Below, one piece after another: positions 1 through 64,000 of a stretch of 64,000 nt of DNA. How positions within the stretch are numbered: the first letter of the stretch is position 1; each line of letters begins with the position of its first letter. Location: contig JAYVHA010000017.1 of the NCBI GenBank assembly GCA_043771635.1, positions 36,761 through 100,760 of the forward strand, given 5' to 3'. The translations under genes were made by a program, and so were the position numbers. This stretch comes from Candidatus Woesearchaeota archaeon (GTDB lineage Archaea > Nanobdellota > Nanobdellia > Woesearchaeales > SKIA01). The notes beneath the pieces were generated by a model. It ran no database searches. It saw only the letters and a list, made by a program, of their open reading frames with translations, and was not told where the DNA came from.

Positions 1-1
1 A

Positions 2-244
2 GGGTTTCCTGTTACGGTAACGTTGACGCGTCCAACTGAGGCTGATACTGCAAATTGGACGGGCGCATTTGGTAGAATTAACGCTCGACTTCTGAGCGCT
101 AAACTTGGTTCCGATCTAAATGCAGCAAAGTTCTATGTTTGTGGACCAACGCCATTGGTTGCTGATGTGCAAACCGTGCTCGCAACACTCGGTGTTACAC
201 CAGAGCGCATTTTTGTAGAAAAATATGGTTTAATAGAAGGCTAA
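2..244 (+). CDS. 3' end of an FNR-type oxidoreductase (FAD/NAD(P)-binding domain). The 5' end lies outside the window.
   Basis: The frame is open from the window edge. The C-terminal 'KFYVCGPTPLV...LGV..ERIF.E.Y' is the typical NAD-binding tail of ferredoxin-NADP-reductase-like proteins. Confidence 0.55.
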   Translation, partial: GFPVTVTLTRPTEADTANWTGAFGRINARLLSAKLGSDLNAAKFYVCGPTPLVADVQTVLATLGVTPERIFVEKYGLIEG

Positions 245-297
245 TGAGATTAGGCTATTAGGCAATACTCCGAGGAATCCATTATTTATTAGGTTGG

Positions 298-444
298 TTA
301 ATCTTTGTCCGGCAAGGCCATGGGCAGCGGCGTTGGTTTTCTATCGAGAAATAGAACGAGAGCGATAAAGGTCAGTGCGGTGAGACTAATCGCTACAGTT
401 AGAACTTGAAACACTATGACTGTTGGGCTTACATATACTTCCAT
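298..444 (-). CDS. 48-aa single-pass membrane micro-protein (copy 2 of a tandem pair)
   Basis: Hand translation gives MEVYVSPTVIVFQVLTVAISLTALTFIALVLFLDRKPTPLPMALPDKD. It has one hydrophobic helix and a charged tail. It is paralogous to the ORF at 466..612 and is below the ORF-track size cutoff. Confidence 0.45.
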   Translation of the reverse strand: MEVYVSPTVIVFQVLTVAISLTALTFIALVLFLDRKPTPLPMALPDKD

Positions 445-465
445 TTTACGCACCCAGCACCATAA

Positions 466-612
466 CTAGTCTTCGGCCTCTTTAATGTCTTCTGAATTAA
501 AGCCAAATAAAAATAACACTACTAAGAAGGCCAATGCCGTGGCGCTTATTAGTATGACTATGGCAGTACCTATTACGGCGGTTGGATTGGTTATGACTTC
601 GACTGTTGCCAT
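466..612 (-). CDS. 48-aa single-pass membrane micro-protein (copy 1 of a tandem pair)
   Basis: Hand translation gives MATVEVITNPTAVIGTAIVILISATALAFLVVLFLFGFNSEDIKEAED. It has the same length and motif spacing (PT.VI...IS.TAL.F...LFL) as 298..444. Confidence 0.45.
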   Translation of the reverse strand: MATVEVITNPTAVIGTAIVILISATALAFLVVLFLFGFNSEDIKEAED

Positions 613-697
613 TTGTTTAAGGTGCGTATAGGTTTACGGTTCGTACTAGTAGTGTGCGTTTACTAGTATTATGTATTCAGTCCTTAATATTACTTAG

Positions 698-2476
698 CTA
701 TGAGCCTTGGCTGCGCTCTACTGCAAGCCTATGCGCTTCAACATAGTATAGGATGAATGCGCTCCAATCGGTGAGCTTAGTTAACGCTTTTGCCTGCGTT
801 TTTTCCTCGTTGCGCTGGAATTTATCTTTATGAGCGAAGTTCAGTAATAGGTCAAAGAGTTCTTTGCTCGCGTCTTGATCTGATCGGCCATTGCGGTGAA
901 GTACAAACACTCCTTTACCAGCGTGAGGCTCCATAAACGCTCCAAAGCCGGCAAGGTCCGTAGTAATTGCGGGAACTCCGAAGGCCATGCCTTCAACTGG
1001 CGTGTATCCCCAAGGCTCGTAGTAACTCGGGAACACACCTAGGTGTGTGCCGGATACTGCGTCGTTGTACGTCATGTCAAGTAGGCCGTCAGAGCCAGTT
1101 AAGTAAACCGGATAAAAAATTGCCTTAACTGGATCTTGCGCGCTGTTGAATAACCCGTTTTGCCTGAACGCGGATACAATTGCATTGTTGTCTTCGTTTG
1201 GAATGTTGTGCGTGCAGAGCGGTGCGTTCCCTTCATGCTTCATGGCTTGAAACTGGCGCTGTATTGTGCGCACAAATTCCGGGCTTAGAAGTTGCTCGCA
1301 TGTGAACTCTTTAATGTTTGGAACTTCACGAAGTATTTTGCGGACAAAATCTTCATTGTTGTCTTCAACATAGTTTTTAATCGCGCTAAATACTGCTTTT
1401 TCTTCTAATAACTCGGTTTTGATTCCATGCGTTTCATTTGGAATCCAGAAAAAAGCCACAACTGTTTTTGTACTGCCTTCATCACGAAGCGCACTATTCA
1501 ACTTACCAAGTGCTTGAATAAAAACATCTATTCCTTTGTTATGAAATTCGAAGCGTCCAGTAATAAACATAATTACGGTTTCTTGCATGTCAAAAGTGTA
1601 GTGGCTGAAGAAATAGTACTCTAGGAAGTCACGAATTTTCTCTCGGTGTTTCTGGTGGAGTATGCTTGCTTCCTCGAATGTCGGAAACTTACTGTCGTCT
1701 AGACCATTTAGCGTTAGCACGTCAGGCTTGCGGCCAAGCAGCGCAGTAGCTTCCAAACCAGTAATTTCGCTTACTGTGGTAAACACGTGCGTATGCTTTG
1801 CGCATGCGCGCTCCATACTGTACTTTTCCATTATTCCAAGCTCGCGCGCCGCTTGGTCTGGATTAATTGCCGCTAGCGCCCCATAGAGTTCTCGGCCATT
1901 TGCGCAAAGCGAGCGGCCAAGCATAGTCGCGTGCGTAGTAAATACTGTGCCAACATGTTGTGTGCGCGCACGTAAATATAGAAGTGTAAAGCCGCCAAGC
2001 CATTCATGGCAATGAGCGACTGTTGGCGCAGGTAGTGTTACGCTTAGGCGCTCTATTAGTTTTCCAGCTGCCCATCCCCAGCGCAGAGGTTCATCAAATT
2101 CGTAATTTGCGTTTAGGCTGTCAACACCAAAGCGTTCCCATAATTCTTTTTTTACAGCGTTTTCATCGATGCGCTCTCTCTCTAGTTTTATTAGAATTGT
2201 AATTGGCTCTCCGCGGATTAGCCACTTGCCGTAAAGGCAACTAATTCCTTCATGCTCAAGCTCTTCAAACGCAGCCTTATACTCTGGTGGCGCCGCGAGT
2301 TGTTGAAACTCGAACTGGGCTTGATTTGCAAAGTATGGTCCGACGCAGATGTAGTTGCTGTAGCGGCGTCGAAGCAGGTCGGCCTTGCTTTTGACCACTT
2401 GGTATATGCCGCCGACTTTGTTACACACTTCCCAGCTTACTTCAAACACCGTACTTGGAGCACTTGATAATACCAT
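698..2476 (-). CDS. Glycogen synthase, eukaryote-like GT3 family
   Basis: The N-terminus 'FEVSWEVCNKVGGIYQVVKSKA...VGPY' closely mirrors the animal/fungal glycogen synthase N-terminal signature (FEVAWEVANKVGGIYTV). The ORF is 592 aa with an ATG start, 1 nt after the upstream gene's stop. Confidence 0.85.
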   Translation of the reverse strand: MVLSSAPSTVFEVSWEVCNKVGGIYQVVKSKADLLRRRYSNYICVGPYFANQAQFEFQQLAAPPEYKAAFEELEHEGISCLYGKWLIRGEPITILIKLERERIDENAVKKELWERFGVDSLNANYEFDEPLRWGWAAGKLIERLSVTLPAPTVAHCHEWLGGFTLLYLRARTQHVGTVFTTHATMLGRSLCANGRELYGALAAINPDQAARELGIMEKYSMERACAKHTHVFTTVSEITGLEATALLGRKPDVLTLNGLDDSKFPTFEEASILHQKHREKIRDFLEYYFFSHYTFDMQETVIMFITGRFEFHNKGIDVFIQALGKLNSALRDEGSTKTVVAFFWIPNETHGIKTELLEEKAVFSAIKNYVEDNNEDFVRKILREVPNIKEFTCEQLLSPEFVRTIQRQFQAMKHEGNAPLCTHNIPNEDNNAIVSAFRQNGLFNSAQDPVKAIFYPVYLTGSDGLLDMTYNDAVSGTHLGVFPSYYEPWGYTPVEGMAFGVPAITTDLAGFGAFMEPHAGKGVFVLHRNGRSDQDASKELFDLLLNFAHKDKFQRNEEKTQAKALTKLTDWSAFILYYVEAHRLAVERSQGS

Positions 2477-2477
2477 A

Positions 2478-2843
2478 TTAGTTTAGCATGGCGACAACCG
2501 CCATTACAAGAATTCCTACAATCAGACCTGTGGCAAAGCCAATCATAAAGTCTGTTCGTTGATTGTGTTTGCTGATTTCTTTGTGTGCTGCGTGGGGTGA
2601 TAGCCAATGGCGCAGCGCGGTTAAAGTTTGCTCGCGAGTTGTGGCTTCTCGAAGCCGCGCGGCAAGTGTAGGCTCTCTGAGCGCAGTGTCTGCCCACGAA
2701 GCAAAATCATTACGTGGATGCGCGCCTGTAAGCACGTGATCAGTAAAGCATGCCTCAGGACCTTCTTCAATAATTTGCAACAAATCAATTGCAGTACGTG
2801 CTGTGCGTCCATTGTGGAACGAGAAGGCATGCGGTCGTATCAT
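2478..2843 (-). CDS. Small protein with an 'RNDFAxW' domain and a C-terminal TM anchor. It may be a DUF5752-like family (from memory, unverified).
   Basis: 'FSFHNGR...DLLQII...DHVLTGAHPRNDFASWA' is paralogous to 2840..3232. The C-terminal 'FMIGFATGLIVGILVMAVVAML' is hydrophobic. There is a 4-nt overlap with the upstream gene. Confidence 0.55.
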   Translation of the reverse strand: MIRPHAFSFHNGRTARTAIDLLQIIEEGPEACFTDHVLTGAHPRNDFASWADTALREPTLAARLREATTREQTLTALRHWLSPHAAHKEISKHNQRTDFMIGFATGLIVGILVMAVVAMLN

Positions 2844-3232
2844 GTACGCTCCAAAATGATCCTGTAAATAACAACCTGTGCGTGGTGGCTGCTGCTTGCA
2901 TCTGTGATGCGCTGCGCTAGTTCAACTTCTTCAAACACATCTCGGACCCAATTAGCAAAGTCATTTCGACCTTGGTTTACGTGGTGGTTCCAAACTGCAA
3001 TGCTCATATCATCGAGCATATCAGCGAGTTCTTTCAAGTCCGCTACATTTCTGCCGTCGACCAAGTGAAACTCGCGGCCCGGTTCAGCTCGCTTTATCGG
3101 CTTCGGGTTTTTATGCAATTCACTTGTAGTTTTACTCTTAATTGCGCGCTTTACTGCAGGCTTCTTTACACTGTCTCCTGTCGGTGAAGTTCCTTCCGGA
3201 GCTATTGCCTTTGTCTTTACCAATTGTATCAC
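2840..3232 (-). CDS. Small protein with an 'RNDFAxW' domain and a Lys/Pro-rich N-terminus
   Basis: 'FHLVDGRNVADLKELADML...NHHVNQGRNDFANWV' is paralogous to 2478..2843. It has a GTG start, and an A/T-rich tract at about 3245-3265 could be its promoter. Confidence 0.5.
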   Translation of the reverse strand: MIQLVKTKAIAPEGTSPTGDSVKKPAVKRAIKSKTTSELHKNPKPIKRAEPGREFHLVDGRNVADLKELADMLDDMSIAVWNHHVNQGRNDFANWVRDVFEEVELAQRITDASSSHHAQVVIYRIILERT

Positions 3233-3284
3233 CTGATTTCTTTTTCAAATTTTTTTATTTCTCATCCGCGGTACGCGGCGGCGC

Positions 3285-4511
3285 TCAGATTGTGCTGGCT
3301 TCCTGGGCGCTAGGATTCATCTCCTCTGAGCGATTTTCAAGGCGAAGCTTCATGTCCTGAATAACGTTCATGAACGCGATGTATGCCTCGTATGGGCTCT
3401 CATATGGGCTAAAGTACTTGTGTACGTCTCCGTCTGCGAACCATTTAGTGCACATATAGTAAAAATGGTCGCTTGTTGTGAGTTTGCGCCAATCATTTAG
3501 CATTGCAGGATCGCGCGCTGCCTTAACTTGAGCTTCAAGTTTGTAGAGTTCTTTTAGGGATGCTTCTTGCATTTTATTGCCGAGCCATGCAGTAAGATCT
3601 CGCTCTGCGTCTGCCCAACTGACATAGTCGTGTGCGTCAATGCGGCCGACCGAATCATAACTCTGAACTACTTCGCTCGGAGTTTTGAAATCGTTGTCAG
3701 GGTGTTCCAAAACTGCGTGCGGGAGGTGACGCATAAAATCAAAAATTCCTGTGTCTTCCCATTGATGTTCTCCAAACGTTTCGTAGTCCATAAACAGGTT
3801 TACAGTATGTCCGTTTCCATTTACTTTGTTTAGCCAGTCGCGAAATTTGTCAACTGTCAGAGGGTGCTCTTCCCATCCTTTGTTTCCAAAACGGAATGCG
3901 ATGTCGTCTGAGAGCTTGTAATTTTTTAGGAGTGTTTTGATATCTGTTGTGTACTCTGACTGGTAAATGAAATTAGGACTTCGCCAGCCAAGCATAGCGT
4001 CCCATCCCTCAGCAATAATTCCTTTGTAGCCGAGGCTTTCAACGTGGTTTGCAAGTTCGTTATTGTAAATTAGTTCTGTGTTTCTGAATACTGTTGGGCT
4101 TTGACCGAATTCTTTCTCCATAAGCTTTCGATGCATGTTAACTTGCTCTGAGAATTCTTCTTTTGAATACAGATATGACAAAGAGTGATAGTACGTTTCA
4201 TCTAGGAACTCAACGCATCCCGTGCGCGCAAGTTCTTTAAATGACTCAAGCACTTCCGGCGCATATTCGCGGAATTGTTCAATTGCGGTTCCAGTTATTG
4301 AAAAAGCTATTTTGAATTTGCCTTTGTGGTGCCTAATTTGCTCGAGGAGCAAATTATTCATTGGTAAATAGCATTTACGAGCTACTTTGCGCGCTACTTC
4401 CGCATTTTTATGATCATCGAAGTAGTGGTGATTGTGTCCGATATCAAACATTGAGTATCGGCGTAAGCGGTATGGTTGGTGAACTTGAAAGTAGAAGCAG
4501 ACGCTGACCAT
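3285..4511 (-). CDS. Glycoside hydrolase family 57 (alpha-amylase / alpha-glucan-active enzyme)
   Basis: 'VCFYFQVHQPYRLRRY' is the characteristic GH57 N-terminal motif. The ORF is 408 aa, and its start overlaps the upstream GT stop (TGATG). Confidence 0.85.
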   Translation of the reverse strand: MVSVCFYFQVHQPYRLRRYSMFDIGHNHHYFDDHKNAEVARKVARKCYLPMNNLLLEQIRHHKGKFKIAFSITGTAIEQFREYAPEVLESFKELARTGCVEFLDETYYHSLSYLYSKEEFSEQVNMHRKLMEKEFGQSPTVFRNTELIYNNELANHVESLGYKGIIAEGWDAMLGWRSPNFIYQSEYTTDIKTLLKNYKLSDDIAFRFGNKGWEEHPLTVDKFRDWLNKVNGNGHTVNLFMDYETFGEHQWEDTGIFDFMRHLPHAVLEHPDNDFKTPSEVVQSYDSVGRIDAHDYVSWADAERDLTAWLGNKMQEASLKELYKLEAQVKAARDPAMLNDWRKLTTSDHFYYMCTKWFADGDVHKYFSPYESPYEAYIAFMNVIQDMKLRLENRSEEMNPSAQEASTI

Positions 4512-5764
4512 CAGTGCTTAACCTGCAACAACAACTCTCCATAAACTTCTTCTAGGCGCTGCGCGTATCGATCCCAAGTCATTGACTGTACTTCAATAGT
4601 GCCGTGCTCTGTTAGGTGATCAGAGAGTTCACGGTACTTTAGCACTGCAAGTATTTTGTTTGCGGTGTCCGTGGTGTCCCAGAAGTCAACTTTTAGTGCG
4701 TTGCGTAGTACTTCAGCAACTCCACTTTGTCGACTCACTATTACTGGTGTACCTTTTTGCATTGCTTCAAGCGGCACTATTCCGAATGGCTCAGAAACTG
4801 AGGGCATAACAAAGCAGTCAGCCATTGCGAAAAGCTGTTCTGCATCGTGCCTGGAGTAAAATCCTGGGAAAATAAATTTGTCAGACATTCCTAGGTCAGC
4901 TGAAAGTTCAATCATGCGGTGGAGCATGTCGCCTGTTCCTGCCATCACGAACTTAACATTCGGATCTTTGTCGAGTACCAGGCGCGCTGCTTGTACAAAA
5001 TAATCGGGCCCTTTTTGTAGCGTCACGCGACCTGCAAAGAGTACAATTTTATCCGTTGACTTTATTTTAAGTGGGCCTGCGCCTATACTGTTGTTCATTG
5101 GGGTTGCTGCATTGTGCAGTACGCGGATTTTGTGCTCTGGAATGCCGTACTGGCTTACTAGACGGTTCTTTATGTAGTCGGAAACTGCAATTATAATGTC
5201 TGCTTCTTGCATTCCATATCGCTCAATGTCGTAAGCCATTTGATTAATTTGTCCGTCGCCACCGACCATGTCGAACTGCGTTATGTGTACGTGAACAATG
5301 AGAGGTTTACCTGAGGCATGTTTTGCACCTACTGCTGCAGGGAACGTTGTCCAGTCGTGCGCGTGAATAATATCGAATTCCTCCATTTCCGCAAGCGCGC
5401 GCACGCGGATTGCATATTTATGAATCTCGTCGAATAGGTCACGTCCGTAGAGCGTACGACTCTTATCGCGATCGTCTGCAATAACCTGCTGAAGTTGCTG
5501 CACGCGCTCACTATACTCGTGTTCAGTCGTATAAGCAGTGAGCGTTGAGCGCACTGTTTTAATTTTAAGGTTAGTATACTTGCTGAGTCGGCTAGCCACT
5601 ACAAGCTTAACAAAATCACTTTCTACATGTTCTGGACCAAATGGCATAACATAGGTTATTCCGAGTCCGCGCTGGCTAAGTGCGCGAGTTAACTCGTGGC
5701 AAACCATACCAACTCCGCCCGCAAAAAACGGAGGGAATTCCCAGCCGAGTGTCAGAATGCGCAT
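4511..5764 (-). CDS. GT4/GT5-type glycosyltransferase (prokaryotic glycogen-synthase-like)
   Basis: The N-terminus is 'MRILTLGWEFPPFFAGGVGMVCHEL'. The C-terminal 'VMPSVSEPFGIVPLEAM' is the E-x7-E glycos_transf_1 motif. Confidence 0.8.
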   Translation of the reverse strand: MRILTLGWEFPPFFAGGVGMVCHELTRALSQRGLGITYVMPFGPEHVESDFVKLVVASRLSKYTNLKIKTVRSTLTAYTTEHEYSERVQQLQQVIADDRDKSRTLYGRDLFDEIHKYAIRVRALAEMEEFDIIHAHDWTTFPAAVGAKHASGKPLIVHVHITQFDMVGGDGQINQMAYDIERYGMQEADIIIAVSDYIKNRLVSQYGIPEHKIRVLHNAATPMNNSIGAGPLKIKSTDKIVLFAGRVTLQKGPDYFVQAARLVLDKDPNVKFVMAGTGDMLHRMIELSADLGMSDKFIFPGFYSRHDAEQLFAMADCFVMPSVSEPFGIVPLEAMQKGTPVIVSRQSGVAEVLRNALKVDFWDTTDTANKILAVLKYRELSDHLTEHGTIEVQSMTWDRYAQRLEEVYGELLLQVKH

Positions 5765-5969
5765 ACTGTTTTGATCAGCTGATTGCAGCTCGCCCTTTTC
5801 ACGTTATCTTTCTTCCCCATTTTATTTATAAATGCTTTCCTTTAACACTACTGTTCAAGGTCGAAAAATGTCGATTAACGTCGTTAAACAGCTTAAACTT
5901 GGCATTTAGTATAGTTATTAAGAAATTACTTAACTACTGGTTATAATTAAAATATTAATTAATGAAACA

Positions 5970-5977
5970 TTTATAAA
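5970..5977 (+). promoter_or_regulatory. TATA box for the 6001 operon
   Basis: 'TTTATAAA' is centred 27.5 nt upstream of the TTG start at 6001. Confidence 0.55.
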
Positions 5978-6000
5978 TATTCTGTACGTAGTTTGTTTAC

Positions 6001-6624
6001 TTGGACTCACAGGAATTATTAGTTGGAGTGCGCTGGGAGCTAGTTCAGATAATTGCGTCTAAGCCTTCAACTGGCGCCGAACTTGCACGTAATACAGGGA
6101 CTAGCGCAGCTAATGTGAGTCAGCATCTTAAGCTTTTAGAACTCGGCGGGATAGTGGTGCGCGAGCGTACAGGCGGTAAGTCTCAAACTTATAAAATTTC
6201 GAGACGTATGGCACTTATTACGGTGCTAGATGGTCAAGCGCGGCGCGCTTTGGTGCCACTTGATGTCGCGCGCACTGCAGAGTTAAAGTTACTTATGGAG
6301 GGGCGCTCAAGTGGTCGTTATTTACGAGCGTTTATTGCGCAGCAAGAGGACATTGTACGTTCGTTTATAGCGTTCGGAACGCTTCCCGAATACGAAGACA
6401 TACCGCTTCTTGTGATAGCTGATGACGTCCGGGCGTTACGACGAGAGTATGCTAATGTCCAAGTAGGTCCTCGTAAAATAGTTATTTGGAGTCATACGCC
6501 TGAAGAATTCGAAGAAGGAGTGCGCCGCGGAGATTCATATTTTACAGATAAGTTGCATGCAGTGGCGCCACTTGCAGACCCAAAAGATTTATTCGCTAAA
6601 TGGCGGAAGTTCGCAAATGAATAA
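6001..6624 (+). CDS. ArsR-type winged-helix regulator fused to a degenerate nucleotidyltransferase-like domain
   Basis: 'TGAELARNTGTSAANVSQHLKLLELGGIVVRER' is an ArsR/SmtB wHTH. The C-terminal 'IAFGTLPEYEDIPLLVIADD' looks like a decayed GS-x(n)-D-x-D minimal NTase motif. The only start is TTG, so the start is uncertain. Confidence 0.6.
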   Translation: MDSQELLVGVRWELVQIIASKPSTGAELARNTGTSAANVSQHLKLLELGGIVVRERTGGKSQTYKISRRMALITVLDGQARRALVPLDVARTAELKLLMEGRSSGRYLRAFIAQQEDIVRSFIAFGTLPEYEDIPLLVIADDVRALRREYANVQVGPRKIVIWSHTPEEFEEGVRRGDSYFTDKLHAVAPLADPKDLFAKWRKFANE

Positions 6625-6973
6625 GTTGGCTGCAATTATTGATAAGTTGCCGTTAGCTGACTTAATGCTTATTCAGAAGGATCTTGAAGCGGGGAACATC
6701 GACAAATTACTTAAGCAGCGAATTGCTGAGTTTGATGTGCTAAAAACCTGTCCTACATGCGGGCGAGAACTCGGACGCGATGAGCAGCGGTTTACGATTG
6801 AGTTCGGACCGCAGGGCTTGCGTCAAAGAGCATACTTTGATGAACTAGATTGTCTCAATTATTTCGTGGAAAAGCTGCATGCGCAAAATGCAAGGCAAAA
6901 TTCTAGGGCTGGCGGCGACTTGGAAGGGTCAAATAAGCCTCTCGGTTCAGAGAAAGGTAGCTATTATGAATGA
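6617..6973 (+). CDS. Hypothetical small protein
   Basis: The ATG at 6617 overlaps the upstream stop by 8 nt (ATGAATAA). There is one 'CPTCG' knuckle and no recognisable family. Confidence 0.5.
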   Translation: MNKLAAIIDKLPLADLMLIQKDLEAGNIDKLLKQRIAEFDVLKTCPTCGRELGRDEQRFTIEFGPQGLRQRAYFDELDCLNYFVEKLHAQNARQNSRAGGDLEGSNKPLGSEKGSYYE

Positions 6974-7448
6974 GGACGGCAAGTTGTCACTTGCTAAATC
7001 TAGACGTGGTATTTCACCTCTAATTGCTACGGTGCTGCTTCTAGCGTTTGCGGTCGCGATAGGTACTATGGCTGTGAGCTACGTGCTGGACGCGACTAAA
7101 ACGTCATTGTGTGACAGCGTAGAAATCGGTTTGGAAGCCACACCTAACGTATGCTGGACCAACAACCGCGCTTCATTTATTATTGTAAATCGTGCTGAAG
7201 GAAAGGGAGGTGAGCCGATTATGTTATCGAGCTTGTTAGTGCGCTTTATCAGTTCTTCTCAATCAATTGACGAACGTAAAATAGAGGGGCTCTCTATTGC
7301 GCAGGGTAGCGCCTCTAAAATTGATTTAGAGTATAAAGTGCCGAACGCGAATAACACACAAGTAAAAATCATTCCCGGCGTAAAAGATGGTGATAACGTG
7401 CTACTATGTCCTAAGCGCGAGCTTGTGACTTTTATAGGAGCTTGTTAG
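6966..7448 (+). CDS. Archaeal type IV pilin-like protein with a class III signal peptide
   Basis: 'KSRRG|ISPLIATVLLLAFAVAIG' is the archaeal flagellin/pilin N-terminal motif. The ATG at 6966 overlaps the upstream stop by 8 nt (ATGAATGA). Confidence 0.75.
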   Translation: MNEDGKLSLAKSRRGISPLIATVLLLAFAVAIGTMAVSYVLDATKTSLCDSVEIGLEATPNVCWTNNRASFIIVNRAEGKGGEPIMLSSLLVRFISSSQSIDERKIEGLSIAQGSASKIDLEYKVPNANNTQVKIIPGVKDGDNVLLCPKRELVTFIGAC

Positions 7449-7485
7449 ACGTAACAATAATATAGCTTAAGCTCACACCAACACT

Positions 7486-8331
7486 ATGCGCATTACACTC
7501 ACTATCAGAAAGCGGTTTGAAGAGCAAGCAGCTGAGCGGTTTGAGGCAGCAAAAAAAGCCAAACGAAAACTGGAAGGTGCGAGAGCAACAATCGTTCGTT
7601 TCGAGCGTGAACTTCCGAAAACGGTAGAAAAAGTAGTTTCAGCTGCGCGAACAAAAGCTTGGTATGAGCGTTTTCGTTGGTCGCGCGCACCAGACTCCAC
7701 GCTTCTTGTTGGAGGGCGCGATGCGGGTACAAACGAAGTCCTGCTAAAGCGGCATCTTGAGCTGGATGATTTGGTGGTTCACACCGATGACCCTGGCAGC
7801 CCATTCGTACTCATTAAAGGAGGAGCTAAACTTACTGAGGAAAAAGCAAGCGCGGCATGTGCGGCAGCCGGGCAGTTATGTGCTGCGTACAGCCGCGCTT
7901 GGAAGCGAGGATCGTCTGTAAGTGATGCGTTTTGGGTAACTGCAGAGCAAGTGTCGAAAACTGCGAATGCTGGTGAATACATTGGCCGTGGTGCGTTTAT
8001 GATTCGCGGCGAGAAGCGGCCAATCAGCGCGAAAGTAGCAATTGCACTCGGGCGGCTTGATGACACTCCAGCGTGCGGCGTGTCGGAAATATTTAGTGGA
8101 ATCTACGCGCTAGTCGTGCCGGGCGACGAGAAGTCAAGTGATGTTGCTAAAAAGTTAGTTAAACGCCTCGGCGGAGTGCCGGACGACTGGGTTCCGCTAA
8201 TTCCCCCGGGAGGCTCAGTAATTCAAGGTTGGAAGCGTGGCTCAGGAGTTCGCGCCGAGACAAGCACTGGCGAGGGTTTATCTACTAATGAGACAGGAGA
8301 AGAGCTTGCGGCAAAGCCAGCAGCAAAATAG
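7486..8331 (+). CDS. NFACT-R (DUF814) domain protein, a short Rqc2/FbpA-family relative
   Basis: 'RFRWSRAPDSTLLVGGRDAGTNEVLLKRHLELDDLVVHTDDPGSPFVLIKG' matches the DUF814 core pattern. TATA 'ATAATATA' at 7457-7464 is centred 25.5 nt upstream of the start. Confidence 0.65.
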   Translation: MRITLTIRKRFEEQAAERFEAAKKAKRKLEGARATIVRFERELPKTVEKVVSAARTKAWYERFRWSRAPDSTLLVGGRDAGTNEVLLKRHLELDDLVVHTDDPGSPFVLIKGGAKLTEEKASAACAAAGQLCAAYSRAWKRGSSVSDAFWVTAEQVSKTANAGEYIGRGAFMIRGEKRPISAKVAIALGRLDDTPACGVSEIFSGIYALVVPGDEKSSDVAKKLVKRLGGVPDDWVPLIPPGGSVIQGWKRGSGVRAETSTGEGLSTNETGEELAAKPAAK

Positions 8332-8459
8332 CTTACTCCAATTAGTTCTTTGCTAACAAAACGTTCAGTTGGCATAAATCGGAATGCATTCGCTCAACGT
8401 CGAATGATTTAAAAACAATAAAGGCGCGAAGTGAGTATTAGTTCTAAGTCAGCCCTGGC

Positions 8460-10157
8460 GTGCTAGCTCGCCTCCTGCTTAGAGCACGCGATTACTCCAT
8501 GAGCGACACAGAGCACGCAACGCCGGAAGGAATGGGTGGAGCAGATGCTACGGGTTCTTGGGCGCCCGGAAAGGCTTCTTTTGTTACGAATGGAATGCTC
8601 GAAGCAGAGCAGCTTCTAGTAATGTACGGGTTCGTTAACAAAGAAGGGCAGGAATTCTATGATAAAAGTATCAAGGGAAAAAAGGAATCATTGCGCCGTC
8701 AAGCAGTAATGAACTTAGGCACTGAGAAATGTAAACAGTTTGCAGCTACTGAGCGAAGTGAAATAGTAGATAAGATATGGGACTCCACTGGCTATCCTGG
8801 ATCCTGTCGCCGTTATCATCTGGTACTCGAGAGTGCTACTGAAGGAATTGAAGACTCGTACTATGATGTACTTGAGCGCTGCCGTACATACTTCGGTTTT
8901 AGTATTGTACATAAGGTAACTGACTACTTTGCGGCAACTGAAAACAGTGCATTCTTTGGTAACAGTCAACAGCGACTTGGTCTACAGCAGGACCGTGTGC
9001 AACAGTTTCTTGGCAACATTGGAAAGTTTGTCAAGGAGCTCTTTCAAATGGTTCGCGAACTTCGCATTATCGACGAGCGTCTTGCAGCGTACGAAGCCGC
9101 AGGCGGAATTGGAAGTAAGCAGGAGAAAACCCCTGATTCAAAGTTTCATCATAGTGCCGCTGCGGACGTAAGCATGAAAAGTATTTTTACTGACGTAGTC
9201 GAGGGCGGGACTAAAAATCCACAAAGTGTTTTCGGCCTCGCGCAGCAAGTAGGTTTTACACTCCTTCCGGACTTGTTCTTTAATGAGTATGTTGCGAAGC
9301 CAGATGATATTGATGCGCGCATTGATGCGCTTCCGTATAACAAAAACGTTAAGACTGTTCTTAAGAGAAAGCTGCAACAATATCTTACTTGGAAGCAGCA
9401 CACATACATGGAACTTATGACTCGCCGTAGGTTTAATCTAAAATATATTCGTCAGCACTGGACAATAATCCGCATGTATATGGCGTGGGTAAAACCGTAC
9501 TTAAAGAACATTCAGCGCTTGACAATGAATCAAAAGTTTCAGGACAGCCCCGATTTAATTTCTGCGTTTGAAGGAAGTGTAATTGAAGTAGAGTTTGTCG
9601 CAGCAAAACCAGCAAATGGAGGATTTCACTCAGTTATTTTAGCGTCGTTTGTGTTCCGCACTAGGCCTGACATGAGTTCTCGAAAGGAATACCAAACTGG
9701 TCCTATGCACTTAGGCCGCATGGATATGAACTTACGCGCTTACGGTTGGACTCCTGAACAACTACAAGCGTATCGTGACATGAAGCGCCGCGAAGACATT
9801 GAACTACTTGGGCTTATTGATACTCAACTTACTGATGTCATGGATGGCCTCGGTATGGAGTTCGAGCGTTATCTGATTGAAGCAGGTGAAGATGCCATAG
9901 AAAAGGAACCTGAAAAGAAAGATGAGAAGCATAAGACAAAGCTCCGTGACACTGCTATCGGGCCTTTTATCGATATTCTGTATGGCTTTAAGGACTTAGG
10001 AGAAGCGTTCATCCCGTCTTCACTTTTCTCGTCAGGCGGCGAACACAGCCATAGCTCAGGTGGAGGCAATAACAAAAATGCACTAAAGGATGCGACTGGT
10101 AGTGCATTTCTTGTGTACAATACTTATAAGAAGAGCCGCCGCATGATTACTTGGTAG
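8460..10157 (+). CDS. Hypothetical 565-aa protein with no recognisable motif
   Basis: Long uninterrupted ORF. The start is GTG at 8460 or ATG at 8499. A 'TTTAAAAA' TATA-like box lies at 8409-8416, and a T8 run follows the stop. Confidence 0.6.
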   Translation: MLARLLLRARDYSMSDTEHATPEGMGGADATGSWAPGKASFVTNGMLEAEQLLVMYGFVNKEGQEFYDKSIKGKKESLRRQAVMNLGTEKCKQFAATERSEIVDKIWDSTGYPGSCRRYHLVLESATEGIEDSYYDVLERCRTYFGFSIVHKVTDYFAATENSAFFGNSQQRLGLQQDRVQQFLGNIGKFVKELFQMVRELRIIDERLAAYEAAGGIGSKQEKTPDSKFHHSAAADVSMKSIFTDVVEGGTKNPQSVFGLAQQVGFTLLPDLFFNEYVAKPDDIDARIDALPYNKNVKTVLKRKLQQYLTWKQHTYMELMTRRRFNLKYIRQHWTIIRMYMAWVKPYLKNIQRLTMNQKFQDSPDLISAFEGSVIEVEFVAAKPANGGFHSVILASFVFRTRPDMSSRKEYQTGPMHLGRMDMNLRAYGWTPEQLQAYRDMKRREDIELLGLIDTQLTDVMDGLGMEFERYLIEAGEDAIEKEPEKKDEKHKTKLRDTAIGPFIDILYGFKDLGEAFIPSSLFSSGGEHSHSSGGGNNKNALKDATGSAFLVYNTYKKSRRMITW

Positions 10158-10165
10158 TGCGGCGC

Positions 10166-10173
10166 TTTTTTTT
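10166..10173 (+). terminator. Oligo-T tract (archaeal-type terminator) after the 8460 gene
   Basis: 'GCGGCGCTTTTTTTT' lies 9 nt after the stop codon. Confidence 0.4.
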
Positions 10174-10216
10174 ATGCGTACGCTTAACTTAAAGCTAGAA
10201 TAACTGTGCTTGTAGT

Positions 10217-11092
10217 ATGTCCGGTTCCACCCACTCTGAATCAAAAAAAGCTCGGGAAGCGGCAGCTCCAGTAGTAACTACTAATTCCTTATCTGTCAAA
10301 CTTGCTGCTTCTAAACCTGCCTCTGTTATGCCTACCTCTGTCATGCATACCTCTGTCATGCCTGCTATTCCAATACCTGCTCCTAAGCCCGACTTAGCGT
10401 CTATTGCAGCGACAAGCAGCTCAACAAATATTCCTGCGCAGCTGCTAGCGTCTATGTTGTCTAGGTTACGTCATGATAAGGAATCACAATTACACAGTCA
10501 ATGGGATGCGCATCGAAAGCAAGTTGATGAAGCTGACGCTACTGCGCGCCAGGATGTGCTAATTTCCGCGCTTAAACGCGCAGAACAGGAAGAGCAAACG
10601 GTCAATGCGCAAACTGCATTAGAAACTGCGGTCCAGCGTGCACAAGCAAGCATGAACTCGCAGCAACAAGACACTATTCGTGAGGGCGCGCTGCGTGCAC
10701 GTTTGCAAGAATTTAGAGGAAGCGATGACGAAAGTGTAAGTGAGCGCCTGCGCAAAGAAGGTTTTGGGGACGCGCTCACTGAAAACAAGCTGCGGGAGAG
10801 AACGCTTGATCAACGCGTTGGAAACGAACTAGGGCTCAGGCCCGGTCAGGAATTTAGTCGCGGACCTGAAAAACTTTACACGCAAGATTCAGTGAGCGAG
10901 CGGGGTGAGTCGCAGCCTTACATGCGCAGCGAAGACTCTATGTATAATTCTGCTTCGGTTGATCCGACGCGCGGTGGTAGTGGTTCTGCTAACGCTTATG
11001 AACGCGCGCGCGACAAGGACGCAGAAGATGGAGTTCGCAAAGGCCTCGGGCTTGATATTGAATTAGGTTTATCTTACGGCCGCTCAAAATAG
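10217..11092 (+). CDS. Hypothetical low-complexity / coiled-coil protein
   Basis: The N-terminus is Ser/Ala/Pro-rich with a 3 x 5-aa repeat (SVMP/SVMH). The middle is Q/E/R-rich and helical. A TATA-like 'CTTAAAGC' lies about 27 nt upstream. Confidence 0.5.
   Translation: MSGSTHSESKKAREAAAPVVTTNSLSVKLAASKPASVMPTSVMHTSVMPAIPIPAPKPDLASIAATSSSTNIPAQLLASMLSRLRHDKESQLHSQWDAHRKQVDEADATARQDVLISALKRAEQEEQTVNAQTALETAVQRAQASMNSQQQDTIREGALRARLQEFRGSDDESVSERLRKEGFGDALTENKLRERTLDQRVGNELGLRPGQEFSRGPEKLYTQDSVSERGESQPYMRSEDSMYNSASVDPTRGGSGSANAYERARDKDAEDGVRKGLGLDIELGLSYGRSK
10320..10364 (+). repeat. 3 x 15-bp tandem repeat inside the CDS
   Basis: The units are cctctgttatgccta / cctctgtcatgcata / cctctgtcatgcctg. 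Confidence 0.8.
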
Positions 11093-11117
11093 GTGATTGT
11101 TTAGTTGGTTTTTTGCT

Positions 11118-11184
11118 TAGCTTGATTCTTAGCTTGCGTTATTGTCGACTTGCTTTCTGCATAGCTTGCTCGTAGTGTAGCTTG
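11118..11184 (+). repeat. Four direct copies of TAGCTTG(C) in the intergenic region upstream of 11261
   Basis: TAGCTTG occurs at 11118, 11130, 11162 and 11178. A near copy, GACTTGC, is at 11148. Confidence 0.6.
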
Positions 11185-11231
11185 CCCGTTGTGTAATCAG
11201 CCTAATTTTAGAAAACGCCGTTCCCCAACTC

Positions 11232-11239
11232 TTTTATAC
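11232..11239 (+). promoter_or_regulatory. TATA box for the 11261 gene
   Basis: 'TTTTATAC' is centred 25.5 nt upstream of the ATG at 11261. Confidence 0.5.
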
Positions 11240-11260
11240 CGCTGCGCTCAGAATTAACAC

Positions 11261-13342
11261 ATGGCGATGGGTTACATGAGTCCTGGTATGAATGCGATGG
11301 ATCGCGACTACTACTCGCGCATGCTGACGCGCCTTGACGCGTTCGGCCCGGTAATGAACCCGGTGAATAACCACGAGGGTGCAATAACGACTGGCCTCGG
11401 CCCTCGCGAACTCGGTACTACAATCAATCCGTTTCAACCACAAATTCAAGCGCTTCAAGCAAAAATTCGCGAAGGTGCGTCACGTTTAGAAATCGGTTTC
11501 GGCGGAGTCGGCAAAGGCAACTCACAGCAGCAGACGCCGGAAGCGTATGGCAGAGTTGAGCGCGAAGTCTTGCGCGAACTCGCTGTGTATAACGAAGTCA
11601 AGACTTCAACGCACGCGTCTTTTCAACTTGCAGGTTTAGCAGGTTTTGGCCGCGAAGGCTTCTCAAAGCAAGCGCAGCAAACAGTGCTTGAGGAAGTGCG
11701 CAAAGCAATTGACTTTGCAAGCGAAGCGACGACAGGCGGCGCAGTCGTCGTGCACACGGGCGAGTGGGCGCGTCCGATAAGCGAAGCGCCATGGGCTAAA
11801 GACTACAACATGAAAGACGGGCGCCCTGCATACTTAGGTTATGGGGACGAAGACAAAAAAGCGGAGTTACCCGTAGTCGACGCACGGACAGGTCAAATTG
11901 TCGGAGGCATTCGTAAGGATCAAGAAATCTATGAACCAAAGTGGATTCTTGCCAAAGACTATGAGGTTGAAAGCAAAAAGAAATTGTCTGGCCGCGACTT
12001 ACAAGGTAAGCCTACGACTTACAAACCTAATGATTTTGTGGATTTGGATGGTAATAAGCTTAATCCTGATAAACCTGATGAAATGTTCAGACGGCTTCCT
12101 GCTTGGGATGCGGTCAATACTAGATTTAAAGTCGAACCTGTAACTTGGGACACTTTAGTAGCGCGAGCGAAAGAGTTTAATGAATCTCATCCTAATGCAA
12201 ATATACGCCCGGAAGTATTGTATGCGAAGTTACAAATTGAGAATCAAGCTCTGCAGCAAAGAGGAGCATCTCTGTTCCATACGCAGCGATATGAGGCTGA
12301 GCGAAGTCGATATTACTCAGCAAAAGACAGGCTTGCTGCGGCGGAAAGAGGAGAGATTTCAGCTATACCTCCAGAGCTTATTGAGCAAGCCGCACAGGCT
12401 GGTCGCGTTAAAGATGAAACTGATCTGAAGAAATTACTTCCGGATGCTCAAAGATTTTTGAAGCAAGAAATGGATGGCCATGAGCGTTCTATGCGACATA
12501 CACACGAATCGTCTTCAGCGGCTGACGTACAGGCGGAAACTCTTCTAGCGCGCGCGTCCAAATTAGAAACAATGGAAGAGTACGGCTTAAAGCAAAGCGG
12601 CGCAGCAATTGCTGAACTTGCCGAGCACGCGCGCGCAAAAACCCAGAAGATGATGGCGGATGTCAAAGCGCGCGGCGGCGACCTCTCGAAGTTCTCAAAG
12701 ATTTACATAGCGCCTGAAAACGTGTTTACGGAGCAGTACGGCAGTCACCCGGATGAACTAATGAACATTGTAAAGGCTGGCCGCGACCAGTTTGTTGAGA
12801 ACATGAAAAAGAAAGGTCTCAGCGAGTCGGAGGCGCGCAAGGAAGCCTCGGAGCACATCAAAACTACAATCGACATCGGCCATCTAAACATGTGGCGAAA
12901 ACACTTGCGGCGCTTTGACGGAGAAGATGACGCTGCGTTCGACAAGCGCTTTGAAACTTGGACGATGGGCAAAGTCGAGGAGATGCACAAGAAAGGCATG
13001 ATCGGCCACATTCACTTAACCGACAACTTAGGTTACAATGACGAACACTTGTCTCCGGGTCAAGGCAACGCGCCGATTCGCGCGTTTGTTAAACGTCTTG
13101 CGGAGCTAGGCTATGATGATTTTATTTCAGAGATTGGCTCGTTTAACTCAGGAACTATTTTGAGCGACACTTGGACTTACCTTGGCGCGGAGCACTACAA
13201 GCGCGGTTCCGCGTTCGGCAGCACCCAGTTCAAAGATCTCCAGTCAAGACACTTCGGCAGCTATGCGCCGCCAATGTTTATTTATGGCGCTTACTCTCCA
13301 AGCAATGAATTCACGCTCTGGAGCCAAGTGCCGCTCGAGTAA
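11261..13342 (+). CDS. Endonuclease IV / xylose-isomerase-like TIM-barrel protein with a large internal insertion
   Basis: The ordered motifs are 'STHAS' (H118), 'VVVHTGEW' (H165), 'YIAPEN' (E486), 'IDIGHL' (D538/H541), 'GHIHLTDN' (H585), 'NDEHLSPGQGNAPI' (D594/H596) and 'ISEIG' (E624). These parallel the nine Nfo metal ligands. The H165-E486 gap is 321 residues, versus 36 in E. coli Nfo. Confidence 0.7.
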   Translation: MAMGYMSPGMNAMDRDYYSRMLTRLDAFGPVMNPVNNHEGAITTGLGPRELGTTINPFQPQIQALQAKIREGASRLEIGFGGVGKGNSQQQTPEAYGRVEREVLRELAVYNEVKTSTHASFQLAGLAGFGREGFSKQAQQTVLEEVRKAIDFASEATTGGAVVVHTGEWARPISEAPWAKDYNMKDGRPAYLGYGDEDKKAELPVVDARTGQIVGGIRKDQEIYEPKWILAKDYEVESKKKLSGRDLQGKPTTYKPNDFVDLDGNKLNPDKPDEMFRRLPAWDAVNTRFKVEPVTWDTLVARAKEFNESHPNANIRPEVLYAKLQIENQALQQRGASLFHTQRYEAERSRYYSAKDRLAAAERGEISAIPPELIEQAAQAGRVKDETDLKKLLPDAQRFLKQEMDGHERSMRHTHESSSAADVQAETLLARASKLETMEEYGLKQSGAAIAELAEHARAKTQKMMADVKARGGDLSKFSKIYIAPENVFTEQYGSHPDELMNIVKAGRDQFVENMKKKGLSESEARKEASEHIKTTIDIGHLNMWRKHLRRFDGEDDAAFDKRFETWTMGKVEEMHKKGMIGHIHLTDNLGYNDEHLSPGQGNAPIRAFVKRLAELGYDDFISEIGSFNSGTILSDTWTYLGAEHYKRGSAFGSTQFKDLQSRHFGSYAPPMFIYGAYSPSNEFTLWSQVPLE

Positions 13343-13390
13343 GTCCTTTCTAGTAGAAACACTTAAAGCTTCTCAGCGAGTTCCCAGCGT

Positions 13391-14149
13391 ATGACTGCGC
13401 CTGTACGTCGCCCTGATCCGCGTGATGACATTGGTACTCGACAATTCGCGCTCGGGAAAGCACTCAGAATGCGCTTACCAGATTTGCCTCCTGCACATGA
13501 AGTAATTGGGTACGGTGATGACTGGGAGTATGGTGCGTTGCTTGACAAGTACTCCGAAAGAACACGCGTTGTTGAGCTTGCAGAAAGCACACTCCCATTT
13601 GCTGTGCAAGTCTCTCGCGATGGTAACGTAACGCTTGCGGTAGATCGCATTAAGTGGTACTTCCCTGACCAGGGTCCGTCGGGGCGCGTGCGATCTGCAA
13701 CAGAAGAGGCTATGCAATGGTACTTTTTTGATACGGTTGAAGATGGTCTAAAGCAATCTGGTTTAACGTCGGAACTAATGACCAGTCGCGCAAAGGACTA
13801 CAAACCAGGTTCCCCAATGGCTTTCTTGGCTTACTACTCGCGCAGTAGCGGTGTTTCATTGCCGGTTAAAGGCGCTATCACAGTAACTGACAATAACTCG
13901 AATTTCAAAGCGTCGCTCTCTATTGACTCATTCCTCGATCCATTCCCTGAACTCACAACAGCTATCTTTCCGTCCCGTTTGCTGGATCAACCGTCCCATA
14001 CTCTAGATCGTGTGCAACTCTTGATGCCAGATGCTACGCCGAACCTCTGTTTGCCTGCGAATTTGCAACGTATCTACGTGCACACGACCGATCGGTATGG
14101 CGGTCATTGGTCCATTGACTGCAATGGACTTCTTAGTACGCCAAAATAA
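13391..14149 (+). CDS. Hypothetical 252-aa protein
   Basis: Clean ORF with an ATG start and a weak TATA-like 'ACTTAAAG' about 27 nt upstream. No recognisable motif. Confidence 0.5.
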   Translation: MTAPVRRPDPRDDIGTRQFALGKALRMRLPDLPPAHEVIGYGDDWEYGALLDKYSERTRVVELAESTLPFAVQVSRDGNVTLAVDRIKWYFPDQGPSGRVRSATEEAMQWYFFDTVEDGLKQSGLTSELMTSRAKDYKPGSPMAFLAYYSRSSGVSLPVKGAITVTDNNSNFKASLSIDSFLDPFPELTTAIFPSRLLDQPSHTLDRVQLLMPDATPNLCLPANLQRIYVHTTDRYGGHWSIDCNGLLSTPK

Positions 14150-14187
14150 GTAGAGAAAATAGTTAGAAAAATTTGTACTAAGCTTAC

Positions 14188-14691
14188 TCAGTTCAACACT
14201 TTGTAGTGTAGCCTAATGTTCGCGCCGCGTTGTTCGCTGTGCAGTAGCTCGAGTTGTACGCTAGGTGCTTCCTTGGTAAAAGTTCCTGCGCCGTGGCTGA
14301 AGAGCTGCGGCTCAAGGTCCATTATAACTTCGGACACGAGGCCGGCGTCAAGGAACTTAGTGTTTGTAATAGCGCCACCAAGCAAAAGTGCCTGCGTAAT
14401 GTCTCTGCCATGAAGCTCAGTAATTGCTTCTTTTGCAGTTTCAACAAAAACAGTGTTCTCGTCGAGTGCGCCGTGCGTACTAGTAACAACAATTACGAGC
14501 GGATTGCCGAGTTTAGTAAACTCGTCGCCTTCAGAGAGAACTTCGAAAGTATTGCGTCCGACAATAACTGCCGGGAAGCGTTTAGCTAGTTCGTAGCGGT
14601 CTTGATGGGTGGATTCGGACCAAGGCATCTCGCCGCTTGCGTGTGCGACGAATCCATTGGCGGTTTGAGTGGTGAACATGACGATGCGCAT
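14188..14691 (-). CDS. Dihydrofolate-reductase-like / RibD C-terminal domain reductase
   Basis: 'MRIVMFTTQTANGF...VIVGRNTFE...LLLGGAITNTKFLDAGLVSEV' matches this family. The start at 14691 is supported by 'CTTATAAT' (14714-14721 on the minus strand), centred 26.5 nt upstream. Confidence 0.7.
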   Translation of the reverse strand: MRIVMFTTQTANGFVAHASGEMPWSESTHQDRYELAKRFPAVIVGRNTFEVLSEGDEFTKLGNPLVIVVTSTHGALDENTVFVETAKEAITELHGRDITQALLLGGAITNTKFLDAGLVSEVIMDLEPQLFSHGAGTFTKEAPSVQLELLHSEQRGANIRLHYKVLN

Positions 14692-14786
14692 ATTAGTTTT
14701 CTTGCGCTGCCCTATTATAAGTTTTACTACTTGCTTATAGCCACACAGTGAAACTATGGCTGCGGTACGCACCTGGAACGACAGGG

Positions 14787-16547
14787 TTATCGCGTAACTT
14801 TTCGTGTTGGTTCGTCAGTTTGCTGACGCCAGAACGCATAGTATAGGCCCTTTTTCTTAAGTAGCGCTGCGTGGGTTCCGGATTCCGACACATGTCCTCT
14901 CTCAAGAACGTAGATTCTGTCTGCGTGCACAACTGTTGAGAGACGGTGAGCTATCATAATAACAATTAGGTTCGGTCTATGTGCTTTGATAGTTTTGATA
15001 GTTTCTGTGATTGCCTGCTCTGAAATCGAGTCAAGACTGCTTGTCGCTTCGTCAAAGATTATTAGTTCCGGCTCGCGCAGTAGTGCGCGGGCAATAGCCA
15101 GGCGTTGACGCTCGCCGCCAGAGAGTTTAACTCCGCCTTCTCCGATTTTCGTGTCTAGTCCTTTGTCGCCGCGTTCCACTAGGTTGTAAATGGATGCGGC
15201 TTTCAGCGCTTCAACGCACGCTTGCTCCGACGCTTTAGGATTAACAAACAGTAAGTTCTCGCGGATTGTGCCGGCGAAAAGTTGGGTTTCCTGTGACACT
15301 AGGCCTATGCGATTTCGCAGTTGATCAAAGTCAATCGTGCGCGCGTCAAGATCATTAAATTTAAGGGCGCCGGCGGTTGGAGTATATAGTCCGACAAGTA
15401 GCTTAGTGAGGGTTGTTTTACCGCTGCCTGACGCACCTACAAACGCGATTGTTTCCCCTGCGCGAACTGCTAAGTCGACGCCTTTGAGTGCGTCGGTCGA
15501 GATAGTAGCGTATCTGAAAGACGCATCCTTAAACTCGATTTGTTTAATTTTTGGTACTACTTTCGCGTTCTTAGGTTTGCGTTGTGGCGGAAGCTTTAGT
15601 ATTTCTTCGAGTGCTTCGTTGCTTGCAATGGCTTCCTGGTATTGTGCTGCGACAGTGCCGAGACTGCTTAGTGGAGTAAATATTGCGAAGCTATAGAACA
15701 GGAGTGTAAAAAACTCTCCTAGTGTTAACGAACCGTTCGCGATGAGCCAAAGCATTAGGAGTAGTAGTGCGGAGCGGAAAAGATTGATTGCTGTACCTTG
15801 AATGAATCCTAGTTTGCGCAAGAGTTTGACTTTCTCAAGCTCCAAGCCTAGGATTTTCTCGTTTACCAAGTTAAGACGCTTAATTTCCTGCGCTTCAAGC
15901 CCTAAACTTTTGACAAGTTCTACATTGCGAATAGTTTCCGTTGTAGATCCTGCAAGCTCCGCTGCTTGAATTATAATTTTCTTTTGCGCGGCTTTAATTT
16001 TACGGCTAATGTAGTACGTGAATCCGCCGAGCACAGGGATTATTAGCAGGTATACGAGGCCGACAAGCCAGTTGACGTAAAACGCGTAGCACAGTACAAT
16101 GATTATGCCGACTGCTGCAAGGAAAATAATTCCGATAAAACTTTCAATGACTGCTTGTGTGTCGGTACGAGCCTTCTGAAGTTTCTGCAGGATTTCTCCT
16201 GAGCGGCGGTCTTCAAACACTCCGTATGGTAGTGAGAAAGTGTGTGCTACGCTCTTGCTGTACATATTAGTGCCGACGCGCTGAGTAATTACGCTCACAT
16301 AGTATTCTTGGAACGTTTTTGCAGTGCGTGAAACGAATGCCACGCCGACTGCGGCAAGCACAAGAAGGGACACGCCCTTAAGAAATTCAGTCGGGGTTAG
16401 CTCGGTTGCTTTAGACGCGTAATTGTCTATTATTAATCGAAAAATTTGCGGGTCGAGTAAAGAGAATAATTGGTTTATAACTGCCAGAACCAGTGCGAGC
16501 GCGAGTAGCTTGCGGTAATCTTTAAGGCGTTGCCAAATAAGGCGCAT
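14787..16547 (-). CDS. ABC exporter, fused permease/ATPase (MsbA/multidrug type)
   Basis: Six-TM N-terminal half, Walker A 'GASGSGKTT', signature 'LSGGERQRLAIARAL' and Walker B 'IIFDEATSSLD'. Confidence 0.9.
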   Translation of the reverse strand: MRLIWQRLKDYRKLLALALVLAVINQLFSLLDPQIFRLIIDNYASKATELTPTEFLKGVSLLVLAAVGVAFVSRTAKTFQEYYVSVITQRVGTNMYSKSVAHTFSLPYGVFEDRRSGEILQKLQKARTDTQAVIESFIGIIFLAAVGIIIVLCYAFYVNWLVGLVYLLIIPVLGGFTYYISRKIKAAQKKIIIQAAELAGSTTETIRNVELVKSLGLEAQEIKRLNLVNEKILGLELEKVKLLRKLGFIQGTAINLFRSALLLLMLWLIANGSLTLGEFFTLLFYSFAIFTPLSSLGTVAAQYQEAIASNEALEEILKLPPQRKPKNAKVVPKIKQIEFKDASFRYATISTDALKGVDLAVRAGETIAFVGASGSGKTTLTKLLVGLYTPTAGALKFNDLDARTIDFDQLRNRIGLVSQETQLFAGTIRENLLFVNPKASEQACVEALKAASIYNLVERGDKGLDTKIGEGGVKLSGGERQRLAIARALLREPELIIFDEATSSLDSISEQAITETIKTIKAHRPNLIVIMIAHRLSTVVHADRIYVLERGHVSESGTHAALLKKKGLYYAFWRQQTDEPTRKVTR

Positions 16548-16637
16548 ATCGGATATGCGAGCGCCGGTTCATTCATAAATGCGATGCATAATTGGGTGTG
16601 TGCGAAAGTGTGCTTCTTACTAAATGAAACTGGGTAC

Positions 16638-17042
16638 CTAGCGGAACTCAAATCGTGGGTCATCGCTGCGTATAAATTTCTCGCGCCCGTATTCGTCGAG
16701 CAGCGCGTTTGCTTTTTTGAGTCGCGGGTCGCCCATCATCGGGTGGGGTTTTTTAGACGGTCCCGCGGTCGGAAGCGGTTTTGCTTCGCCTTGCTGCGTG
16801 CGTTGCAGTTCTACTGCTTTTGACATGTTAATAATGCCGCATTTGTCACAAGTAAAAAATGGTCCCCACTTGCCTTCGCGCATTTCAAGCCACGCGCCGC
16901 AAGCGCACTTAATTTCGCCAAGTGTGCTATTTTTGTGGCTTGCGCATACTGGTAGTCCGTCTTTATTTTTCGTGTATGCAGCGCCGCCGCAGAACGGACA
17001 GACAGCAATTTTAGCTTCGCCATAGCGTTTTCCACCAAACAT
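16638..17042 (-). CDS. Zinc-finger protein with topoisomerase-type C4 fingers
   Basis: 'CPFCGG...CASH' and 'CACGAWLEMREGKWGPFFTCDKCG' are present. The palindromic TATA 'CTTATAAG' (17066-17073) is centred 27.5 nt upstream. Confidence 0.6.
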   Translation of the reverse strand: MFGGKRYGEAKIAVCPFCGGAAYTKNKDGLPVCASHKNSTLGEIKCACGAWLEMREGKWGPFFTCDKCGIINMSKAVELQRTQQGEAKPLPTAGPSKKPHPMMGDPRLKKANALLDEYGREKFIRSDDPRFEFR

Positions 17043-17161
17043 AATTGACTTGGCTCGCCTTTTGTCTTATAAGTATTCTGGCCGCAGAATGGGGAGTTTT
17101 GTTTCTATTGCAAAGGCAAAACAACCTAAATCTTGAAATAGGGAGGCGCACTCTTTTAATT

Positions 17162-17698
17162 ATGCAACGTGCGACTGGCGCCTCGATATTGTCGGACGAG
17201 CGTGGCATGTACGGCGTTCATCTCGGAAGACTCGAGTCGGGTGAGAATCCTCCCCTGGCAGACATTAGTGAGGTGTTCAGTCTCGACGCATATAATCGAT
17301 TTAAGGCAAATCAGCCGCAGCCAAGTTCAGTATTTAATCGTCGCGCCCTAACAGTGCTGTATGGCTCTGAAACTTTACCAGGCTCGAAAGAAGATGCGCG
17401 TAGCTTTGTAAGTCGCAAATTAACTAGTATGATTTTCGGAGAGCGCACGGATATGCTTTATACAAGGAATCTGCACAAGCAGCTTCCAGCTAACGATTTG
17501 GCGCTTCTTGTATCGGCTTGGGATGCTAACTCGTTTGGACTTATTGCGCGTGGAGAGTATCATGGTATTGCGGACGTATTGTTTTATTCTTCTCAGCGTC
17601 GAGATTTAGTTGCGCTCCCAGAAGTTCCCGAACTCGCTCTTTGCGGACTTACTCTGGTCGACTACCCTCGTTTTCAGCGCGCTCTTATGAAAATTTAG
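17162..17698 (+). CDS. Hypothetical protein (start uncertain)
   Basis: The ORF-track frame begins at 17045 with TTG, and the first ATG is at 17162. No recognisable motif. Confidence 0.4.
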   Translation: MQRATGASILSDERGMYGVHLGRLESGENPPLADISEVFSLDAYNRFKANQPQPSSVFNRRALTVLYGSETLPGSKEDARSFVSRKLTSMIFGERTDMLYTRNLHKQLPANDLALLVSAWDANSFGLIARGEYHGIADVLFYSSQRRDLVALPEVPELALCGLTLVDYPRFQRALMKI

Positions 17699-17735
17699 GC
17701 GGAAGCTTTTTTATGAGTGCTTTATTCTAAGTATT

Positions 17736-18323
17736 ATGTCTACGTCCATAAGTTCGGAGGATCGTCGCGCCGCTTTTGAAAAAATAAAGCAGTACTTTGC
17801 CGAGAAAGACCGTGCGCGCGCGCAGCAAGGTAAGCTGTCCCTTGGCTCAACGGAAAAAGGGTTTTGGGGCGTGAGCCATCTTGACGATGTATATGCTTGG
17901 GCGGAGAAAGTGGCGCTGCACGAGCAACCGGCGCTGCTTGACTTAGGCTCGGGCGACGGGCGCGTTGTGCTTGTAACTGCTTTATTCACTCCTTCAACAG
18001 GCATTGAGTATGATCTAGGACTGCATGAACTAGCGGTGCAGGCGGCGGCAGACCTGCAGATTCCAGTAACGCTTGTTGCGGGCGACTATACGCAGCATGA
18101 TTTATCGCAGTATCGCGTACTCTTCGCATACGCTGATCATAACTGGCGCTGGCTTGAAGTAAAACGTGCGGAACTCACGGACAAGCACGAGCTTCATCTT
18201 TACCATGATACTTTTCATCCTGAGTTTCTAACGAAAGGCAAGACAACTTGGATTGGACAGATTCCTATTTTTTTATACACTACGGCTGAAAAACCAAGTA
18301 ATGAGTTAGATAATAATAGCTAA
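17736..18323 (+). CDS. Class I SAM-dependent methyltransferase-like protein
   Basis: 'LLDLGSGDGRVVL' is motif I. TATA 'TTTTTTAT' at 17707-17714 is centred 25.5 nt upstream. Confidence 0.5.
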   Translation: MSTSISSEDRRAAFEKIKQYFAEKDRARAQQGKLSLGSTEKGFWGVSHLDDVYAWAEKVALHEQPALLDLGSGDGRVVLVTALFTPSTGIEYDLGLHELAVQAAADLQIPVTLVAGDYTQHDLSQYRVLFAYADHNWRWLEVKRAELTDKHELHLYHDTFHPEFLTKGKTTWIGQIPIFLYTTAEKPSNELDNNS

Positions 18324-18399
18324 ATTGATAGTTATTTTCTATTAGGAACACTCTGCCGGAGTGACGCAGCTATAAAAGAGCGTTGAAAGAAATAACGAT

Positions 18400-19314
18400 G
18401 TGGAATTTCCGATTGAGCGCCCGCCATCACCAGTGGACAGGTCGTCGCCCTCAGGATTAGGTATTAAGCACTCGGACGACGACCGCACAACTGCGTACGC
18501 GTTTGCTGCTAAACTTTATCGTGAGTTGGGAAAGCTATGCCGAGCAATAGTCTTGTTCGGCAGTGTAGCTGAGCGCGACCCTCGAGACTTACACGATCCT
18601 CATCGCGATCACAATCATGGTCCTGTTACGCCTGCAGGCGACATAGACATACTAGTCGTGCTTGATGACGTCGGCGTAGTACTAACCGACGAACTGATAA
18701 CTGGCTACCGTGTTATTGGTGAGCAGTGCGCGCGCGACGTTGGCGGGCGCATCCACATTACCACGGTGACGTTTACGACGTTTTGGGAATATGCGCGCGT
18801 TGCGGACCCAGTAATGGTAAACGTGCTACGCACAGGATTGCCTCTAATTGATACTGGTTTTTTCGAACCTATGCAAATTTTGCTGCGGCAAGGTCGTATT
18901 CGCCCAACTGAAGAGTCGGTTTGGGTTTACTACCTTCGCGCTCCTCAAAGCCTAGCGTCGAGCCAAGGTCGGTTGCAGCAAGCTGTGCTCGACTTGTACT
19001 GGGCGTGCATTGACGCAGCGCACGCTGCCGTTATGGCTGCAGGTGAAGTACCGACGAGCCCGCGCCACGCGGCGGATTTACTTCGGTCACTGTATGTGGA
19101 GCGAGGATTACTTGAAGAGCAGTACGCGCAGACGCTTGAGCATTTCTACCAGCTTGGAAAAGACGTTATGCATCGCCGTGTTGGCGCAATTTCGGCAGAA
19201 TATTACGATCAATTGTACGCGCAAGCAAAAGCATTTGTGGACCGTATCCGTGCCTTTTTGCCTGCGCGCCACGGTTCAATTAATCACTCTGACGACAAGC
19301 CAGGCTTAATTTAG
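18400..19314 (+). CDS. Pol-beta-superfamily nucleotidyltransferase with a helical C-terminal domain
   Basis: 'VLFGSVAERD...GDIDILVVLDD' is a GS...D.D NTase motif interrupted by a His/Asp-rich loop. 'ADPVMVNVLRTGLPLIDTGFFEP' is paralogous to 37920..39782. The start is GTG, with 'CTATAAAAG' about 27 nt upstream. Confidence 0.65.
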   Translation: MEFPIERPPSPVDRSSPSGLGIKHSDDDRTTAYAFAAKLYRELGKLCRAIVLFGSVAERDPRDLHDPHRDHNHGPVTPAGDIDILVVLDDVGVVLTDELITGYRVIGEQCARDVGGRIHITTVTFTTFWEYARVADPVMVNVLRTGLPLIDTGFFEPMQILLRQGRIRPTEESVWVYYLRAPQSLASSQGRLQQAVLDLYWACIDAAHAAVMAAGEVPTSPRHAADLLRSLYVERGLLEEQYAQTLEHFYQLGKDVMHRRVGAISAEYYDQLYAQAKAFVDRIRAFLPARHGSINHSDDKPGLI

Positions 19315-19374
19315 CGGCAGTTAAGGTTTGAATAATTTAGCTGCTTATTTAAAAAAAATTTTAGAATTACTGCG

Positions 19375-20010
19375 CTATGCTTGCGGTAATAATCGCTCGC
19401 GCACAAATGTCACTGGTATTCCGCCACGTAGCGTGCAGACTTTTACGCTTGGCATACTAGGTGCTGGTTTACCAAGTTTCGGTAGCGCGCGTGTTCTGAA
19501 AAATACTAGTGCTTCTGTGTTTGGAAAGCCGAGTCTGCGAAGTGCAGGAATAAGTGTTGCTTGGTCTGCGTTTCTAAGCACTCGCTCAACTGCTGGCGTT
19601 CCTTCAATTGCTAGAATGAACTGTTCGTGTTGCTCGCCTAAAAGGCGGCTTCGCTCGCGAAGAGACGCGAGTTCAGCAAGTGCAACAGGCTTTACAAAAA
19701 GTCTATCCTTGTCGCCAAAAACAACAAACGGTTCTTCCGGATGCGCCGCAATTGCGGTCTGAAATCTTGATAGGGAATTAGAAATCGTTTGATTTGCTGC
19801 TTGCACAATTGCGCGGTCTTCATGTTTTAGTTTAGCAAGCGCTTCTTGAATGTTCTGAGCCGCTCCAGTATCAACTACATGTAGTGGAAACAGCACATTG
19901 TGCATTCGCGCGATTACAGGCATGCGCAGTTCTGCGGAAGTCGCGCCTTCCATTTCTGCTAGTAGCTCGCCAAGCGTTTTGTGATATTGCAAGGCAGCTG
20001 CGCGGTCCAT
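19375..20010 (-). CDS. Hypothetical 211-aa protein
   Basis: Clean ORF. TATA 'TTTATAAA' (20033-20040) is centred 26.5 nt upstream of the ATG at 20010. Confidence 0.5.
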   Translation of the reverse strand: MDRAAALQYHKTLGELLAEMEGATSAELRMPVIARMHNVLFPLHVVDTGAAQNIQEALAKLKHEDRAIVQAANQTISNSLSRFQTAIAAHPEEPFVVFGDKDRLFVKPVALAELASLRERSRLLGEQHEQFILAIEGTPAVERVLRNADQATLIPALRRLGFPNTEALVFFRTRALPKLGKPAPSMPSVKVCTLRGGIPVTFVRERLLPQA

Positions 20011-20129
20011 TCGGCTTATCGGCTGTTTTTTATTTATAAACCCTTCGTTTGAAACAACGGCTGTGCGAGAATAAACTCGAAAAAACTCAGCAGTTAAAAC
20101 AGCTCATTATCGCAGTAATTTAGTAAATA

Positions 20130-20372
20130 TTATTCGTTAAAACTGACATTGTATGCGCGGCGGACCTGCGTCTCTCGCTCGCGCGCGGCAAGGAGGTCTC
20201 GAATAACTGCGAAAAGCACAAACCCTAGCAGAATAAGCCCTAGTACTACAAAAATAACTTCTGGTGAAATTATTACGTTAGACACAGGCGCCCAGTGCGC
20301 GCTACCTGTGCTCGCACGAGAAGTGCCGTACTTGGCAACTAGAAATCGGGCTTGCTCGTCAAGTGCGCTCAT
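20130..20372 (-). CDS. Small single-TM protein
   Basis: 'VIFVVLGLILLGFVLFAVI' is a hydrophobic helix. A TATA-like 'TTAAATA' (minus strand, 20395-20401) is centred 26 nt upstream. Confidence 0.45.
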   Translation of the reverse strand: MSALDEQARFLVAKYGTSRASTGSAHWAPVSNVIISPEVIFVVLGLILLGFVLFAVIRDLLAARERETQVRRAYNVSFNE

Positions 20373-20503
20373 AGCTAAGGGGAATCATTTGCGTTATTTA
20401 AGATTGTCCGCGTATTGATCTAAGCGGCCTCGCTACGCCAAATCTTATTTTCTGCCGATTTCAGAGTCGATACGCTTAAAATACTGAAGAGATAAAGTTT
20501 ATC

Positions 20504-21649
20504 ATGATAAAAATACGGTTCGTAGATCCTGATGCTGCTGAGGCGCAAGAAAAAAAGTCTAGGCTGTCTGTAAATAATTTTGAAAACGAGTCTGCTGAAG
20601 ACAATACCTCAAATTCGGGCGCCGCAAAACCAGTTCATGAAACTGCTCGCGAGCGCGCAAAGCGTGAAGAGAAAGAGCGTAAAATTTCCGAGCTACTTGC
20701 AGCAGAGTCATCTCAGGATTCGAGTGGCGCCTCGCCGAGTGCGGGCAGTAGTGAATCGGTGATTCTTGAAACGGCGATTCCCGCCTCGGAGCGTGCATGG
20801 GTTCGCACACTACACTGGCGAGCAAATCCGTTTTCCGAAAATATGCCTGGTAGCGTTCATGACTTCTTTGTAGGGCGTCAAGACGCGCGCGCGGCGTTAG
20901 GGTTAATCGTCCGCGGAGAAGGGCGCTTCGGAATTATTGAAGGTCCGCGCGGCACTGGTACAAGTTCGTTAATAACTTGGCTTAGCGAAGAACTAAGCGC
21001 GCACGAAGGAGCGTTCAGATTAGTTTCTGTGCGCGCCCCGATAGACTTGGCTGCCTTCAGCAAACTCTTGACTGATCCGTATAAAGGATTTTTATCAACT
21101 TACAAAGGAACTACGCCAGAGGATCTGGCTTTGTACCTTGCGAAGCGCGAGAAGCGACGCACCGTAATTATAATTGATGATGCAGACCGAATGGGCCCGC
21201 TTGAAGTAACGATGCGTGAGTTCCTAAAGCATCCAAACTTTGTGGTGGTTCTTGCAGGGCGGGAGCCCGCGCGGTTACGTGAACCGAATGTGCTTGTAAC
21301 CTTAAGTTTGCTTGATCATGCTGCGAGCGTTGAGTGCGTTCGTCGCCGCATAGCGTCAGTTGGTGGCAGTGGTACTCATCCTCTTGGCGGCGAATTATTA
21401 ACGAACCTCTGGCAGGATTCACAGGGCGACTTGCACTTGTTTTTTGCAGCATGCGAGCAAGCCGCTAAAGAAGTGGCGCTTCAACCGTCAAAAAGTAAAA
21501 CTGAGGACGATATTGTAGACACTGCGCACACACGCCGCAACGAGAGTTTAGGCGAGGAAACAGCAGAGCCTAAAAAGCGTTCTCAGTTCGACTCCCTAAT
21601 TGAGAACTTAGGGGAGTCTGAGGCGTCAAAACAGGTTAAGCGCAAATAG
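20504..21649 (+). CDS. Orc1/Cdc6-like AAA+ core with a degenerate P-loop and an acidic/Ser-rich N-terminal extension
   Basis: 'FFVGRQDARAAL' is followed by 'GPRGTGTSSL' (canonical GPPGTGKT with K->T), Walker B 'VIIIDDADRM' and a lid-like 'QGDLHLFFAACEQAAKEVA'. There is no C-terminal winged helix. Confidence 0.55.
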   Translation: MIKIRFVDPDAAEAQEKKSRLSVNNFENESAEDNTSNSGAAKPVHETARERAKREEKERKISELLAAESSQDSSGASPSAGSSESVILETAIPASERAWVRTLHWRANPFSENMPGSVHDFFVGRQDARAALGLIVRGEGRFGIIEGPRGTGTSSLITWLSEELSAHEGAFRLVSVRAPIDLAAFSKLLTDPYKGFLSTYKGTTPEDLALYLAKREKRRTVIIIDDADRMGPLEVTMREFLKHPNFVVVLAGREPARLREPNVLVTLSLLDHAASVECVRRRIASVGGSGTHPLGGELLTNLWQDSQGDLHLFFAACEQAAKEVALQPSKSKTEDDIVDTAHTRRNESLGEETAEPKKRSQFDSLIENLGESEASKQVKRK

Positions 21650-21662
21650 CGAACTGTAGTAA

Positions 21663-22058
21663 CTATTTTGTAGTTTTGCGTCCCTTGAGAGCGTCGGCAA
21701 GCGACATTCCTTTTGGAAATTCGTCGCCGCTAAGCATTCCACCAGCAGCTTTCATGTCTTCAGCACTTATGGTGCTTTTGCGCTGCTGAGGGTTGATATT
21801 TGGATCATCTTTAGCAGCTTCAAAACTAGCTTGATACTTTATTTCACCCATAATAATGTCTTTAGCTTGCTCCCGCGCTTGCATGTCTGAGTGAACTAGG
21901 CCGCGCGCACGCATCTGCTTTGCAAGCACTTCAATTCGGGCGTTGATTTCGGTTTCAGTAGGCGGCGTCATTAGGAATCTTGATGTTTTAGGTGAGTTGT
22001 GATAACGAACATTCCTTTTTAGGATATTTCGTGCTGCCGGGCGACTTGCGCCGGGCAC
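21663..22058 (-). CDS. Hypothetical small protein (start at GTG 22058 or ATG 21971)
   Basis: TATA 'TATATAAT' at 22084-22091 is centred about 29 nt upstream of the GTG start. No recognisable motif. Confidence 0.45.
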   Translation of the reverse strand: MPGASRPAARNILKRNVRYHNSPKTSRFLMTPPTETEINARIEVLAKQMRARGLVHSDMQAREQAKDIIMGEIKYQASFEAAKDDPNINPQQRKSTISAEDMKAAGGMLSGDEFPKGMSLADALKGRKTTK

Positions 22059-22126
22059 TTACTCCATTTGAGTGGTTATTCCTATATAATGCTTCTGGAG
22101 TTTGCTAAAGTTGAATTTACTGAGTA

Positions 22127-22873
22127 TTATGCTTTGCCAGAAAATTTGGTGGAGTTGCGCTCAGTAATAGTGCTAATTCCTAGCAGCGCAAGTGTAAGCC
22201 AAAGCGCAAGCATGAACCCTGCTATTACAGCTATCGGCAAGCCAAGCCTCAAGATAGGCGCTACTGCAAAAATGAAGAAGCTTGGTATGCTCGCAAGTAG
22301 CGAAACTTTTGCAATTTCTGCAGTGTGAATTGAAACATTTTGCACGTGCAGTATTATTCCATAAATTAGAACAAATAATAATGCCGCAATGCATAATGAG
22401 GTTAGCAGTAGAAGTAGGCTCCAGAACATTAAGCTTGGAAGAAGAAACACTGCAATTGGAAGGAGGACTGAGTTTCCTGGCACTGTTTCAAGAGACGAGA
22501 ATGCAGTCCAATCGTATGATTTTGCTCCGAAAAATAGGAATCGTTTAACTGTCAATTCCTTTGGCGTAATTGTCACTATTGCGTCGCCAGTTCCCGTTGT
22601 GATTAGCACGTCTGGGTTGCGCAAAAGATAACTAGGCTCGCTTTGGCTTAGGTGCGCCGTTATCGTTACATTTGTTGTTCGCGCAAGTTTCTCTAGATTA
22701 GTATCTAGTTGGGCGATTGTCGGCAGCAGTAAAAGCATACATACTGCGCTGCTCAGCGCTGCAACTAAAAGAATTAGCCAGGCGAGTTTGCCTATGGAAG
22801 TTTCGCGTAGAACGCCGTAATGCTTAGGGTTCCAACTCGCGCGTAAAATTTTACTGAACATACTAAGCAGCAA
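22127..22873 (-). CDS. Polytopic membrane protein of unknown function
   Basis: Several hydrophobic segments, for example 'LAWLILLVAALSSAVCMLLLL' and 'LLPIAVFLLPSLMFWSLLLLL'. Confidence 0.55.
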   Translation of the reverse strand: MLLSMFSKILRASWNPKHYGVLRETSIGKLAWLILLVAALSSAVCMLLLLPTIAQLDTNLEKLARTTNVTITAHLSQSEPSYLLRNPDVLITTGTGDAIVTITPKELTVKRFLFFGAKSYDWTAFSSLETVPGNSVLLPIAVFLLPSLMFWSLLLLLTSLCIAALLFVLIYGIILHVQNVSIHTAEIAKVSLLASIPSFFIFAVAPILRLGLPIAVIAGFMLALWLTLALLGISTITERNSTKFSGKA

Positions 22874-22905
22874 GCACGGGGATTCTTAATGCTATCGCCG
22901 CGAGA

Positions 22906-23463
22906 TTACTTTGCTATTGGCTTGTTCGGTTGTTCAGGATTAAAAATAATTACCCTATCATGCGTTTGTTCAAGAATAGTTAGTGGTGATAGTGTGCGCG
23001 CCGCCTCCGCAATTATGACATTAGTGTGAGCGCTTTTCTTCAGCAAGCTTATTGCTATCGGTCCACGGCTTACGCGCCGCATTTCAGCCAGAGCGCGCAC
23101 TGGGTTTGCATGGTGAAGTGCTGTGACGCTGATTACTGCGTCAAATGATTTATCTGGAAACGGAATTTCTTCAGCGATTCCAACAACGCTTTGGGGGTGC
23201 GGATGCTGTGCGAGTAGAGCTGCTGACGGGTCGATTCCGATAGACGGGATTATTGCAAAGCCGAGGCCTGTGCCCGCGCCAACATCAAGCACAAGTGCGC
23301 CCGCGGGTAAATTAAGTCTATCTGCAATTAGCTGGTACTTTGCTCGCTGCTCCTCGCCATGTAATTCATTGTAGCCAACAGCAATTGCATCGTAATATTC
23401 GCCGCTCTCGCCGATAGATTTGTTGGATTTACTCGTACCAGCTTTATCTTGCATTTCGTTCAT
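22906..23463 (-). CDS. Class I SAM-dependent methyltransferase
   Basis: 'VLDVGAGTGLG' is motif I, and 'FDAVISVTALHH' is the post-II motif. There is a 4-nt overlap with the upstream gene. Confidence 0.8.
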   Translation of the reverse strand: MNEMQDKAGTSKSNKSIGESGEYYDAIAVGYNELHGEEQRAKYQLIADRLNLPAGALVLDVGAGTGLGFAIIPSIGIDPSAALLAQHPHPQSVVGIAEEIPFPDKSFDAVISVTALHHANPVRALAEMRRVSRGPIAISLLKKSAHTNVIIAEAARTLSPLTILEQTHDRVIIFNPEQPNKPIAK

Positions 23464-24818
23464 TTGTACTGGCTGATGCTAAAAGAGTAGTATGTGTCGC
23501 GCATAGTTTTAGCAATAAAGCCTTTTAGCTTGCGGCCAAAGAATAGGCCGCATGTGTCGCTCTCGAGCGCGATTACAACGCCGCGGTCTTTGTACTCGAA
23601 GGGCTTGCCTGCTTTTCCGGCGAGGAAGCGCACAATGTTTTCTGCTGCTTGCTGGCCTTGCTGCACTGCGGCTTGCGCTGTTTTAGGCTTTCCAGTTCCT
23701 GCGGCGTCACCAATCGCAAAAATGTTGAGGTGGCCAGGTACTTGCAAAGTTTCGCTACTCGGAACTTCTCCGCGCGCAGAAAGCGATACTCCAGAAATTA
23801 CGATGGAGGATGGCTTACTGCCCGCAGCCCAGATTGTAGTGTAGCATGGAATGGCTTCTTTATTCTGGTTTTCTCGCTGCAGTTCGATACTTAGCGGAGT
23901 AATGTTTGACACCGCTGCGCCGGTTAATACTTCGACACCTTTATGCTCGAGCACTGCGCGCACGTCTGGCGCTAGTTGAGGCCATGGCCCAAGGATATTT
24001 GGTCCGCGCTCCACCAACATAACCTTGGCGTTTGGTCGCCGGGCCTTTATTTTGTCGGCAAGAATACTTGCAACCTCGACTCCGGTTGGTCCACCTCCGA
24101 TTATTGCGAATGTATGAGTGCCGCCTGTTCCAACGTCCGCGTCAAGCATTGTATCGATGTGTCCGTACAACCTTTGCGTGTCTTCGCGCGAATAGAATGG
24201 AAACGCATAATTTGCGCCTGGTGTGCCGAAGAAATTAGTTTCGCTTCCAATCGCTATTGCTAGCACATCGTACGCTATGCTGATTCCGCTCTCGAGAATT
24301 ACGGTGTTCTCGTCTGTGTTTACGAGTGTTGCGCGCTCGATATGTAACTCGCCTGGCCACACTTCACGAAGTTGAATAACAACTTTTTTTTCGGAAATCG
24401 TTTTAGCGGCGAGTTCCGTTAGGCGTGGTAGGAAAATAAAATAGTCTCTTGCACTGACCAGCGTTACTGCTAGTCCTTTTCTGCGCAACTGTTGTGCGAG
24501 TAGCAGTCCAGCCATGCCAGCACCAAGCACAACAACGCGCTTTGTTGCAGCTTTAATTGGCATTTTTTGTTTTTGCTTAGGCTCTGTCTCCTCTGTGCTA
24601 ATTGGACCCAAGTCTTCTGTACTGATTTCATTGTCTTCCTGTTCATTCGACGAGAATTGATTTTGTTTAGCGGGCTTGCCCTCGCCTTGCGTCTGCGTTG
24701 CTGCCTTTATTGTAGTTGTGGCTTCTGTGTCGGTTTTGCTTTGTTTTTCGTTAGAGCTTGGTGTCGCAGTATTCCTAATAGGTAGCTTTGCTTCCGGCGA
24801 GGCATCTAAGCTTGTCAT
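23460..24818 (-). CDS. Type II NADH dehydrogenase / pyridine-nucleotide-disulfide oxidoreductase with a roughly 85-aa low-complexity N-terminal extension
   Basis: 'VVVLGAGMAGL', 'FAIIGGGPTGVEVA' and 'IFAIGDAA' are dinucleotide-binding motifs. The TATA at 24841-24848 supports the long form. Confidence 0.8.
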   Translation of the reverse strand: MTSLDASPEAKLPIRNTATPSSNEKQSKTDTEATTTIKAATQTQGEGKPAKQNQFSSNEQEDNEISTEDLGPISTEETEPKQKQKMPIKAATKRVVVLGAGMAGLLLAQQLRRKGLAVTLVSARDYFIFLPRLTELAAKTISEKKVVIQLREVWPGELHIERATLVNTDENTVILESGISIAYDVLAIAIGSETNFFGTPGANYAFPFYSREDTQRLYGHIDTMLDADVGTGGTHTFAIIGGGPTGVEVASILADKIKARRPNAKVMLVERGPNILGPWPQLAPDVRAVLEHKGVEVLTGAAVSNITPLSIELQRENQNKEAIPCYTTIWAAGSKPSSIVISGVSLSARGEVPSSETLQVPGHLNIFAIGDAAGTGKPKTAQAAVQQGQQAAENIVRFLAGKAGKPFEYKDRGVVIALESDTCGLFFGRKLKGFIAKTMRDTYYSFSISQYK

Positions 24819-24840
24819 AATACCGTCGGCACGTTGAAGC

Positions 24841-24848
24841 TATAAAAA
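24841..24848 (-). promoter_or_regulatory. TATA box for the NDH-2/methyltransferase unit
   Basis: 'TATAAAAA' is centred 26.5 nt from the ATG at 24818 (minus strand). Confidence 0.5.
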
Positions 24849-24925
24849 GGTATGGGCTGCGCAGGTTGTTTGAGAGCATATGAGCCAAGGGAAACTATAA
24901 AAGCTGCAGACGTAGCTTAGCCTGC

Positions 24926-25405
24926 ATGCCTCTCACATCAAATCCGCTTATTCTACCAAATTCTATGGACGAATGCGTCTACTTTACAAACCGCTCGTTA
25001 ATCGATGAAAACCGCGCACCTATTGGCAAAGTAATATGCTGGGTGTCCCGAGTGAACTGCCTCAAGTGCAAGAAAGGTTGGATGGGCAAGCCGCTTGACC
25101 CCAAAACTAAGAAAATTAAGGTACGCGCGACAGAGTATGTTTGCTCTGAGTGTGGCGTGGTGGAAGAGAAGGCTGAGCACGAAGCTCGCCTGTCCGCGCA
25201 CGCACAGTATACTTGTCCTGGCTGCAAGAAACAAGGAGAAGGAACTGTGCCATTCGCACGAAAGACGTACATGGGTGCAAAATCCATCCTGTTTGCCTGC
25301 CAGCACTGCGCTACCAAAATAGCAGTAACAAAGAAAATGAAGGACCTCAAGCAAAAGAAGGGCAAAGCCGTCGAAACTGTAGATCTCGATGATGATGACT
25401 TCTAA
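24926..25405 (+). CDS. Double zinc-ribbon protein with an acidic C-terminal tail
   Basis: There are four CxxC pairs (CLKC, CSEC, CPGC, CQHC). The C-terminus is 'DLDDDDF'. TATA 'TATAAAAG' at 24896-24903 is centred 26.5 nt upstream. Confidence 0.55.
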   Translation: MPLTSNPLILPNSMDECVYFTNRSLIDENRAPIGKVICWVSRVNCLKCKKGWMGKPLDPKTKKIKVRATEYVCSECGVVEEKAEHEARLSAHAQYTCPGCKKQGEGTVPFARKTYMGAKSILFACQHCATKIAVTKKMKDLKQKKGKAVETVDLDDDDF

Positions 25406-25410
25406 GACTA

Positions 25411-25959
25411 ATGCTTGCCATCTCTGAACTTAGGCGACGGCGCATTCATCTTGGACTCACGCAGCATGACCTTGCAAAACTTGCCGGCCTAAGTCAAAGC
25501 CTTGTAGCTAAAATGGAAGCGGGTGCAATCGATCCGCGCTATTCAAGTGTAATCAAGATAGAACAAGCACTAGCAGGTGCGGAAAACGCGCGTGCCTCGC
25601 CATTAAGTTCAGTAATGCGCCGCGGCGTTGTTGGCGCGCGCCGTGATGAAAAACTCTCCGTTGCGCTCTCGCGTATGCGCGCAGCGGGTTTTAGTCAATT
25701 GCCTATTCTTGACGGTGACGCGGCAGTGGGCCTTCTTACGGAAGCCGGTGCACTCGACGCGCTTGCGGCAGGAAAAAATTTGGCAGCGCTGCGCGTGTCT
25801 GAAGTCGCCGACGCGCCACCGCCAGTGTTGCCAGGCAACACACCTTTACTTGTTGCGGTGCGCGTGCTTGAATCAGTTCCCTTAATTCTTGTTCGCGATG
25901 GCAAGAAACTTGTAGGTGTGGTTACTCGCAGTGACGTGCTAGGCTCTGTTCATCATTAG
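25411..25959 (+). CDS. XRE-type HTH regulator fused to a CBS-domain pair
   Basis: '[25 protein letters not shown]' is the HTH. The CBS-like segments include '[17 protein letters not shown]' and '[20 protein letters not shown]'. Confidence 0.8.
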
Positions 25960-27131
25960 TCCTTATGCGCTGGAGCTGACTTAACTGCGGCAACAAGTGC
26001 TTGCAATCGCGGCGTTTGCTCCCATGCGAATTCATTTCGACCAAAGTGTCCGTACGCCGCAGTTGTTTGATACTGTGGTGCGCGCAAATTTAGCGCTATT
26101 GTAATTGCATGAGGGCGTAAGTCAAAAGTTGCAAGTACTCCATGCTCGATTGACTCGATAGGCGCGGTTTCGGTGCCGAATGTTTCAACGTGCACACCTA
26201 CTGGCGCCGCAACGCCGATAGCGTAGCTTATTTGCACTTCGCAACGCCGCGCAAGTTTTGCTGCGACAATGTGCTTTGCTATCCAGCGTGCTGCATACGC
26301 GGCGGATCGGTCAACTTTTGAGGGATCTTTGCCGCTAAATGCGCCGCCGCCGTGACGACCTACGCCGCCGTATGTATCAACTATTATTTTTCTTCCGGTG
26401 AGGCCTGTGTCGCCATGCGGACCTCCAATTACGAAGCGTCCGGTTGGGTTACAATGTATTTCTGTTTTTGCGTCCAAATACTTTCCGCAAACTGGAATAA
26501 TGATGTGCTTGCGCACTTCGTCCCTCACATGATCAATACTAACTGATTCTCGGTGCTGAGTGCTCACTACTACTGCTGCGATGCGCACAGGAGTCTCGCC
26601 TCTGTATTCAACAGTTACTTGCGCTTTGCCATCGGGACCGAGGAACGGAAGTGTTCCATCTTTTCTGAGAATTGCAAGGCGGTGCGTGAGCTTGTGTGCC
26701 AGAACAATCGGCAGTGGCATGAGTTCAGTAGTCTCGTTGCACGCATAGCCGTACATTAACCCTTGGTCGCCCGCGCCCTGCTCATCCTCGTGCGCGCGGT
26801 CGACGCCTTGCGCGATGTCTGGGCTTTGTGCGTGCAGTGCGCTGAGTACTGTTGCTTCATCTGCAACGAACCCTAGTGCTGATTCGGTGTAACCAATTTC
26901 GCGCACGACTTTGCGAGCGATTGCAGTTGCATCCACTTGTCCTTTGCTGCTGACTTCACCTGCAATAACAAGAAGGCCTGTTGTTGCGAGGCATTCCACC
27001 GCAACGCGAGAGTTTGGATCCTGCGTCAGGTACGCGTCAAGAATCGCGTCGCGCACTTGGTCGCAAAGTTTGTCTGGATGGCCTTCAGTAACGCTCTCAC
27101 TTGTAACTAGAAATGGTCTATGGTCTGTCAT
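25956..27131 (-). CDS. metK: S-adenosylmethionine synthetase, bacterial/eukaryotic MetK type
   Basis: '[27 protein letters not shown]' and '[23 protein letters not shown]' are canonical MetK motifs. Confidence 0.95.
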
Positions 27132-27248
27132 GCCTGAGCGGCGCCATAGGTTAATAAGAACTATCGTGTTAAAGATATTCCTTTAGGAATAATTTGGTTT
27201 GTTTTTTATAAGCGTAATTACAGTGGGTGTTTGGTTGCCTGGTGCGAA

Positions 27249-27590
27249 TTACGGATGCCAATTATTAGTGCCGATTTCAACGTCAATGCGAAATGGTGAA
27301 TCGTGCAGCACTGTTTTCATTGGCGCTGATGCAAGCGGGTTGCCAAGACGTTCAAGTCGCTCGCGCGCCACGTCAAGCACTAGCATAGACAGCTCGCTTG
27401 TTGTGCCATGCAGTGCTCCCCATTCCAAGTTTACTTCATGCTTACTTGTAGGCACTGCAAAGGACTCATTTGGTTGGTAATGTGAAATCACTGCATATGG
27501 TCCTCGGCAGCGAAGCGAAGCTATTCGCTCCTCATTAGGTTTCGGGCTTGGCCAATAATGCTTGAGTGCATAGGCGGCGTGAGACAACAT
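27249..27590 (-). CDS. Hypothetical 113-aa protein
   Basis: The ATG at 27590 lies 25.5 nt from the shared TATATA at 27613-27618. No recognisable motif. Confidence 0.45.
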   Translation of the reverse strand: MLSHAAYALKHYWPSPKPNEERIASLRCRGPYAVISHYQPNESFAVPTSKHEVNLEWGALHGTTSELSMLVLDVARERLERLGNPLASAPMKTVLHDSPFRIDVEIGTNNWHP

Positions 27591-27612
27591 AAACTAGGGG
27601 TGCGGCGGCAGG

Positions 27613-27618
27613 TATATA
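27613..27618. promoter_or_regulatory. Single palindromic TATATA shared by two divergent leaderless genes
   Basis: It is centred 25.5 nt from the ATG at 27590 (minus strand) and 27.5 nt from the ATG at 27643 (plus strand, metG). Confidence 0.5.
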
Positions 27619-27642
27619 ACTGCATTGTGCTTTCAGCAGCGT

Positions 27643-29928
27643 ATGACTCGCAAAGTGCTTATTACTTCAGCGCTACCCTACGTCAACAACGTTCCGCACC
27701 TGGGAAATTTAATTGGCGCAACGCTATCCGCGGATGTATATGCGCGCTACTGTCGCAGCCGCGGCTATGAAGTGGCGTATGTGTGCGGTACTGACGATCA
27801 CGGCACCGCTACTGAAACTAAAGCCCTCCAAGAAAAAGTTACGCCGAAACAGTTGTGCGACAAGTACGCGGCGCTTCACAAACAAATTTACGATTGGTTC
27901 AACATTAGTTTTGATGTGTTTGGCCGCACAAGTGACGCGCGGCACGTGCCAGTAACGCAGCATTTGTACAATAAATTAAATGAGCACGGTTTGATTCTTG
28001 AAAAGGACTCGGAACAACTTTATAGTGAAGCAGACAAAATGTTTCTTGCAGACCGGTACGTGCTCGGTACATGTCCTAAGTGCAATTTTAAAGACGCGCG
28101 TGGTGATCAATGCGACGCTTGTGGCGCGCTCTTGTCACCAACAGAGCTAATTAATCCGCGCAGCGCTCTCTCCGGCGCGACGCCAATAATGCGAACAACG
28201 CGGCACTTGTACTTAGACCTCGCGGCGCTTCAACCGCGCCTCACGCAGTGGCTTGAGGACAAGCAGTTCAGCGATAATACTATGCGCACCACAAAAGCTT
28301 GGCTTGAGCGAGGACTCGAGCCTCGGGCGATTACGCGTGACCTAAAATGGGGCGTGCCGGTGCCGCGTGCAGGCTTTGAGCATAAGGTATTCTATGTTTG
28401 GTTTGACGCTCCCATTGGTTACATTAGTATGACGGGTGGTTTGAAAACTTCAGATGGTAAAACTGGTCAAGCTGCAATTGACTACTGGTGGCGCGATTCA
28501 AAAACGCAACTGTATCAGTTCATAGGAAAAGACAACATACCATTCCACAGCGTCATCTTTCCATCAGTACTTCTTGGATCGGAAGAAGACTGGGTGACTG
28601 TCTCTCACATTAATACAACTGAATTCCTAAACTACGAGGGCACAAAGTTCTCGAAGAGCCGCGGTATTGGTTTGTTTGGTGACAACGCAATGGCGCTTGA
28701 ATTCTCGGCAGACGCTTGGCGCTACTATCTATTAACAAACAGACCTGAGCAAGCTGACACTAACTTTAGTTGGACTGACTTTCAAGGTAAGCTAAACGGT
28801 GAACTTGTTGCAAACCTCGGCAATCTTGTTAATCGAACAATAAGTTTTATCAATCAATTTTTCGATGGCGTAATTCCTGCCAGTGCTGTGCGCGATGTGG
28901 ACACTGCCTTCCTTGCCGACGCACACAATCAAATCGAAAAAATTACGCACGAACTTGAGGGTGTAAAACTTAAGGACGCTTTGCACAGTGTGATGCGCCT
29001 CTCCATGCTTGGCAACGCATTTTTTCAAAAGCATGAACCTTGGAAAACTCGCTCTGAAAATCCGTCGGACTGTGCAGCGACGATTTCAACCCTTGCAAAC
29101 TTCCTGCTTGACTTAGCAGTAGTATTGGAGCCGTTCTTACCGGGCACTGCGAATGCGATTGCAGCGCAACTCGGAACAACCCTGCCCAAGTGGCAATCGC
29201 TTACTAGTGCTGATGTTGCAGGCTCTGACGTTGTAGGTTCTGGCAATGGCGCGCGTAGTTCACTCAAAGCAGGCCACCACGTTGCCAAAAACGAAATACT
29301 GTTTGCAAAAGTTGAAGACGCGCGCATAACAGAATTGAAAGCGCGCTTCGGCGGCGCGCAAGAAGTTACGGCTGTGGCAAAGCCTGCTTTAAAGTCGCAC
29401 GCTGTACCTGCCTCCAAGAATGCAGCTCCGCCTGTAGTAATTAGCGCAGCAGACGCTTGGAGCGCAATTGAACTTGTTGTTGGTAAAATTACTTCAGTTG
29501 AGCGTCACCCAAACGCAGACAAACTGTTTGTTGAGCGCGTGGATCTTGGTTCTCGCGGTGAGCGTACAATTGTGTCCGGACTTGCGGCTCACTACGAAAC
29601 AGGCGGCCTACTTGGCAAAACAATCGTAATTGTAGCGAACTTAGCGCCGGCTAAATTACGTGGTGTTGTGAGCGAAGGAATGTTGCTTGCAGCGGAGAAC
29701 TCTGAAGGTATTGTGGGTGTTGTAGAAACTGACGCTGCGCCAGGCACGCTTGTTACTTTTGCCGGCGAGCCTCACGGAATGCCTGACGGTGCCGCGGTTA
29801 CGTATGATACATTTTCCGCGATAACGCTTACGCAGCGCGAAGACGGACTATACTGTGATGAGAATAAAGTTCACGCAGGCACACACGGGCTGCGCGCTGA
29901 CAAGAATGTAATTGGGCGCGTGCGCTAG
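27643..29928 (+). CDS. metG: Methionyl-tRNA synthetase with a C-terminal Trbp111/EMAP-like tRNA-binding domain
   Basis: 'ALPYVNNVPHLGNLIG' is the HIGH region and 'KFSKSRG' is KMSKS. There is a Zn knuckle 'CPKC...CDAC'. The C-terminal 'VERHPNADKLFVERVDLG' is the tRNA-binding domain. Confidence 0.95.
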   Translation: MTRKVLITSALPYVNNVPHLGNLIGATLSADVYARYCRSRGYEVAYVCGTDDHGTATETKALQEKVTPKQLCDKYAALHKQIYDWFNISFDVFGRTSDARHVPVTQHLYNKLNEHGLILEKDSEQLYSEADKMFLADRYVLGTCPKCNFKDARGDQCDACGALLSPTELINPRSALSGATPIMRTTRHLYLDLAALQPRLTQWLEDKQFSDNTMRTTKAWLERGLEPRAITRDLKWGVPVPRAGFEHKVFYVWFDAPIGYISMTGGLKTSDGKTGQAAIDYWWRDSKTQLYQFIGKDNIPFHSVIFPSVLLGSEEDWVTVSHINTTEFLNYEGTKFSKSRGIGLFGDNAMALEFSADAWRYYLLTNRPEQADTNFSWTDFQGKLNGELVANLGNLVNRTISFINQFFDGVIPASAVRDVDTAFLADAHNQIEKITHELEGVKLKDALHSVMRLSMLGNAFFQKHEPWKTRSENPSDCAATISTLANFLLDLAVVLEPFLPGTANAIAAQLGTTLPKWQSLTSADVAGSDVVGSGNGARSSLKAGHHVAKNEILFAKVEDARITELKARFGGAQEVTAVAKPALKSHAVPASKNAAPPVVISAADAWSAIELVVGKITSVERHPNADKLFVERVDLGSRGERTIVSGLAAHYETGGLLGKTIVIVANLAPAKLRGVVSEGMLLAAENSEGIVGVVETDAAPGTLVTFAGEPHGMPDGAAVTYDTFSAITLTQREDGLYCDENKVHAGTHGLRADKNVIGRVR

Positions 29929-29930
29929 AT

Positions 29931-30653
29931 TTATTTTTTTAATTGTACAATTAGTCGGTCTACATATAGCTGAAGTTCCGCAGCTAATTCATTAATGCCG
30001 AGCTCGGCCTCCATAGTCTTGAGTCGCTGCGGTTCGCGCTCCGCACGCTCGAGGAACGCTTCCCGAATTTTTGCGAAGCGCTGCACTTCTTGCTCGTCAA
30101 CGCGAATCTCATTTTGATCAATAATACTAGTGCGCTTGCGCGCTTCGCTGCGTTGCCTGAAAGTATGCTCGCTTATCATCAGCACGATTGTTTTTGTTGG
30201 CGCGAAGTCGCCGATTAGGAGTTTGCGTAGCGTGTCCATCCATGCCTCGTCCAGGCCTCGAAGCGCGCATTGGTAAACGTAGGACGAGTCGTAGTCACGG
30301 CTGCCTAGAACTATTGCGCCGGCTGCGAGTGCAGGTTTGACAAACGTTTCGTGGTGGTGGCTTCGGTCAGCCCAGTACAGCATTGCTTCAGCTTTTATGG
30401 TAAACTGAGGCCGTAAGTCGGGTCTAAGTAGAACTTCGCGAATTGCTGCGCCAATTGCAGTCCCGCCTGGTTGCCTCGTTTCAAAAACCAGGTAGCCTTG
30501 GTTTCTTAAGTGAGTTGCGAGCAAAGTTAGCTGAGTGCTTTTGCCGGTGCAGGACGGGCCTTCAATTGTCAAGTATATTCCACCTGGAACGGTGCGCGTC
30601 GGGTTCGCTTCCCCATTTTGCTTTCCAGCGAGCGGCAATTGGATTTCAGACAT
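29931..30653 (-). CDS. tmk: Thymidylate kinase
   Basis: The P-loop is 'IEGPSCTGKSTQ', with 'TRQPGGT' downstream. The ATG at 30653 is preferred over the TTG at 30662. Confidence 0.85.
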   Translation of the reverse strand: MSEIQLPLAGKQNGEANPTRTVPGGIYLTIEGPSCTGKSTQLTLLATHLRNQGYLVFETRQPGGTAIGAAIREVLLRPDLRPQFTIKAEAMLYWADRSHHHETFVKPALAAGAIVLGSRDYDSSYVYQCALRGLDEAWMDTLRKLLIGDFAPTKTIVLMISEHTFRQRSEARKRTSIIDQNEIRVDEQEVQRFAKIREAFLERAEREPQRLKTMEAELGINELAAELQLYVDRLIVQLKK

Positions 30654-30817
30654 GGCGCTCAATTGGATTGCTCTCTTTTTGTAGTAATCGCGCTTCCAGT
30701 GCAGCTATTGCAACTTCTATGTTCGCGATATTTTTGAGCTGCAAAAGTGGCTTGTTTGCCTCCAGACGCGATGGAGAAACCATATAAATCAACTCGGCGA
30801 AAAATGACTCGATACGG

Positions 30818-33800
30818 ATGCAGTACTATAGTGGTTCGCAGTCGGCTAAGCCTCTCCTGCTAGTTTGCTCCTTAATTTTTCTTATTGCTTTGGTAATCCC
30901 GGGCGCTACGGCTGTCGCTAAAATAACTGCTATAGAGTACGAAGGAACCGGACTTGTAAAAGTCGGCACACAGTACTTCATTATTCCTGACACTGTGGTT
31001 GATGGTGTACTACGCTTCACCGTTGATGAAGACACAACTGCATTAGTTATTGACATTGCTGGCCTTGATCAACGCTTAACTGATTCTTTGGCAAATACAA
31101 TTTCTACGAACCGTTGCGAAGAAAATGTATGTTCAATTCCAGTTGAATTCTTTGCAAAGAAGGGTTCTACTAAGAAACTAAGTTGGACTTGGGCTGACGT
31201 TGGCGGGCGCGCGAACACTGTTACTTCTACCATAGGGTTTGATACTGTGGCGCCGAAGCTTGATACAATCGGCACTGGTACTTGCAAAGTCGATTGTGCA
31301 GTTAAATCTGGCTCGAACGTTATTGTTGCGTATTTTACTGAAGCGGGACTCGGAATGAATCCTGCCACGACTAAATTAATCACTCCTGATGGTACAGTTT
31401 CTGCAACGTCGTGCGAGCGCGTGTCGTGTAAATTTAATGTTGAGTTAACGACAGGTGCGGAGGGCGATGTTGAATTTTCAATTGACCCCGTGTCAACAGA
31501 CCGAGCAGGGAATAAGGTTACTGGCGCCGATAAAAAATTCAATTTAGTAGTTGATAATGTAAAGCCGCGTATTCTTGGGATTACCGTTAAGCAGGGCAGC
31601 TCTGTAGTTCCAATTATTACTGGACCATTTACAGTTGCTATTAAAGTAAGTGACGAGTCTGCAGTTACTGGGTTTATTGATGCACGCGATGTTACTGGCT
31701 CCGCGGAAAAAGTAGAATTGAAATGTGCAAATGGGACTTGTCAGGCAGAGCTGAAACCAAAACTTGCACAAGGCGCAAAAACTGTATCTATAAGTATTGT
31801 TGATGCTGCCGGTAACACCGAATCCGCGGAGCGCACGGTTTCCATTGCGCGCCTTGTTGATGGAACGCCTGGAACTTATAGTACCACTGTTAAGATGTCG
31901 CCGGACACGATTGATGTAAACGCAGCTTCTTTGTTTACTACGAAAACGTTTATGGAAGTCAGTTTAATTCCGGAAGAAGGCGGTGAAGTTGCGTTTGTTC
32001 GCGCTACTAAGTGCGGGTTTAAAGTTGGAACACAGAACGCGCCACTAGCATTGCAGCAAACTGCACCTACAATTTTTGGTGCTTCAACTGATACACCTGT
32101 GCTTGCTTTGAACATCAAACCAATCGGCACGAATCTCGATGCGCGCTCTGGTACATTAATAATTACTTGCGAGCTTGAAGTGCGCTCTTACTCTAATGGT
32201 GAACTACTCAAGAACGCAACCAAAGTTAATGCAACAGGTCGTTTGCAAATAATTTCTAATCCGCTCGCGCCGGCAAAAGTAAAGGTATTGCAGAAAGAGG
32301 CGGCTGAACGTCAATTGAAGATTGACAAGGCTATTGGTGGAATAAACAAAGCTTATTCAGCAGGTCGAACGTTCTGCGAGCTTTATCAAACTGGACACCA
32401 AGTTCAGTCTGTCCTCGGCGGGGTAACAAGTACATTCGCAGGTATAGGAAATTTCTGGGCGCCGGCAAAGATTGTTGCGCGAGGTGCGGAGCAAGGAGGA
32501 AAGGCTATAGCGAAACCCATGGCTAAATTAGAAAAGGCAAACAACGGTAAAAAGTTCTGCAACATGCTCACTTGCAGTGCGCCAGGATTAGCCAATGAAC
32601 AAATTAGTGACTTCATGACTTTCGGTCTAGATGGAAATAACAATAAAGGTCGATCTGACAAAATTGCTAAATTTATGACAGGGGACAATAACGGAAATTC
32701 AAATGCATTCTTAGATCCTTACAAGTCGCTGCCAATTGCTTTAACTCAAGCATGCGTGCCTGCTGTCATGCACCACCTTAACACGTGGCGAAGCATCGAA
32801 TGTTCATACTCTCAGTGCATACAAAAAGACGTTCCAACAGGAGTGCCAGTAACTGTTTGTAGACAAGAGCGTCAATTCCAGCTATGTACAAAAGTAACTG
32901 GATCAGTGTTTTACATTACGCCATTTGGCGCTTTGCAAATGCTACGGGACCGCGTTGTAAAGTATTTGTCGGATCCAGTACTGCAGGGGTCTTTGATAAT
33001 TTATGAGAGTTGCTTTAAGTTAAGCGAGGGAAATGAAGCAGCCATGGTTGCAAGTGGTTCATGCCGCTTGTACCGCGGTATAAAAAATGCTAATAATTAT
33101 GCGCAATCCGTAAGCGGCATAGTTCAGGCAGCTAAGGCTTTCCAATCTCCAAAAGATTGCACTGTTTCCACGGCGTTTGAAGACCCGTACTTCAACCAAG
33201 CAGACCCTGAAGCATACTGCACCTCAAGCTTCTGTACTTCAGGGCCGTACGTTGGATATCCTGCAAGTACAACAACAGGCTTTGAATCAGGAGGTAAGGA
33301 TCAGGAAGATATTCCTATTGTAGAAATAAAGACACAGTACGCTGTTATTGTTCCGCAGAGCGGCAGTCCTAGTAACAATGCAAATCAAGTAAAAGCAGCT
33401 GGTGGTTCATTATTGGATCGAGATGAGCAGAAGCGTGTGGCAGCAACAATTACTGATCCGAAAGTTCGAGCAGAATTCGAAAAAGGCACTATAGCATTTA
33501 TGAAAGTTGATGAGAAAGTTGTAGCTGCTGATCATCGTGAAAACATAGCCCGAGGAGTAAGTCAAATTGCAGCTAATACCGAACTGTTCAAAGACAGTAA
33601 TGCGATGAAGGACATACAGGACAAAATTGATACTAATCGAGCTGAAATAGCGAAGCTTAAAGCGCCGCAAGCAACTCCTGATATTAAATTACCTGATCCT
33701 AAAACGATAGCTATTAGCGATTCGGTTGTAGGTAGCACGCAGCCAGTAATTAATACACGAGGCTTCCCAGTGTTTGCTGTGCCTAAACCTGAAGAAGTTA

Positions 33801-35722
33801 AAGTGCCTGACGTTAAAAGTCAAAATCCTGTTATAGATCATTTAGCCGAAGTAAAAAATTCTCTACCTAGAGGTAAGACTGGTGACATTAACCAAGTTTC
33901 GAAATTGGTTCCTTCGACACTTTCATACGGAATGGGTCCAGTTGAAAGTATCCGTTATATTGACAATACTAATGGTGGTATGATGACTCAGTATGATGCG
34001 GTAGTAATTTACAAAAGTGGTGATGTTATTGCTTTAAGCGGTGAAGTCATCGATAACAAATGGGTAATCAAAAGTACAATTGGTGAGGCAAAAGGTAGTT
34101 CGGCTGTTATCAAAGAATTAACTCTTACTGGAGAAATAGGGTCAAAAATAGCTATTGGTGAGTCTAAATTTACTAGGTCAGGTAGTACTGAACGAAAGGT
34201 AGGTGAGTCTCAGCCCGATCCTACAAAGAAAGAAACGCCGCCTCCTGCCGTAAAGACCGCCGACACACCAGCGCAACAGAAGGCTGCAATGGAAGCTTGG
34301 ATTGATATAAACATTAGAGATGCAAGCCTCAAGAAGGAAATGTTAACTGACATTAAAACTGAAAGTTTGAAAACCAATCCGAATTATGTTTCCTTATCGA
34401 CTACGCTAAAGACTAAAGCTGACAATTATATAGCTACTTCTGCCGTAACTAAAAACGGAATCCCTGCGCCACCAGTTCCCGGAGCGTCTGATCAAGTTGT
34501 AAATACGCAAATGGAACTGGTAGAATGGGCTAAAAAGCAGGGAATTACTTCGGATGAATTGTATGCTGCCTTTGCCGACAACGGAGCTAACCAGGAGAAT
34601 ATTGCAAATGGCGACCCTGCAGGAGTCAAGGCAGCTATGTATGAAGCTGCTAAAACTTTAGCAGCAAAGCAAGCAGTTCGTAAGGAACTTCTGCAAGGCA
34701 CCTGGACGCTTGCGCGCGCTGAACAGGCAAATAAGGAAGAAGCACAGAAATACGTAAAAAATGTTGCTGAAGCTAAGGTAAAATTATACGCTGATGATTT
34801 GGTTAAGTTCCGCCCAGACCTTGACGAAGCAGCCAAAACTATCCTTGTCGCAGATTATCAGAAAAAGGTTAATGAAATAATGGCTGCTGATACAAGTGCA
34901 ACGCAGAAAGATCTAAGTCTTACAGCTGCGGCAAAGGAGTTCGAAGAAAAGAATATCAAACCGCAGCGCGATGCAGCATTAAAAGAGAGGCAAGCGCAAG
35001 ACCTAAAGAACGAGAGAGAGAAGAGAGAAGTTGCAGATTATATTAAGCGTTCCAGAAAAGGATCAGGCGAGAAGTTTATTGATTCGCTAGGATTTGGATT
35101 GCAGACGTCGTCAACAGTTAGTATGTTGTCCAACTTCGGTTTTGCAAAGGGCCTTAGGGGCGCGACAACCTGGCCCTGGGAAGAGGATTTAACAGTTGGC
35201 GGCGACTGGGCTCAGAAGTTCTCAGAAGAAGTGTGCTTGGGTACAAGCGCGCGCCGCTCCCCAGAGTCGCTTACAATTAATACTAATGGACAAGTAGGCT
35301 TGACGTTTAATGCAGTGAGAGTTACTAGTGTAGAGCAAAGAATTGTAGACGCATTAAACGAGCTTAGTAAGCTCGATGAGGAACTAGGCGTGTCCGTTCC
35401 GCCTGCGGAGCTTACTGAAGTGCCAAAGTTCAGGTACATCATTAGCGGTCGCATCGCGACTATGCCACTTGAAGATGAATCTGAAGAACCGATCACTTAC
35501 GCACTAACTCTTGACGGTTCAGAAGGACGAAGCAATCGCTTAGCAGAAAACAGTTTGCAACCTGGCGCAACGGTAAGTTGGTCCGGAGCATCAAGAATTA
35601 AGCTAGAATCAACCACGCGCTATGACCGAGTATGCGTGGAATTCAGCGTACCAATAAAAACACTCTACCCGAGAAGCGAAATTGATGGCAATGAAGCATG
35701 TTTGCCTATTGGAGACAACTAA
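30818..35722 (+). CDS. Giant (1634 aa) secreted or membrane-anchored surface protein. It has N-terminal Ig-like repeats, a Cys-rich module, a Lys/Ala/Glu-rich helical region and a C-terminal domain.
   Basis: The N-terminal hydrophobic segment is 'LLLVCSLIFLIALVIPGATAVA'. Repeats carry 'DTVAPKL' / 'DNVKPRI' and paired Cys residues. There are 13 Cys between 32372 and 33240. Confidence 0.8.
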   Translation: MQYYSGSQSAKPLLLVCSLIFLIALVIPGATAVAKITAIEYEGTGLVKVGTQYFIIPDTVVDGVLRFTVDEDTTALVIDIAGLDQRLTDSLANTISTNRCEENVCSIPVEFFAKKGSTKKLSWTWADVGGRANTVTSTIGFDTVAPKLDTIGTGTCKVDCAVKSGSNVIVAYFTEAGLGMNPATTKLITPDGTVSATSCERVSCKFNVELTTGAEGDVEFSIDPVSTDRAGNKVTGADKKFNLVVDNVKPRILGITVKQGSSVVPIITGPFTVAIKVSDESAVTGFIDARDVTGSAEKVELKCANGTCQAELKPKLAQGAKTVSISIVDAAGNTESAERTVSIARLVDGTPGTYSTTVKMSPDTIDVNAASLFTTKTFMEVSLIPEEGGEVAFVRATKCGFKVGTQNAPLALQQTAPTIFGASTDTPVLALNIKPIGTNLDARSGTLIITCELEVRSYSNGELLKNATKVNATGRLQIISNPLAPAKVKVLQKEAAERQLKIDKAIGGINKAYSAGRTFCELYQTGHQVQSVLGGVTSTFAGIGNFWAPAKIVARGAEQGGKAIAKPMAKLEKANNGKKFCNMLTCSAPGLANEQISDFMTFGLDGNNNKGRSDKIAKFMTGDNNGNSNAFLDPYKSLPIALTQACVPAVMHHLNTWRSIECSYSQCIQKDVPTGVPVTVCRQERQFQLCTKVTGSVFYITPFGALQMLRDRVVKYLSDPVLQGSLIIYESCFKLSEGNEAAMVASGSCRLYRGIKNANNYAQSVSGIVQAAKAFQSPKDCTVSTAFEDPYFNQADPEAYCTSSFCTSGPYVGYPASTTTGFESGGKDQEDIPIVEIKTQYAVIVPQSGSPSNNANQVKAAGGSLLDRDEQKRVAATITDPKVRAEFEKGTIAFMKVDEKVVAADHRENIARGVSQIAANTELFKDSNAMKDIQDKIDTNRAEIAKLKAPQATPDIKLPDPKTIAISDSVVGSTQPVINTRGFPVFAVPKPEEVKVPDVKSQNPVIDHLAEVKNSLPRGKTGDINQVSKLVPSTLSYGMGPVESIRYIDNTNGGMMTQYDAVVIYKSGDVIALSGEVIDNKWVIKSTIGEAKGSSAVIKELTLTGEIGSKIAIGESKFTRSGSTERKVGESQPDPTKKETPPPAVKTADTPAQQKAAMEAWIDINIRDASLKKEMLTDIKTESLKTNPNYVSLSTTLKTKADNYIATSAVTKNGIPAPPVPGASDQVVNTQMELVEWAKKQGITSDELYAAFADNGANQENIANGDPAGVKAAMYEAAKTLAAKQAVRKELLQGTWTLARAEQANKEEAQKYVKNVAEAKVKLYADDLVKFRPDLDEAAKTILVADYQKKVNEIMAADTSATQKDLSLTAAAKEFEEKNIKPQRDAALKERQAQDLKNEREKREVADYIKRSRKGSGEKFIDSLGFGLQTSSTVSMLSNFGFAKGLRGATTWPWEEDLTVGGDWAQKFSEEVCLGTSARRSPESLTINTNGQVGLTFNAVRVTSVEQRIVDALNELSKLDEELGVSVPPAELTEVPKFRYIISGRIATMPLEDESEEPITYALTLDGSEGRSNRLAENSLQPGATVSWSGASRIKLESTTRYDRVCVEFSVPIKTLYPRSEIDGNEACLPIGDN

Positions 35723-37846
35723 ATGAGACGCGGACAACTTTCTTTATTTCTAATCATCGCCGCTGTCATTATAATTATTGGCGGACTTGCTACTTACCTT
35801 TTGATGCGCGTAAATTCCGAGCCAGACACTACGATTGGTGTTAGAACTGATCTGCAACCAGTAGAAGCGTTTGTTACAAGTTGTCTCGAACAATCTACTA
35901 GGGCATCACTAGTGGCAATTGGAGAAACGGGAGGTTATGTAGATCCAGTAGCGGATGGCTACGTAGCAAATCCGCTACGCCCAACAGAATCAAAAGCATT
36001 CGAGCCATTTCAGAATCGGCCTGCTATGCCTTATTGGAGTTACCTTGCAAGCGCAAATGATTGCACTACTTGCGTTGAAGCTAGCGAAAAGCCAGCACTT
36101 CTCGGCGCCGCTCCGGCAATTCAAGGTCAATTAGAAAATGATATTTCGCAGCGCACTCTTACTTGTATTGATGAATTTTCAACCTTTGCTGAGCAGTATA
36201 CGATAGTAGCTGACAAGGATCCTGTAGTGAAAGTTACTTTCGGTGTTCGAGACACTATAGTGTCAATGAGTTATCCAATAAAAATCGAATCAAGCGGTGG
36301 CACAGCGCTCGAGCGCAGCGAGTTTATTGCAAAAGTTGATGTTCCGCTGAAGCAATTGTACGATACTGCTTCGTCTATTGTTGCGCAGGCGCAGGCTAGT
36401 GGCTTCTTTGAAGGCCTTACTTTGGAAGCAATTACTTTGGAGTCAACGGACGATAAATTGCCACCAATAGCGAGCGGCTACGATCTAGGTTTTTCACCCG
36501 GTCCAATCTGGGCTTTGTTCCAAGTACGCCAAACTGTTGCAACTGCGCTGCAGCGCGACATAGGAATTGTGCAGTTATTTGCTTCGAGAAGTATGAGCTT
36601 TGTAAAAAGTGGCGACTCTACAACTGATAGAATCTACGCAAACTATTATTTTAATATTCCCGAGGATGTAAGTTCACTAGACGCCTCGTTCATATACCTT
36701 AGTCGATGGGAGCCGTACGTTAGAGTAAGTCCCGGTGGACAAATAATTAAGCCTGACCGCTTGTCGTCGCACTTATTCTTCTTGCCGCAGTTTAAGATGC
36801 TAGATTTCCAATACGACGTAAGTTATCCTGTACTAGTGCAGCTAAGTGCAGATACAAGTCAAGGGCCGTATGTGTTCCAATTCCCAATAGAAGTAAATAT
36901 GCGAAACAATAAGGTGTTATCGTTCGCTCCTTACGGCGATGACAATACTGCGCAAGAGTCTGTGTGTGGGGATGCAGAGGCAATAGGAAGTGTAGTGACG
37001 GTTACAACCAAGGATAGTTCTGCGGATGCTCCAATGACTGCTTTAGTTACTTATGAATGTTTGAGTGACGCTTGTTCATACGGCGAATCAGAAAATGGGC
37101 GCTTAACCGCTCAACTTCCGCCTTGCGTTGGAGGCGCACTAGTCGCTGAGCGTGAGGGCTTCCGAACAGCTCGTGTTTCAATAGACAGTATATCTTCAGA
37201 AAGCCGCCAAGTGGATATGAAATTAACGCCGCTGAAAGAAACTACGGTGGCTGTTCGTCCAATGATAATTGCTAGAGAATCTCGAGGTGGTACCGTTGAC
37301 AAGCCTGAACTTGGCGCTTGGGTGCAACAAGGCGAACTAGGCTCTTTTGATAAGCCGTACAAAGCAATCATTACATTCGTTCCAGTTGATGATCCTGAGT
37401 ACGCACAAGTGGCTGTAGTTCCTGCGCCTGAAGACAGCACTCCAACAAACCCTGTTCAACTCGCGCCTGGCGACTATGATGTTACTGCAGTAGTGCTACA
37501 AAGTCTTACTGAAGTACATGTTTTGCGAGGCCGTGAGATTTGTGGAGGGGGAGTACTTGGAATAGGGGACACCTGCGAAACTATTCCCGATATTAAACTT
37601 GGAGAAGGCGGTACAGTGACTCTTGAGGATGGTACTGAAGCGCAGGCGCCGGCCGGTGAAATATACATTGGAGGAATGGTGCGTGATGAGACCACCTCGC
37701 GAATGACTATTACGGCTGAAATGCTTGGAGACGGAATTTTGACGGTACCAGTAATTATTATTTCATTAGCGGAATTACAAGTTATTGAGGATATGGAAGC
37801 GCTGGATCAGCTTGATGAATTTAGTGCTGACTTGTGGCTAGAATAA
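35723..37846 (+). CDS. 707-aa protein with a class III (prepilin-like) signal peptide
   Basis: 'MRRG|QLSLFLIIAAVIIIIGG' is the signal. The ATG directly abuts the stop of the giant gene (TAAATG). Confidence 0.75.
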   Translation: MRRGQLSLFLIIAAVIIIIGGLATYLLMRVNSEPDTTIGVRTDLQPVEAFVTSCLEQSTRASLVAIGETGGYVDPVADGYVANPLRPTESKAFEPFQNRPAMPYWSYLASANDCTTCVEASEKPALLGAAPAIQGQLENDISQRTLTCIDEFSTFAEQYTIVADKDPVVKVTFGVRDTIVSMSYPIKIESSGGTALERSEFIAKVDVPLKQLYDTASSIVAQAQASGFFEGLTLEAITLESTDDKLPPIASGYDLGFSPGPIWALFQVRQTVATALQRDIGIVQLFASRSMSFVKSGDSTTDRIYANYYFNIPEDVSSLDASFIYLSRWEPYVRVSPGGQIIKPDRLSSHLFFLPQFKMLDFQYDVSYPVLVQLSADTSQGPYVFQFPIEVNMRNNKVLSFAPYGDDNTAQESVCGDAEAIGSVVTVTTKDSSADAPMTALVTYECLSDACSYGESENGRLTAQLPPCVGGALVAEREGFRTARVSIDSISSESRQVDMKLTPLKETTVAVRPMIIARESRGGTVDKPELGAWVQQGELGSFDKPYKAIITFVPVDDPEYAQVAVVPAPEDSTPTNPVQLAPGDYDVTAVVLQSLTEVHVLRGREICGGGVLGIGDTCETIPDIKLGEGGTVTLEDGTEAQAPAGEIYIGGMVRDETTSRMTITAEMLGDGILTVPVIIISLAELQVIEDMEALDQLDEFSADLWLE

Positions 37847-37890
37847 CTAGTGTCGAAACCCGAACCAGCTGCGTTTACCCCTCCAAAAGC

Positions 37891-37898
37891 TTATAAAT
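37891..37898 (+). promoter_or_regulatory. TATA box for the 37920 gene
   Basis: 'TTATAAAT' is centred 25.5 nt upstream of the ATG at 37920. Confidence 0.5.
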
Positions 37899-37919
37899 CG
37901 GAATTGACGGGCGAGTAGT

Positions 37920-39782
37920 ATGACTAAAGGCGCGCATAAGGGAGATTATGTTACAGAAGTAGTTCCTGCAGCGCAAGCGCCTGTTCCAGACTCGCAGCCA
38001 GAGCAATCTGAAGCAACAATTGCTGACGCAGTTGCGAATCCGCAAGCGCAAGCGGCGTTAGCAGCGCGTGTCGACGCGATGCGCCCGCAACTTGAAGCTT
38101 TCCAAAATAAATTAATGGAGCGCTTTAGTGACTATATTCTTGGCACGGCAATTCTCCCGCCGCTGCCAGACCGGCCTGATAAAACCGCGATGCTCATCTT
38201 AATTGATGACACAGACTCAAAGAAGATGGCGAAGTCCGAGCTACGAGAAAAGCTCCATAATATCTTCACACAAGAAGCAACAAACATCGACCCGAATCTC
38301 GAGCCGGAAACACTCCTCCTCAGCGAACTATGGGGTTTCTGCTTCGACGCGAAGTACGACGTGCTAGGCAACATTGCGCAAGCAACTATACTCTTTGACA
38401 AAGGTATGCTCGGCGCCGTAAAACTAGCGGAAACGCACAAGCAAATGGTGCTTAAGAAGTTCGAGAAGTACATTGTGTGCTACGTTCTCGCAGGTTCGCT
38501 CACGCAAGGCACAGCAACAACCAAGTCGGACGTTGACGTCTTCATCGTAATCGACGACACTGACGTAAAGAAGATGACGCGAGCGGAGCTAAAAGACAAG
38601 CTTCGCGCAATCATTATTGACATGGGCTACCACGCCGGAGAACTCACTGGTATCACAAACAAAATCAACATTCAAGTTTACATCCTCACTGACTTCTGGG
38701 AGAACATAAAGGAAGCGAACCCGGTAATTTTCACTTTCTTGCGTGATGGCGTTCCGTTCTACGACCGTGGCGTATTCATGCCTTGGAAGCAACTTCTCGA
38801 AATGGGCAAGATTAAGCCGAGCCCGGAAGCAATCGACGCATTCATGTCACAAGGGGACCAGTGGCTTAAGCGCGTCTCGCTAAAACTTAAAGAAATCGGC
38901 ATGGAAGACTTCTTCTGGGCAACCTTAACGCCAAGTCAAGCCGCCCTTATGCTGTACGGCTTGCCGCCGCCGACGCCAAAAGAAACGCCGAACGTCATGC
39001 GCGACATCTTCGTAAAGAAAGAAAAATTACTTACCGACAAAGACGTTGATACGCTAGCTAAAGTAATTCAGTTAAGAAAGGACCTCGAGCACGGCGACCG
39101 CACAAGCGTAACAGGCGCCGAAATTGACGCGTTAACAATTGAAAGCGAAGCGTACCTTAAGCGCCTGCAAGAATTGTTCGAAGCCATTAACGCGCGAAAA
39201 GAAGCAGAGAACGTGCTTCACGCGTATGAGTCGACAGTTACTGCAATCCGCGACGCATTAAGATTGGTGAATGTCAAAGAAAGTCCTGAAGCGAAACTCG
39301 GTGAGCTCTTCGACAAACACTTAGTACACTCTGGCCTTGTCGCAGAGAAGTACAGTCGTTACGTGCAAGACATAGTCAATGCAAAGAAACTATACGACAA
39401 AAAGAAGCTAACCAAAACAGACATTGCGGAAACAACAAAGCAAGCTAGAGAATTATTCAAAGTCCTAATTGAGCACGTGCAGCGCTCCCGAACGCGCGAA
39501 CTTGAGCGCGTGCGCATGAGAATCCGCCACGGAGAGAAAATAGGTGAAGTTCTATTCCTGCGCCAGCATCTGCTTGTAGTGCGAGATGTGCAGGCGCAAG
39601 AAGGGTTTATGCTCGGCGCGTATGAGTCCTCAGGAGCGGTAACCAATCTGCATGACGTAACGCCTGAAGAGTTTGAGCAAGCATTAATTGAGCCGCAGCC
39701 AGCAGAGCTTGTTGGCGTGCAAGCAGAAACGCTTACTGCGCTGCGAGCAGTGTTCGGCGCTGAAATGGAAATTTTACTTTAA
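37920..39782 (+). CDS. Tandem nucleotidyltransferase-fold protein (degenerate plus intact copy) with a long helical C-terminal region
   Basis: The intact copy is 'LAGSLTQGTATTKSDVDVFIVIDDTDVKKMTRAELKDKL'. The upstream degenerate copy is 'MLILIDDTDSKKMAKSELREKL'. 'ANPVIFTFLRDGVPFYDRGVFMP' is paralogous to 18400..19314. Confidence 0.7.
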   Translation: MTKGAHKGDYVTEVVPAAQAPVPDSQPEQSEATIADAVANPQAQAALAARVDAMRPQLEAFQNKLMERFSDYILGTAILPPLPDRPDKTAMLILIDDTDSKKMAKSELREKLHNIFTQEATNIDPNLEPETLLLSELWGFCFDAKYDVLGNIAQATILFDKGMLGAVKLAETHKQMVLKKFEKYIVCYVLAGSLTQGTATTKSDVDVFIVIDDTDVKKMTRAELKDKLRAIIIDMGYHAGELTGITNKINIQVYILTDFWENIKEANPVIFTFLRDGVPFYDRGVFMPWKQLLEMGKIKPSPEAIDAFMSQGDQWLKRVSLKLKEIGMEDFFWATLTPSQAALMLYGLPPPTPKETPNVMRDIFVKKEKLLTDKDVDTLAKVIQLRKDLEHGDRTSVTGAEIDALTIESEAYLKRLQELFEAINARKEAENVLHAYESTVTAIRDALRLVNVKESPEAKLGELFDKHLVHSGLVAEKYSRYVQDIVNAKKLYDKKKLTKTDIAETTKQARELFKVLIEHVQRSRTRELERVRMRIRHGEKIGEVLFLRQHLLVVRDVQAQEGFMLGAYESSGAVTNLHDVTPEEFEQALIEPQPAELVGVQAETLTALRAVFGAEMEILL

Positions 39783-39944
39783 TTATTTCGCGTAGTTTTC
39801 AAGATTGATATTGTTGTCGCGTCCATTATCGGATATGCTCCGCGGAACATATAATACTTATTGTGCTTATATGTCTATATAGTAAATAATGGAACTTCAA
39901 TTATAAAATGGCTTTTCTTCGTACTGAACAGCGCTGTTATCGAT

Positions 39945-39985
39945 AATTCGTTTAGATTTTCTCACTTAATGAGAGTAAACGAATT
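39945..39985 (+). promoter_or_regulatory. Imperfect hairpin/dyad upstream of the CBS gene
   Basis: AATTCGTTTA (39945-39954) pairs with TAAACGAATT (39976-39985), with an inner TCTC/GAGA. It lies about 30 nt upstream of the TATA 'ATATAAAT' at 40014-40021. Confidence 0.35.
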
Positions 39986-40041
39986 TTCGGGATGATCATC
40001 GCACGCGGTTATCATATAAATGAAAACGCTCTCCTTAAATT

Positions 40042-40581
40042 ATGAAAACTGGCTATGTTGTAGGTGACGCAATGACAACAAAACCCGTTACAATCGGGCC
40101 ATCGTTATCAGTGCGCGACGCAGCGCATATAATGCGGGACAAAGGAGTAGGTTCGCTGCTGATTGTAGATGATCATCATGTACTATTAGGCATCGTAATT
40201 GCAGAGGATTTTGTATCGCGTGTAACTGCGGAGGCGCTAGACCCTGACACGACTTTGATTAAAGATATTATGACAACTAAGCTTATTGACATTCGGCCGG
40301 AAGCTGACGTGCATGATGCTATGGAAATTATGTCGGCGCACAACATTTTCCACTTGCCTGTTCGTGATGGTCACCACAAGCTTTTAGGATTTTTGACGTT
40401 TAAGGACGTACTAAAAATAGAGCCGGCACTTTTTGAAATACTTGCAGAACTTGCGCAAACGCGTAATAGGCCAGGTGTAAAAGGACAGGAAGGATATTGC
40501 GCTGAATGTGGCAACTTCGCCGAAGATTTAGTGGTTGTTGAAGGCAAGGTTCTGTGCAGTTACTGCAGCGAGAATGCTTAG
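40042..40581 (+). CDS. CBS-domain pair protein with a C-terminal zinc ribbon
   Basis: 'VGDAMTTKPVTIGP...' and 'IFHLPVRDGHHKLLGFLTFKDVL' are CBS-like. The C-terminal 'CAECGNF...CSYC' is the zinc ribbon. Confidence 0.8.
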   Translation: MKTGYVVGDAMTTKPVTIGPSLSVRDAAHIMRDKGVGSLLIVDDHHVLLGIVIAEDFVSRVTAEALDPDTTLIKDIMTTKLIDIRPEADVHDAMEIMSAHNIFHLPVRDGHHKLLGFLTFKDVLKIEPALFEILAELAQTRNRPGVKGQEGYCAECGNFAEDLVVVEGKVLCSYCSENA

Positions 40582-40618
40582 TTAGCACTGTTCGACTTCA
40601 TATCTGCTGATAAGTATA

Positions 40619-40626
40619 TTTATAAA
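40619..40626 (+). promoter_or_regulatory. TATA box for the 40649 operon
   Basis: 'TTTATAAA' is centred 26.5 nt upstream of the ATG at 40649. Confidence 0.5.
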
Positions 40627-40648
40627 CGAAGTTTGTGCGTACTAATGT

Positions 40649-41209
40649 ATGGCCGGCGGTACTCCAGCAGACAGTTACGAGACTTGGCCGACGATTATCC
40701 GCTATGACGGCGTATTTGATTGGGATGGGATGTACAAAGTAATTATTGAGTATTTGCGCCGAAATAATTATTGGTTTTACGAAAAATTGTACAAGTCTAA
40801 ACCTTGGAGCCCGATCGGAACCGAGCTGGTTCTAAAATGGGAGGCAAAACGTAAACTTGACGAGTACTATATGTATGAACTTAGCTTTGAGTGGCACTTC
40901 ATGGATTTTCATCACGTTGATGTAATCCGAGAAGGAAAGAAACTAACACTTACTAAAGCATACTTCTATGTGACTATTCGTGGCAAGGTAATCCAAGACT
41001 GGCAAGGCCTAGAAAATAACGGCGAAACAGGTCACGGAAGTAAATGGCTAAAGATGCTTGGCAAATTCTTCCGCGATCATGTTATTGACCGCGAATATAC
41101 GTATGATTATATTTATCCGCTATACGATGAAGTGATGGACGTGCAAAAACTTATTCAAGATTACACGCATATGGAAAGTTCGCGCACAGAGAAGGTGGCG
41201 CATGGTTAG
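40649..41209 (+). CDS. Unknown-family protein, paralog A
   Basis: 'IIRYDGVFDWDGMYKVIIEYLRRNNYWFYEK...KRKLDEYY...VDVIREGKKLTLTKAYF' is alignable to 41228..41728. Confidence 0.6.
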   Translation: MAGGTPADSYETWPTIIRYDGVFDWDGMYKVIIEYLRRNNYWFYEKLYKSKPWSPIGTELVLKWEAKRKLDEYYMYELSFEWHFMDFHHVDVIREGKKLTLTKAYFYVTIRGKVIQDWQGLENNGETGHGSKWLKMLGKFFRDHVIDREYTYDYIYPLYDEVMDVQKLIQDYTHMESSRTEKVAHG

Positions 41210-41227
41210 TACGGTGAGACATAACTA

Positions 41228-41728
41228 ATGGCGGAACTCACTACGGTAGTTCGCGGAATGAAAGTCTCGTACGAAGGACTCTTTGACTTTGCAGACTTAA
41301 TGAAAAACTTAATGGGATACTTCCGCTCTGAAGGGTTTGGATGGTTTGAGAGCCAGCACACCGAGCTGGTAAAAGAAGGAGGTAAAGATATTTTTATTCA
41401 GGCTGACAACCGCCGTGAACTCTCGGATTACGCAAAAAGCCGAATAGTTATCTACATAACTGCTCGCGAACTTACCGACGTGGAAATAGAGAAAGACGGG
41501 CGTAAAATGATTGTGAATAAGGCAAAAATTACTTTTGAATTCGAAGCGTACATCTTAACAGACGCTGTCGGCCGCTTTGAGAAAAAGGCTTGGATGTACT
41601 TTTACCGCGCTATCATGGAGAAGTTTATAGGAGTGCGTGAAATCCATCGCTATAGGACGCTGGTGCGCGAGGACATGGATTTAATCTTGCGCGAAGTGCA
41701 CGGTTATTTAAACACTAAAACATACTGA
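41228..41728 (+). CDS. Unknown-family protein, paralog B
   Basis: 'KVSYEGLFDFADLMKNLMGYFRSEGFGWFES...RRELSDYA...TDVEIEKDGRKMIVNKAKI' is alignable to paralog A. A GGTGA Shine-Dalgarno-like site lies about 12 nt upstream. Confidence 0.6.
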   Translation: MAELTTVVRGMKVSYEGLFDFADLMKNLMGYFRSEGFGWFESQHTELVKEGGKDIFIQADNRRELSDYAKSRIVIYITARELTDVEIEKDGRKMIVNKAKITFEFEAYILTDAVGRFEKKAWMYFYRAIMEKFIGVREIHRYRTLVREDMDLILREVHGYLNTKTY

Positions 41729-41735
41729 GGATAAA

Positions 41736-42278
41736 ATGGGCGAACTGCGAGGAATTGGAGGCTGGCTGCTTGTGTTTCTTATTCTTACAGCGGCGGTTAG
41801 CGTATTTCTAGTAATATTGCTAATCTTGCTACTAAGTCATGGCACGCTCAGCCGCGAAGAGAGCATGGCAGGCATTTTAGGGGTGGCGCTAGCGGTTGTC
41901 GGCAACGCTGCTGCAATACTTTGGCTTGGACTTGAGAAACCTCGTGGCGTTCCACTCGCGCAGCGTGGCTTGATTTTAACCTTAATTACGTGTATTCATA
42001 TTGCGCTCCTTGAGCACTTGGCAAACACGCCCTTTTTAGAAATCATGCTCCTCGTAGTAGGATTTGTGCTTGCGTGGTCAATATATTTCGGGTTTTCAGC
42101 ATACATTCACCGCAGGCACTTTCAAGTGGATGTAAGTAGGCGTATATCTGCGACATACCCAGCCGACAAGAGACCTCTCCCGCTAGTAGTGCGCGCAGTT
42201 TATTCAACTGTAATAGTTGCTTATGCGGTCTATGTCGGCGTATTTATTTGGCGCGTGATTGCGCTCAGCGCAGCTTAA
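41736..42278 (+). CDS. Polytopic membrane protein (4-5 TM)
   Basis: Hydrophobic segments include 'GGWLLVFLILTAAVSVFLVILLILLL'. A GAGGA site lies 7 nt upstream, and the gene is 7 nt after paralog B. Confidence 0.55.
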   Translation: MGELRGIGGWLLVFLILTAAVSVFLVILLILLLSHGTLSREESMAGILGVALAVVGNAAAILWLGLEKPRGVPLAQRGLILTLITCIHIALLEHLANTPFLEIMLLVVGFVLAWSIYFGFSAYIHRRHFQVDVSRRISATYPADKRPLPLVVRAVYSTVIVAYAVYVGVFIWRVIALSAA

Positions 42279-42310
42279 AATTCTGATATTTTGCTTTACC
42301 AAACACCATA

Positions 42311-42318
42311 TTTATAAT
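42311..42318 (+). promoter_or_regulatory. TATA box for tRNA-Leu
   Basis: 'TTTATAAT' is centred 26.5 nt upstream of the tRNA 5' end. Confidence 0.55.
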
Positions 42319-42340
42319 ACGTATTTAGCTCACTACTAAT

Positions 42341-42424
42341 GCAGGAGTGGCAGAGTGGTCAAATGCGGCGGACTTAAGATCCTCTCCCCCAGCGGGTTCG
42401 TGGGTTCAAATCCCTCCTCCTGCA
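42341..42424 (+). tRNA. tRNA-Leu (anticodon UAA), class II with a long variable arm. No CCA is encoded.
   Basis: The acceptor GCAGGAG/CTCCTGC pairs perfectly. The anticodon loop is CTTAAGA, and the T-loop TTCAAAT is present. There is one mismatch each in the anticodon and T stems. Confidence 0.8.
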
Positions 42425-42432
42425 CTAACCGC

Positions 42433-42487
42433 GTGCATCGGCAATGTCCATAGGCGCCCCGCGCCTAGCCGATGCACATATTTTTTT
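42433..42487 (+). terminator. Nested hairpin followed by T7, after tRNA-Leu
   Basis: GTGCATCGGC (42433-42442) pairs with GCCGATGCAC (42468-42477). The inner stem is AGGCG/CGCCT, followed by 'ATATTTTTTT'. Confidence 0.5.
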
Positions 42488-42545
42488 CTTTACTTCTATA
42501 GCTCTTAAATTTACAATTTAATGCGCTCGCACTTCTAAGGCAAAT

Positions 42546-43028
42546 TTAAGCAAGCTGCGTTAGTAGCTTCTTAGTCAAAGTTTGCACGTTCGTCTGGTCG
42601 CCGCTTTGCACTGCTTTGAGTAGCTGTTGGTTTGTGGTGCGCGCCTCATTGAGTCCTTTTGCAGCAAGTAGTCCGTCAAGGTTTGTAAGTTCGCGAAGGA
42701 CGGTTGCGCTGTCTCCGTTACTTGCGGCCATTTGCACGCTCGCAACTGTCGCGGCGATTGCAGGGTCTTTGATGCTGCTTCCTATTTGTGTTGATAGCAG
42801 TGTTGGCAGCGCAGCGTCTTTGTTTCCGCTTTGCACTGCGGCAAGAATGCTATCGAGGCGGAACGGCGGCTCGCCGCGCTCAAGCCTTGTTTGCACTATT
42901 TCGCTCGAGTTTTTCATAAACATCGCGCCGATAACGGCGGTGTAAATTAGCACGCACCAAAAGATTATTTTTAGAACTAACAATACTGAGGTGAGGCGCT
43001 CGTTCAGAACCATAATTAATAATCTCAT
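42546..43028 (-). CDS. N-terminally anchored protein with three degenerate ~35-aa repeats
   Basis: The TM segment is 'VLLVLKIIFWCVLIYTAVIGAMF'. The repeats are 'AAVQSGNKDAA', 'SVQMAASNGDSAT' and 'KAVQSGDQTNVQT'. Confidence 0.5.
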   Translation of the reverse strand: MRLLIMVLNERLTSVLLVLKIIFWCVLIYTAVIGAMFMKNSSEIVQTRLERGEPPFRLDSILAAVQSGNKDAALPTLLSTQIGSSIKDPAIAATVASVQMAASNGDSATVLRELTNLDGLLAAKGLNEARTTNQQLLKAVQSGDQTNVQTLTKKLLTQLA

Positions 43029-43116
43029 TACTGAGTATATAAAGACTGTTCATACTTTCTAAGAATTATTAACTAAAAAAATAGAAAAATGATTAATTGC
43101 TAACTTTGGTGCTTGC

Positions 43117-43908
43117 TTATTCGCTGCCAGCAAAGCCTGCTGTAGCTGGCTTCTGAAGGCCTGGTGCGTTTGCAATTCCTTTGCCTGGTACGCCCTTAGC
43201 GGCAAGTACTTCTGCCTTTGTTGCTGGCGCTACTACTACTGGTTCAAAGTCAAAGACCGTGGTGCCGGCAGTAGTGCTTACAACAACATTGTCGAAGTAG
43301 CCATCAAGACCTACGTCGCTATTTGACGTGTCGCCCATGTTCAGTGCGAATGCTCTGATGTTCGAGCCTGCGCTGAAAAGGTCCATGTCAGCCGGTACAG
43401 CTGGACATGCGTACGGTGATGAGCCTCGTGTTGTAACAGCGTAAGCTTGCGTTGGGTCGAATGCTACGGTTGTCCATGCAGTTGTCGAGCCGATTGTTGG
43501 CACGACATTGTAGCGGCAGTCGTAGAATTTAGTGTCGTTTGAGACGCCGAAGTTTGCGTATACGTTCAAGTAGAACTGTCCTGCTGACGTGTTCGAGCCG
43601 TTTGGTCCGATGCGGAAGTCATACGAGAAGTTCGTAAAGTTAGCCATTGTTGTGCCAGGGTAGTATTCCCCAACAAACTTGTTCGACGCGTTCGTGCCAA
43701 TCGGTAAAACGTACAAACTGCCTGTGCCAATACTTGCTTGATCTGTATTAAAGACAAACGGTGTTGACGTGCTTGCGTCGCGATTAAAGAGCCAACCTGG
43801 CTGGTTTTCTCCTGCTGCGGTGTCGCCAGTAATGGTGACTGTTGCTGCGCTTGCTGATGCTACCATCAGTAGTGCTAAGGTACATGAACTGAGAATATTC
43901 CATTTCAT
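43117..43908 (-). CDS. Secreted protein of unknown function (signal peptide, several N-x-S/T sequons)
   Basis: 'MKWNILSSCTLALLMVASASA' is the signal peptide. A GGAGGG SD site lies about 5 nt upstream. Sequons: NAS, NFT, NFS, NGS, NTS, NDT. Confidence 0.6.
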   Translation of the reverse strand: MKWNILSSCTLALLMVASASAATVTITGDTAAGENQPGWLFNRDASTSTPFVFNTDQASIGTGSLYVLPIGTNASNKFVGEYYPGTTMANFTNFSYDFRIGPNGSNTSAGQFYLNVYANFGVSNDTKFYDCRYNVVPTIGSTTAWTTVAFDPTQAYAVTTRGSSPYACPAVPADMDLFSAGSNIRAFALNMGDTSNSDVGLDGYFDNVVVSTTAGTTVFDFEPVVVAPATKAEVLAAKGVPGKGIANAPGLQKPATAGFAGSE

Positions 43909-44102
43909 TGTATTCCCTCCAGAAGACGTGTTTGATCAAACAAATGCGTCCTCGTACCTCTGGAAGTAAGTACTAGAATATATATTATTTGTTACTATTA
44001 TAAACGATTTCACCTGCCTAGTTGTGGAGCGCAACTAATTTCATAATTTTCGTTTCGAGTGTTACTTGAAAGTTCGTACGCAGTATTTACTGTGGCAATA
44101 TG

Positions 44103-44110
44103 TTTATAAA
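44103..44110 (+). promoter_or_regulatory. TATA box for tRNA-Thr
   Basis: 'TTTATAAA' is centred 28.5 nt upstream of the tRNA 5' end. Confidence 0.55.
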
Positions 44111-44134
44111 CGCCCGTTCGACCCGACTGTTAAG

Positions 44135-44206
44135 GCCTTCCTAGCTCAGCGGTAGAGCACTTCATTGGTAATGAAGAGGTCCCGTGTTCAAATCACGGGG
44201 AAGGCA
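44135..44206 (+). tRNA. tRNA-Thr (anticodon GGU). No CCA is encoded.
   Basis: GCCTTCC/GGAAGGC acceptor, GCTC/GAGC D stem, CTTCA-TTGGTAA-TGAAG anticodon arm, CCGTG-TTCAAAT-CACGG T arm. Confidence 0.9.
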
Positions 44207-44236
44207 TTGCTTGGCGTAGTAAACAGTCTGTAGCTT

Positions 44237-44689
44237 TCAGGCCAGTTCTTCCTTATCGTGAAGGTGCGCGCCAACGACAAGCGCGCCTGAAATAATTAGT
44301 AAATTCTTGATAATATATTGGCCTTCCATGGTTGGTAGTAGGAAGCCTTGCCAAGTAATGTGTGGCAGGATAAACAGGGGGATCACTGTACCAACCATTT
44401 GAGGCGCAAGTAATAGTAGCGCTACAGGTACTGCTTTGCGCCACAGGAAACACAACCCAATAAGTACTTCCCACCAGCCAAGGAAAGGAACAAACCATGC
44501 TGGATCAAACCAGTACACGGTTTGCGTTACGAGTTCAATTGCAGGACTAAATCCAATTACTTTCAGAAAACCAAACCAGATGAACACAACTGCTATAGAA
44601 TACCGCAGAGCTCTGATGCCGTATTCGCGCATCCAGAGTACTGCCTTCGTTTCCAGTGAATCATAGAGACCAAGCATATAATTTAGCAA
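44237..44689 (-). CDS. Four-TM membrane protein, DoxX/DUF417-like
   Basis: 'RYSIAVVFIWFGFLKVIGFSP' and 'WWEVLIGLCFLW' follow a pattern typical of DoxX-like proteins. The assignment is tentative. Confidence 0.5.
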   Translation of the reverse strand: MLNYMLGLYDSLETKAVLWMREYGIRALRYSIAVVFIWFGFLKVIGFSPAIELVTQTVYWFDPAWFVPFLGWWEVLIGLCFLWRKAVPVALLLLAPQMVGTVIPLFILPHITWQGFLLPTMEGQYIIKNLLIISGALVVGAHLHDKEELA

Positions 44690-44932
44690 CTGTAAGACAA
44701 TTTAAACTAGGCGGTTCTAATGGAGTCGTGGGTGCGCACTTCTTCAGTGGTATTGATCTTGCGTGGATGGACGCGCATCCAACGAGCGCAAAAGCATGCT
44801 GCTCCTGCGGCCGAATCATGACTGAACGGGCAAAGTGGAAGGACTTTGCACGAGTCAAATAGTGCCGCGTTCGCCGTAGGCACCAGCGCCGAACATAATT
44901 ATGCTACGTTTAGATACTGCTTCGCGCACGTA

Positions 44933-45214
44933 TTACTTTTGCTTGCGAATGACGCTTGACATGGCGTGCGCGTAGCCTCCCAAAAGCAGCAGTCCGAGAC
45001 CTGTAATGGAGGCTACGTTACCGGTATAGTGGATTACTTGAGGATGAATTGGAAGCCGCCCTAATCGGGCTTCAGTATGGGTGCGGAGTGCGCTCATACC
45101 TTGTTCGTGCGCATACAGAGAACTAGCTGTTCCAGCGATATAGAGTGCGCCGCCAGTCACTGCTACAATTCGTGACTTGCGACAAATTATATCAAGATTA
45201 TTTTCTTGAGTCAT
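44933..45214 (-). CDS. Small two-TM protein (start taken at the internal ATG)
   Basis: 'IVAVTGGALYIAGTASSLY' and 'VASITGLGLLLLGGYAHA' are hydrophobic. Coding status is weakly supported. Confidence 0.35.
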   Translation of the reverse strand: MTQENNLDIICRKSRIVAVTGGALYIAGTASSLYAHEQGMSALRTHTEARLGRLPIHPQVIHYTGNVASITGLGLLLLGGYAHAMSSVIRKQK

Positions 45215-45303
45215 GAGAACTGTGAAGTTTATTGCTTTTCTTAAATCCTTTGTGGCCCGCGCAAACCCGAACCCATATAAACTCGGAATGATGCAAATAC
45301 ATA

Positions 45304-45684
45304 ATGACAACTGAGCGTATCATCTTTGTATACAACGCTGAGCAAGGCCTGTTTAACGGCCTCTCAGACTACACGCACCGCGTGTTCTCCCCGAGCTCAT
45401 ACGAGTGCTCGCTATGCGCTCTAACTTACGGCACAATCGGTATGCGAAGCGCTTGGAAGCAGTATGTGCGCAAGCTTGACACGCCTTCAGTATTTTTGCA
45501 TCGCGACGAATTTCGCCGGCATTATGCTAAGCAGCTAGGGCAAAGCTTTCCTAACGGCGTGCAGTTTCCAGTAATTTTTGCGTTGGAAAATAAGCAACTG
45601 CATGTTCTTGCAAGCGCGCAAGAACTAAAACTATGCAAGACGCTTGAAGACTTGAAAGACCTGCTCACTGAGCGCTTACTCTAG
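45304..45684 (+). CDS. Hypothetical protein, conserved-looking ('FVYNA..G.FN...D..H..FSP..Y.C.LC..T')
   Basis: TATA 'ATATAAA' at 45275-45281 is centred 26 nt upstream. The motif resembles an uncharacterised, mainly bacterial family (from memory, unverified). Confidence 0.5.
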   Translation: MTTERIIFVYNAEQGLFNGLSDYTHRVFSPSSYECSLCALTYGTIGMRSAWKQYVRKLDTPSVFLHRDEFRRHYAKQLGQSFPNGVQFPVIFALENKQLHVLASAQELKLCKTLEDLKDLLTERLL

Positions 45685-45694
45685 TAATTGAGTA

Positions 45695-46270
45695 TTAGTC
45701 GAGCCTGAGTTCGGCGCCATAGCTCTCGCGCATATGTCTTCGCGCAAACGTAAGGTTTGAGCGAACAGTGCCTTCAGGTTTACCGCTGAGCGCACTTATC
45801 TGCGGGCTATTTAGCTCATGGACCACCGAGTAAACAAAGCAATTACGCCACTTTGGATTCATGCTTGCTGTACCAAGCGCCACGAGCGTTTGCAGGTCTA
45901 GTTGCGCATCGAGCTGCGGGTCAGGGTTTGCGAGGATATCCATCATTCGGGTCGTTTTCATGTGTGCGCTTACGCGCTGCATGTCTTTTGCTACATTTTT
46001 GAGCGCGGTTACAAGATATGGCATGGGTGCGCCGCCCGAGAAGTTATGAATTATTTTTGGAAGCTTAGCATATAGCGTAGCAAGTAAGTCCTGCGCGTCG
46101 TCAGGCGTTTGCGCTTTGTACTCTGCAAACTTACTGAGGCGCTCATGGTATAGTTTTACTATGTCTTGAGCTATGTCCTCAATTCCGTCAAACGATGCTC
46201 CGTCCGTTCGGGCTGCGCGCATGCGCTCGCTAAGGCGTTCATCCTCATCGTTCATGATGGCAGGCACCAC
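45695..46270 (-). CDS. ECF sigma-70-like protein (region 2 plus region 4 HTH)
   Basis: The region-2-like segment is 'DDAQDLLATLYAKL...PYLVTALKNVAKDMQR'. The region-4-like segment is 'RNCFVYSVVHELNSPQISALSGKPEGTVRSNLTFARRHMRE'. Confidence 0.55.
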   Translation of the reverse strand: MVPAIMNDEDERLSERMRAARTDGASFDGIEDIAQDIVKLYHERLSKFAEYKAQTPDDAQDLLATLYAKLPKIIHNFSGGAPMPYLVTALKNVAKDMQRVSAHMKTTRMMDILANPDPQLDAQLDLQTLVALGTASMNPKWRNCFVYSVVHELNSPQISALSGKPEGTVRSNLTFARRHMRESYGAELRLD

Positions 46271-46337
46271 TATGGTGTTATGAGTCTTTCGCTAGTGGCT
46301 GCCGCAAGTGTTCGCGCAGGCTGCTAAGTTTGTTGTT

Positions 46338-47558
46338 TTATACCGTAAACTTGCCGTCCTTGTAGATTACGACTGTCTTGCCATTTCGAAGCGAGGCAGT
46401 GACTACGCGGTCAAGGGTCGACACGATGTCCACATGCGTCTTTGCAAAATTAAACCCTAGGGCGTCGAGCTCCGCCTGAGAGCGTTGCTCAGTGCCTTTG
46501 TATGATTCAGGAAACGAGCTACCGAGTGCAATGTGCGTATTGCCGGTTGGTTTGAAAACGCCTTTTTCCCAGTGGCCGCCAGTATTTTCATCGAATAGTG
46601 TTGTTCCCATAAATCGTTCAATTTTGGAAATTCTGCTGTCGGTGAGGCTAAATTCTCCTAATCGATTGGCTCCAGGAATGGCAAGCAATGCCTCGAGCAT
46701 TGGCGCTCCAACTTTCGCTTCTGCCTGCGATACAATTCCATCTTTGAACGTTAGTTGTATATCTTGAATCCGTCCGCCCTGATAGTATAGTGGTTGATTA
46801 AACCGCATACGTCCGTCTATTCGTCGATAGTCTGGACTAACAAATACTTCAAAGCTGGGAATATTTGTTCCTCGTCCGCCGAGCCATTTTCGGTTACTGC
46901 CAATTCCGATGGTTATGTCTGTGTCTTGCGCTTCAATGTGTACTGAATCCATCTGAAGGTCGGTGAGCCAATCGCGGATGGTGCAAATGTGCTGCTGCGC
47001 TTCGCGATTACGTTGCACTGGATTTGTGTCGTAGAGAAAACACGCTTTTGCGATTTGATCCCAATACTCTGTTTTGGTGAGTTTTGCCTCGCGCGCCATG
47101 GCTGCAGTACCATACAGGCCATAAGTTTCGTTAAACGCGCCGAGGGCTTCCTTTGCATCGATGCAGCTTCGGCTTACGGTAAGAATTTGGTTCCGCGCTG
47201 CTCGCTTTTCAACCGCAATATGCTGCAGCTCAGTCGGATTGTCCTCTGCAATAATGTAGATGCGGTGATCTGCTTCGCTGATTCGTGCGCGAATCATTTG
47301 TTCCGGTTGCCAGCTAATTTGCTCAAGCGAGCCGTGTTCCAGGAGGTTTCGGGTGAGCCCTGATGGTATATAGTGGACGAGTGGTTGGCCGCCTGCAGCA
47401 AGGACTGCTTGGTGGAGTGGTTCCAAAAATGGTTGCGCTGCTTCAGGTACGTGCAGAATCGTAACAGCGCCGGGCTTCATTCCTGCGCCGCCATTGAGTC
47501 CTGCTTCTACAAGGACTTGTGCGTACGAGTCGAGGAGCGAGCGCTCAGGTACTCTCAT
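46338..47558 (-). CDS. Aminopeptidase, M29 (AmpS/PepS/aminopeptidase T) family, copy A
   Basis: 'NIPSFEVFVSPD', 'GEFSLTD', 'TLFDEN' and 'GNTHIALG' are family motifs. It is the tandem paralog of 47589..48797. Confidence 0.85.
   Translation of the reverse strand: MRVPERSLLDSYAQVLVEAGLNGGAGMKPGAVTILHVPEAAQPFLEPLHQAVLAAGGQPLVHYIPSGLTRNLLEHGSLEQISWQPEQMIRARISEADHRIYIIAEDNPTELQHIAVEKRAARNQILTVSRSCIDAKEALGAFNETYGLYGTAAMAREAKLTKTEYWDQIAKACFLYDTNPVQRNREAQQHICTIRDWLTDLQMDSVHIEAQDTDITIGIGSNRKWLGGRGTNIPSFEVFVSPDYRRIDGRMRFNQPLYYQGGRIQDIQLTFKDGIVSQAEAKVGAPMLEALLAIPGANRLGEFSLTDSRISKIERFMGTTLFDENTGGHWEKGVFKPTGNTHIALGSSFPESYKGTEQRSQAELDALGFNFAKTHVDIVSTLDRVVTASLRNGKTVVIYKDGKFTV
46360..46391. repeat. 32-nt block identical to 47611..47642 (3' ends of the two aminopeptidase paralogs)
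   Basis: ttgtagattacgactgtcttgccatttcgaag is present in both copies, while the rest of the genes are only about 40-45% identical at the protein level by eye. Confidence 0.85.
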
Positions 47559-47588
47559 GCAGTAGTTATTTTGTGGTTATTTATAATC

Positions 47589-48797
47589 CTATACTTGGAA
47601 CTGGCCGTTTTTGTAGATTACGACTGTCTTGCCATTTCGAAGTGTGGCAGTCACGGTTCGGTCGCTTGTTGCAACGATATCGGTGTGTACTGCGCTGTCG
47701 TTATAGCCCATGGTTTCCCATTGCTTCTTGGTTACTTTTGCCGGGTCGCTCTGGTAGCAGTCGTGGTACGCTTTGCCAAGCGCAAGATGCGTGTTTCCGT
47801 AGCGTCCGCCAACGTTTTCGTCAAAGAGCGTGTCTGCCATGAACTTAGTGATTTCTGAGTGACGGCTGTCAGTTAGTGAGTATTCGCCGATCATGTTTGC
47901 GCCCTTTTCGGCAATCATTTTCTTGAGCCATGCGGCGCCAGTCTTTGCTTTGACATCAACGACTTTGCCGGCTTTGAAGGTTAATGAAATGCCGGTTGCT
48001 TTGTTGCCGTAACGGTACAATGGTTCAGTAAAAGTAATAGTGCCTTCTGTGCGCCGAAAGTCTGGGCTTGTGAAGCACTCAAAACTTGGAATGTTTCGGC
48101 CGGTGCCGCCGATCCATTTGTGCTTTGGATGGAAGCCGACAATTAGGTTGGTGCCTGGCGCGCTTACGTGGACGTGGTCGATTCCAAGTTTGGTGAGTTT
48201 CGCCGCAACCGCTTGAATTTCCTTTTGCGTGCGGTGCCAGCGTGCAACAGGGTCTTTTTCATTCAAGTAACAGGCTTTGATGATTTGGTTCCAGTATTCT
48301 TTCTGGGAGAGGCCAGCTTCTTTTGCCATCGCAGGCGTGCCGTACATTCCGAGCGTCCAGTGGAATTTGCCTTTGTTCTCTTTCTCGTTCATCCACTCAC
48401 TCATTGGCTTGTTCGCGCGGCCTGAGCGCATGATCTTTTGCGGATCGATGCCGGAGAGTTCCTGCATATTTGTTTCCGCAATAATTGCGACGTAGTGGTC
48501 TGCTTGGTCAACCATTCCTTTGGCGAATTTCGCGGGAAAAAAGTCGAGCTGGGCGTCGCTTGCAAGCTCGAAATACGCGCGTTGTAGCCCGTCTGGCGTG
48601 TAGCGCATTAATGGCTGCCCGCCCGCTCGAAGTACTTCTTTGTATATCTCAACTAGTAGTGGCCTCGCGGCTTCTGGAACTCTTAGAACGACGGTTTGGC
48701 CTTTCTTTATGCCGTGGCCGTCGCCAAGTCCAGCGTGTATAAGCACTTTCGCGTAGCGTTCGAGAATCTGCTGTGGAGGAGTGTAGATTTTTGCCAT
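47589..48797 (-). CDS. Aminopeptidase, M29 family, copy B
   Basis: 'NIPSFECFTSPD', 'GEYSLTD', 'TLFDEN' and 'GNTHLALG' are family motifs. Confidence 0.85.
   Translation of the reverse strand: MAKIYTPPQQILERYAKVLIHAGLGDGHGIKKGQTVVLRVPEAARPLLVEIYKEVLRAGGQPLMRYTPDGLQRAYFELASDAQLDFFPAKFAKGMVDQADHYVAIIAETNMQELSGIDPQKIMRSGRANKPMSEWMNEKENKGKFHWTLGMYGTPAMAKEAGLSQKEYWNQIIKACYLNEKDPVARWHRTQKEIQAVAAKLTKLGIDHVHVSAPGTNLIVGFHPKHKWIGGTGRNIPSFECFTSPDFRRTEGTITFTEPLYRYGNKATGISLTFKAGKVVDVKAKTGAAWLKKMIAEKGANMIGEYSLTDSRHSEITKFMADTLFDENVGGRYGNTHLALGKAYHDCYQSDPAKVTKKQWETMGYNDSAVHTDIVATSDRTVTATLRNGKTVVIYKNGQFQV
47611..47642. repeat. 32-nt block identical to 46360..46391
   Basis: See 46360..46391. Confidence 0.85.
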
Positions 48798-48842
48798 TTT
48801 TTGCTCAATTGGACTTTCTTATTGCTTTCTGGAACCCTAGTT

Positions 48843-48850
48843 TTTATAAA
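48843..48850 (+). promoter_or_regulatory. TATA box for tRNA-Val
   Basis: 'TTTATAAA' is centred 29.5 nt upstream of the tRNA 5' end. Confidence 0.55.
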
Positions 48851-48875
48851 TGTAAGCGGTGCCCTAATCGTACAA

Positions 48876-48948
48876 GGGCCCATAGTTTAGTGGCTATAAC
48901 GTCTCGTTTACACCGAGAAGGTCGCCGGTTCGAGTCCGGCTGGGCCCA
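48876..48948 (+). tRNA. tRNA-Val (anticodon UAC). No CCA is encoded.
   Basis: GGGCCCA/TGGGCCC acceptor, TCTCG-TTTACAC-CGAGA anticodon arm, GCCGG-TTCGAGT-CCGGC T arm. Confidence 0.9.
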
Positions 48949-49018
48949 TTCCTTGTTTCTCAAGCTGCTGGATAATCGTTTCTTTGCCTGCTTCGCTTTC
49001 TGCTAGCTGGGTGCTTGC

Positions 49019-49420
49019 TTACCAGTTGTGTAGTTTGATGTATTTCTTCTTGACGAATGGAGTGTAATGTGCGTCTTTTGCAAGCAGCATGTCGCATTGA
49101 TGAATATGCGCTGTAGCTGCTACCAAGGAGTCTACTAGCGGCACGCCGTAGCTCAGAGAAATTACTGCACCTTCCATGGCAATAGCTTTATCGACAGATA
49201 TAATGCGAATTTTTTCTGACTGTTCTATACTATCAAAAAATAGCTCCACTCCTGCGCGCTTTTTTCCCCGGTGTAAAAGTTGTTTCATTGTTTCCGCTAT
49301 AACAACTGCAGGCACAATTATATGTGATTTGCCTTCCTTAGCGTCCTTAAATATTTGCAGTGCTTTAGCTTTACTTTCGCTAAGCTCGAGCATAAACCAG
49401 GTATCGGCGCAGTAGTTCAT
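49019..49420 (-). CDS. vapC: PIN-domain toxin (VapC)
   Basis: Acidic PIN residues are in 'CADTWF', 'VDSLVAATA' and 'LLAKDAHY'. There is a 4-nt ATGA overlap with the upstream antitoxin. Confidence 0.8.
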   Translation of the reverse strand: MNYCADTWFMLELSESKAKALQIFKDAKEGKSHIIVPAVVIAETMKQLLHRGKKRAGVELFFDSIEQSEKIRIISVDKAIAMEGAVISLSYGVPLVDSLVAATAHIHQCDMLLAKDAHYTPFVKKKYIKLHNW

Positions 49421-49692
49421 GAGCGTTCTTTAAGTCGCTCTGCAAGTACTGCTTCCCATGCTGCATCGACATCAATAGGTGGTCCTTGCATCATGGCGAT
49501 TGCTTCGAGAATCTTATCTTCAGGCGACTTTACTGTGCGCTTTGCCAGCTTAATGTCTCCGCTCGGTAGTCGCTCCAAGTTGAATTCGTCATCCTCTTCT
49601 AATTGGTAGAAGTCGCGCAGTTTTTTTGGGAGGGTGAGTTGTCCTTTCTTGCCAAGTTTTACCACGCTAGCGAACGATTGGAAGGGTTTCAT
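49417..49692 (-). CDS. vapB: AbrB/SpoVT-type antitoxin (VapB-like)
   Basis: 'VKLGKKGQLTLPKKLRDFYQLEEDDEFNLERLPSGDIKL' is a swapped-hairpin AbrB motif. The start is taken at the ATG at 49692. Confidence 0.75.
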   Translation of the reverse strand: MKPFQSFASVVKLGKKGQLTLPKKLRDFYQLEEDDEFNLERLPSGDIKLAKRTVKSPEDKILEAIAMMQGPPIDVDAAWEAVLAERLKERS

Positions 49693-49785
49693 AGTACACG
49701 GGGTGTATCTGTACAATTTATATTTTTCGGAAAAGCGGCGAATTTCGGAAAAAACCTTAATTTAACGTAAGCGCTCCGGAGCGGT

Positions 49786-50250
49786 TTATCGCATTCTTGC
49801 AATGCGCTTAAGTTCTTTCTTTGTTGTCTTCGCGTGCTTGTCAAACACTTGCACTGGCGGAATTAGGGGAACAAGGCATGCGAACGCTGTCGCAAGGCCG
49901 GCATGCACATACATGCCAAAGCCGATTCCCATACCAATTGCCGCAGCAAACCACACGCTTGCTGCGGTGGTGAGGTTCTTGATAGCGCCATCTTTGCCTT
50001 TGAGAATGATGCCTGCGCCAAGGAAGCCTACACCACTCACAATCTGGGCTGCTATTCTGCTTTGCGACATCGGGTCAACTTGCGTCGAGAAAAACGTGAA
50101 CATCATAGCGCCCGCAATGACGAGCGTGTTTGTACTTATACCGGCAGGCTTACCGCGGCGCTCGCGGCCATATCCAATAAGAAACCCTGCGCCGAGCGCG
50201 AAAATTAGCTTACCGATAAAGTCTATTTCCGAGCCGGTAAAGAATGCCAT
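49786..50250 (-). CDS. mgtC: MgtC/SapB family membrane protein
   Basis: 'GAGFLIGYGRERRGKPAGISTNTLVIAGAMMF' and 'AAQIVSGVGFLGAGIILK' are typical MgtC motifs. Confidence 0.8.
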   Translation of the reverse strand: MAFFTGSEIDFIGKLIFALGAGFLIGYGRERRGKPAGISTNTLVIAGAMMFTFFSTQVDPMSQSRIAAQIVSGVGFLGAGIILKGKDGAIKNLTTAASVWFAAAIGMGIGFGMYVHAGLATAFACLVPLIPPVQVFDKHAKTTKKELKRIARMR

Positions 50251-50311
50251 GTGACTGAATTCGGAATTTAGTTTTTATGTGTTGCTAACTGCTTATACGA
50301 TTATTTCTGTT

Positions 50312-50992
50312 TTAAAACACTTTCTTGATTTTAATCGGCGCGTTCATCAGCAGCGCGAAAATTGCGATATAGTACGGGAACCACGTGTATGGCGCGCCAA
50401 GAAAAATCATCAGCGGCAGCAATATTCCGTTAACGGTAGTTGGCACGCCATAAAACACTCCTTCTACTTGTTGCACGTTAAAACGGCCGAGTCTTAGTGC
50501 GGCGGAGAGCACGAATAGAGCGCCTGCTGCGATGCTGAAGAGGCCGGGCTCAATCATTGCGACAAGGAACGCGGGCGCGACTCCGAACGTAACTAGGTCG
50601 CTAAGGCTGTCTAGCTCTTTACCAAGCGCGCTTGTTTCGCTGAAAGCTCTTGCGGCTTTGCCGTCAAGCCAATCGCAAAGTACTCCTGCAATTATGAAAA
50701 TTGCTGATAGCATGAACGCCTCTCTTGCTGCGGCAATAATTGACAGGAAGCCGAAAACTCCGTTTAGTAATGTCAAAGTATTTGCAAGGTTAATTCTGAA
50801 TAGCTTAACTGCTTGCTGCGTAACGACTTTTGCGTTTTCCTGCGCAACTTTTACGGTCGCAACGGTTTTTAGTCGTGCTTGCCGCGTACTCGCGCGAATA
50901 GTTCTGGCTTGTTTTAGTGCCTTTGATGCTATTCGCTTTGTTTGCTCGCGCGCTTTAGTAATTGCTTGCGCAGGAAGTCGTTTCGGTGTCAT
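50312..50992 (-). CDS. pssA: CDP-alcohol phosphatidyltransferase (archaetidylserine synthase-like) with a roughly 70-aa basic N-terminal extension
   Basis: 'DWLDGKAARAFSETSALGKELDSLSD' matches D-x2-D-G-x2-A-R-x8-G-x3-D-x3-D exactly. Confidence 0.85.
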   Translation of the reverse strand: MTPKRLPAQAITKAREQTKRIASKALKQARTIRASTRQARLKTVATVKVAQENAKVVTQQAVKLFRINLANTLTLLNGVFGFLSIIAAAREAFMLSAIFIIAGVLCDWLDGKAARAFSETSALGKELDSLSDLVTFGVAPAFLVAMIEPGLFSIAAGALFVLSAALRLGRFNVQQVEGVFYGVPTTVNGILLPLMIFLGAPYTWFPYYIAIFALLMNAPIKIKKVF

Positions 50993-50994
50993 GT

Positions 50995-51621
50995 TTATTC
51001 AGCAATTTTTGTTATGCCATCAAATACTGTTTCGCCAATTTTTACGTGCACAGTTGCTTTTGGCAGGACTAATGCGACTTGGCTGCCAAACGTAATTTTA
51101 GCAATGCGCTGCGCTTGATGAACTTGCTCGCCGATCTTCGCGATAGGGCGTACTCTTCTTGCTAGGAGCCCTGCGATAGCATACACTTTGCAGCGCCTAC
51201 CATTGTTACCTTGAATCGTGTACATTGCGTGCTCGTTCTCTGCAGTTGCTTTCTTGTAATCGCCAAAGACGGCGTTTAGTTTCAGGCCTGGTCTATGTGC
51301 GACGTTTACAATGCGGCCGGCTATTGGTGCGCGCTGCGTGTGAATGTGCTGTGGCTTCATCATAATTACTATGATAGTTTTGCCTTCAGGGAAGTCGTCA
51401 AAGAACGCGGTGATGCCGTTATTTCCTTTCTTTATTTTTGTTGATTTGTCTGTTGGCTTGCGCTCGATAATATCAACGACTACTCCGTTTGCTGGAGAGA
51501 TGAAACCTTTGTAATTCGGGTCTGCACGCTCTGGATCGCGGTGCAAGTACCACCAGACGATGCTTATTAGTGCGATGAGCGCTGCCGCGCTGCTTCCGAG
51601 AACGAGGAAGTTCATGAACAC
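50995..51621 (-). CDS. psd: Phosphatidylserine (archaetidylserine) decarboxylase-like proenzyme
   Basis: It has an N-terminal TM segment and 'FGSQV' at the expected G-S-(T/S) self-cleavage position. It is 2 nt from pssA. Confidence 0.7.
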   Translation of the reverse strand: MFMNFLVLGSSAAALIALISIVWWYLHRDPERADPNYKGFISPANGVVVDIIERKPTDKSTKIKKGNNGITAFFDDFPEGKTIIVIMMKPQHIHTQRAPIAGRIVNVAHRPGLKLNAVFGDYKKATAENEHAMYTIQGNNGRRCKVYAIAGLLARRVRPIAKIGEQVHQAQRIAKITFGSQVALVLPKATVHVKIGETVFDGITKIAE

Positions 51622-51708
51622 TTTGGGTTGTAGGACTATTTAAATCCGCGCGGTTTCCACTGGACATCTACGCGTAAGGTATTTCTTTAATAGTTTTCTT
51701 AGTTAACT

Positions 51709-52401
51709 ATGCACTCTTCCGAGCATAATCGTGCCGTTGCCTTGGCGCGGTGGGCGAGAGTCCGAGAGCGAGAACGCGCAGCATTTGGCGGGCATGAAGT
51801 TGCAGTAGCAAAAGCTGCTCTTTGTGGATTTCTTGCTGGTGACGGAAATATTAAGCGTAGATTAGCGCCGGAAGGGTTCTATCGTTATTATATCAATTGC
51901 TTTCCAGATGATGACGAGATGCTAGCGGCCTATCTTCGCTTTTTTTATGAAGTGTACGCAAAGGCACCTAGGGTAACGCCTATGCAAGGTTATTTTGCCG
52001 TAAAATGTTCTCATCAATCAATAGGTGAAGATATTTTGAAATTTGCACAATTTGGAATTCACACTTGGAGTATTCCTAATTTTAGAACATCAATTGAAAA
52101 AATAGCTTGGCTAAGGGCATTTTTTTCAGCCGAAGGGTATGTTGGAGTAAAATCTGTTCGCATCCAAACAGTTAATGCTCGTGGAATGAATGAAATCTCA
52201 GTCTGCCTTAAAGAGTTAGCAATTCATCACAACTGCTACTTGTATAAGCCTAAGAACGCCAATCATTCAACGGTTCACATCATTACAATTTTGCGTTTTG
52301 AAGCTAGATTGCGATATGCTCGAATTATAGGTTTTTGGCACAAGAAAAAGACTGCCGCTCTGAGAAAAACACTAGATTTAAAAGACAACTTTGAATCGTA
52401 A
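51709..52401 (+). CDS. Free-standing double-motif LAGLIDADG homing endonuclease
   Basis: 'LCGFLAGDGNI' and 'LRAFFSAEGYV' are about 100 residues apart, which is the monomeric I-DmoI-like arrangement. Confidence 0.7.
   Translation: MHSSEHNRAVALARWARVRERERAAFGGHEVAVAKAALCGFLAGDGNIKRRLAPEGFYRYYINCFPDDDEMLAAYLRFFYEVYAKAPRVTPMQGYFAVKCSHQSIGEDILKFAQFGIHTWSIPNFRTSIEKIAWLRAFFSAEGYVGVKSVRIQTVNARGMNEISVCLKELAIHHNCYLYKPKNANHSTVHIITILRFEARLRYARIIGFWHKKKTAALRKTLDLKDNFES
52377..52384 (+). promoter_or_regulatory. TATA box for tRNA-Ser, embedded in the 3' end of the LAGLIDADG ORF
   Basis: 'TTTAAAAG' is centred 29.5 nt upstream of the tRNA 5' end. Confidence 0.45.
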
Positions 52402-52409
52402 GCTTAACT

Positions 52410-52494
52410 GCCGCGATGGCACAACCTGGTTACTGCGCGAGATTGGAAATCTCGTTTCCGCAAGGATTTCCCGGTTCAAATCCGGGTCGCGGCG
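52410..52494 (+). tRNA. tRNA-Ser (anticodon GGA), class II with a variable arm. No CCA is encoded.
   Basis: GCCGCGA/TCGCGGC acceptor, 3-bp D stem, CGAGA-TTGGAAA-TCTCG anticodon arm, variable stem TCC-GCAA-GGA, CCCGG-TTCAAAT-CCGGG T arm. Confidence 0.85.
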
Positions 52495-52650
52495 TTTACT
52501 TCTTTGTTAAACCTTTTTACGGCACTTGCAGTTGATACTGGAAGGGTACGTACAAGTTGTACCTGTCCTTTGGAGAGCTTCTCATCTAGGCTTTTGGATG
52601 TGTATGCCCTGTTCTGCAGAGGTGTACGGTTGTGTTTAGCGTGGTAATTT

Positions 52651-52677
52651 CAGTTAGTTACAATTTGTAACTGACTG
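52651..52677. repeat. 27-nt near-perfect palindrome with core GTTACAATTTGTAAC
   Basis: In cagttagttacaa-t-ttgtaactgactg, 12 of 13 arm positions are complementary. Confidence 0.8.
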
Positions 52678-52829
52678 CCCCAATCGCGTCCGTACCTTTT
52701 TCCATCTGCGCTTAGAGGTTTCAGTTGTACGCAATCTGTGTACAGCTCAACTTTGTTTTCAGGTAGCATGCCTTTAGCGTTAGCTTAGTCCTTCTCCCGT
52801 AGCTTGCCGTCCTTTGCCGGCAATTTGAA

Positions 52830-52850
52830 CCCGTTACAATTTGTAATGGG
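52830..52850. repeat. 21-nt dyad sharing the same 14-nt core GTTACAATTTGTAA
   Basis: In cccgttacaa-t-ttgtaatggg, 9 of 10 positions are complementary and 1 is G:T. A third partial copy, GTTACAATATG, is at 52880-52890. Confidence 0.8.
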
Positions 52851-53080
52851 TTGATTTTCATTTTCTTCTCCAATTCTGTGTTACAATATGCGCCAGTAAT
52901 TGGCCGGATCAGGACTCTCAGTAAGAGCTTCTACAACGTCAACAACCGAGAACCACCATTCGTTCTCGTGCCATACGCGGCGGATGTTACTGTCCTGAAA
53001 TACTGCGAGCGCGTGTTCTTCTAGGGTCGTGTAGTACGAGGTGCTGGCTGCTTCATATGCATTTTGCGCGCGTGACCAGT

Positions 53081-53111
53081 GGAATTCCCGGTTTAAATGC
53101 TGGTGGCGTCG
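53081..53111 (+). repeat. Degenerate direct copy of the last 31 nt of tRNA-Ser (possible att remnant)
   Basis: ggaattcccggtttaaatgctggtggcgtcg matches tRNA positions 52464-52494 (ggatttcccggttcaaatccgggtcgcggcg) at 25 of 31 positions, ungapped and in the same orientation. Confidence 0.5.
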
Positions 53112-53566
53112 TATTTCGATTTCAATATCTCTCTATAGCATTCTATTGACTGAGGAGTTAAGTCGCCAATGATGACTCTAATGTTTGCCACAAACACTTC
53201 TGAATTCTCGATGAGTTCTGCTGATTCTTCTGCGACTGCTTTTGCATTAGTGATAAAGTACTGCTTCTCAATTCGCTCCCGCTTTGCACTTTGAAGCATA
53301 AGCGATAGGCTGGGGCTGGAAAATAACTCTCGAAGTAATATGATTGTCAGCTTGTGTGATTCGCAGGAAATACCGCATGCTCGAAGCAGGCCTATGGTGC
53401 TACAGTACATACCGTAGTAGCTTTGCGATATTGCATTTTCATAGAGTTTTGCTTTATGGAGCAGAGTTGCGGCGCGACAACAGTTCTGCGCTTTGACTAG
53501 ATAATTGTAGGTGATGTCTAGTGAAGGTTCAGTCAGTGTTACTTGGTATTTTCGCAAACGCTCCAT
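53093..53566 (-). CDS. HEPN-domain protein (HepT-like toxin candidate)
   Basis: The helical 'AQNCCRAATLLHKAKLYENAISQSYYGMYCSTIGLLRACG...H' is a HEPN-like pattern, and it is paired with an adjacent MNT gene. The R-x4-6-H motif is not evident ('KRERIEKQY'). Confidence 0.6.
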   Translation of the reverse strand: MERLRKYQVTLTEPSLDITYNYLVKAQNCCRAATLLHKAKLYENAISQSYYGMYCSTIGLLRACGISCESHKLTIILLRELFSSPSLSLMLQSAKRERIEKQYFITNAKAVAEESAELIENSEVFVANIRVIIGDLTPQSIECYREILKSKYDATSI

Positions 53567-54083
53567 AATAGTGATCGTAACCTTGTATTATGATGTGTTT
53601 GCGCTTTATTTCTCTTGATAGAGGTTCGTCGGAAATTAGTCCTGTTTTTACGGAAAGTTTCGAGTTTATTGACGCTATTTTCTTCCGTATACTACTATCA
53701 TCCGTAAATATGTGTAGGTCGATGTCGCTTTTTTCCGTTGCCGTGCCTGTTGCATAGCTGCCGAATACGCATATCGGGACGTTTGTCATTGCCTGCAAAT
53801 CTTCGATAAGTGGTTCAAGCAGCGGGAATTTGGAAAGACACTTCCTCAATGCGTAAGTTTCTGCTGCAATAACGGCTGCGCGAGCTTGCGGTCCTGTTCG
53901 TAGTTTGTAAATTACATTTTTACCTTGTTGTTTTGACTGGATTATTTTTTGTTCAGTAAGTAATTTTAGCTCGCGTTGGACAGTTGTCAGTGGCCAATCT
54001 TTGGCAAGCGCGCGCCCATGACTTTGCTTTTGTGTTATTAGTAGTGTGATTTCATCAGCTATACTGATTCTAAAATGGTTCAC
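53529..54083 (-). CDS. Winged-helix plus minimal nucleotidyltransferase fusion (MntA-like antitoxin candidate)
   Basis: The N-terminal 'HGRALAKDWPLTTVQRELKLLTEQKII' is wHTH-like. 'VFGSYATGTATEKSDIDLHIFTDD' is the canonical GS-x-G-x-SD-x-D motif. The start is GTG. Confidence 0.75.
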   Translation of the reverse strand: MNHFRISIADEITLLITQKQSHGRALAKDWPLTTVQRELKLLTEQKIIQSKQQGKNVIYKLRTGPQARAAVIAAETYALRKCLSKFPLLEPLIEDLQAMTNVPICVFGSYATGTATEKSDIDLHIFTDDSSIRKKIASINSKLSVKTGLISDEPLSREIKRKHIIIQGYDHYYGAFAKIPSNTD

Positions 54084-54084
54084 A

Positions 54085-54102
54085 TGATTCAGAAATGAAT
54101 CA
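54085..54102. promoter_or_regulatory. Inverted repeat TGATTCA-gaaa-TGAATCA between the TATA box and the start of the MNT gene (operator candidate)
   Basis: The arms are perfect 7-nt repeats. A third TGATTC lies at 54065-54070, inside the 5' end of the CDS. Confidence 0.4.
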
Positions 54103-54105
54103 GTG

Positions 54106-54113
54106 TATATAAT
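54106..54113 (-). promoter_or_regulatory. TATA box for the MNT-HEPN unit
   Basis: 'TATATAAT' is centred 26.5 nt from the GTG start at 54083. Confidence 0.5.
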
Positions 54114-54308
54114 TCTATTCTTCTGAAAAAGTTAATTTGGTCTTTTGTAATTTACTATATAGAAAATAATAAGGCTTCAATTAAACAATTCTTCTTGTAT
54201 GGTGCTTGCGCTTATTTACTCCCCTTCAAAGTAACAACTAACTTCTTAAAGGCTTAATTTGATTTACTAGCTTAGGTGCGATTGCGCCTATCATACTGTG
54301 TACATACT

Positions 54309-55097
54309 ATGAAGTCAGACGCTCGCGCAAAACAACCACAATGGCTTGAGCACGTGCACTCCATCTTTCAGACATTGCTTGTTGTGTATTTAGTATTGCT
54401 ATTGGCTAATCAATTCAAGCCTTTGGTGTATCCGCTATATCTGAACATTCTTCTTGGCGTTGTGTTGGTGTTAGGTGCCATTTCTGTGTGGACTCGGCCG
54501 GAAACTGCGACGCATGAGCCTGCGCCGCGTATGCGCGACTATTTGTTAGTTTGGGCGCTTGGTATTATTGGTTCTGTCTTAGTGTTTTTGAAAACTGGTT
54601 CGCTTGGCTGGTTGCGTTATGTACTGACTGGTTTGTCTGGCGCTTTGATTGTACTTTTAGGGTATGTTGTGTACTCGCCTGAGCAGGAAGAGAAGCCGGT
54701 CTATTTGTCTTTAACTTGGCAGAAAGTGTTGATTGCATTAGTTGCTTTGTTAGTTGTTGCATTAGCGTTACTTCCGTGGCTTGGGTTTGCTTCGTTTAGA
54801 ATTGTGTTTGGCGCGGTGTTCGTGCTTTTTGTTCCTGGTTTGTCATTATCCTATGCGTTCTTTTCTGAAACTGAAATTGATGTTTTGGAGCGATTTGCGT
54901 TGTCATTTGCACTGTCCATTGCTGTTGTGCCGATTTTAGTGTTCTACTTGAATTTGATCGGGGTTAAAGTGTCAGTATTTAGTGTGCTGTTTGTTGTTTC
55001 GTTTGTAACGGTGCTAGGCTACTGGATTGCCCGGCGCAAACACGCAATTAGCTTTTTCTTCAAGCACAAGGGCTGGAGGACCATGAAGCTATGGTAA
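54309..55097 (+). CDS. Polytopic membrane protein, DUF1616-like
   Basis: It has multiple TM helices. 'FVLFVPGLSLSYAFF' resembles the DUF1616 'LPGYAL' segment. The alternative GTG start is at 54276. Confidence 0.55.
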   Translation: MKSDARAKQPQWLEHVHSIFQTLLVVYLVLLLANQFKPLVYPLYLNILLGVVLVLGAISVWTRPETATHEPAPRMRDYLLVWALGIIGSVLVFLKTGSLGWLRYVLTGLSGALIVLLGYVVYSPEQEEKPVYLSLTWQKVLIALVALLVVALALLPWLGFASFRIVFGAVFVLFVPGLSLSYAFFSETEIDVLERFALSFALSIAVVPILVFYLNLIGVKVSVFSVLFVVSFVTVLGYWIARRKHAISFFFKHKGWRTMKLW

Positions 55098-56038
55098 AAC
55101 TCGTCATTAACATTCCTTGTTTTAATGAAGAAGGAACGTTGCCTTTGGTGCTGTCGTCTTTGCCGACTTCTTTGCCTGGTGTGTCTGTTATTGAAGTGCA
55201 GATCGTTGATGACGGGTCAACGGACGGCACTGTTGCTGTTGCTACGTCGTTTGGGGTGGATCGCATAATACGGCACAAGAAGAACTTAAGGTTAGGTGTT
55301 TCGTTTAAGGACGGCGTTGACGCGGCTTTAGCAGCTGGGGCCGACATTATGGTGAACATGGACGGCGATAACGCGTTTCCGGCAGACAAAATTGGGTTGT
55401 TGATATCACCAATATTATCTGGTCGGGCGGACATTTCCGTTGGTAATAGAACTCCATGGATGGTTCCGCACTTTTCTTTAATGAAAAGATTCTTTCAGTA
55501 CTTTGGGAACATGTTGATTCGCTCTATTGCAGATACGGGCGTGCCTGACATGGTTTGCGGTTTCAGAGCGTATTCTAGGGACGCAATGCTTAGGTTGAAC
55601 GTTACTACCAAATTTTCGTATGTTTTGGACGTTATTGTACAAGCTTCGCGAAAAGGAATGGTTATTGCGTCAGTTCCAATTGAAAGTCGCGTTGCAACTA
55701 GGCCTTCGCGGTTGTTTAAGAATATCTTTGAGCACATGTACAAAAGTGGTGTTAATATTGTACGATTATTTGTTTTATATCAACCATTTAAGACATTCTT
55801 GTACTTGTCTTTAGTATTTTTAATCCCTGCGTCTGTGTTAATTACACGTTTTATGATATTGCGATTCCACTTTGACTATCCAGGAAGCTTATTTTTATCC
55901 TTAATACTCGCCGCCGTCTTGCTTATCCTTGGCGGCTTAATGCTCACGCTCGGCGCACTGGCTGAACTCACCGCTCTAAACCGCAGGCTCTCGGAGGAGC
56001 AACTCTACTTGGCTCGCAAGTACCACTACGACGGATGA
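55091..56038 (+). CDS. GT2 glycosyltransferase (dolichyl-phosphate sugar synthase-like) with C-terminal TM helices
   Basis: 'VINIPCFNEEGTLP', 'QIVDDGSTDGT' and 'NMDGDN' (DxD) are present, followed by two C-terminal hydrophobic helices. Confidence 0.85.
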   Translation: MVKLVINIPCFNEEGTLPLVLSSLPTSLPGVSVIEVQIVDDGSTDGTVAVATSFGVDRIIRHKKNLRLGVSFKDGVDAALAAGADIMVNMDGDNAFPADKIGLLISPILSGRADISVGNRTPWMVPHFSLMKRFFQYFGNMLIRSIADTGVPDMVCGFRAYSRDAMLRLNVTTKFSYVLDVIVQASRKGMVIASVPIESRVATRPSRLFKNIFEHMYKSGVNIVRLFVLYQPFKTFLYLSLVFLIPASVLITRFMILRFHFDYPGSLFLSLILAAVLLILGGLMLTLGALAELTALNRRLSEEQLYLARKYHYDG

Positions 56039-57135
56039 AAACCATAACTATGATCAGTACATTGCCGCCTGTGAAGGGCATAAGCCCGTACACGCAGGAG
56101 CTTTGTACGGAACTTGCGAAGCATGTGAAAATAGACTTCATCGGATTCAAGCAAATCTATCCTGAATTTCTTTATCCTGGTGGAACTCGTATTCCTGGGG
56201 CAAAAGCGCCGCGCATCAAGAATTTGACAAATCGTTCTTTCTTAACTTGGTATAATCCATTTACGTGGATTTGGGCGGGAATGACGTCCAAAGGCGATGT
56301 CGTACACGCTCAATGGTGGGCTTGGCCCCTCGCGCCAATGTATTGTACTATACTTGCAATCGCCAAACTTCGCGGCAAGAAAATTGTTATGACTGTTCAC
56401 AACGTTAGAATGCATGAAACACACATATTAGCTAGAGCAGCTAATTGGTTGGTAATACGTGTAGCTGACTCGTATATTGTTCACTCCGCGGCAAACAAAA
56501 CGGCTTTTTCGGAAGATACAGGTATCTCAAGTAACGTGGCTGTAGTTCCATTAGGAATTGAGCCTCTGCGTTTGCTGCCTCGCCGTGTTGACTATCGGGC
56601 CAAATACGGGATTAGTAGTAGCGATAAAGTATTGTTGTTTTATGGTAATATTCGTGATTACAAAGGTTTAGATGTTCTAATAAAGAGTCTTAAGAAACTA
56701 CCCGAATATAAACTACTCGTCGCAGGTCAGTGTTGGGGTGGATTTGATTCTTATCGAGATCTAGCAAATCGTTACAAGGTTAATGAACGAATAATTACTC
56801 ATCTAGGATATCAATCCAACAAAAAAATGGCTGAGCTAATACATCTGGCTGACGTGGCTGTATTTCCATACAAATTTTTTGATGCAGCTAGCGCTGCCGC
56901 TACTACTGCTTTACAACATAGAAAGGCAATAGTAGTTACTAATTTGGGAAGCATGTCTGAACTTGTTAGTGATTCTAATGCAATAGCAAAACCGAATTCT
57001 GCGAAAGACCTTGCGCGAGCAATATTGTATGCTTATAGTAATAAACAAAAATTAGAAAATGAATCAGGGGAATTATCTGCCAGTCTGCAGTGGAGTATTA
57101 TAGCGCCTCGCGTAGTTGAGGTGTACAATGCCTAA
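56035..57135 (+). CDS. GT4 glycosyltransferase
   Basis: 'LLFYGNIRDYKGLDVLI' and 'ADVAVFPYKFFDAASAAATTAL' fit a glycos_transf_1-like C-terminal half. There is a 4-nt overlap with the upstream gene. Confidence 0.75.
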   Translation: MKTITMISTLPPVKGISPYTQELCTELAKHVKIDFIGFKQIYPEFLYPGGTRIPGAKAPRIKNLTNRSFLTWYNPFTWIWAGMTSKGDVVHAQWWAWPLAPMYCTILAIAKLRGKKIVMTVHNVRMHETHILARAANWLVIRVADSYIVHSAANKTAFSEDTGISSNVAVVPLGIEPLRLLPRRVDYRAKYGISSSDKVLLFYGNIRDYKGLDVLIKSLKKLPEYKLLVAGQCWGGFDSYRDLANRYKVNERIITHLGYQSNKKMAELIHLADVAVFPYKFFDAASAAATTALQHRKAIVVTNLGSMSELVSDSNAIAKPNSAKDLARAILYAYSNKQKLENESGELSASLQWSIIAPRVVEVYNA

Positions 57136-58096
57136 GTGTACCGTAGCAAACATATATGATTCAAAATCCTATGGTGTGTCACACTATGTTGGTGAGCTTA
57201 CTGCTGCTCTTAACAAGCACAGTGTATTTAATGCTGTGAAAATTTCTAGACTGTTCATCTATAACCGATATCATGTTAAGGTTTACCATTATTCAAATTC
57301 AACCAGATCAGTACTTATTGATATTGTATTATCTCCAGGTAAAAAAGTTGTAGTAGTTCATGATGTTTTACCACGTAGTAAACTATTGCAATTGTTTGCC
57401 TATTATGGCTATAGGTTGATAAACCTAAGAAAACCGCTATTCATAGTCCATACAAAGAATGCTCTAAGTCTATTCTGCGCTACAGCGCCGTTTATAGATA
57501 CAAATCGAATATATGTCATTCCACACGGGACCACTATCCCTACTGTTAATTTACACGACAGGTCCTCAGCACGTAAAAAATTCGAGATTTCTAAATCAAC
57601 TACGGTGTTGTTGATGGTGGGAGGAATTTCTCGTGCTAGAGGTCAGATAGAGTTCTTGCGAAGTTACCGGGACAATTCGCCTGATAATGCCTATCTTTTG
57701 ATTGCGGGAGCAATTTCTGACCCGTCTGTTTTGAGTATGATAAATCAAATTTCTAATTGTAAATATTTTGGATTTGTGTCACCTGAAATTCTAAAAGAAC
57801 TGTATTTATGTGCTGATGTGCTAGTGTCATATAGAACGTCCTCTGTAGGCGAAAGTAGTGGCCCGATAGCTACGGGACTAGGATATGGCCTCCCTGTAAT
57901 AACATCGGTGGTGACTCCATTTGCTGACATGGTCGGGGAGGCGGGAATTAAATATGATATTAAAAATGACTCGCTTCAAGCTGTCATTAACTCTATAGCT
58001 GCAAATTATGCGAGTCTGAGCAAGGCTGCAATTGTCGCTGCTCAAAATTCATCTTGGGAAACGGTAGCTGGCAAGTTTGAGGTCCTGTTGGTATGA
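57128..58096 (+). CDS. GT4-like glycosyltransferase
   Basis: 'VLLMVGGISRARGQIEFL' and 'ADVLVSYRTSSVGESSGPIATGLGYGLPVI' are present. The ATG at 57128 overlaps the upstream stop by 8 nt (ATGCCTAA). Confidence 0.65.
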   Translation: MPKCTVANIYDSKSYGVSHYVGELTAALNKHSVFNAVKISRLFIYNRYHVKVYHYSNSTRSVLIDIVLSPGKKVVVVHDVLPRSKLLQLFAYYGYRLINLRKPLFIVHTKNALSLFCATAPFIDTNRIYVIPHGTTIPTVNLHDRSSARKKFEISKSTTVLLMVGGISRARGQIEFLRSYRDNSPDNAYLLIAGAISDPSVLSMINQISNCKYFGFVSPEILKELYLCADVLVSYRTSSVGESSGPIATGLGYGLPVITSVVTPFADMVGEAGIKYDIKNDSLQAVINSIAANYASLSKAAIVAAQNSSWETVAGKFEVLLV

Positions 58097-59601
58097 GGTT
58101 TAATTACTTTTTAGTTTGTTTAATCTCCTTGGCTTTGTTTAGCGGGGTATATTACTCGCCATATATCGTACATCAATACAAGTATTTAGTTGGATTTGAT
58201 GTCGGGTACTACGTATACAAATCGATGACACAAACGTTCTCGTTTTGGGATGATCCTTTGTTTTTTAGTTCGGTTGCATCTTTAAGTTCAATTAGTGGGG
58301 TTGACGCGCTAGAAATATTTTGGGCATTGCCCGTATTTTTTGCAGCAGCGATACTATCTCTTTCGGTGTTGATTCTACGTAATAGATTTGGTTTGGATTT
58401 ACGAAAATCTATTTTGATTGTTGTTCTACTTACATCTTTCTCCTTGTTATTCAAAGGACTTTATCAGGCATATTACAAACAAATATTTGCTACTGTACTG
58501 TTAATGTACTATTTAGACTGTCTGGATAGAATAAGTAGTAGTTATGCGCGGTCAGTGCTGTGCGCCGTAATATTTTCAGGTATTTTCCTATCGCACAAAG
58601 GTGTGGCTCTTATTGCATTTTTACTTACGGTATTCGTTTACATTAAATTACATTTGAGGAGAGCTACTGTGACTGGCAGAGTAGTTCTATTTGGACTTGT
58701 TGTATTTGTAATTATTGGTCCTTACGTTCTTCCATTATTGGGCAAATATTCTGCTGTGCTTTTAGATTCAATAAACTACTCTTGGTCCGCTATTAGCGCA
58801 TCGGGGACGGATCGTCTGGTTGCAGGGCGAAGTTTAGTATCTGACGTAGATTCTGTAAACCCATTTATTGATTTAGTCAGTTTCATTCCACTGATTTCTG
58901 TTCTGGCATTGTTGGGATTATTTTCAATTACTTTACGTAGTAGAAATGATTTTAGTGCCTCTTTCTTTGCGGTAGTTATATTGTCTGCGTGGTTGCTTGC
59001 CGGAGCAAATTTTTCAAACCGCTTCGCGTTTAATTTGGGTTTTATTTTGATATTATTTGCGACATATTTCTTATCAACTTGGAATTGGAATAGACGTGTC
59101 GCTCTACTGTGTAATTCTATGATCTTGATTGTTTTATTAGTATCGGCAATACCATTTTCAATGACTCAGAAGCCGTACTTAATAAAAAATACTTCAGGTA
59201 TGGAGTATGTTCAAGCGTCCATCCCCCAGGATTCCGCTTATATATTTGCTTCAGATTATTTGATGGTAACTCTAGGTCAATTGGGATATTTGAGTCCTCT
59301 AACTGATTCCCAAGTTATTGCTGATGCGCAAACAGGTTCTGAGGAAGGCGGGCTTAATTTAAGTCAGTCGGATGATTTTCTAATTACTGGTCATACCAAT
59401 TTGTCGCTATTGCAGTCCACTGACTTTGGAAATCGCACAGTTTACGTTATGTTTGGTTCTTGGGAGACGTCTAAGGGATTACCGCGTTCGAGTATTTCTG
59501 GTAATGTTGATGTGGTTATGTGGGATAATTCCCTTCATTATGAAAAAATGTATTCTGGGTCGAACGAACTTATTAGAATATATCGGTGGAGGGGATATTA
59601 G
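58093..59601 (+). CDS. Polytopic (more than 10 TM) membrane protein with a C-terminal soluble domain. It is a candidate glycan polymerase or GT-C-type enzyme.
   Basis: The first ~370 residues have a strongly hydrophobic, AT-rich codon composition. There is no WWDYG (AglB) motif. Confidence 0.55.
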   Translation: MRFNYFLVCLISLALFSGVYYSPYIVHQYKYLVGFDVGYYVYKSMTQTFSFWDDPLFFSSVASLSSISGVDALEIFWALPVFFAAAILSLSVLILRNRFGLDLRKSILIVVLLTSFSLLFKGLYQAYYKQIFATVLLMYYLDCLDRISSSYARSVLCAVIFSGIFLSHKGVALIAFLLTVFVYIKLHLRRATVTGRVVLFGLVVFVIIGPYVLPLLGKYSAVLLDSINYSWSAISASGTDRLVAGRSLVSDVDSVNPFIDLVSFIPLISVLALLGLFSITLRSRNDFSASFFAVVILSAWLLAGANFSNRFAFNLGFILILFATYFLSTWNWNRRVALLCNSMILIVLLVSAIPFSMTQKPYLIKNTSGMEYVQASIPQDSAYIFASDYLMVTLGQLGYLSPLTDSQVIADAQTGSEEGGLNLSQSDDFLITGHTNLSLLQSTDFGNRTVYVMFGSWETSKGLPRSSISGNVDVVMWDNSLHYEKMYSGSNELIRIYRWRGY

Positions 59602-60803
59602 TGGATCCGCAAAAAGAATCACTCAGGATTCTACTAGTAAACGATTATGTATCAAAAGTCGGTGGTGCAGAAATTTATTTGTATTTACTTAAAGATGAAT
59701 TTGAATCGAGAGGACACACCGTTCGGATTATAGCTGGACACTCTGAGAATATACAGAGTTGGTTTTCCAGATGGTTTAGTCCACGATACTTCAATAAAAC
59801 GAGATCTGTAATCAAAGAATTTAAACCTGATGTCTTGCATGCTCAGAATATTTTTCGTTGCATCTCGCCATCACCTATACTCGCAGCAAACCTTGCAAAT
59901 ATTCCTGTTATACTTACTATGCACGATTATGGATTATATTGTTCGCAGGGATGGGCTATTCAAAACAATCTAACTAAATGCAGCGGCTATTCCCTTAGAT
60001 GTATATTTAATTGCAAAGGTAAGTTTAGAGGTTTACTGAATTTTCCTTTGGCAGTTATCAAGCACATTCGTGTTGGTGTTCATCGTCAACTTATTACTTG
60101 GCTCTCGCCGAGAATAATTTGTGTTTCAACCGGGCTTACATTTGATTTAAAAAAATCTATGCCTGCGTTACGATCAAGAATTTCGTATATGGCTCCTCCC
60201 GTCAAATTCATGGCGCAAACTAAAAATGAAAATAAATCATCTGGTGCATTTCTGTATGTGGGTCGTCTAGAAGAAGGGAAAGGCATTGAGTTAATACTAT
60301 TAGCTATTAACGAGCTATTGCATCATCAAGGAATTTCTATTCGTCTAACTATTATTGGTAGTGGAATATATCGAGAACATCTTGAAAGGATGTCCAAATC
60401 ACTTAACATAACTTCAAATATTTTGTTTCTTGGTCACCTAAATCATCAGGAGATTAACTACCACTATACAAAATCCACTTGCGTCATATCTGCGAGTGTT
60501 TGGCAGGAGTCGTTAGGACTTGCGTTAATAGAGGCACAAAGCGTTGGCGTTCCTGTAATAGCGTCAGATGCAGGCGGAGTACGCGATATAATTATAGACA
60601 ATTACACTGGTATGTTATTTCCTGTTGGAAATTGGCGGCGATTAAGTGAATGTATGGCTAAGATTGCATTGAATCCTGCTTTAGGCGTGCGGCTTGGTGT
60701 TGCTGGAAGGCAACATGTTCTCGACCATTTTTCTAAAGCTGAAGGTATTTCCCGGTTACTCGATCTATACCAGTTTGAGTCGGCAGGTAGAAGTAACACA
60801 TGA
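59586..60803 (+). CDS. GT4 glycosyltransferase
   Basis: 'LRILLVNDYVSKVGGAEIYL' is at the N-terminus. 'ISASVWQESLGLALIEAQSVGVPVIASDAGG' is the E-x7-E motif. The start is GTG at 59586 or 59601. Confidence 0.85.
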   Translation: MEGILVDPQKESLRILLVNDYVSKVGGAEIYLYLLKDEFESRGHTVRIIAGHSENIQSWFSRWFSPRYFNKTRSVIKEFKPDVLHAQNIFRCISPSPILAANLANIPVILTMHDYGLYCSQGWAIQNNLTKCSGYSLRCIFNCKGKFRGLLNFPLAVIKHIRVGVHRQLITWLSPRIICVSTGLTFDLKKSMPALRSRISYMAPPVKFMAQTKNENKSSGAFLYVGRLEEGKGIELILLAINELLHHQGISIRLTIIGSGIYREHLERMSKSLNITSNILFLGHLNHQEINYHYTKSTCVISASVWQESLGLALIEAQSVGVPVIASDAGGVRDIIIDNYTGMLFPVGNWRRLSECMAKIALNPALGVRLGVAGRQHVLDHFSKAEGISRLLDLYQFESAGRSNT

Positions 60804-61768
60804 GCTCTCAGTCGTTCTGGCGGCGCATTTTTGTCTATTGTGTTCTATTATCGGCATTAATTGGCTGTATATATTTGATACTAACTAATTATGAAAAATA
60901 CTATTTACTTTTGCATACCAATTTTTTAATATTAATCTTAATTTGTATTGGTGTCATTCTAAGTTATCTTACAGTTGCAGTTATTTCAAAAATTATGCTT
61001 ACTCCTTTAGGAATTAAACTTCCTTTTGTGGACTCACTACTTATAACTGGCGTAACTGCTTTCTATAATCTGATAACGCCATTTAAAGGAGGTATGGCTG
61101 TACGTGCCTTATACTTGAAGAAGAAATATGATTTTGCATATACTGATTTTATTGCTACTTTGGCAGCCAGCTATATTATAATTTTTTTGGTCGCAGGACT
61201 TACTGGATTAGCTTCTAGTTGGTGGATATACAATCAGACTGGGCAGTTTAGTTATTTAGTTATGTTGATTTTTGCAGGAGCCACTGCATCTATGTTCGCC
61301 ATAGTTGTAATTGCTCCTAAGTTTGTCGAGCCGAAGAATCGTTGGATTGGTAAATTTGTACGTGTGATAAATGGCTGGCATCTTATAAGAAAAAATAAGC
61401 GATTGGTATATAGTATTGGTATAATCTCTGTCATCCAGTTGCTAATTGCGTCAATGATGCTTGTTCTACAGTTTCGCACTTTAGGTTATAATTTAAGTAT
61501 TTCACAAGGGCTTTTTATTTCATCTGTGGGTTCTTTGTCAGTTTTAATAGCAGTTACTCCTGCGGGTTTAGGCATCAATGAAGCCGTTACTGTATTTTCT
61601 GCTGCTGCAATAGGTATTACATCAGAGCAGTCGCTAGCTGCTGCACTACTAGGCAGAATTGTATCGGTTGTTGTGCTATTTATCCTCGGTCCAATTTGCA
61701 CGTATTTGCTTTTGAAAAAAGAACCAGCAGTTAAGAAAGAATTAGCAAAACAAAAGAAGAAGCGTTAG
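60800..61768 (+). CDS. Eight-TM membrane protein, UPF0104 / lysyl-PG-synthase-TM-like (flippase candidate)
   Basis: The topology and 'PFKGGMAVRALYLKKKY' resemble this family. The assignment is tentative. There is a 4-nt overlap with the upstream gene. Confidence 0.5.
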   Translation: MSSQSFWRRIFVYCVLLSALIGCIYLILTNYEKYYLLLHTNFLILILICIGVILSYLTVAVISKIMLTPLGIKLPFVDSLLITGVTAFYNLITPFKGGMAVRALYLKKKYDFAYTDFIATLAASYIIIFLVAGLTGLASSWWIYNQTGQFSYLVMLIFAGATASMFAIVVIAPKFVEPKNRWIGKFVRVINGWHLIRKNKRLVYSIGIISVIQLLIASMMLVLQFRTLGYNLSISQGLFISSVGSLSVLIAVTPAGLGINEAVTVFSAAAIGITSEQSLAAALLGRIVSVVVLFILGPICTYLLLKKEPAVKKELAKQKKKR

Positions 61769-63285
61769 CAAGTATTATTGTAGAGTACGCTTGTGGAGTT
61801 TTCTGCGAGTTCGTAGCAGCCGCCGAAGGTATATTGGGGTTGAACTTCGCCTACGTGGATGTACAGCGGGCGTGGATATCGTTTTAGATATTCTTCGCGA
61901 TTTGTGTAATTCCAGAAGTCGTCCCATTCAGATCTATGCATTTTATTGTCATTAAACAACCCAGGGCTTACAATAGGGCGATCAACCCATCCTTTGAGCC
62001 ACGCGCCATAATACTTATCCGTTGCTAAAACGGTGGCGTTAGCTTCAATTTCCGAATTAATTGTTTGTATTGAGTGCCACTCAGCATCAGAAATAAGTGG
62101 CAAGCTATTGTTCGCGTGCGCAAAAGCTTGCATAGCTCCGAGCGCAAGTAGTCCGTAGACAATAAAGGCGCCTATGCGTTTCGTGCTAGTAATGACGGTA
62201 AGCATACCAAGCGAGGCAAAGATGATCACAAATATGTCCAAATAGCTAATGAAGCGATTATAGGCAAAGAAAGAAGCAATAACCATTGTCGTAGCGATAA
62301 GTCCCATTACACTTACGCCTGGGCGTGCTCGCCAGTGCCACACGCCAATAATTGCAAAGGGAATATACACTAGGCTCAGTAACGCGTAACTTGTAACATC
62401 GAAGAAGCTGCCGCCGCCGGCGCCACCAGCAAATCCTGTAACTGTCGCAAGCAGCTGCGGCAAAAATAAGGCAAAAATTCTATCATAGTTAGTCAAGCAA
62501 ATTAGCCCAACCATAAGCACGCCGTTACCCAAAGCCCAGAAGTTCTGTTTGCGTGTGCGCTTAAATGCGCTCCAAGAAATCAATACTATGTACGTCGCGC
62601 CAAAAAGAAATAGCGCGACTTGATGCGTCCCGCCAATTAAGACTCCCGTAATAATCAGTTGCCAATGGAATCGGTCATTATCTTCAATAAACAATAACGA
62701 AAACAGTAATACAAGAATGCCAATTACGTTTTTGTAATAATTATACCAAAATGTCTCGAATTGCGTAATAGAAATAGCAAAAAGTATGGAAGCAATCACT
62801 GCAGCATCCTTAGAATACAGCCGTCGAACAATTAAATACACAGCAACAACAGTACTTGCAGAAAACGCAATAAACACAGGTACAAGTACGGCGTAGGTAC
62901 CAACAAGCATGGTGATTCCACTAAAAAGCAGCAAAAACGGCAACGGAAACACGGATTTAATCCAGTCTTCAGAGAATGGATGCGAAAATGCAAAAGCGTG
63001 TATGCCAGGGTCATATCCTAAAGGCACAGAAGTATACAAGTAAGGCAATACTCGAACAAATATAGCAAGACCAACTGCCAGATACGCGAGCCAGTGCGGA
63101 ACATGAACTTTTTTCCATTTAGGTTGCAAAGCAATGCCGAGTACACCTAAAACAATCGCAAAAATTATCAAAACAACTGGGCGTATTTGTACTAGTGACG
63201 CGTTATACAATAGAACCGCAATCACATAAACTAATAGTAAGTACACCAGGCTCGAGCGAATTGTGTCCGACAATTCTTTATTCAT
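61765..63285 (-). CDS. Polytopic membrane protein with a C-terminal soluble domain (GT-C-like candidate)
   Basis: It has about 12 TM helices, a first-loop 'GYDPGIHAF' and a C-terminal ~110-aa hydrophilic domain. There is no WWDYG motif. Confidence 0.5.
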   Translation of the reverse strand: MNKELSDTIRSSLVYLLLVYVIAVLLYNASLVQIRPVVLIIFAIVLGVLGIALQPKWKKVHVPHWLAYLAVGLAIFVRVLPYLYTSVPLGYDPGIHAFAFSHPFSEDWIKSVFPLPFLLLFSGITMLVGTYAVLVPVFIAFSASTVVAVYLIVRRLYSKDAAVIASILFAISITQFETFWYNYYKNVIGILVLLFSLLFIEDNDRFHWQLIITGVLIGGTHQVALFLFGATYIVLISWSAFKRTRKQNFWALGNGVLMVGLICLTNYDRIFALFLPQLLATVTGFAGGAGGGSFFDVTSYALLSLVYIPFAIIGVWHWRARPGVSVMGLIATTMVIASFFAYNRFISYLDIFVIIFASLGMLTVITSTKRIGAFIVYGLLALGAMQAFAHANNSLPLISDAEWHSIQTINSEIEANATVLATDKYYGAWLKGWVDRPIVSPGLFNDNKMHRSEWDDFWNYTNREEYLKRYPRPLYIHVGEVQPQYTFGGCYELAENSTSVLYNNTC

Positions 63286-64000
63286 GAAAGGGTGAGCTCC
63301 ATGGAGCTAACAGAAACATTACCATTTCCCTTCAATGTAATAATGCCTGTGAATCCTGCTTGATTTACATTAACAATAGGATTGTTTCGAACTAGAACGT
63401 CTCCATTCTCCGTGTTAACAAAAACGTAGGGCGTCCAGGTACTTCCTTCAACGGACGCTTGATTGAATCCCGACAATATAATATTCCCTTTTGGTATGAC
63501 AACACGGTACTGCCCTGCTGTTAGAGTAGTATTATACACTACAGTTCGGTTCGAAATATTAACGATTTGATTGTTCACAGTTATTGCTTGGCGTGACCTG
63601 TCGTGGTAGGTCGAAGCTTTGAGTATACACTTGTTAGAGCATAATACAGTCAAATTTATTGGTGACAAAGCAAAGACTTGTCCCATAAATACTGCGGGTC
63701 CGTTTGAGAGGGATAAGTTATAGTTATAATCGGAGCCGTTACTGTTTGCGATAGTGCGAAGTTCGTAGATACTGTCGCTTAGATTTGTGAAAGTAGCATT
63801 GTGTGAGGATCCGGAGGCGTTTCTAGTCAAATTAACGTATCCGTCATCGCCAACCGTCACAGACTGCGTAGCGCCAGAAACCAAATCGGTCAAAACGAGC
63901 GTTAAATTGTCTTCTCCAGTGTACATGTTGAAGTCTTGCTTTACAACGTCAACAGTCAAAGAATCATTTGCATACACAACTAGTCGGTGAGTGCCTCGCA
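63282..64000 (-). CDS. Sequon-dense secreted or surface protein, probably 5'-truncated by the window edge
   Basis: The frame stays open upstream of the GTG at 63977 through to position 64000. There are about 13 N-x-S/T sequons in 231 aa. There is a 4-nt overlap with the downstream membrane-protein gene. Confidence 0.55.
   Translation of the reverse strand, partial: RGTHRLVVYANDSLTVDVVKQDFNMYTGEDNLTLVLTDLVSGATQSVTVGDDGYVNLTRNASGSSHNATFTNLSDSIYELRTIANSNGSDYNYNLSLSNGPAVFMGQVFALSPINLTVLCSNKCILKASTYHDRSRQAITVNNQIVNISNRTVVYNTTLTAGQYRVVIPKGNIILSGFNQASVEGSTWTPYVFVNTENGDVLVRNNPIVNVNQAGFTGIITLKGNGNVSVSSMELTLS

Follow-up and report, generated by a model that had tools for sequence, protein, structure and literature searches.

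A gene cluster conserved across Woesearchaeota encodes an endonuclease IV-like TIM barrel protein and two proteins of no known family

A 64,000-nucleotide stretch of DNA from a Candidatus Woesearchaeota archaeon (contig JAYVHA010000017.1, positions 36,761 to 100,760; the window) contains four consecutive ORFs, here called A, B, C and D, of which a single one encodes a recognisable domain. The question raised by this locus is whether the four genes belong together and, if they do, what their products might do. An initial annotation, made from the letters and their ORFs, proposed a four-gene undescribed module built around a TIM barrel. The features of the locus are collected in Table 1.

Table 1. 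Genes, protein segments and sequence elements of the locus (positions in the window).
Feature	Position	Strand	Description
TTTAAAAA	8408-8415		ahead of A
Gene A ORF	8460-10157	+	565 aa, GTG start; from the ORF listing
Gene A, shorter form	8499-10157	+	552 aa, ATG at 8499 (M14); from public gene calls
T8 run after A	10166-10173	+	read from sequence
TATA-like CTTAAAG before B	10188-10194	+	23-29 nt ahead of B start
Gene B ORF	10217-11092	+	291 aa, low-complexity/coiled-coil
Tandem repeat in B	10316-10363	+	15 nt, 3.2 copies; encodes (P)TSVM three times
T6 run after B	11109-11114	+	read from sequence
TATA-like TTTTATA before C	11232-11238	+	23-29 nt ahead of C start
Gene C ORF	11261-13342	+	693 aa, xylose-isomerase-like TIM barrel, endonuclease IV-type metal-ligand set, large insert
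C barrel strands 1-4	11393-11785	+	residues ~45-175; invariant E77, H118, E145, H165, E168
C insert between strands 4 and 5	11786-12700	+	residues ~176-480, ~300 aa; small β-rich part, then long helices (AF2)
C barrel strands 5-8 and tail	12701-13339	+	residues 481-693; E486, D538, H541, H585, D594, H596, E624
TATA-like CTTAAAG before D	13362-13368	+	about 23-30 nt ahead of D start
Gene D ORF	13391-14149	+	252 aa, ORFan; neighbour only

The ORF listing gives spacers of 59, 168 and 48 nt for A/B, B/C and C/D, as expected for the four plus-strand ORFs with 48-168 nt spacers that had been described. Public gene calls and the alignment of homologues concur on the ATG at 8499 as the start of A. Codon usage is host-like for A, B, C and D solely in the own frame of each gene, and the GC content and codon usage of the cluster as a whole are also host-like. 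The four ORFs had been seen as a block bracketed by unrelated genes. The ORFs are as described. The run of same-strand genes, however, starts ahead of A and reaches upstream to position 6001, taking in an HTH gene, a 138-aa gene, a pilin-like gene and the C-terminal half of RqcH. An α-glucan gene cluster (GT4/GT5, GH57) is located 3-8 kb upstream of A-B-C in this genome and in close relatives; it lies on the opposite strand and is missing from most of 83 related loci.

T-runs follow the first two genes as had been noted, with eight Ts after A and six after B. The TATA-like boxes reported about 26 nt before each downstream gene are likewise present. The window has 15 copies of CTTAAAG where 14.85 are expected, so the boxes exist but are not distinguishable from chance by count.

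Gene order in relatives identifies the linked unit as three genes (A, B and C) rather than four. Of the 61 related loci with at least 3.5 kb of DNA downstream, 58 have C as the same-strand neighbor downstream of A. A B-family gene is found in 42 of these 61 loci, in the order A-B-C in 24 and A-C-B in 18, and was seen in 47 loci overall, every time on the plus strand and in one of these two arrangements. The existence of two orders means that the trio remains contiguous despite rearrangement; the window has the order A-B-C. In at least eight loci B starts a few nucleotides before A ends, and in two loci (L017 and L077) the gap between A and C is only 6-7 nt. Independent NCBI calls on one contig number A and C as locus tags 03675 and 03685. 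The genes around the trio include stable core genes, among them the RqcH C-terminal half (28 loci), a Kef-type antiporter (44 loci), YhbY and methyltransferase-like genes, and the recurrent families 4, 8 and 12. A, B and C are a conserved gene cluster that is kept together over hundreds of Woesearchaeota genomes, and the module is near-universal in the lineage in a stable core-gene synteny. The proposal of a conserved module around the TIM barrel holds for these three genes and fails for the fourth.

D is an orphan unrelated to the module. The protein found only itself among 5.8 billion (5.8e9) clusters, a tblastn search of 84 related loci returned zero matches, and Pfam, NCBIfam, PHROGs and PADLOC returned none. 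The gene sits in a variable segment where the relatives have other genes after C, including one close relative in which D is replaced.

The initial annotation recognised motifs, of the endonuclease IV/AP_endonuc_2 type, in C alone and could name none in A or D, and the family libraries give the same picture. The sole Pfam match among the four proteins is that of C to AP_endonuc_2 (PF01261), which scores 47.5 bits against a cut-off of 31.1, is confined to residues 529-623 and recurs in 50 of 50 C family members. The AF2 model of C (pLDDT 87.6, pTM 0.83) has the 8 strands of the barrel, and its top Foldseek matches are Apn1/endonuclease IV with a probability of 0.96-1.0 and E values of just 3e-3 to 2e-2. 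C is soluble and cytoplasmic. The insert between strands 4 and 5 has no Pfam match in 50 members and no credible Foldseek coverage, and a Pfam scan of 50 C sequences at permissive E values did not find a consistent extra family. Conserved peptides are present at the amino and carboxy termini of C, as at the carboxy terminus of A, though they are modeled with low confidence; the carboxy-terminal peptide of C reads PSNEWxLWSxVPLE.

The metal-ligand set of C resembles that of endonuclease IV. All nine metal-ligand positions of Nfo (H69, H109, E145, D179, H182, H216, D229, H231 and E261) are conserved in C, six by direct alignment to the Escherichia coli protein and three by strand order. In hhalign, C residues D538/H541/H585/D594/H596/E624 align with Nfo D179/H182/H216/D229/H231/E261 at low probability (E = 0.03). 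H118/H165/E486 were assigned to Nfo H69/H109/E145 by strand order alone, hhalign being unreliable there. A global hhalign of the C barrel with E. coli Nfo failed; the register of the amino-terminal half is unreliable and only the carboxy-terminal half aligns meaningfully. In 50 C sequences, down to 31% identity, no substitution occurs at H118, H165, E486, D538, H541, H585 or H596, and conservation at D594 and E624 is 90% or higher.

C nevertheless differs from Endo IV/Apn1, with which it shares the xylose-isomerase-like TIM barrel superfamily. Endo IV/Apn1 is a compact single domain of about 285 aa, whereas the 693 residues of C include the strand 4/5 insert and the conserved terminal peptides, and C is tied to two orphan partner genes. 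Endo IV intercalates DNA with the loop residues R37, Y72 and L73, the last two of which follow H69; the positions after H118 in C are variable and a counterpart of Y72/L73 is not conserved. Unlike Endo IV/Apn1, C reaches no Nfo family model: Nfo is absent from its NCBIfam matches, including those of barrel-only constructs at E ≤ 1. The NCBIfam matches of C are weak ones to sugar epimerase/isomerase models at the strand-7 motif. Among solved structures, C is closest in sequence to MJ1311 of Methanocaldococcus jannaschii (PDB 3wqo; E = 1e-10 with the profile), which was the only PDB entry found by profile searches, including those with insert-deleted C. MJ1311 is a predicted archaeal Endo IV homologue (PMC2770678) and is itself uncharacterised. 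The two proteins share the motif GH(I/V)H..DN.GY.DEHL..G.GN, including the D-E-H segment, but MJ1311 is a 293-aa single domain that lacks the insert, and its significant alignment to C is limited to about 50 residues.

Because C retains the full three-metal site of endonuclease IV, hydrolysis of a phosphoester bond is its most likely reaction. It would most probably act on abasic sites or on nucleic-acid ends that are damaged or blocked, with AP-endonuclease-like or 3′-end-cleaning chemistry. The same conserved ligand set would also fit a phosphodiesterase or phosphatase that acts on a small-molecule or lipid-type substrate (glycerophosphodiesters, nucleotide-sugars or cofactor remodeling), with A and B as scaffolds or regulators. 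CbiR, a cobamide-remodeling phosphodiesterase of the PF01261 superfamily, sets a precedent for a non-DNA substrate (PMC7733943), and one C homologue weakly matched the CbiR model. The unconserved DNA-intercalating residues and the reliance of DPANN archaea on scavenged lipids and nucleotides (PMC8204110) point in the same direction. However, the CbiR match was obtained with 1 of 9 sequences at E = 0.002, far under the cut-off, and C shows marginal similarity to CbiR and has no cobamide gene context. No neighboring gene indicates a small-molecule pathway, and the cytoplasmic C is accompanied by the basic, 500-aa A. A small-molecule substrate is unlikely on this evidence.

A role for C in carbohydrate metabolism as an isomerase, epimerase or dehydratase of sugars or sugar phosphates, with A and B as unrelated or structural neighbors, is unlikelier still. 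The name of the Pfam family, xylose isomerase-like TIM barrel, invites this assignment, and JGI labels some C members sugar phosphate isomerase/epimerase. The barrel and the family are those of FrlC, UlaE, hydroxypyruvate isomerase and 3-keto-glucoside epimerase, and the best NCBIfam matches are to fructoselysine 3-epimerase (9 of 9 members, best E = 5.6e-6) and hydroxypyruvate isomerase. These matches, however, are restricted to some 40 residues at strand 7, with scores of 10-20 bits where the cut-offs exceed 300; FrlC, the best, reached 21 bits against a cut-off of 305, and a full-length model match was not found. The metal ligands also argue against a sugar substrate. The sugar isomerases and epimerases of PF01261 bind one or two metals through an E-D-H-E set. 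C has five invariant ligands beyond this set (H118, H165, H541, D594 and H596), which match Endo IV, and its D594-E-H596 segment falls in a 5-residue gap of the aligned epimerase 6wn6, which has no D-x-H segment. The α-glucan cluster, although close by in this genome and its nearest relatives, is on the other strand and is missing from most loci.

The A protein is basic and soluble, and is predicted to consist of long helices and two β-sheets followed by a conserved carboxy-terminal YKKxHxMLxW tail. The family comprises more than 874 clusters at 90% identity and 717 at 50% identity, occurs in at least 454 GTDB species, has a median pI of 9.1, lacks a TM segment and is 45% conserved at a size of about 500 aa. 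Pfam, NCBIfam, PHROG, PADLOC and PDB sequences gave zero matches to A, a Pfam scan of 51 A sequences at permissive E values did not find a consistent extra family, and the sequence profile returned noise alone from the PDB. Searching 1.84 billion representatives with the profile uncovered no fusions, no size outliers and no distant relatives with known domains, and hhalign of the two halves detected no internal duplication. The AF2 model (pLDDT 76.5) had nothing at E ≤ 0.001 in Foldseek searches of the PDB and BFVD, and neither these searches nor the Pfam member scan revealed a likeness to known nucleic-acid-binding folds. PDB matches of the model to TolC, CapZ, Cyt1A and SecB-like proteins were weak and inconsistent (E ≥ 0.1, TM ≤ 0.2) and were discarded as noise. 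A is a closed orphan family.

The B-slot family in relatives consists of soluble, acidic coiled-coil proteins of about 150-260 aa with a pI of 5.0. The similarity of B from the window to the family HMM is not significant, and B was placed in the module by position and composition. In a relative whose A protein is 85% identical, the B-slot ORF shares 36% identity with B. B evolves fast yet is kept. No match was found in Pfam, NCBIfam, PHROGs or PADLOC, and a Pfam scan of 10 B sequences at permissive E values did not find a consistent extra family. The description of B as a low-complexity/coiled-coil protein with a tandem peptide repeat was confirmed, and the protein has no recognisable family.

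The interpretation that we tentatively prefer is that A, B and C, without D, are a housekeeping module that is lineage-specific and vertically inherited in Woesearchaeota and close DPANN relatives. The three products would most likely act as one complex with C as the catalytic subunit, a phosphoesterase for which a nucleic-acid substrate is the most probable. The insert of C, the basic A and the acidic coiled-coil B probably position or regulate the active site, and the conserved disordered terminal peptides of C and A are likely docking elements. In reduced genomes, conserved synteny alone is no proof that the products interact physically, and the adjacency of A, B and C could reflect nothing beyond inherited gene order among unrelated lineage-specific proteins in a slowly rearranging core region. 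Other neighbors do recur without an obvious functional tie, as the Kef-type antiporter, the RqcH half and families 4, 8 and 12 illustrate. The A-C linkage is far tighter than that of any other neighbor, the most frequent of which reaches 44 of 83 loci. B shifts its position but stays within the trio and is retained despite its fast evolution, and the start/stop overlaps and the 6-7 nt gaps suggest co-translation. Inherited order alone is thus a quite improbable explanation. The alternative that the block serves anti-virus defence, which the initial annotation had considered, or belongs to a mobile element draws on a metal-dependent nuclease-like enzyme beside unknown proteins, the fast evolution of B and the ORFan D next door. 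It is hardly credible for a near-universal module that occurs in at least 454 species and has conserved flanks and a host-like composition, given zero PADLOC and PHROG matches for A, B, C and D, no A relative on 2.9 million viral contigs, and no integrase, transposase or repeat boundaries seen.

The housekeeping module can also be read more boldly. A/B/C might be an unrecognised machine, near-universal in and specific to Woesearchaeota/Pacearchaeota-type DPANN, in which a new-fold A and a fast-evolving acidic adaptor B harness an Endo IV-derived three-metal hydrolase for a task without counterpart in other archaea; this extension is possible and somewhat doubtful. The complex might, for example, be dedicated to genome maintenance or nucleic-acid scavenging and be linked to a symbiotic, biosynthesis-poor lifestyle. 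Should C be the lineage's AP endonuclease, it would show how a core repair enzyme was remodeled by adding an insert and accessory proteins; otherwise, the module would point to an essential process of DPANN cells that has so far gone unrecognised. In both cases A/B/C lends itself well to expression, structure determination and multimer prediction.

Woesearchaeota and their relatives rank with the most widespread archaea that are still uncultured, and their distinctive traits reside mostly in anonymous lineage-specific families (PMC8204110, PMC9258230). Literature searches for Woesearchaeota with TIM barrel or endonuclease IV, and for 3WQO, did not find a description of the module. Castelle et al. 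(2021) defined Woesearchaeota/Pacearchaeota-specific family modules, such as module 98, that hold lineage-wide families of unknown function (PMC8204110), and A, B and C probably belong among these anonymous families. The published modules are co-occurrence lists without gene-cluster, structural or active-site analysis. In contrast, the three anonymous families are now one defined and testable unit, with a catalytic candidate, C, that offers nine mutable metal ligands and two obligate-looking partners, A and B, the former with a predicted fold that has no counterpart among the structures of the PDB and the viral library.

The four consecutive plus-strand ORFs that the initial annotation grouped into one candidate module were confirmed in the window, with spacers of 59 (A-B), 168 (B-C) and 48 nt (C-D), T-runs 3' of A and of B, and TATA-like boxes about 23-30 nt 5' of the B, C and D starts. 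The CTTAAAG box is not enriched, with 15 occurrences in the window against 14.85 expected by chance. Public gene calls and homologue alignment place the A start at the ATG at 8499, which gives a protein of 552 aa. Codon usage is host-like for all four ORFs, in their own frame only, GC content is unremarkable, and a 15-nt repeat (3.2 copies) inside B encodes (P)TSVM. The plus-strand run begins upstream of A, at 6001, with the gene for an HTH regulator; genes for a 138-aa zinc-ribbon protein, for a pilin-like protein and for the C-terminal half of RqcH on its own follow before A.

Features of the A-B-C neighbourhood (window positions)
Feature	Position	Strand	Remark
Alpha-glucan/glycogen cluster	4511-5764 and further upstream	-	GT4/GT5 synthase-like genes, GH57
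HTH (MarR/ArsR-like) gene and 138-aa CxxC protein gene	6001-6973	+	68-nt overlap
189-aa protein	6879-7448	+	archaeal class III (pilin/archaellin-type) signal peptide RRGISPLIATVLLLAFAVAIG
RqcH C-terminal half, stand-alone, 281 aa	7486-8331	+	aligns with 381-644 of the archaeal RqcH model (645 positions)
Gene A	8460-10157	+	ORF listing
Gene B	10217-11092	+	ORF listing
Gene C	11261-13342	+	ORF listing
Gene D	13391-14149	+	ORF listing
Genome-specific segment between C and families 8/4	13391-17698		about 4.4 kb
Family 8 ORF	17736-18323
Family 4 ORF	18400-19314

Window proteins were compared with 84 related loci by tblastn, and all ORFs of 83 loci were then clustered. Where at least 3.5 kb of DNA follows A (61 loci), C is found downstream on the same strand in 58. 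The B family consists of acidic coiled-coil proteins of about 150-260 aa with an N-terminal LSPEERIKKLKELEE-like motif and is found in 47 loci, co-directional in all; of the 61 loci, 24 have the order A-B-C, and in 18 the B-family gene directly follows C. An unclustered ORF of comparable size fills the slot in some loci that lack a clustered B, and looser BLAST linkage ties the slot ORFs of L001, L003, L005 and L032 to the family. The window B does not match the B-family HMM; it holds the B slot and has the same character. In a relative with 85% identity in A, the B-slot ORF shares 36% identity with the window B, and B therefore evolves very fast. A, B and C form a tightly linked, permuted yet contiguous trio that is near-universal in the lineage.

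The conserved unit is A, B and C, and the fourth proposed member does not belong to it. D, an ORFan, is absent from all 84 related loci by tblastn and has no relative among 5.8 billion clusters. A JGI relative that keeps the entire run from the HTH gene to C has a 117-aa gene on the minus strand after C. Two recurring ORF clusters, families 8 and 4, usually lie soon 3' of the module in relatives; in the window they are displaced about 4.4 kb further on, beyond D and its neighbours, which places D in a variable segment. This segment looks like a variable insertion. Besides D and a 217-aa orphan, it contains three minus-strand genes: one RibD_C/DHFR-like, one for an ABC transporter and one for a small zinc-ribbon protein whose Lar-like match is sub-threshold.

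In C, Pfam detects no more than the final third of a xylose-isomerase-like barrel. The confident AF2 model (pLDDT 87.6, pTM 0.83) has eight barrel strands, with an insert of about 300 residues (176-480) between strands 4 and 5 that comprises a small β-rich part followed by long helices and has neither a Pfam nor a structural match. In Foldseek, the top ranks go to Apn1 and endonuclease IV structures, followed by xylose isomerases and UlaE, with E-values that are modest because of the insert. MJ1311 (3wqo), described as Endo IV-like and uncharacterised (PMC2770678), is the sole solved relative by sequence. His118, His165, Glu486, Asp538, His541, His585 and His596 are invariant in 50 C sequences, and Asp594 and Glu624 are at least 90% conserved. 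Alignment with E. coli Nfo by hhalign places Asp538, His541, His585, Asp594, His596 and Glu624 on the Nfo ligands Asp179, His182, His216, Asp229, His231 and Glu261; hhalign is unreliable in the other half, where strand order suggests that His118, His165 and Glu486 are the counterparts of Nfo His69, His109 and Glu145. The three-metal ligand set is intact. C matched none of the Nfo family models and is therefore classified as Endo IV-like in its predicted chemistry and outside the Nfo family.

A and B stand as uncharacterised proteins, both orphan families. Searches with the single sequence, with the profile and member by member gave A no Pfam, NCBIfam, PHROG, PADLOC or PDB sequence match. The A family has a mean column identity of 45% and about 50 invariant residues. 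In its AF2 model (pLDDT 76.5, pTM 0.64), residues 84-148 and 359-417 each form a sheet of three to four strands, and residues 153-201 and 282-343 are very long helices. The C-terminal helix is conserved and ends in YKKxHxMLxW. Foldseek searches of PDB and BFVD returned nothing credible for the model, and no internal repeat was found. The A family is soluble and basic (median pI 9.1), and the pI values of B and C are 5.0 (acidic) and 5.8.

We propose that the three proteins form a complex in which C would hydrolyse a phosphoester and A and B would position or regulate it. The substrate may be a nucleic acid, with chemistry of the AP-endonuclease or 3'-end-cleaning type. Alternatively, C could be a phosphodiesterase acting on a non-nucleic-acid substrate, as is CbiR of the same superfamily (PMC7733943). 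C could also be a sugar isomerase or epimerase. Epimerase and isomerase models account for its weak NCBIfam matches, which fall at strand 7; the D-E-H segment of C is common to MJ1311 and falls in an alignment gap in the sugar epimerase 6wn6. A third alternative is synteny without shared function. The B start overlaps the A end in at least eight loci, the A-C gap is 6-7 nt in two, and the terminal peptides of C (N-terminal YxxAMDRxY and C-terminal PSNEWxLWSxVPLE) are conserved though modelled as disordered, a pattern typical of partner-binding peptides that suggests such a role here. The defence role raised initially, or a mobile-element origin, is very unlikely, since PADLOC and PHROG give no matches for any of the four proteins, no relative of A is present on viral contigs, and the flanking genes are stable core genes; we consider the module to be housekeeping.

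No description of the A-B-C module was found in the literature, and Woesearchaeota/Pacearchaeota lineage-specific families without assigned function have been published as anonymous co-occurrence modules only (PMC8204110). C is a new form of an already known kind of enzyme, and the predicted fold of A is unmatched. The proposed module is real and merits follow-up, corrected to three genes, a housekeeping role and an Endo IV-like rather than Endo IV enzyme.

The names of the homologues assign the organism to Woesearchaeota (DPANN). For C, 94 relatives are full-length (590-728 aa), with identities down to 30%. A is much more widespread (more than 874 clusters at 90% identity) and is carried by at least 454 GTDB species representatives. 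An exhaustive profile search gave 717 A clusters at 50% identity, with every member at most 561 aa and no fusions. A 3.9 kb contig with A and C (P0092/P0179) is labelled 'Nitrosarchaeum sp.' at NCBI, and GTDB has several records under the titles 'Methanosarcinales', 'Euryarchaeota' or 'Bacteroidota'; these look mis-binned or mislabelled because the family is otherwise exclusively Woesearchaeota/Nanoarchaeota.

Gene content around the trio varies among relatives. In 44 loci (including L007-L012, L017, L024, L033 and L039), the gene directly 5' of A, on the strand of A, encodes a Kef-type Na+/H+ exchanger with a TrkA_N domain, and in 13 of these a small CRS1/YhbY RNA-binding gene lies between them. 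The clustering took in the first 24 kb of the window, where neither gene occurs. In L026, L049, L053, L063 and L077, A and C without a B-family gene are followed directly by a T2SSE-type ATPase with two T2SSF-type membrane genes beside it (type IV pilus-like assembly), and L001 has T2SSE/T2SSF-type genes nearby on the opposite strand. The 281-aa gene upstream of A is NFACT-R, the C-terminal half only of the ribosome-rescue factor RqcH, and no N-terminal half was seen near it. In 28 related loci a similar RqcH-fragment gene of about 260 aa precedes A, so a split or truncated RqcH seems to be a feature of this lineage. Eleven related loci keep the pilin-like gene 5' of the RqcH fragment. The 138-aa CxxC protein has a weak Rad50 zinc-hook match, and the order of its gene and the HTH gene is kept in the closest relatives (L005, L006 and L085). 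The alpha-glucan/glycogen cluster adjoins the HTH-to-C run in the closest relatives too (L085 156-5126).

What the first reader, a model, noticed from the sequence alone, without database searches (positions are those of the whole stretch)
11261..13342. Endonuclease IV-type metal site preserved but split by an insertion of about 285-300 residues
All nine positions equivalent to the E. coli Nfo Zn ligands appear in order. H69 corresponds to 'STHAS' (H118) and H109 to 'VVVHTG' (H165). E145 corresponds to 'IAPEN' (E486), and D179/H182 to 'IDIGH' (D538/H541). H216 corresponds to 'HIHLTD' (H585), D229/H231 to 'NDEH' (D594/H596), and E261 to 'ISEIG' (E624). The stretch 'HLTDN...DEHLSPGQGNAPI' parallels Nfo 'HLNDA...DRHHSLGEGNIG'. 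The spacing H165->E486 is 321 residues versus 36 in Nfo. So a roughly 285-residue, largely helical and charged module (about nt 11768-12700, including 'MDGHERSMRHTHESSS') is inserted between barrel strands, and there is also a ~70-residue N-terminal extension. I know of no described Endo IV or xylose-isomerase-fold protein with this architecture.
Basis: partly seen in the sequence, partly recalled or inferred. Interest (0 to 1): 0.75.

Follow-up and report, generated by a model that had tools for sequence, protein, structure and literature searches.

The report
Split Endo IV-like barrel enzyme, Woesearchaeota

Summary
ORF 11261-13342 (+, 693 aa) passes Pfam's threshold for the xylose-isomerase-like TIM barrel (PF01261). 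All nine endonuclease IV (Nfo) metal-ligand equivalents are present in order; seven are invariant in 52/52 homologues and two nearly so. Unbiased profile comparison places residues 57-179 and 480-625 collinearly on one 277-aa MJ1311-type barrel, so 300 residues replace 23. AlphaFold2 (pLDDT 87, pTM 0.83) gives a canonical eight-strand order, with the insert in the beta4-alpha4 loop on the catalytic face.

It is not an artefact. The family has 578 clusters at 50% identity, occurs in at least 332 species labelled mainly Woesearchaeota/Nanoarchaeota, and keeps the insert in the members examined.

It is not a canonical Nfo: no nfo model matches. Its nearest relatives, the uncharacterised MJ1311 group, score at least as well against sugar epimerases and the cobamide phosphodiesterase CbiR as against Nfo. 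The most likely function is a three-metal phosphodiesterase, with substrate unknown and nucleic acid favoured.

An unannotated ~500-aa partner lies upstream in 77 of 80 assessable loci.

Verdict: new variant of a known kind, moderately interesting.

The parts
11261..13342 (+). Whole gene: 693-aa TIM-barrel protein with internal insertion (stop codon 13340-13342)
   Evidence: ORF list. PF01261 at 47.5 bits against a cutoff of 31.1, in two stretches. An identical protein is seen on 4 contigs, and 93 further homologues were found, nearly all full-length.
11261..11404 (+). N-terminal tail, residues 1-48: predicted disordered, with a semi-conserved Y..MDR.YY motif
   Evidence: pLDDT below 50 for residues 1-39. 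The motif is visible in family N-termini. The barrel alignment begins near residue 49.
11405..11776 (+). Barrel N-half, residues 49-172 (beta1-beta4). Ligand codons H118 = 11612-11614 and H165 = 11753-11755. Invariant E168 and R171 follow beta4.
   Evidence: Strands 51-54, 75-79, 114-118 and 161-165 alternate with helices. Residues 57-179 align with MJ1311-type 14-113. H118 and H165 are 52/52.
11777..12145 (+). Insertion part 1, residues 173-295: beta-rich subdomain, the most length-variable part (66-141 aa across the family)
   Evidence: DSSP strands 202-207, 212-218, 223-226 and 291-294, with pLDDT above 90. Length range. Some family members skip roughly profile positions 200-270. No Pfam family covers it.
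12146..12571 (+). Insertion part 2, residues 296-437: long-helix module (helices 296-309, 317-341, 344-362, 393-432)
   Evidence: DSSP. Only low-probability coiled-coil matches in PDB and BFVD. No homology to the partner or middle-gene families.
12572..13195 (+). Barrel C-half, residues 438-645 (alpha4 to alpha8). Ligand codons: E486 12716-12718, D538 12872-12874, H541 12881-12883, H585 13013-13015, D594 13040-13042, H596 13046-13048, E624 13130-13132.
   Evidence: Helix 438-470, then strands 482-486, 535-538, 581-586 and 621-623. Residues 480-625 align with MJ1311-type 137-245 at E 1.6e-13. PDB sequence match to 3WQO at E 6e-10. Ligand conservation.
13196..13339 (+). C-terminal tail, residues 646-693: predicted disordered but conserved, ending in PSNE[WF].LWS.VPLE
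   Evidence: pLDDT below 50. Mean conservation of 0.51 approaches that of the barrel at 0.58. The motif is visible across the family.
8460..10157 (+). Conserved partner gene (565-aa ORF; the database protein P0095 has 552 aa, which would start at M14, nt 8499). No known family or fold.
   Evidence: Found upstream of the barrel gene in 77 of 87 loci, which is 77 of 80 assessable; same strand in 73. At least 874 homologues. No Pfam, NCBIfam, PHROG or PADLOC hit. AF2 pLDDT 76 with no PDB fold match.
10217..11092 (+). Small low-complexity gene (291 aa) between partner and barrel gene; a positional analogue of a charged ~213-aa family present in 64 of 87 loci
   Evidence: Position and composition. 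The cluster-2 family is described. The window protein is not detected by that family's HMM, so homology is unproven.
18400..19314 (+). Minimal nucleotidyltransferase-like gene (304 aa). Its family lies immediately downstream of the barrel gene in most of the 46 loci that have it, but is displaced ~5 kb in this window.
   Evidence: Cluster 3 occurs in 46 of 87 loci, on the same strand in 40. The family HMM hits this ORF at E 1e-108. Weak Polbeta/NTP_transf_2 and MntA-like matches.

Best explanation
The gene encodes a complete (beta-alpha)8 xylose-isomerase-like TIM barrel of the Endo IV/MJ1311 type. It most likely binds three divalent metal ions through H118, H165, E486, D538, H541, H585, D594, H596 and E624, and hydrolyses a phosphoester bond by Endo IV-like three-metal chemistry. 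A 265-300-residue module, made of a beta-rich subdomain plus a long-helix bundle, is inserted in the beta4-to-alpha4 loop. That places it on the catalytic face of the barrel, right after ligand H165 and the invariant E168 and R171. I infer that this module acts as a substrate-selecting cap or arm and possibly as an assembly element. I also infer that the enzyme works with the co-encoded ~500-aa partner, perhaps docking through its conserved disordered tails. The substrate is unknown. I favour a nucleic-acid backbone or 3' end (about 0.4) over a small-molecule or lipid phosphodiester (about 0.25). Shown: the fold family, the ligand conservation, the insertion site, the family size and the gene linkage. 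Inferred: metal binding, phosphodiesterase activity, the role of the insertion, complex formation and the substrate.
For: PF01261 passes its curated cutoff. The nine ligand positions are invariant or nearly so. The barrel profile matches the MJ1311 group at 99.7%, E 5e-25, and that group matches Nfo at 95.9%, E 6e-9, with the ligand motifs aligned. Uncut profiles give two collinear halves. The AF2 model is confident and has canonical strand order. Foldseek returns only superfamily members at high probability, including Endo IV and giant-virus AP endonucleases. The full nine-ligand set separates Nfo, the MJ1311 group and this family from sugar-isomerase-like relatives, which keep 5-8 of the nine. 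The characterised enzymes of this superfamily that act as phosphodiesterases are Endo IV and CbiR (PMC2770678, PMC7733943). The partner is linked in 77 of 80 assessable loci, and a nucleotidyltransferase-like gene lies downstream in 46 of 87.
Against: No NCBIfam nfo or CbiR model matches the protein or its barrel-only constructs; the only direct curated hits are weak sugar-epimerase matches over beta7-beta8. The position equivalent to Nfo's DNA-inserting Y72 is variable (F/V/P/I/Y). The protein is mildly acidic and the insertion is not basic. No DNA-repair gene is a conserved neighbour. The bridging relative MJ1311 is itself uncharacterised. Ligand geometry was not measured.
Confidence: 0.45

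Rival explanations
1. It is the lineage's true AP endonuclease and 3'-repair diesterase: a functional Endo IV whose insertion clamps DNA or recruits repair partners, replacing canonical Nfo or ExoIII in reduced Woesearchaeota genomes. This is a narrower version of the best explanation.
For: The nine-ligand signature is complete. MJ1311 is listed as the predicted Endo IV homologue of M. jannaschii, and the divergent archaeal PF0258 (13.5% identical to Nfo) is a verified AP endonuclease (PMC2770678). No other Endo IV-like gene occurs in the 64-kb window. The gene is widespread in the lineage, in at least 332 species.
Against: No nfo model hit. The Y72-equivalent position is not conserved. The insertion is acidic to neutral. 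There are no repair genes nearby. Absence of canonical nfo or xth from whole genomes was not tested.
Confidence: 0.22
2. It is a phosphodiesterase for a non-nucleic-acid substrate, by analogy with CbiR, which cleaves the cobamide nucleotide loop. Candidates are a cofactor, a lipid head group or a glycan phosphodiester scavenged from a host, with the insertion forming the binding pocket.
For: MJ1311-type relatives match the CbiR model over its full length at E 1.4e-18, better than they match nfo at about 1e-11. CbiR shows that this superfamily acts on non-DNA phosphodiesters (PMC7733943). The insertion is not basic. DPANN archaea depend on scavenging (general knowledge).
Against: The CbiR model does not match this family directly. 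No cobamide, lipid or cofactor genes are conserved neighbours. The CbiR match of the MJ1311 group is below that model's cutoff (67 bits against 105).
Confidence: 0.23
3. It is a sugar or sugar-phosphate isomerase/epimerase, as some automated annotations say, using one or two metals, with the extra histidines being structural.
For: The only direct curated hits are fructoselysine 3-epimerase, hydroxypyruvate isomerase and IolO-like models. The top Foldseek PDB matches are ketose 3-epimerases. The invariant E77 on beta2 is shared with isomerase-like relatives but not with Nfo. A phosphoglucose isomerase gene sits between partner and barrel gene in locus L002. Glycogen-metabolism genes lie upstream in the window.
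Against: Those hits are weak (14-29 bits against cutoffs near 300) and restricted to beta7-beta8. The five ligands that sugar epimerases lack (H118, H165, H541, D594, H596) are invariant or nearly so here. The PGI neighbour occurs in one locus only.
Confidence: 0.1
4. The architecture is an artefact: a mis-assembly, a fusion of two ORFs, or a mobile insertion such as an intein inside a normal barrel gene.
For: None beyond the unusual length.
Against: There is a single uninterrupted ORF. The identical protein occurs on 4 contigs and homologues are nearly all full-length. Most of the best 150 of 578 clusters match across the whole profile, insert included. At least 332 species carry a relative. 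The insert is predicted with pLDDT above 90. No intein or transposase family was detected.
Confidence: 0.01

Closest known systems
MJ1311 of Methanocaldococcus jannaschii (PDB 3WQO, deposited as an uncharacterised protein) and its relatives
   Same: It is the closest solved relative by sequence (E 6e-10). The whole barrel aligns at 99.7% probability. It has the same nine ligand positions and shares the H.H..DN.GY.DEH...G.GN block and the glutamate on beta2.
   Different: MJ1311-type proteins are plain 263-328-aa barrels. They lack the ~277-aa insertion, the N- and C-terminal tails and the partner gene. Their function is also unknown.
Endonuclease IV (E. coli Nfo, PDB 1QTW; archaeal PF0258)
   Same: Same TIM-barrel superfamily. 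All nine three-metal ligands sit on the same strands in the same order.
   Different: No significant direct sequence match and no nfo model hit. The H-to-E spacing is 321 residues against 36. The Y72-equivalent is not conserved. A beta2 glutamate is present that Nfo lacks. DNA activity is untested.
CbiR cobamide-remodelling phosphodiesterase (Akkermansia muciniphila; NCBIfam NF041277)
   Same: Same superfamily, with conserved metal-binding His, Asp and Glu residues, and it hydrolyses a phosphoester bond. It is one of the two best curated-model matches of the bridging MJ1311 group.
   Different: CbiR has no insertion and its model does not match this family directly. CbiR homologues are encoded next to cobamide biosynthesis genes, and none are conserved neighbours here.
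Ketose 3-epimerases and related sugar isomerases (D-tagatose and D-psicose 3-epimerase, fructoselysine 3-epimerase, hydroxypyruvate isomerase)
   Same: Top Foldseek PDB matches and the only direct curated-model hits. They share the E-D-H-E core ligands and the beta2 glutamate.
   Different: By established knowledge of these enzymes they use one metal with four ligands. In one search the sugar-isomerase-like relatives keep only 5-8 of the nine positions, whereas all nine are conserved here. They have no insertion.

Membership tests
Xylose isomerase-like TIM barrel superfamily (Pfam PF01261, AP_endonuc_2) | Score above Pfam's gathering threshold | tested here: met
   47.5 bits against a cutoff of 31.1, E 2.5e-12, in two stretches. 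Precomputed PF01261 is listed for 93 of 94 homologues.
Xylose isomerase-like TIM barrel superfamily (Pfam PF01261, AP_endonuc_2) | One complete (beta-alpha)8 barrel | tested here: met
   AF2 pLDDT 87 and pTM 0.83, with eight strands alternating with helices in canonical order. Both halves are collinear with a 277-aa barrel. Coordinates were not inspected.
Endonuclease IV (Nfo) family | Nine ligands of the trinuclear metal site (H69, H109, E145, D179, H182, H216, D229, H231, E261) | tested here: met
   All nine equivalents are present. Seven are 52/52, D594 is 50/52 and E624 is 51/52.
Endonuclease IV (Nfo) family | Match to curated Nfo models (TIGR00587, NF002196-8) | tested here: not met
   No nfo model was reported for the full protein at E up to 0.1 or for eight barrel-only constructs at E up to 1. 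No Endo IV chain was found in the PDB profile search at E up to 1.
Endonuclease IV (Nfo) family | Ligands converge on one three-metal site in 3D | not testable with these tools
Endonuclease IV (Nfo) family | DNA-intercalating or recognition residues (for example Y72 after H69) | tested here: inconclusive
   The equivalent position 121 is F19/V17/P6/I4/Y3 across the family, so it is hydrophobic but not conserved. Other DNA-contact loops could not be mapped reliably.
Endonuclease IV (Nfo) family | AP-endonuclease or 3'-diesterase activity | not testable with these tools
   This needs a biochemical assay.
CbiR cobamide-remodelling phosphodiesterase | Match to NF041277 and adjacency to cobamide biosynthesis genes | tested here: not met
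   No NF041277 hit for this family; only the MJ1311 group matches it, and below its cutoff. No cobamide genes appear among recurrent neighbours.
Ketose 3-epimerase / sugar-phosphate isomerase families | Score above the curated equivalog cutoffs | tested here: not met
   Best scores are 14-29 bits against cutoffs of 300-353, covering only beta7-beta8.
Known anti-phage defence systems (PADLOC) | Any component matches a defence-system model | tested here: not met
   No hit for the partner, the middle gene, the barrel protein or the 252-aa downstream ORF.

The most novel reading that the evidence does not exclude
The insert-bearing barrel enzyme, the ~500-aa partner of unknown fold and the small charged protein form a multi-subunit phosphodiesterase machine specific to Woesearchaeota/Nanoarchaeota. 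In this reading the coiled-coil arms come from the insertion and from the partner, and the conserved disordered tails act as docking motifs. The machine would carry out a core nucleic-acid repair, processing or host-scavenging task by a mechanism not seen in other archaea.
Probability: 0.2. Interest if true: 0.8.

Novelty: new variant of a known kind. Interest (0 to 1): 0.55.

Why it matters
DPANN archaea such as Woesearchaeota are abundant, uncultivated symbionts with small genomes, and most of their lineage-specific proteins have no known function. This is a large family: 578 clusters at 50% identity and at least 332 species. Its catalytic site is recognisable and invariant, which gives a concrete and testable biochemical handle. 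A ~280-residue domain inserted in a beta-alpha loop on the catalytic face is also an unusual case of TIM-barrel elaboration. If the enzyme proves to be the lineage's AP endonuclease, it would suggest how base-excision repair is handled in these reduced genomes. If it acts on another phosphodiester, it would extend the reach of Endo IV-type three-metal chemistry, as CbiR did. The tightly linked partner has no known fold, which hints at an undescribed complex.

Tried and rejected
- Direct hhalign of the family profile against the single Nfo sequence was too weak to stand alone (E 0.03-0.05), so I bridged through the MJ1311 group.
- HMMER profile search against PDB found only MJ1311 significantly and no Endo IV.
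- Foldseek E-values were all above 1e-3 because the insertion breaks the alignment. I used them only to show that nothing outside the superfamily matches.
- My last homologous-protein search, on a 56-aa MJ1311 fragment, returned nothing. I recovered the gene through genome contigs instead.
- Barrel-only constructs against NCBIfam gave no nfo or CbiR hit.
- The partner's fold search found nothing significant. PHROGs and PADLOC were empty for the module.
- I tested whether the insertion derives from the partner or the middle protein; it does not.
- The window's 291-aa gene is not detected by the middle-gene family HMM.
- The nucleotidyltransferase neighbour gave only weak MntA-, KNTase- and PolX-like matches, which do not identify a substrate.
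- An intein or mobile-element origin of the insert is rejected: no such domains were found and the insert is conserved in the family members examined.
- Literature searches for DPANN or Woesearchaeota with PF01261, AP endonuclease or 3WQO found nothing relevant.
Full report
**1. The observation**

The window has a single uninterrupted ORF at 11261..13342 (+) of 693 aa. Pfam assigns it to PF01261, the xylose-isomerase-like TIM barrel (AP_endonuc_2), at 47.5 bits against a gathering score of 31.1, in two stretches.

I aligned 52 family members that are 30-64% identical to the query. Mean column identity is 33% and only 29 columns are invariant. In that alignment seven of the nine positions are 52/52, D594 is 50/52 and E624 is 51/52. 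That is far more than chance would give.

**2. Equivalence to the Nfo ligands**

Direct hhalign of the family profile against this one sequence is weak (E 0.03). It nevertheless pairs D538, H541, H585, D594, H596 and E624 with D179, H182, H216, D229, H231 and E261.

The closest solved relative by sequence is MJ1311 (PDB 3WQO), at E 6e-10. I recovered MJ1311 orthologues and relatives from genome contigs. A barrel-only family profile (residues 40-172 plus 436-645) aligns with that group at probability 99.7%, E 5e-25, over 253 columns. The MJ1311 group in turn aligns with Nfo at 95.9%, E 6e-9. The ligand-bearing motifs line up in both alignments.

To avoid bias from my cut points I repeated the comparison with the uncut alignment. 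Residues 480-625 match MJ1311-type 137-245 (E 1.6e-13), and residues 57-179 match 14-113 (E 5.7e-6). So 300 residues stand where the plain barrel has 23, a net insertion of about 277. The H165-to-E486 interval is 254-344 residues across the family.

The full nine-ligand set is not a general property of the superfamily. It is complete in Nfo, in the MJ1311-like group and in this family, but sugar-isomerase-like relatives keep only 5-8 of the nine.

**3. Structure**

AlphaFold2 on the 52-sequence alignment gives mean pLDDT 87.3 and pTM 0.83. Strands lie at 51-54, 75-79, 114-118, 161-165, 482-486, 535-538, 581-586 and 621-623, alternating with helices in the canonical (beta-alpha)8 order. The ligands sit on strands beta3 to beta8 and on the loop after beta7, as in Nfo.

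Helix 438-470 immediately precedes beta5 and is the alpha4 equivalent. Structurally, therefore, the insertion (about residues 173-437) lies in the beta4-to-alpha4 loop. By the established geometry of TIM barrels that loop is on the catalytic face. It starts right after ligand H165 and the invariant E168 and R171.

The insert has two parts: a beta-rich subdomain (about 173-295, whose length varies from 66 to 141 aa in the family) and a long-helix module (296-437). Residues 1-39 and 645-693 are predicted disordered. The C-terminal tail is nonetheless conserved and ends in PSNE[WF].LWS.VPLE.

Foldseek finds only superfamily members at high probability. These are ketose 3-epimerases, xylose isomerase, S. 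aureus Endo IV and giant-virus AP endonucleases, and all have E above 1e-3 because the insert breaks the alignment. The helices draw only generic coiled-coil matches. I could not access model coordinates, so ligand convergence in three dimensions remains untested.

**4. Not an artefact, and a large family**

The identical protein is seen on four contigs, and 93 further homologues, nearly all full-length, were found. An exhaustive profile search finds 578 representatives at 50% identity with E up to 1e-30 (815 at 1e-10). Most of the best 150 are about 560-770 aa and match across the whole profile including the insert. A few shorter ones (471-541 aa) match from their first residue or stop early and look like truncated gene calls.

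A scan of GTDB species representatives with a single peptide pattern found 332 loci. Those listed are labelled Woesearchaeota, Nanoarchaeota or Nanoarchaeia, apart from several bins whose labels look wrong. Sources call these proteins hypothetical, TIM barrel protein or sugar phosphate isomerase/epimerase. I found no paper on them.

**5. Gene context**

I examined 87 loci. A ~500-aa protein family with no Pfam, NCBIfam, PHROG or PADLOC match lies upstream in 77 of them, on the same strand in 73. Seven of the ten exceptions have under 1.1 kb of upstream sequence, so the figure among assessable loci is 77 of 80.

- The window copy of this partner is 8460-10157. Its AF2 model (pLDDT 76) has two beta-sheet modules and very long helices, and it has no significant PDB match.
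- Between partner and enzyme there is usually a ~213-aa highly charged protein (64 of 87 loci). The window's 291-aa gene holds that position but is not detectably homologous.
- A ~269-aa minimal nucleotidyltransferase-like gene follows the enzyme in 46 of 87 loci. In the window it is displaced to 18400-19314.
- A YhbY gene, an RqcH-like NFACT-R gene and a Na+/H+ exchanger gene recur further upstream.
- No DNA-repair gene is a conserved neighbour, no known defence system matches, and the window contains no second Endo IV-like gene.

**6. Function**

The invariance of all nine ligands argues for a working three-metal site, and so for phosphoester hydrolysis as in Endo IV. The superfamily also contains CbiR, a phosphodiesterase that cleaves cobamides (PMC7733943). 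MJ1311-type proteins score 7.9e-19 against the fructoselysine 3-epimerase model and 1.4e-18 against the CbiR model, compared with about 1e-11 against nfo models; all of these are below the curated cutoffs. MJ1311 is listed only as a predicted Endo IV homologue, whereas the archaeal protein PF0258 is experimentally verified (PMC2770678).

This family itself matches no nfo or CbiR model. Its only direct curated hits are weak epimerase matches over beta7-beta8. The Y72-equivalent position varies, and the insertion is not basic.

I therefore commit to a three-metal phosphodiesterase whose insertion and partner handle the substrate, with confidence 0.45. Nucleic acid is the favoured substrate, and a CbiR-like non-nucleic substrate and a sugar isomerase/epimerase role are the rivals.

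**7. Comparison, novelty and verdict**

The protein is a member of the PF01261 superfamily. It is not a member of the canonical Nfo family, because the model-match criterion is not met, although it carries Nfo's ligand signature. The architecture is a barrel split by a ~277-aa two-part module at beta4/alpha4, with conserved tails and a dedicated partner. I found no description of this in the searched literature, and the closest relatives lack it.

I rate it a new variant of a known kind, with interest 0.55. It is a solid, testable lead into DPANN biology and TIM-barrel evolution rather than a categorically new system.

Noticed in passing
window 8460-10157 (+): A large unannotated protein family (at least 874 homologues, Woesearchaeota/Nanoarchaeota) with no Pfam, NCBIfam, PHROG or PADLOC match and no PDB fold match. 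The AF2 model shows two beta-sheet modules plus helices 48 and 62 residues long. It is tightly linked to the barrel gene.
   Followed up: partly
window 13196-13339 (residues 646-693) and 11261-11404 (residues 1-48): The predicted-disordered termini carry conserved motifs: N-terminal Y..MDR.YY, and C-terminal FG..APP.Y.VG.Y.PSNEW.LWS.VPLE at the extreme end. These may be docking motifs. The C-terminal motif does not fit a canonical PIP box.
   Followed up: partly
window 18400-19314 (+) and 37920-39782 (+): Two paralogues of a minimal nucleotidyltransferase-like family (E 1e-108 and 3e-50 to the family HMM). In other genomes this family sits directly downstream of the barrel gene. The second copy is embedded in a 620-aa protein.
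   Followed up: partly
window 30818-35722 (+) and 35723-37846 (+): Two adjacent very large ORFs (1634 and 707 aa) with no Pfam or PADLOC match.
   Followed up: no
window 7486-8331 (+): A 281-aa protein that matches only the C-terminal part (positions 381-644 of 645) of the archaeal RqcH ribosome-rescue model, with an NFACT-R_1 domain. Short versions of similar size recur upstream of the module in other loci.
   Followed up: no
window 25956-27131 (-): The S-adenosylmethionine synthetase matches the three-domain Pfam set PF00438/PF02772/PF02773. From my own knowledge that set is typical of bacterial and eukaryotic MetK rather than the archaeal-type enzyme, so a horizontal acquisition is possible.
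   Followed up: no
window 698-5764 (-): A glycogen/alpha-glucan gene cluster: a PF05693 glycogen synthase (592 aa), a GH57 enzyme and a GT4/GT5 glycosyltransferase. The GH57 and GT4 genes are syntenic with the P0013 locus.
   Followed up: no
L002 6559-7947: In one distant locus a phosphoglucose isomerase gene (462 aa) occupies the slot between partner and barrel gene that the small charged protein usually fills.
   Followed up: no
loci L009, L024, L026, L064 and others; protein P0141: Several public bins carrying this Woesearchaeota-type module are labelled Methanosarcinales, Alphaproteobacteria, Bacteroidota or Methanobacteriota. These are probably taxonomic mislabels or mis-binned contigs.
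   Followed up: no
window 46338-48797 (-): Two tandem M29 (thermophilic metalloprotease) aminopeptidase paralogues.
   Followed up: no

Follow-up and report, generated by a model that had tools for sequence, protein, structure and literature searches.

The two abutting genes described here, A and B, may be a compact version, reduced to two genes, of a surface cluster that is conserved in and specific to Woesearchaeota-like DPANN archaea, a reading that we put forward tentatively. Gene A (30818..35722, + strand) encodes a giant secreted protein of 1634 aa, anchorless and with 27 Cys, and gene B (35723..37846, +) encodes a 707-aa protein that carries a class III (prepilin-type) signal and 10 Cys and lacks N-x-S/T sequons; all coordinates refer to the window, that is, the whole 64-kb stretch of DNA analysed. 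As for function, B could be a pilin-like anchor or filament subunit holding the secreted A fibre at the surface for adhesion, a model we hold with due reserve. An earlier note on this DNA had proposed the pair as a candidate attachment or pilus-tip apparatus. The coupling of a class III-signal protein to a giant surface protein is supported by the co-conservation of the pair, the prepilin context and the lack of an S-layer match in sequence, whereas attachment or a place at a pilus tip is a proposal, and the fold matches fit S-layer proteins as well as adhesins.

Both open reading frames were found as first described, the stop codon of A being followed directly by the start codon of B (...GACAAC TAA ATG AGA...). 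The pair of 1634 and 707 aa was also called in independent assemblies (ENA ERZ27314288, a 321-kb contig, and Logan SRR23617304), and the identical B protein was found on 9 contigs. A TATA-box-like TATAAAT read from the sequence ~30 nt 5' of the A start codon (30783..30789, +) is likely the archaeal promoter of a near-leaderless A-B transcript; the TATAAATC element, the same as that before A, recurs at 37892-37898, ~22 nt upstream of the gene 3' of B, and thus A-B appears to be a separate two-gene transcription unit. The GC3 of both genes is alike and unusual (0.36).

Among relatives, an A-family gene lies within 4 kb of 35 of the 37 informative B genes, and within 400 nt for 25 of these, indicating that the pair is co-conserved; with B as query, an A-family gene was present in the cluster at 19/21 informative loci, and with A as query, a B gene was adjacent at 20/20. 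In most relatives the two genes either touch or share a few bases, and therefore the amounts of the two proteins are probably coupled. Gene order varies, and the linkage persists through order inversion and gene fission or fusion, the pattern expected of physically interacting partners. Extra partner genes occur in the clusters of relatives, where accessory genes encode membrane proteins rather than secretion ATPases, and the A gene of the window appears to be a fusion of two or three of these separate partner genes. The A family comprises 763 representative clusters (E<=1e-3), all unannotated and derived from Woesearchaeota or "Nanoarchaeota" MAGs, with medians of 1065 aa and 28 Cys.

The pair, apparently single-copy, is embedded in conserved synteny among housekeeping genes (MetRS, NTP-transferase, CBS), a setting that would suit a constitutive part of the envelope no less than it would a host-specific adhesin. 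This near-universal and syntenic occurrence in Woesearchaeota-like genomes favours the main rival explanation, a two-component S-layer-like envelope in which, by analogy with SlaA/SlaB, A would be the outer lattice-forming canopy and B the membrane-bound stalk, the class III-type N-terminus serving only to anchor B. The placement of a big canopy gene beside a smaller anchor gene, as in slaAB, points the same way; the properties of the two proteins, presented below, bear on this explanation from both sides, and we regard it as rather unlikely.

Protein A starts with a Sec-type signal peptide (residues 1-33; 30818..30916, +) displaying a basic n-region, a hydrophobic core at residues 13-31, where the hydropathy of the protein peaks, and a putative cleavage site between GATA and VAK, as placed by the AxA rule. 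An N-terminal hydrophobic segment occurs in 130 of the 149 A-family representatives and a C-terminal one in a single representative, A itself lacking the latter like the other 148; of the "N-terminal hydrophobic signal or anchor" noticed earlier, the signal stands, and A has no anchor. Residues ~35-480 (30920..32260, +) form 4-5 Ig-like beta-sandwich domains in the AlphaFold model (pLDDT 85-95 across most), with DxAGN motifs and CxxxC/CxxxxC loops. One such short loop is present in each of four N-terminal modules (Cys 100/105, 156/160, 199/204 and 303/308), and the family alignment of the array contains columns of invariant D, G, N and C. No Pfam or NCBIfam family was matched by A beyond sub-threshold Big_13, the sub-threshold Big_13/Big_3_3 matches falling in the Ig-like region. 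Foldseek matches to the array were tandem-Ig adhesins, with resemblance to SiiE, RTX adhesins and GhpA, and S-layer proteins, including Haloferax csg 7ptp (best TMq, 0.18), SbsB and SbsC.

These S-layer matches are consistent with an S-layer-like envelope, and so is the architecture of A, with its signal peptide, ~5 Ig-like folds and lack of a C-terminal TM, which resembles that of MJ1_0160/NEQ300, a putative S-layer protein from cultivated Nanobdellota with 1000 aa, 5 Ig-like folds and no C-terminal TM (bioRxiv 10.1101/2023.10.27.564410). Like A-B, SlaA/SlaB and MJ1_0160/NEQ300 involve adjacent genes for a large, Ig-rich, anchorless secreted protein and a smaller membrane-bound one (bioRxiv 10.1101/2023.10.27.564410; PMC11420986). 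Conversely, the fold matches are at the domain level only (TMq <= 0.18), no sequence homology to SlaA/SlaB was detected, and sequence searches with A and B matched no known S-layer family at threshold. Archaeal S-layer proteins are sequon-rich, MJ1_0160 having 15 sites (bioRxiv 10.1101/2023.10.27.564410), whereas sequons are depleted in A (3 observed vs 11.6 expected, P about 0.0005) and absent from B. Furthermore, the codon bias of A/B is not above that of neighbouring genes (ENC 53.9), and both proteins are rich in Cys, as is the A family (median 28). Such richness is atypical of S-layer proteins.

The Ig-like array of A is followed by a 60-residue helix and a helical bundle with invariant Cys columns (residues ~483-806; 32264..33235, +), modelled as helices at model positions 452-512 and 517-670 with pLDDT 57-82, and with low confidence further on. 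The "Cys-rich module" of the earlier note carries these invariant cysteines, which are probably disulfide-bonded, and its predicted structure is the alpha-helical bundle with the 60-residue helix, not a beta-rich knot. This module, the feature best conserved across the A family, was recovered beside B genes and had no match in the PDB. Residues ~900-1400 (33515..35017, +) constitute, by composition, a Cys-free, mostly helical, K/A/E-rich spacer whose counterpart in relatives is the central part of a gene of its own, the "second giant"; searches of the equivalent region of the family against the PDB returned coiled-coil-type noise only. Its K/A/E enrichment is strong at ~1200-1400 only (33-44%) and moderate at 900-1200 (18-29%), so that the ~500 residues first estimated were generous. 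What had been described as a globular C-terminus is more than that, the last ~110 residues being a conserved beta-rich domain (residues ~1510-1634; 35345..35719, +; ...RYDRVCVEF...C...) located at the extreme C-terminus of >27 family members; in other lineages this module stands alone or has its own gene. At two loci (L006 and L026), the same domain ends a 365-aa gene between A and B and overlaps a cl2 match there; the direct profile-profile match between the C-terminal domain of A and cl2 is weak (13%). We consider this domain a candidate for the B-docking end of A.

Protein B starts with MRRG followed by QLSLFLIIAAVIIIIGG, and its residues 1-31 (35723..35815, +) comprise the MRRG leader, a predicted site between G4 and Q5 that matches the FlaFind-type rule, and one hydrophobic helix. 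Across ~35 distinct homologues, position -2 is K/R/H (occasionally S), -1 is G/A/S and +1 is always Gln, the consensus being M-K-R-G-Q-I-T-L-F-I-I-I-G with a Gln +1 invariant down to 22% identity; the B2 paralogues retain this class III site. The prepilin-type cleavage context originally noticed on this 707-aa protein is thus conserved in the family, a plain TM anchor is not supported, and we infer that B is cut by a prepilin peptidase at G4/Q5. In addition, B residues 8-42 gave a weak profile match to PDB 6w8u, deposited as "pilin" (E=0.033), and two relatives of B displayed sub-threshold Pfam Tad (TadE/G-like) matches beginning at the G/Q site.

Alternatively, B might be an uncleaved N-terminal signal-anchored (type II) membrane protein unrelated to type IV filaments, in which [KR][GA]Q is kept for topology, packing or a like reason and A and B still cooperate at the surface; we judge this improbable. 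An invariant Gln +1 with a small -1 and a basic -2 residue is the exact prepilin-peptidase context, kept to 22% identity and in paralogues, and we know of no need for such a context in signal anchors. The N-terminus of the window's own B, however, matched no pilin family model at threshold, the window contains no peptidase or pilus genes, and a flexible linker sets the helix apart from the body in the model, all of which would suit a signal anchor. One preprint, likewise on its side, describes DPANN genomes as lacking the components of type IV pili (bioRxiv 10.1101/2020.05.14.094862), whereas a recent survey reports TFF systems in DPANN (bioRxiv 10.64898/2026.04.22.720090); T2SSE and T2SSF genes are present in Woesearchaeota-labelled loci, and a canonical small pilin-like ORF lies in the same window (6966-7448), both arguing against a mere signal anchor.

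The remainder of B consists of an alpha/beta ectodomain (residues ~45-400; 35855..36922, +), with invariant Cys54/114/117/148, PYW103-105 and YDVSYP364-369 and a low-confidence loop at 74-122 in the model, and of two modelled beta-sandwich domains of CnaB, transthyretin or carboxypeptidase-regulatory-like type (residues ~424-700; 36992..37822, +). Fold and sequence searches gave no informative match for the former, and B as a whole matched no family in Pfam, NCBIfam or PHROG. For the latter, Foldseek matches included the carboxypeptidase D transthyretin-like domain (rmsd 2.9-3.0 over ~80 columns), CnaB2, SpaA/SpaC pilins and SlaB (8qox_B, probability 0.99), and these domains resemble those of Gram-positive pilins and adhesins. 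The SlaB match adds to the case for an S-layer-like stalk; however, the anchor of B is N-terminal and pilin-like, with a conserved cleavage context, whereas SlaB has a C-terminal TM with a coiled coil. The model of B contains no classical pilin alpha1/beta-sheet module, and its N-terminal helix and globular body are joined through a variable, low-confidence linker, which makes B unlike a canonical pilin module.

No pilus ATPase, platform protein or prepilin peptidase was found in the 64-kb window when the larger ORFs were scanned and motifs searched, in line with the earlier observation that it holds no cognate ATPase or peptidase. The window does contain a second, small class III-like ORF (6966-7448), overlooked by the earlier note. 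Type IV filament ATPase and platform genes (T2SSE/T2SSF) lie <=10 kb from the cluster in three related loci only (L016, L018 and L034), and most related loci carry no filament machinery gene within 10 kb. These three loci are consistent with A being a released factor, with B capping a short pseudopilus that would push A through the envelope, as in TcpB/TcpF, and A acting remotely or on a partner cell. To this explanation, which also draws on the anchorless nature of A and on the TcpB-TcpF/CofB-CofJ pattern of a large minor pilin and a secreted protein in one operon (PMC9565799, PMC10120004, PMC6048534), we assign only a slim chance: A carries a Sec signal peptide itself, a monoderm archaeon, having no outer membrane, has no obvious need of a piston, the fibre-like build of the 1634-aa A, with its Ig array and helical spacer, suggests a structural protein rather than a diffusible factor, and the accessory genes of relatives encode membrane proteins, not secretion ATPases.

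Known systems offer partial parallels for B as a pilin-like holder of A. Modular pilins, reviewed in PMC8179133 (S. sanguinis PilB/PilC, ETEC CofB, T2SS GspK), share with B a class III signal and hydrophobic helix on a protein far above structural-pilin size, and their bulky modules, including beta-sandwich domains, are thought to be shown at the filament tip for binding (PMC8179133). B differs in having no pilin signature at threshold, a Phe and not Glu at +5, a helix placed by the model on a variable linker outside any compact pilin module, an archaeal origin, a size of 620-890 aa (above CofB), uncharacterised domains and no filament machinery alongside. CofB-CofJ and TcpB-TcpF are precedents for a large subunit with a class III signal whose secreted partner is encoded in the same operon (PMC6048534, PMC9565799); as in A-B, the subunit gene lies beside that of a Sec-exported anchorless protein, which binds the C-terminal beta-domain of the subunit and mediates attachment (PMC6048534, PMC9565799, PMC10120004). 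CofJ and TcpF are small beside the giant, fibre-like A of 1634 aa; the bacterial pairs belong to complete pilus operons and A-B lies outside any, shares no sequence or global fold similarity with them, and its interaction is proposed.

Archaeal TFF loci contain large adhesin-like proteins (bioRxiv 10.64898/2026.04.22.720090). Both the PilY1/PilC plus minor-pilin complex and the archaeal PilY-like adhesins (TFF subsystem 4A) involve a large adhesin that is exported through Sec, is not itself a pilin and is displayed by pilin-like proteins encoded next to it, as proposed for A (PMC8179133; bioRxiv 10.64898/2026.04.22.720090); A, however, has no match to the PilC/PilY1 family, its conserved C-terminal domain spans only ~110 residues, and its building blocks are Ig-like domains and a helical bundle rich in cysteine. 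The archaeal substrate-binding proteins of the "bindosome" likewise combine a large non-pilin ectodomain with a class III signal and helix; both they and B are encoded apart from the TFF machinery, and they rely, as B presumably does, on a peptidase and base machinery from another part of the genome (bioRxiv 10.64898/2026.04.22.720090), although B has no substrate-binding-protein domain and no adjacent ABC transporter, its partner being a giant secreted protein.

Under the proposed mechanism, one transcript would encode both proteins. A would be exported by the Sec pathway and lose its signal peptide, remaining without a membrane anchor of its own, and B, as a type IV pilin-like protein, would be cut after Gly4 by a prepilin peptidase encoded elsewhere, leaving Gln5 at the head of its hydrophobic helix. 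This helix could either retain B in the membrane or allow a type IV filament machine to lift it onto a short stem or pilus tip. The ectodomain of B would then hold A, most likely via the conserved C-terminal domain of the latter, and the helical spacer, cysteine-rich bundle and Ig-like array would extend outward as an adhesive fibre towards cells or surfaces. An episymbiotic lifestyle is assumed from the labels of related MAGs. The A-B pair probably forms a cell-surface contact structure.

The earlier note had claimed a pair of butt-joined reading frames, and both were recovered: gene A (30818-35722, plus strand) encodes a secreted giant of 1634 aa, gene B (35723-37846, plus strand) encodes a 707-aa protein with a class III, prepilin-type signal, and the stop codon of the former directly abuts the start codon of the latter (TAA|ATG). 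The exact B protein occurs on 9 contigs from independent assemblies, where the gene callers give the identical 1634-aa and 707-aa pair; therefore, A-B is not a frameshift or assembly artefact. A TATAAAT element was read in the sequence about 30 nt upstream of the A start codon, and the gene following B is preceded by an identical TATAAATC element; by these elements, A and B look like a separate two-gene unit, nearly leaderless. GC3 is distinctly low in A (0.358) and B (0.360) compared with about 0.45-0.54 in neighbouring genes, and the two genes may have evolved fast or been acquired as a unit.

Co-conservation of A and B, set beforehand as a test, was observed from both directions, with an A-family gene near B in most informative loci and B adjoining A in all informative loci collected from A. 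The B set counts 49 distinct full-length genes: an A-family gene lies <=400 nt from 25 of them and 0.4-4 kb from 10 more, while two have none despite >=5 kb on each side and 12 were uninformative; independently, starting from A, B was found adjacent in two large Woesearchaeota contigs and in 18/18 informative species-representative loci. In two closer relatives (38-40% identical), a gene for 1191 or 1233 aa overlaps the B start by 4 nt, and a wider synteny with the window is common to both, comprising MetRS, the A-B pair, an NTP-transferase, a CBS protein and two small genes. Local profile searches across 62 fetched loci revealed the recurrent orders A-B, B-A, A-cl2-cl4-B, optionally followed by cl3, and cl3-B1-A1-A2-cl4-B2, where B2 denotes the second B paralogue and the partner families comprise a small secreted protein (cl2), a single-pass protein (cl3) bearing two helical repeats in its cytoplasmic part and a five-TM protein (cl4); cl3 and cl4 are absent from the window. 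Thus, the A-B linkage outlasts inversion, gene insertion and fission or fusion, a pattern typical of physically interacting partners.

These clusters also display modularity within A itself. In two related loci (L006/L026), A and B have a separate gene of 365 aa between them, and the C-terminus of its product matches the A C-terminal domain (E=7e-24) in a region overlapping a match to cl2 (E=1e-6). Direct profile-profile comparison of the A C-terminal domain with cl2 was weak (13%); their link is drawn through this bridging protein, matched by both profiles. Fuller clusters encode a second giant with a K/E-rich middle and an end (...YDKICIEFE...) matching that of A (...RYDRVCVEFS...), and from these resemblances the A protein of the window looks like a fusion of an A1 core with the second giant. 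Pfam, NCBIfam and PHROGs searches of A, B and the accessory proteins returned no family, with Ig-like matches below threshold; one relative's protein matched PG_binding_1.

Several further arrangements were observed around the cluster. Five loci (L049, L050, L055, L058 and L060) carry a second B paralogue of about 620-640 aa downstream of cl4, with the same [KR][GA]|Q site (e.g., L050, 13531-15420), and in three metagenome contigs (L037, L038 and L039) the B gene (about 9818-12428) is split into an ORF of about 572 aa and a following one of about 291 aa, either by true fission or by a shared frameshift. Downstream of A/B in the window (37920-40581, plus strand), a protein of about 600 aa with a weak NTP_transf_2/Polbeta domain is followed by a CBS-domain protein; many related genomes, among them those of L006, L010, L017 and L022, have these two genes behind their A/B clusters as well, which may reflect function or synteny alone.

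The class III signal context attributed to B was confirmed: such a signal should have a short basic leader with a small residue (G/A) at -1 and a hydrophobic stretch of ~20 residues right behind it, and the protein, starting with MRRG|QLSLFLIIAAVIIIIGGLATYLL, has both and satisfies the FlaFind-type rule by which class III signals of archaea are recognised. The family consensus N-terminus is M-K-R-G-Q-I-T-L-F-I-I-I-G, and in about 35 distinct homologues, including the B2 paralogue, position +1 relative to the predicted prepilin-peptidase site is always Gln, with G, A or S at -1 and K, R or H (occasionally S) at -2; the site is followed by a single hydrophobic helix, and its context is kept down to 22% overall identity. 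A Tat signal, prompted by the RR pair, was discarded, as homologues carry KK, KR, RK or a single K. Bacterial pilins are expected to have Glu at +5, and the class III signals of Euryarchaeota a QxSxE motif (Pfam PF04021). The predicted mature start of B, Q-L-S-L-F, has Q at +1 and S/T at +3, but a conserved Phe or Tyr at +5; since Glu5 is not obligatory in every archaeal pilin, this residue weakens the pilin membership of B without excluding it. No Pfam or NCBIfam pilin model matched the B protein of the window. Two relatives aligned to Pfam Tad (TadE/G-like, PF13400) at E values of 0.003-0.011 and 16.5-18.3 bits, under the 22.3-bit cut-off, with both alignments beginning at the G|Q site, and a weak profile match (E=0.033) was obtained to PDB 6w8u, deposited as 'pilin'. 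It is the signal context that suggests that B may belong to the pilin superfamily; that its N-terminus is instead an uncleaved signal anchor bearing no relation to pilus biology seems to us decidedly unlikely.

The structural model of B (pLDDT 70.7 overall, pTM 0.63) displays a helix at residues 3-31, a variable, low-confidence linker (32-44), a second helix (45-69) and a four-stranded sheet (159-205), and predicts beta-sandwich domains over residues 424-700. The alpha/beta domain carries invariant cysteines (Cys54/114/117/148) together with PYW and YDVSYP motifs. Foldseek comparison with the PDB returned transthyretin-like and CnaB domains, SpaA/SpaC pilins, B. anthracis TIE and SlaB as domain-level matches; no structure with the pilin fold, in which the C-terminal half of a continuous helix of about 50 residues lies against an antiparallel beta-sheet, was among the matches. 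Searches against viral structures returned tail-fibre-type sandwiches, also at domain level, and these beta-sandwich matches do not support a viral origin of B.

Protein A begins with a Sec-type signal peptide (residues 1-33) and has no further TM segment. About four Ig-like repeats had been claimed for it, in agreement with the four N-terminal modules bearing CxxxC/CxxxxC loops and with an alignment-based AlphaFold model of residues 32-900 (pLDDT 69.6), in which 4-5 beta-sandwich domains are predicted at pLDDT 85-95. According to the model and the alignment, these are followed by a 60-residue helix and an alpha-helical bundle with invariant cysteines, with low confidence further on. The claim of a K/A/E-rich helical stretch of about 500 residues stood in part: residues 900-1400 are free of cysteine, but the enrichment peaks (33-44%) only over 1200-1400. 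The final ~110 residues constitute a domain kept at the extreme C-terminus of many relatives. In the A-like proteins of four loci (L007, L013, L017 and L018), helices near the Cys-rich module (around residues 750-1016) score as TM-like, the A protein of the window being less hydrophobic in this region.

An exhaustive HMMER search placed 763 representative clusters in the A family at E<=1e-3, and 284 at E<=1e-10, annotated as 'hypothetical protein' throughout. The best 149 members have a median length of 1065 aa and a median of 28 cysteines, and a hydrophobic segment is N-terminal in 130 of these 149 and C-terminal in one. No Pfam model matched A at E<=0.1, the C-terminal beta-propeller domain of PilC/PilY1 included, Big_13/Big_3_3 appeared below threshold only, and PDB sequence searches, run with B, its profile and the A profile, gave coiled-coil noise besides the weak 'pilin' match above. 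Foldseek comparison of the A model with the PDB returned giant adhesins (SiiE, RTX extenders and GhpA) as well as S-layer proteins (csg 7ptp, SbsB and SbsC), although the matches of both A and B are domain-level beta-sandwich matches at TMq <= 0.18, which cannot tell an adhesin from an S-layer protein.

The S-layer matches bear on an alternative in which A forms an S-layer-like canopy and B its anchor. This arrangement would also suit the synteny of A/B with housekeeping genes, as well as the architecture of A, which by description resembles MJ1_0160/NEQ300; MJ1_0160, the top-expressed gene of Nanobdella aerobiophila, encodes 1000 aa with 5 Ig-like folds, 15 sequons (N-x-S/T) and no C-terminal TM segment (bioRxiv 10.1101/2023.10.27.564410). 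In contrast to those 15 sites, and to the large number of sequons expected in archaeal S-layer proteins, A has far fewer than predicted by chance (3 rather than 11.6, P about 0.0005) and B has none (1.9 expected). The depletion extends to the closest relatives and is not seen in distant B homologues, the family-wide observed/expected ratio being ~0.75. Also speaking against an S-layer, the A family is Cys-rich, B is anchored by a pilin-like helix at its N-terminus, where the cleavage context is conserved, and codon bias, taken in place of the high expression level expected of S-layer genes but tracking it poorly in genomes of this kind, is not raised (ENC = 53.9 for both A and B, inside the window range of 45-59). 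The earlier note had named a match to S-layer families as speaking against its proposal; none was found with Pfam and NCBIfam in A, B and 34 A-family members, nor was any S-layer chain returned by PDB sequence searches. Hence neither sequence nor sequon content places A or B in the S-layer families. We consider the canopy unlikely.

As the earlier note had observed, no cognate ATPase or peptidase was seen in the window, where type IV filament (TFF) ATPase, platform and peptidase genes were looked for and not found; likewise, a motif search of the window and all fetched loci for polytopic GxGD[VIAL]K proteins (A24-family prepilin peptidases) found none. Only three loci, all Woesearchaeota-labelled (L016, L018 and L034), have a T2SSE ATPase <=10 kb from the cluster, in some cases together with T2SSF/platform genes, and housekeeping genes lie in between. 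Type IV pilus genes were said to be missing from DPANN (bioRxiv 10.1101/2020.05.14.094862). A newer survey reports that DPANN have TFF systems, that large adhesin-like proteins are encoded in TFF loci and that class III-signal binding proteins (bindosome) are encoded by the thousand away from the machinery (bioRxiv 10.64898/2026.04.22.720090); since the latter are also unlinked, the missing TFF linkage of B is not unusual and does not exclude the mechanism. Elsewhere in the window, a 160-aa ORF (6966-7448, plus strand) has a canonical archaeal pilin-like N-terminus, ...KSRRG|ISPLIATVLLLAFAVAIG, by which the genome probably produces one or more ordinary pilins of the class III-signal type. This ORF has no Pfam match and its neighbours are not pilus genes; pilus machinery beside it (6-13 kb) was considered and dismissed, the genes there encoding an HTH regulator, an NFACT-R protein, an AP-endonuclease-like protein and an ABC transporter.

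With the integration of these findings, we tentatively favour, at somewhat short of an even chance, a surface complex in which B is a cleaved, pilin-like anchor or filament subunit holding a Sec-exported adhesive fibre formed by A. In this scheme, A and B would be co-expressed, and A would be exported via Sec with no anchor of its own, while a peptidase encoded elsewhere would cut B at G4|Q5. The B helix would then retain the protein in the membrane or allow its mounting on a short type IV filament, the C-terminal domain of A would be held by the B ectodomain, and the Ig array of A would project outward. The scheme builds on the observed gene structure, protein topology, site conservation and A-B linkage and on the predicted domain types, and it proposes the cleavage of B, the contact between A and B, the employment of a filament machine and the adhesion. 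By working analogy, the closest systems are modular pilins (PMC8179133), minor pilins with a secreted partner such as CofB-CofJ and TcpB-TcpF (PMC6048534, PMC9565799, PMC10120004), PilY1 with its minor pilins, and archaeal bindosome proteins. A differs from PilC/PilY1 in that the beta-propeller is not matched and its conserved C-terminal domain spans about 110 residues. A TcpB-TcpF-like export, by which A would be released rather than held by B, we judge highly improbable. Pairing an anchorless, Cys-rich giant with so large a class III-signal protein, away from pilus operons, is a new variation on a known theme.

All named A and B homologues derive from MAGs labelled Candidatus Woesearchaeota, 'Nanoarchaeota archaeon' or 'Nanoarchaeia'; the label 'uncultured Methanosarcinales' on some MAGs looks like a placeholder. 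The top B homologue is only 47% identical, which, together with the MAG labels, points to a Woesearchaeota-like lineage without close representation; the window contains no rRNA genes and four tRNAs. Both families are previously undescribed and apparently restricted to this DPANN lineage, whose member studied here we assume to be episymbiotic. Other features of the window include a run of glycosyltransferase and PMT_2-like genes (54276-63977) with GC of 0.35-0.44 and GC3 down to 0.29, markedly below the rest, possibly a surface-glycan island; a tandem pair of paralogous genes for M29 (thermophilic metalloprotease) aminopeptidases (46338-48797, minus strand); a glycogen-type cluster of glycogen synthase, a GH57 enzyme and a GT4 glycosyltransferase (698-5764, minus strand); and an S-adenosylmethionine synthetase (25956-27131, minus strand) whose motif, inspected by eye, reads like the bacterial-type MetK rather than the archaeal-type enzyme.

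These results address how DPANN archaea make contact with other cells, hold on to them and tap them. Cryo-ET of cultivated Nanobdellota revealed an envelope-embedded attachment organelle and intercellular filaments, whose proteins the authors call unknown (PMC11420986), and filaments, S-layers and a large attachment organelle were imaged in cultivated DPANN relatives, their builder proteins being unidentified (PMC11420986; bioRxiv 10.1101/2023.10.27.564410). A bolder proposal, which we hold to be very unlikely, is that A/B and its fuller versions, with two pilin-like B proteins, two secreted giants, the five-TM protein and the single-pass protein, constitute an undescribed DPANN-specific cell-contact apparatus, in which pilin-like subunits would carry a giant fibre whose Cys-rich helical bundle, with helices that score as TM-like in some A-family members, engages or inserts into the partner-cell envelope; as such, the cluster would be a candidate for components of the attachment organelle or intercellular filaments of cultivated Nanobdellota. 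Our analysis defines two large unannotated families, A (763 representative clusters) and its partner B, genetically locked together across Woesearchaeota-like genomes and with the topology expected of a surface complex, providing concrete, testable candidates for DPANN surface-contact proteins. If B is cleaved, the modular-pilin idea, documented so far mainly in bacteria, would extend to very large archaeal proteins outside pilus operons; if A/B proves to be an S-layer, envelope proteins of a major uncultivated archaeal order would have been identified.
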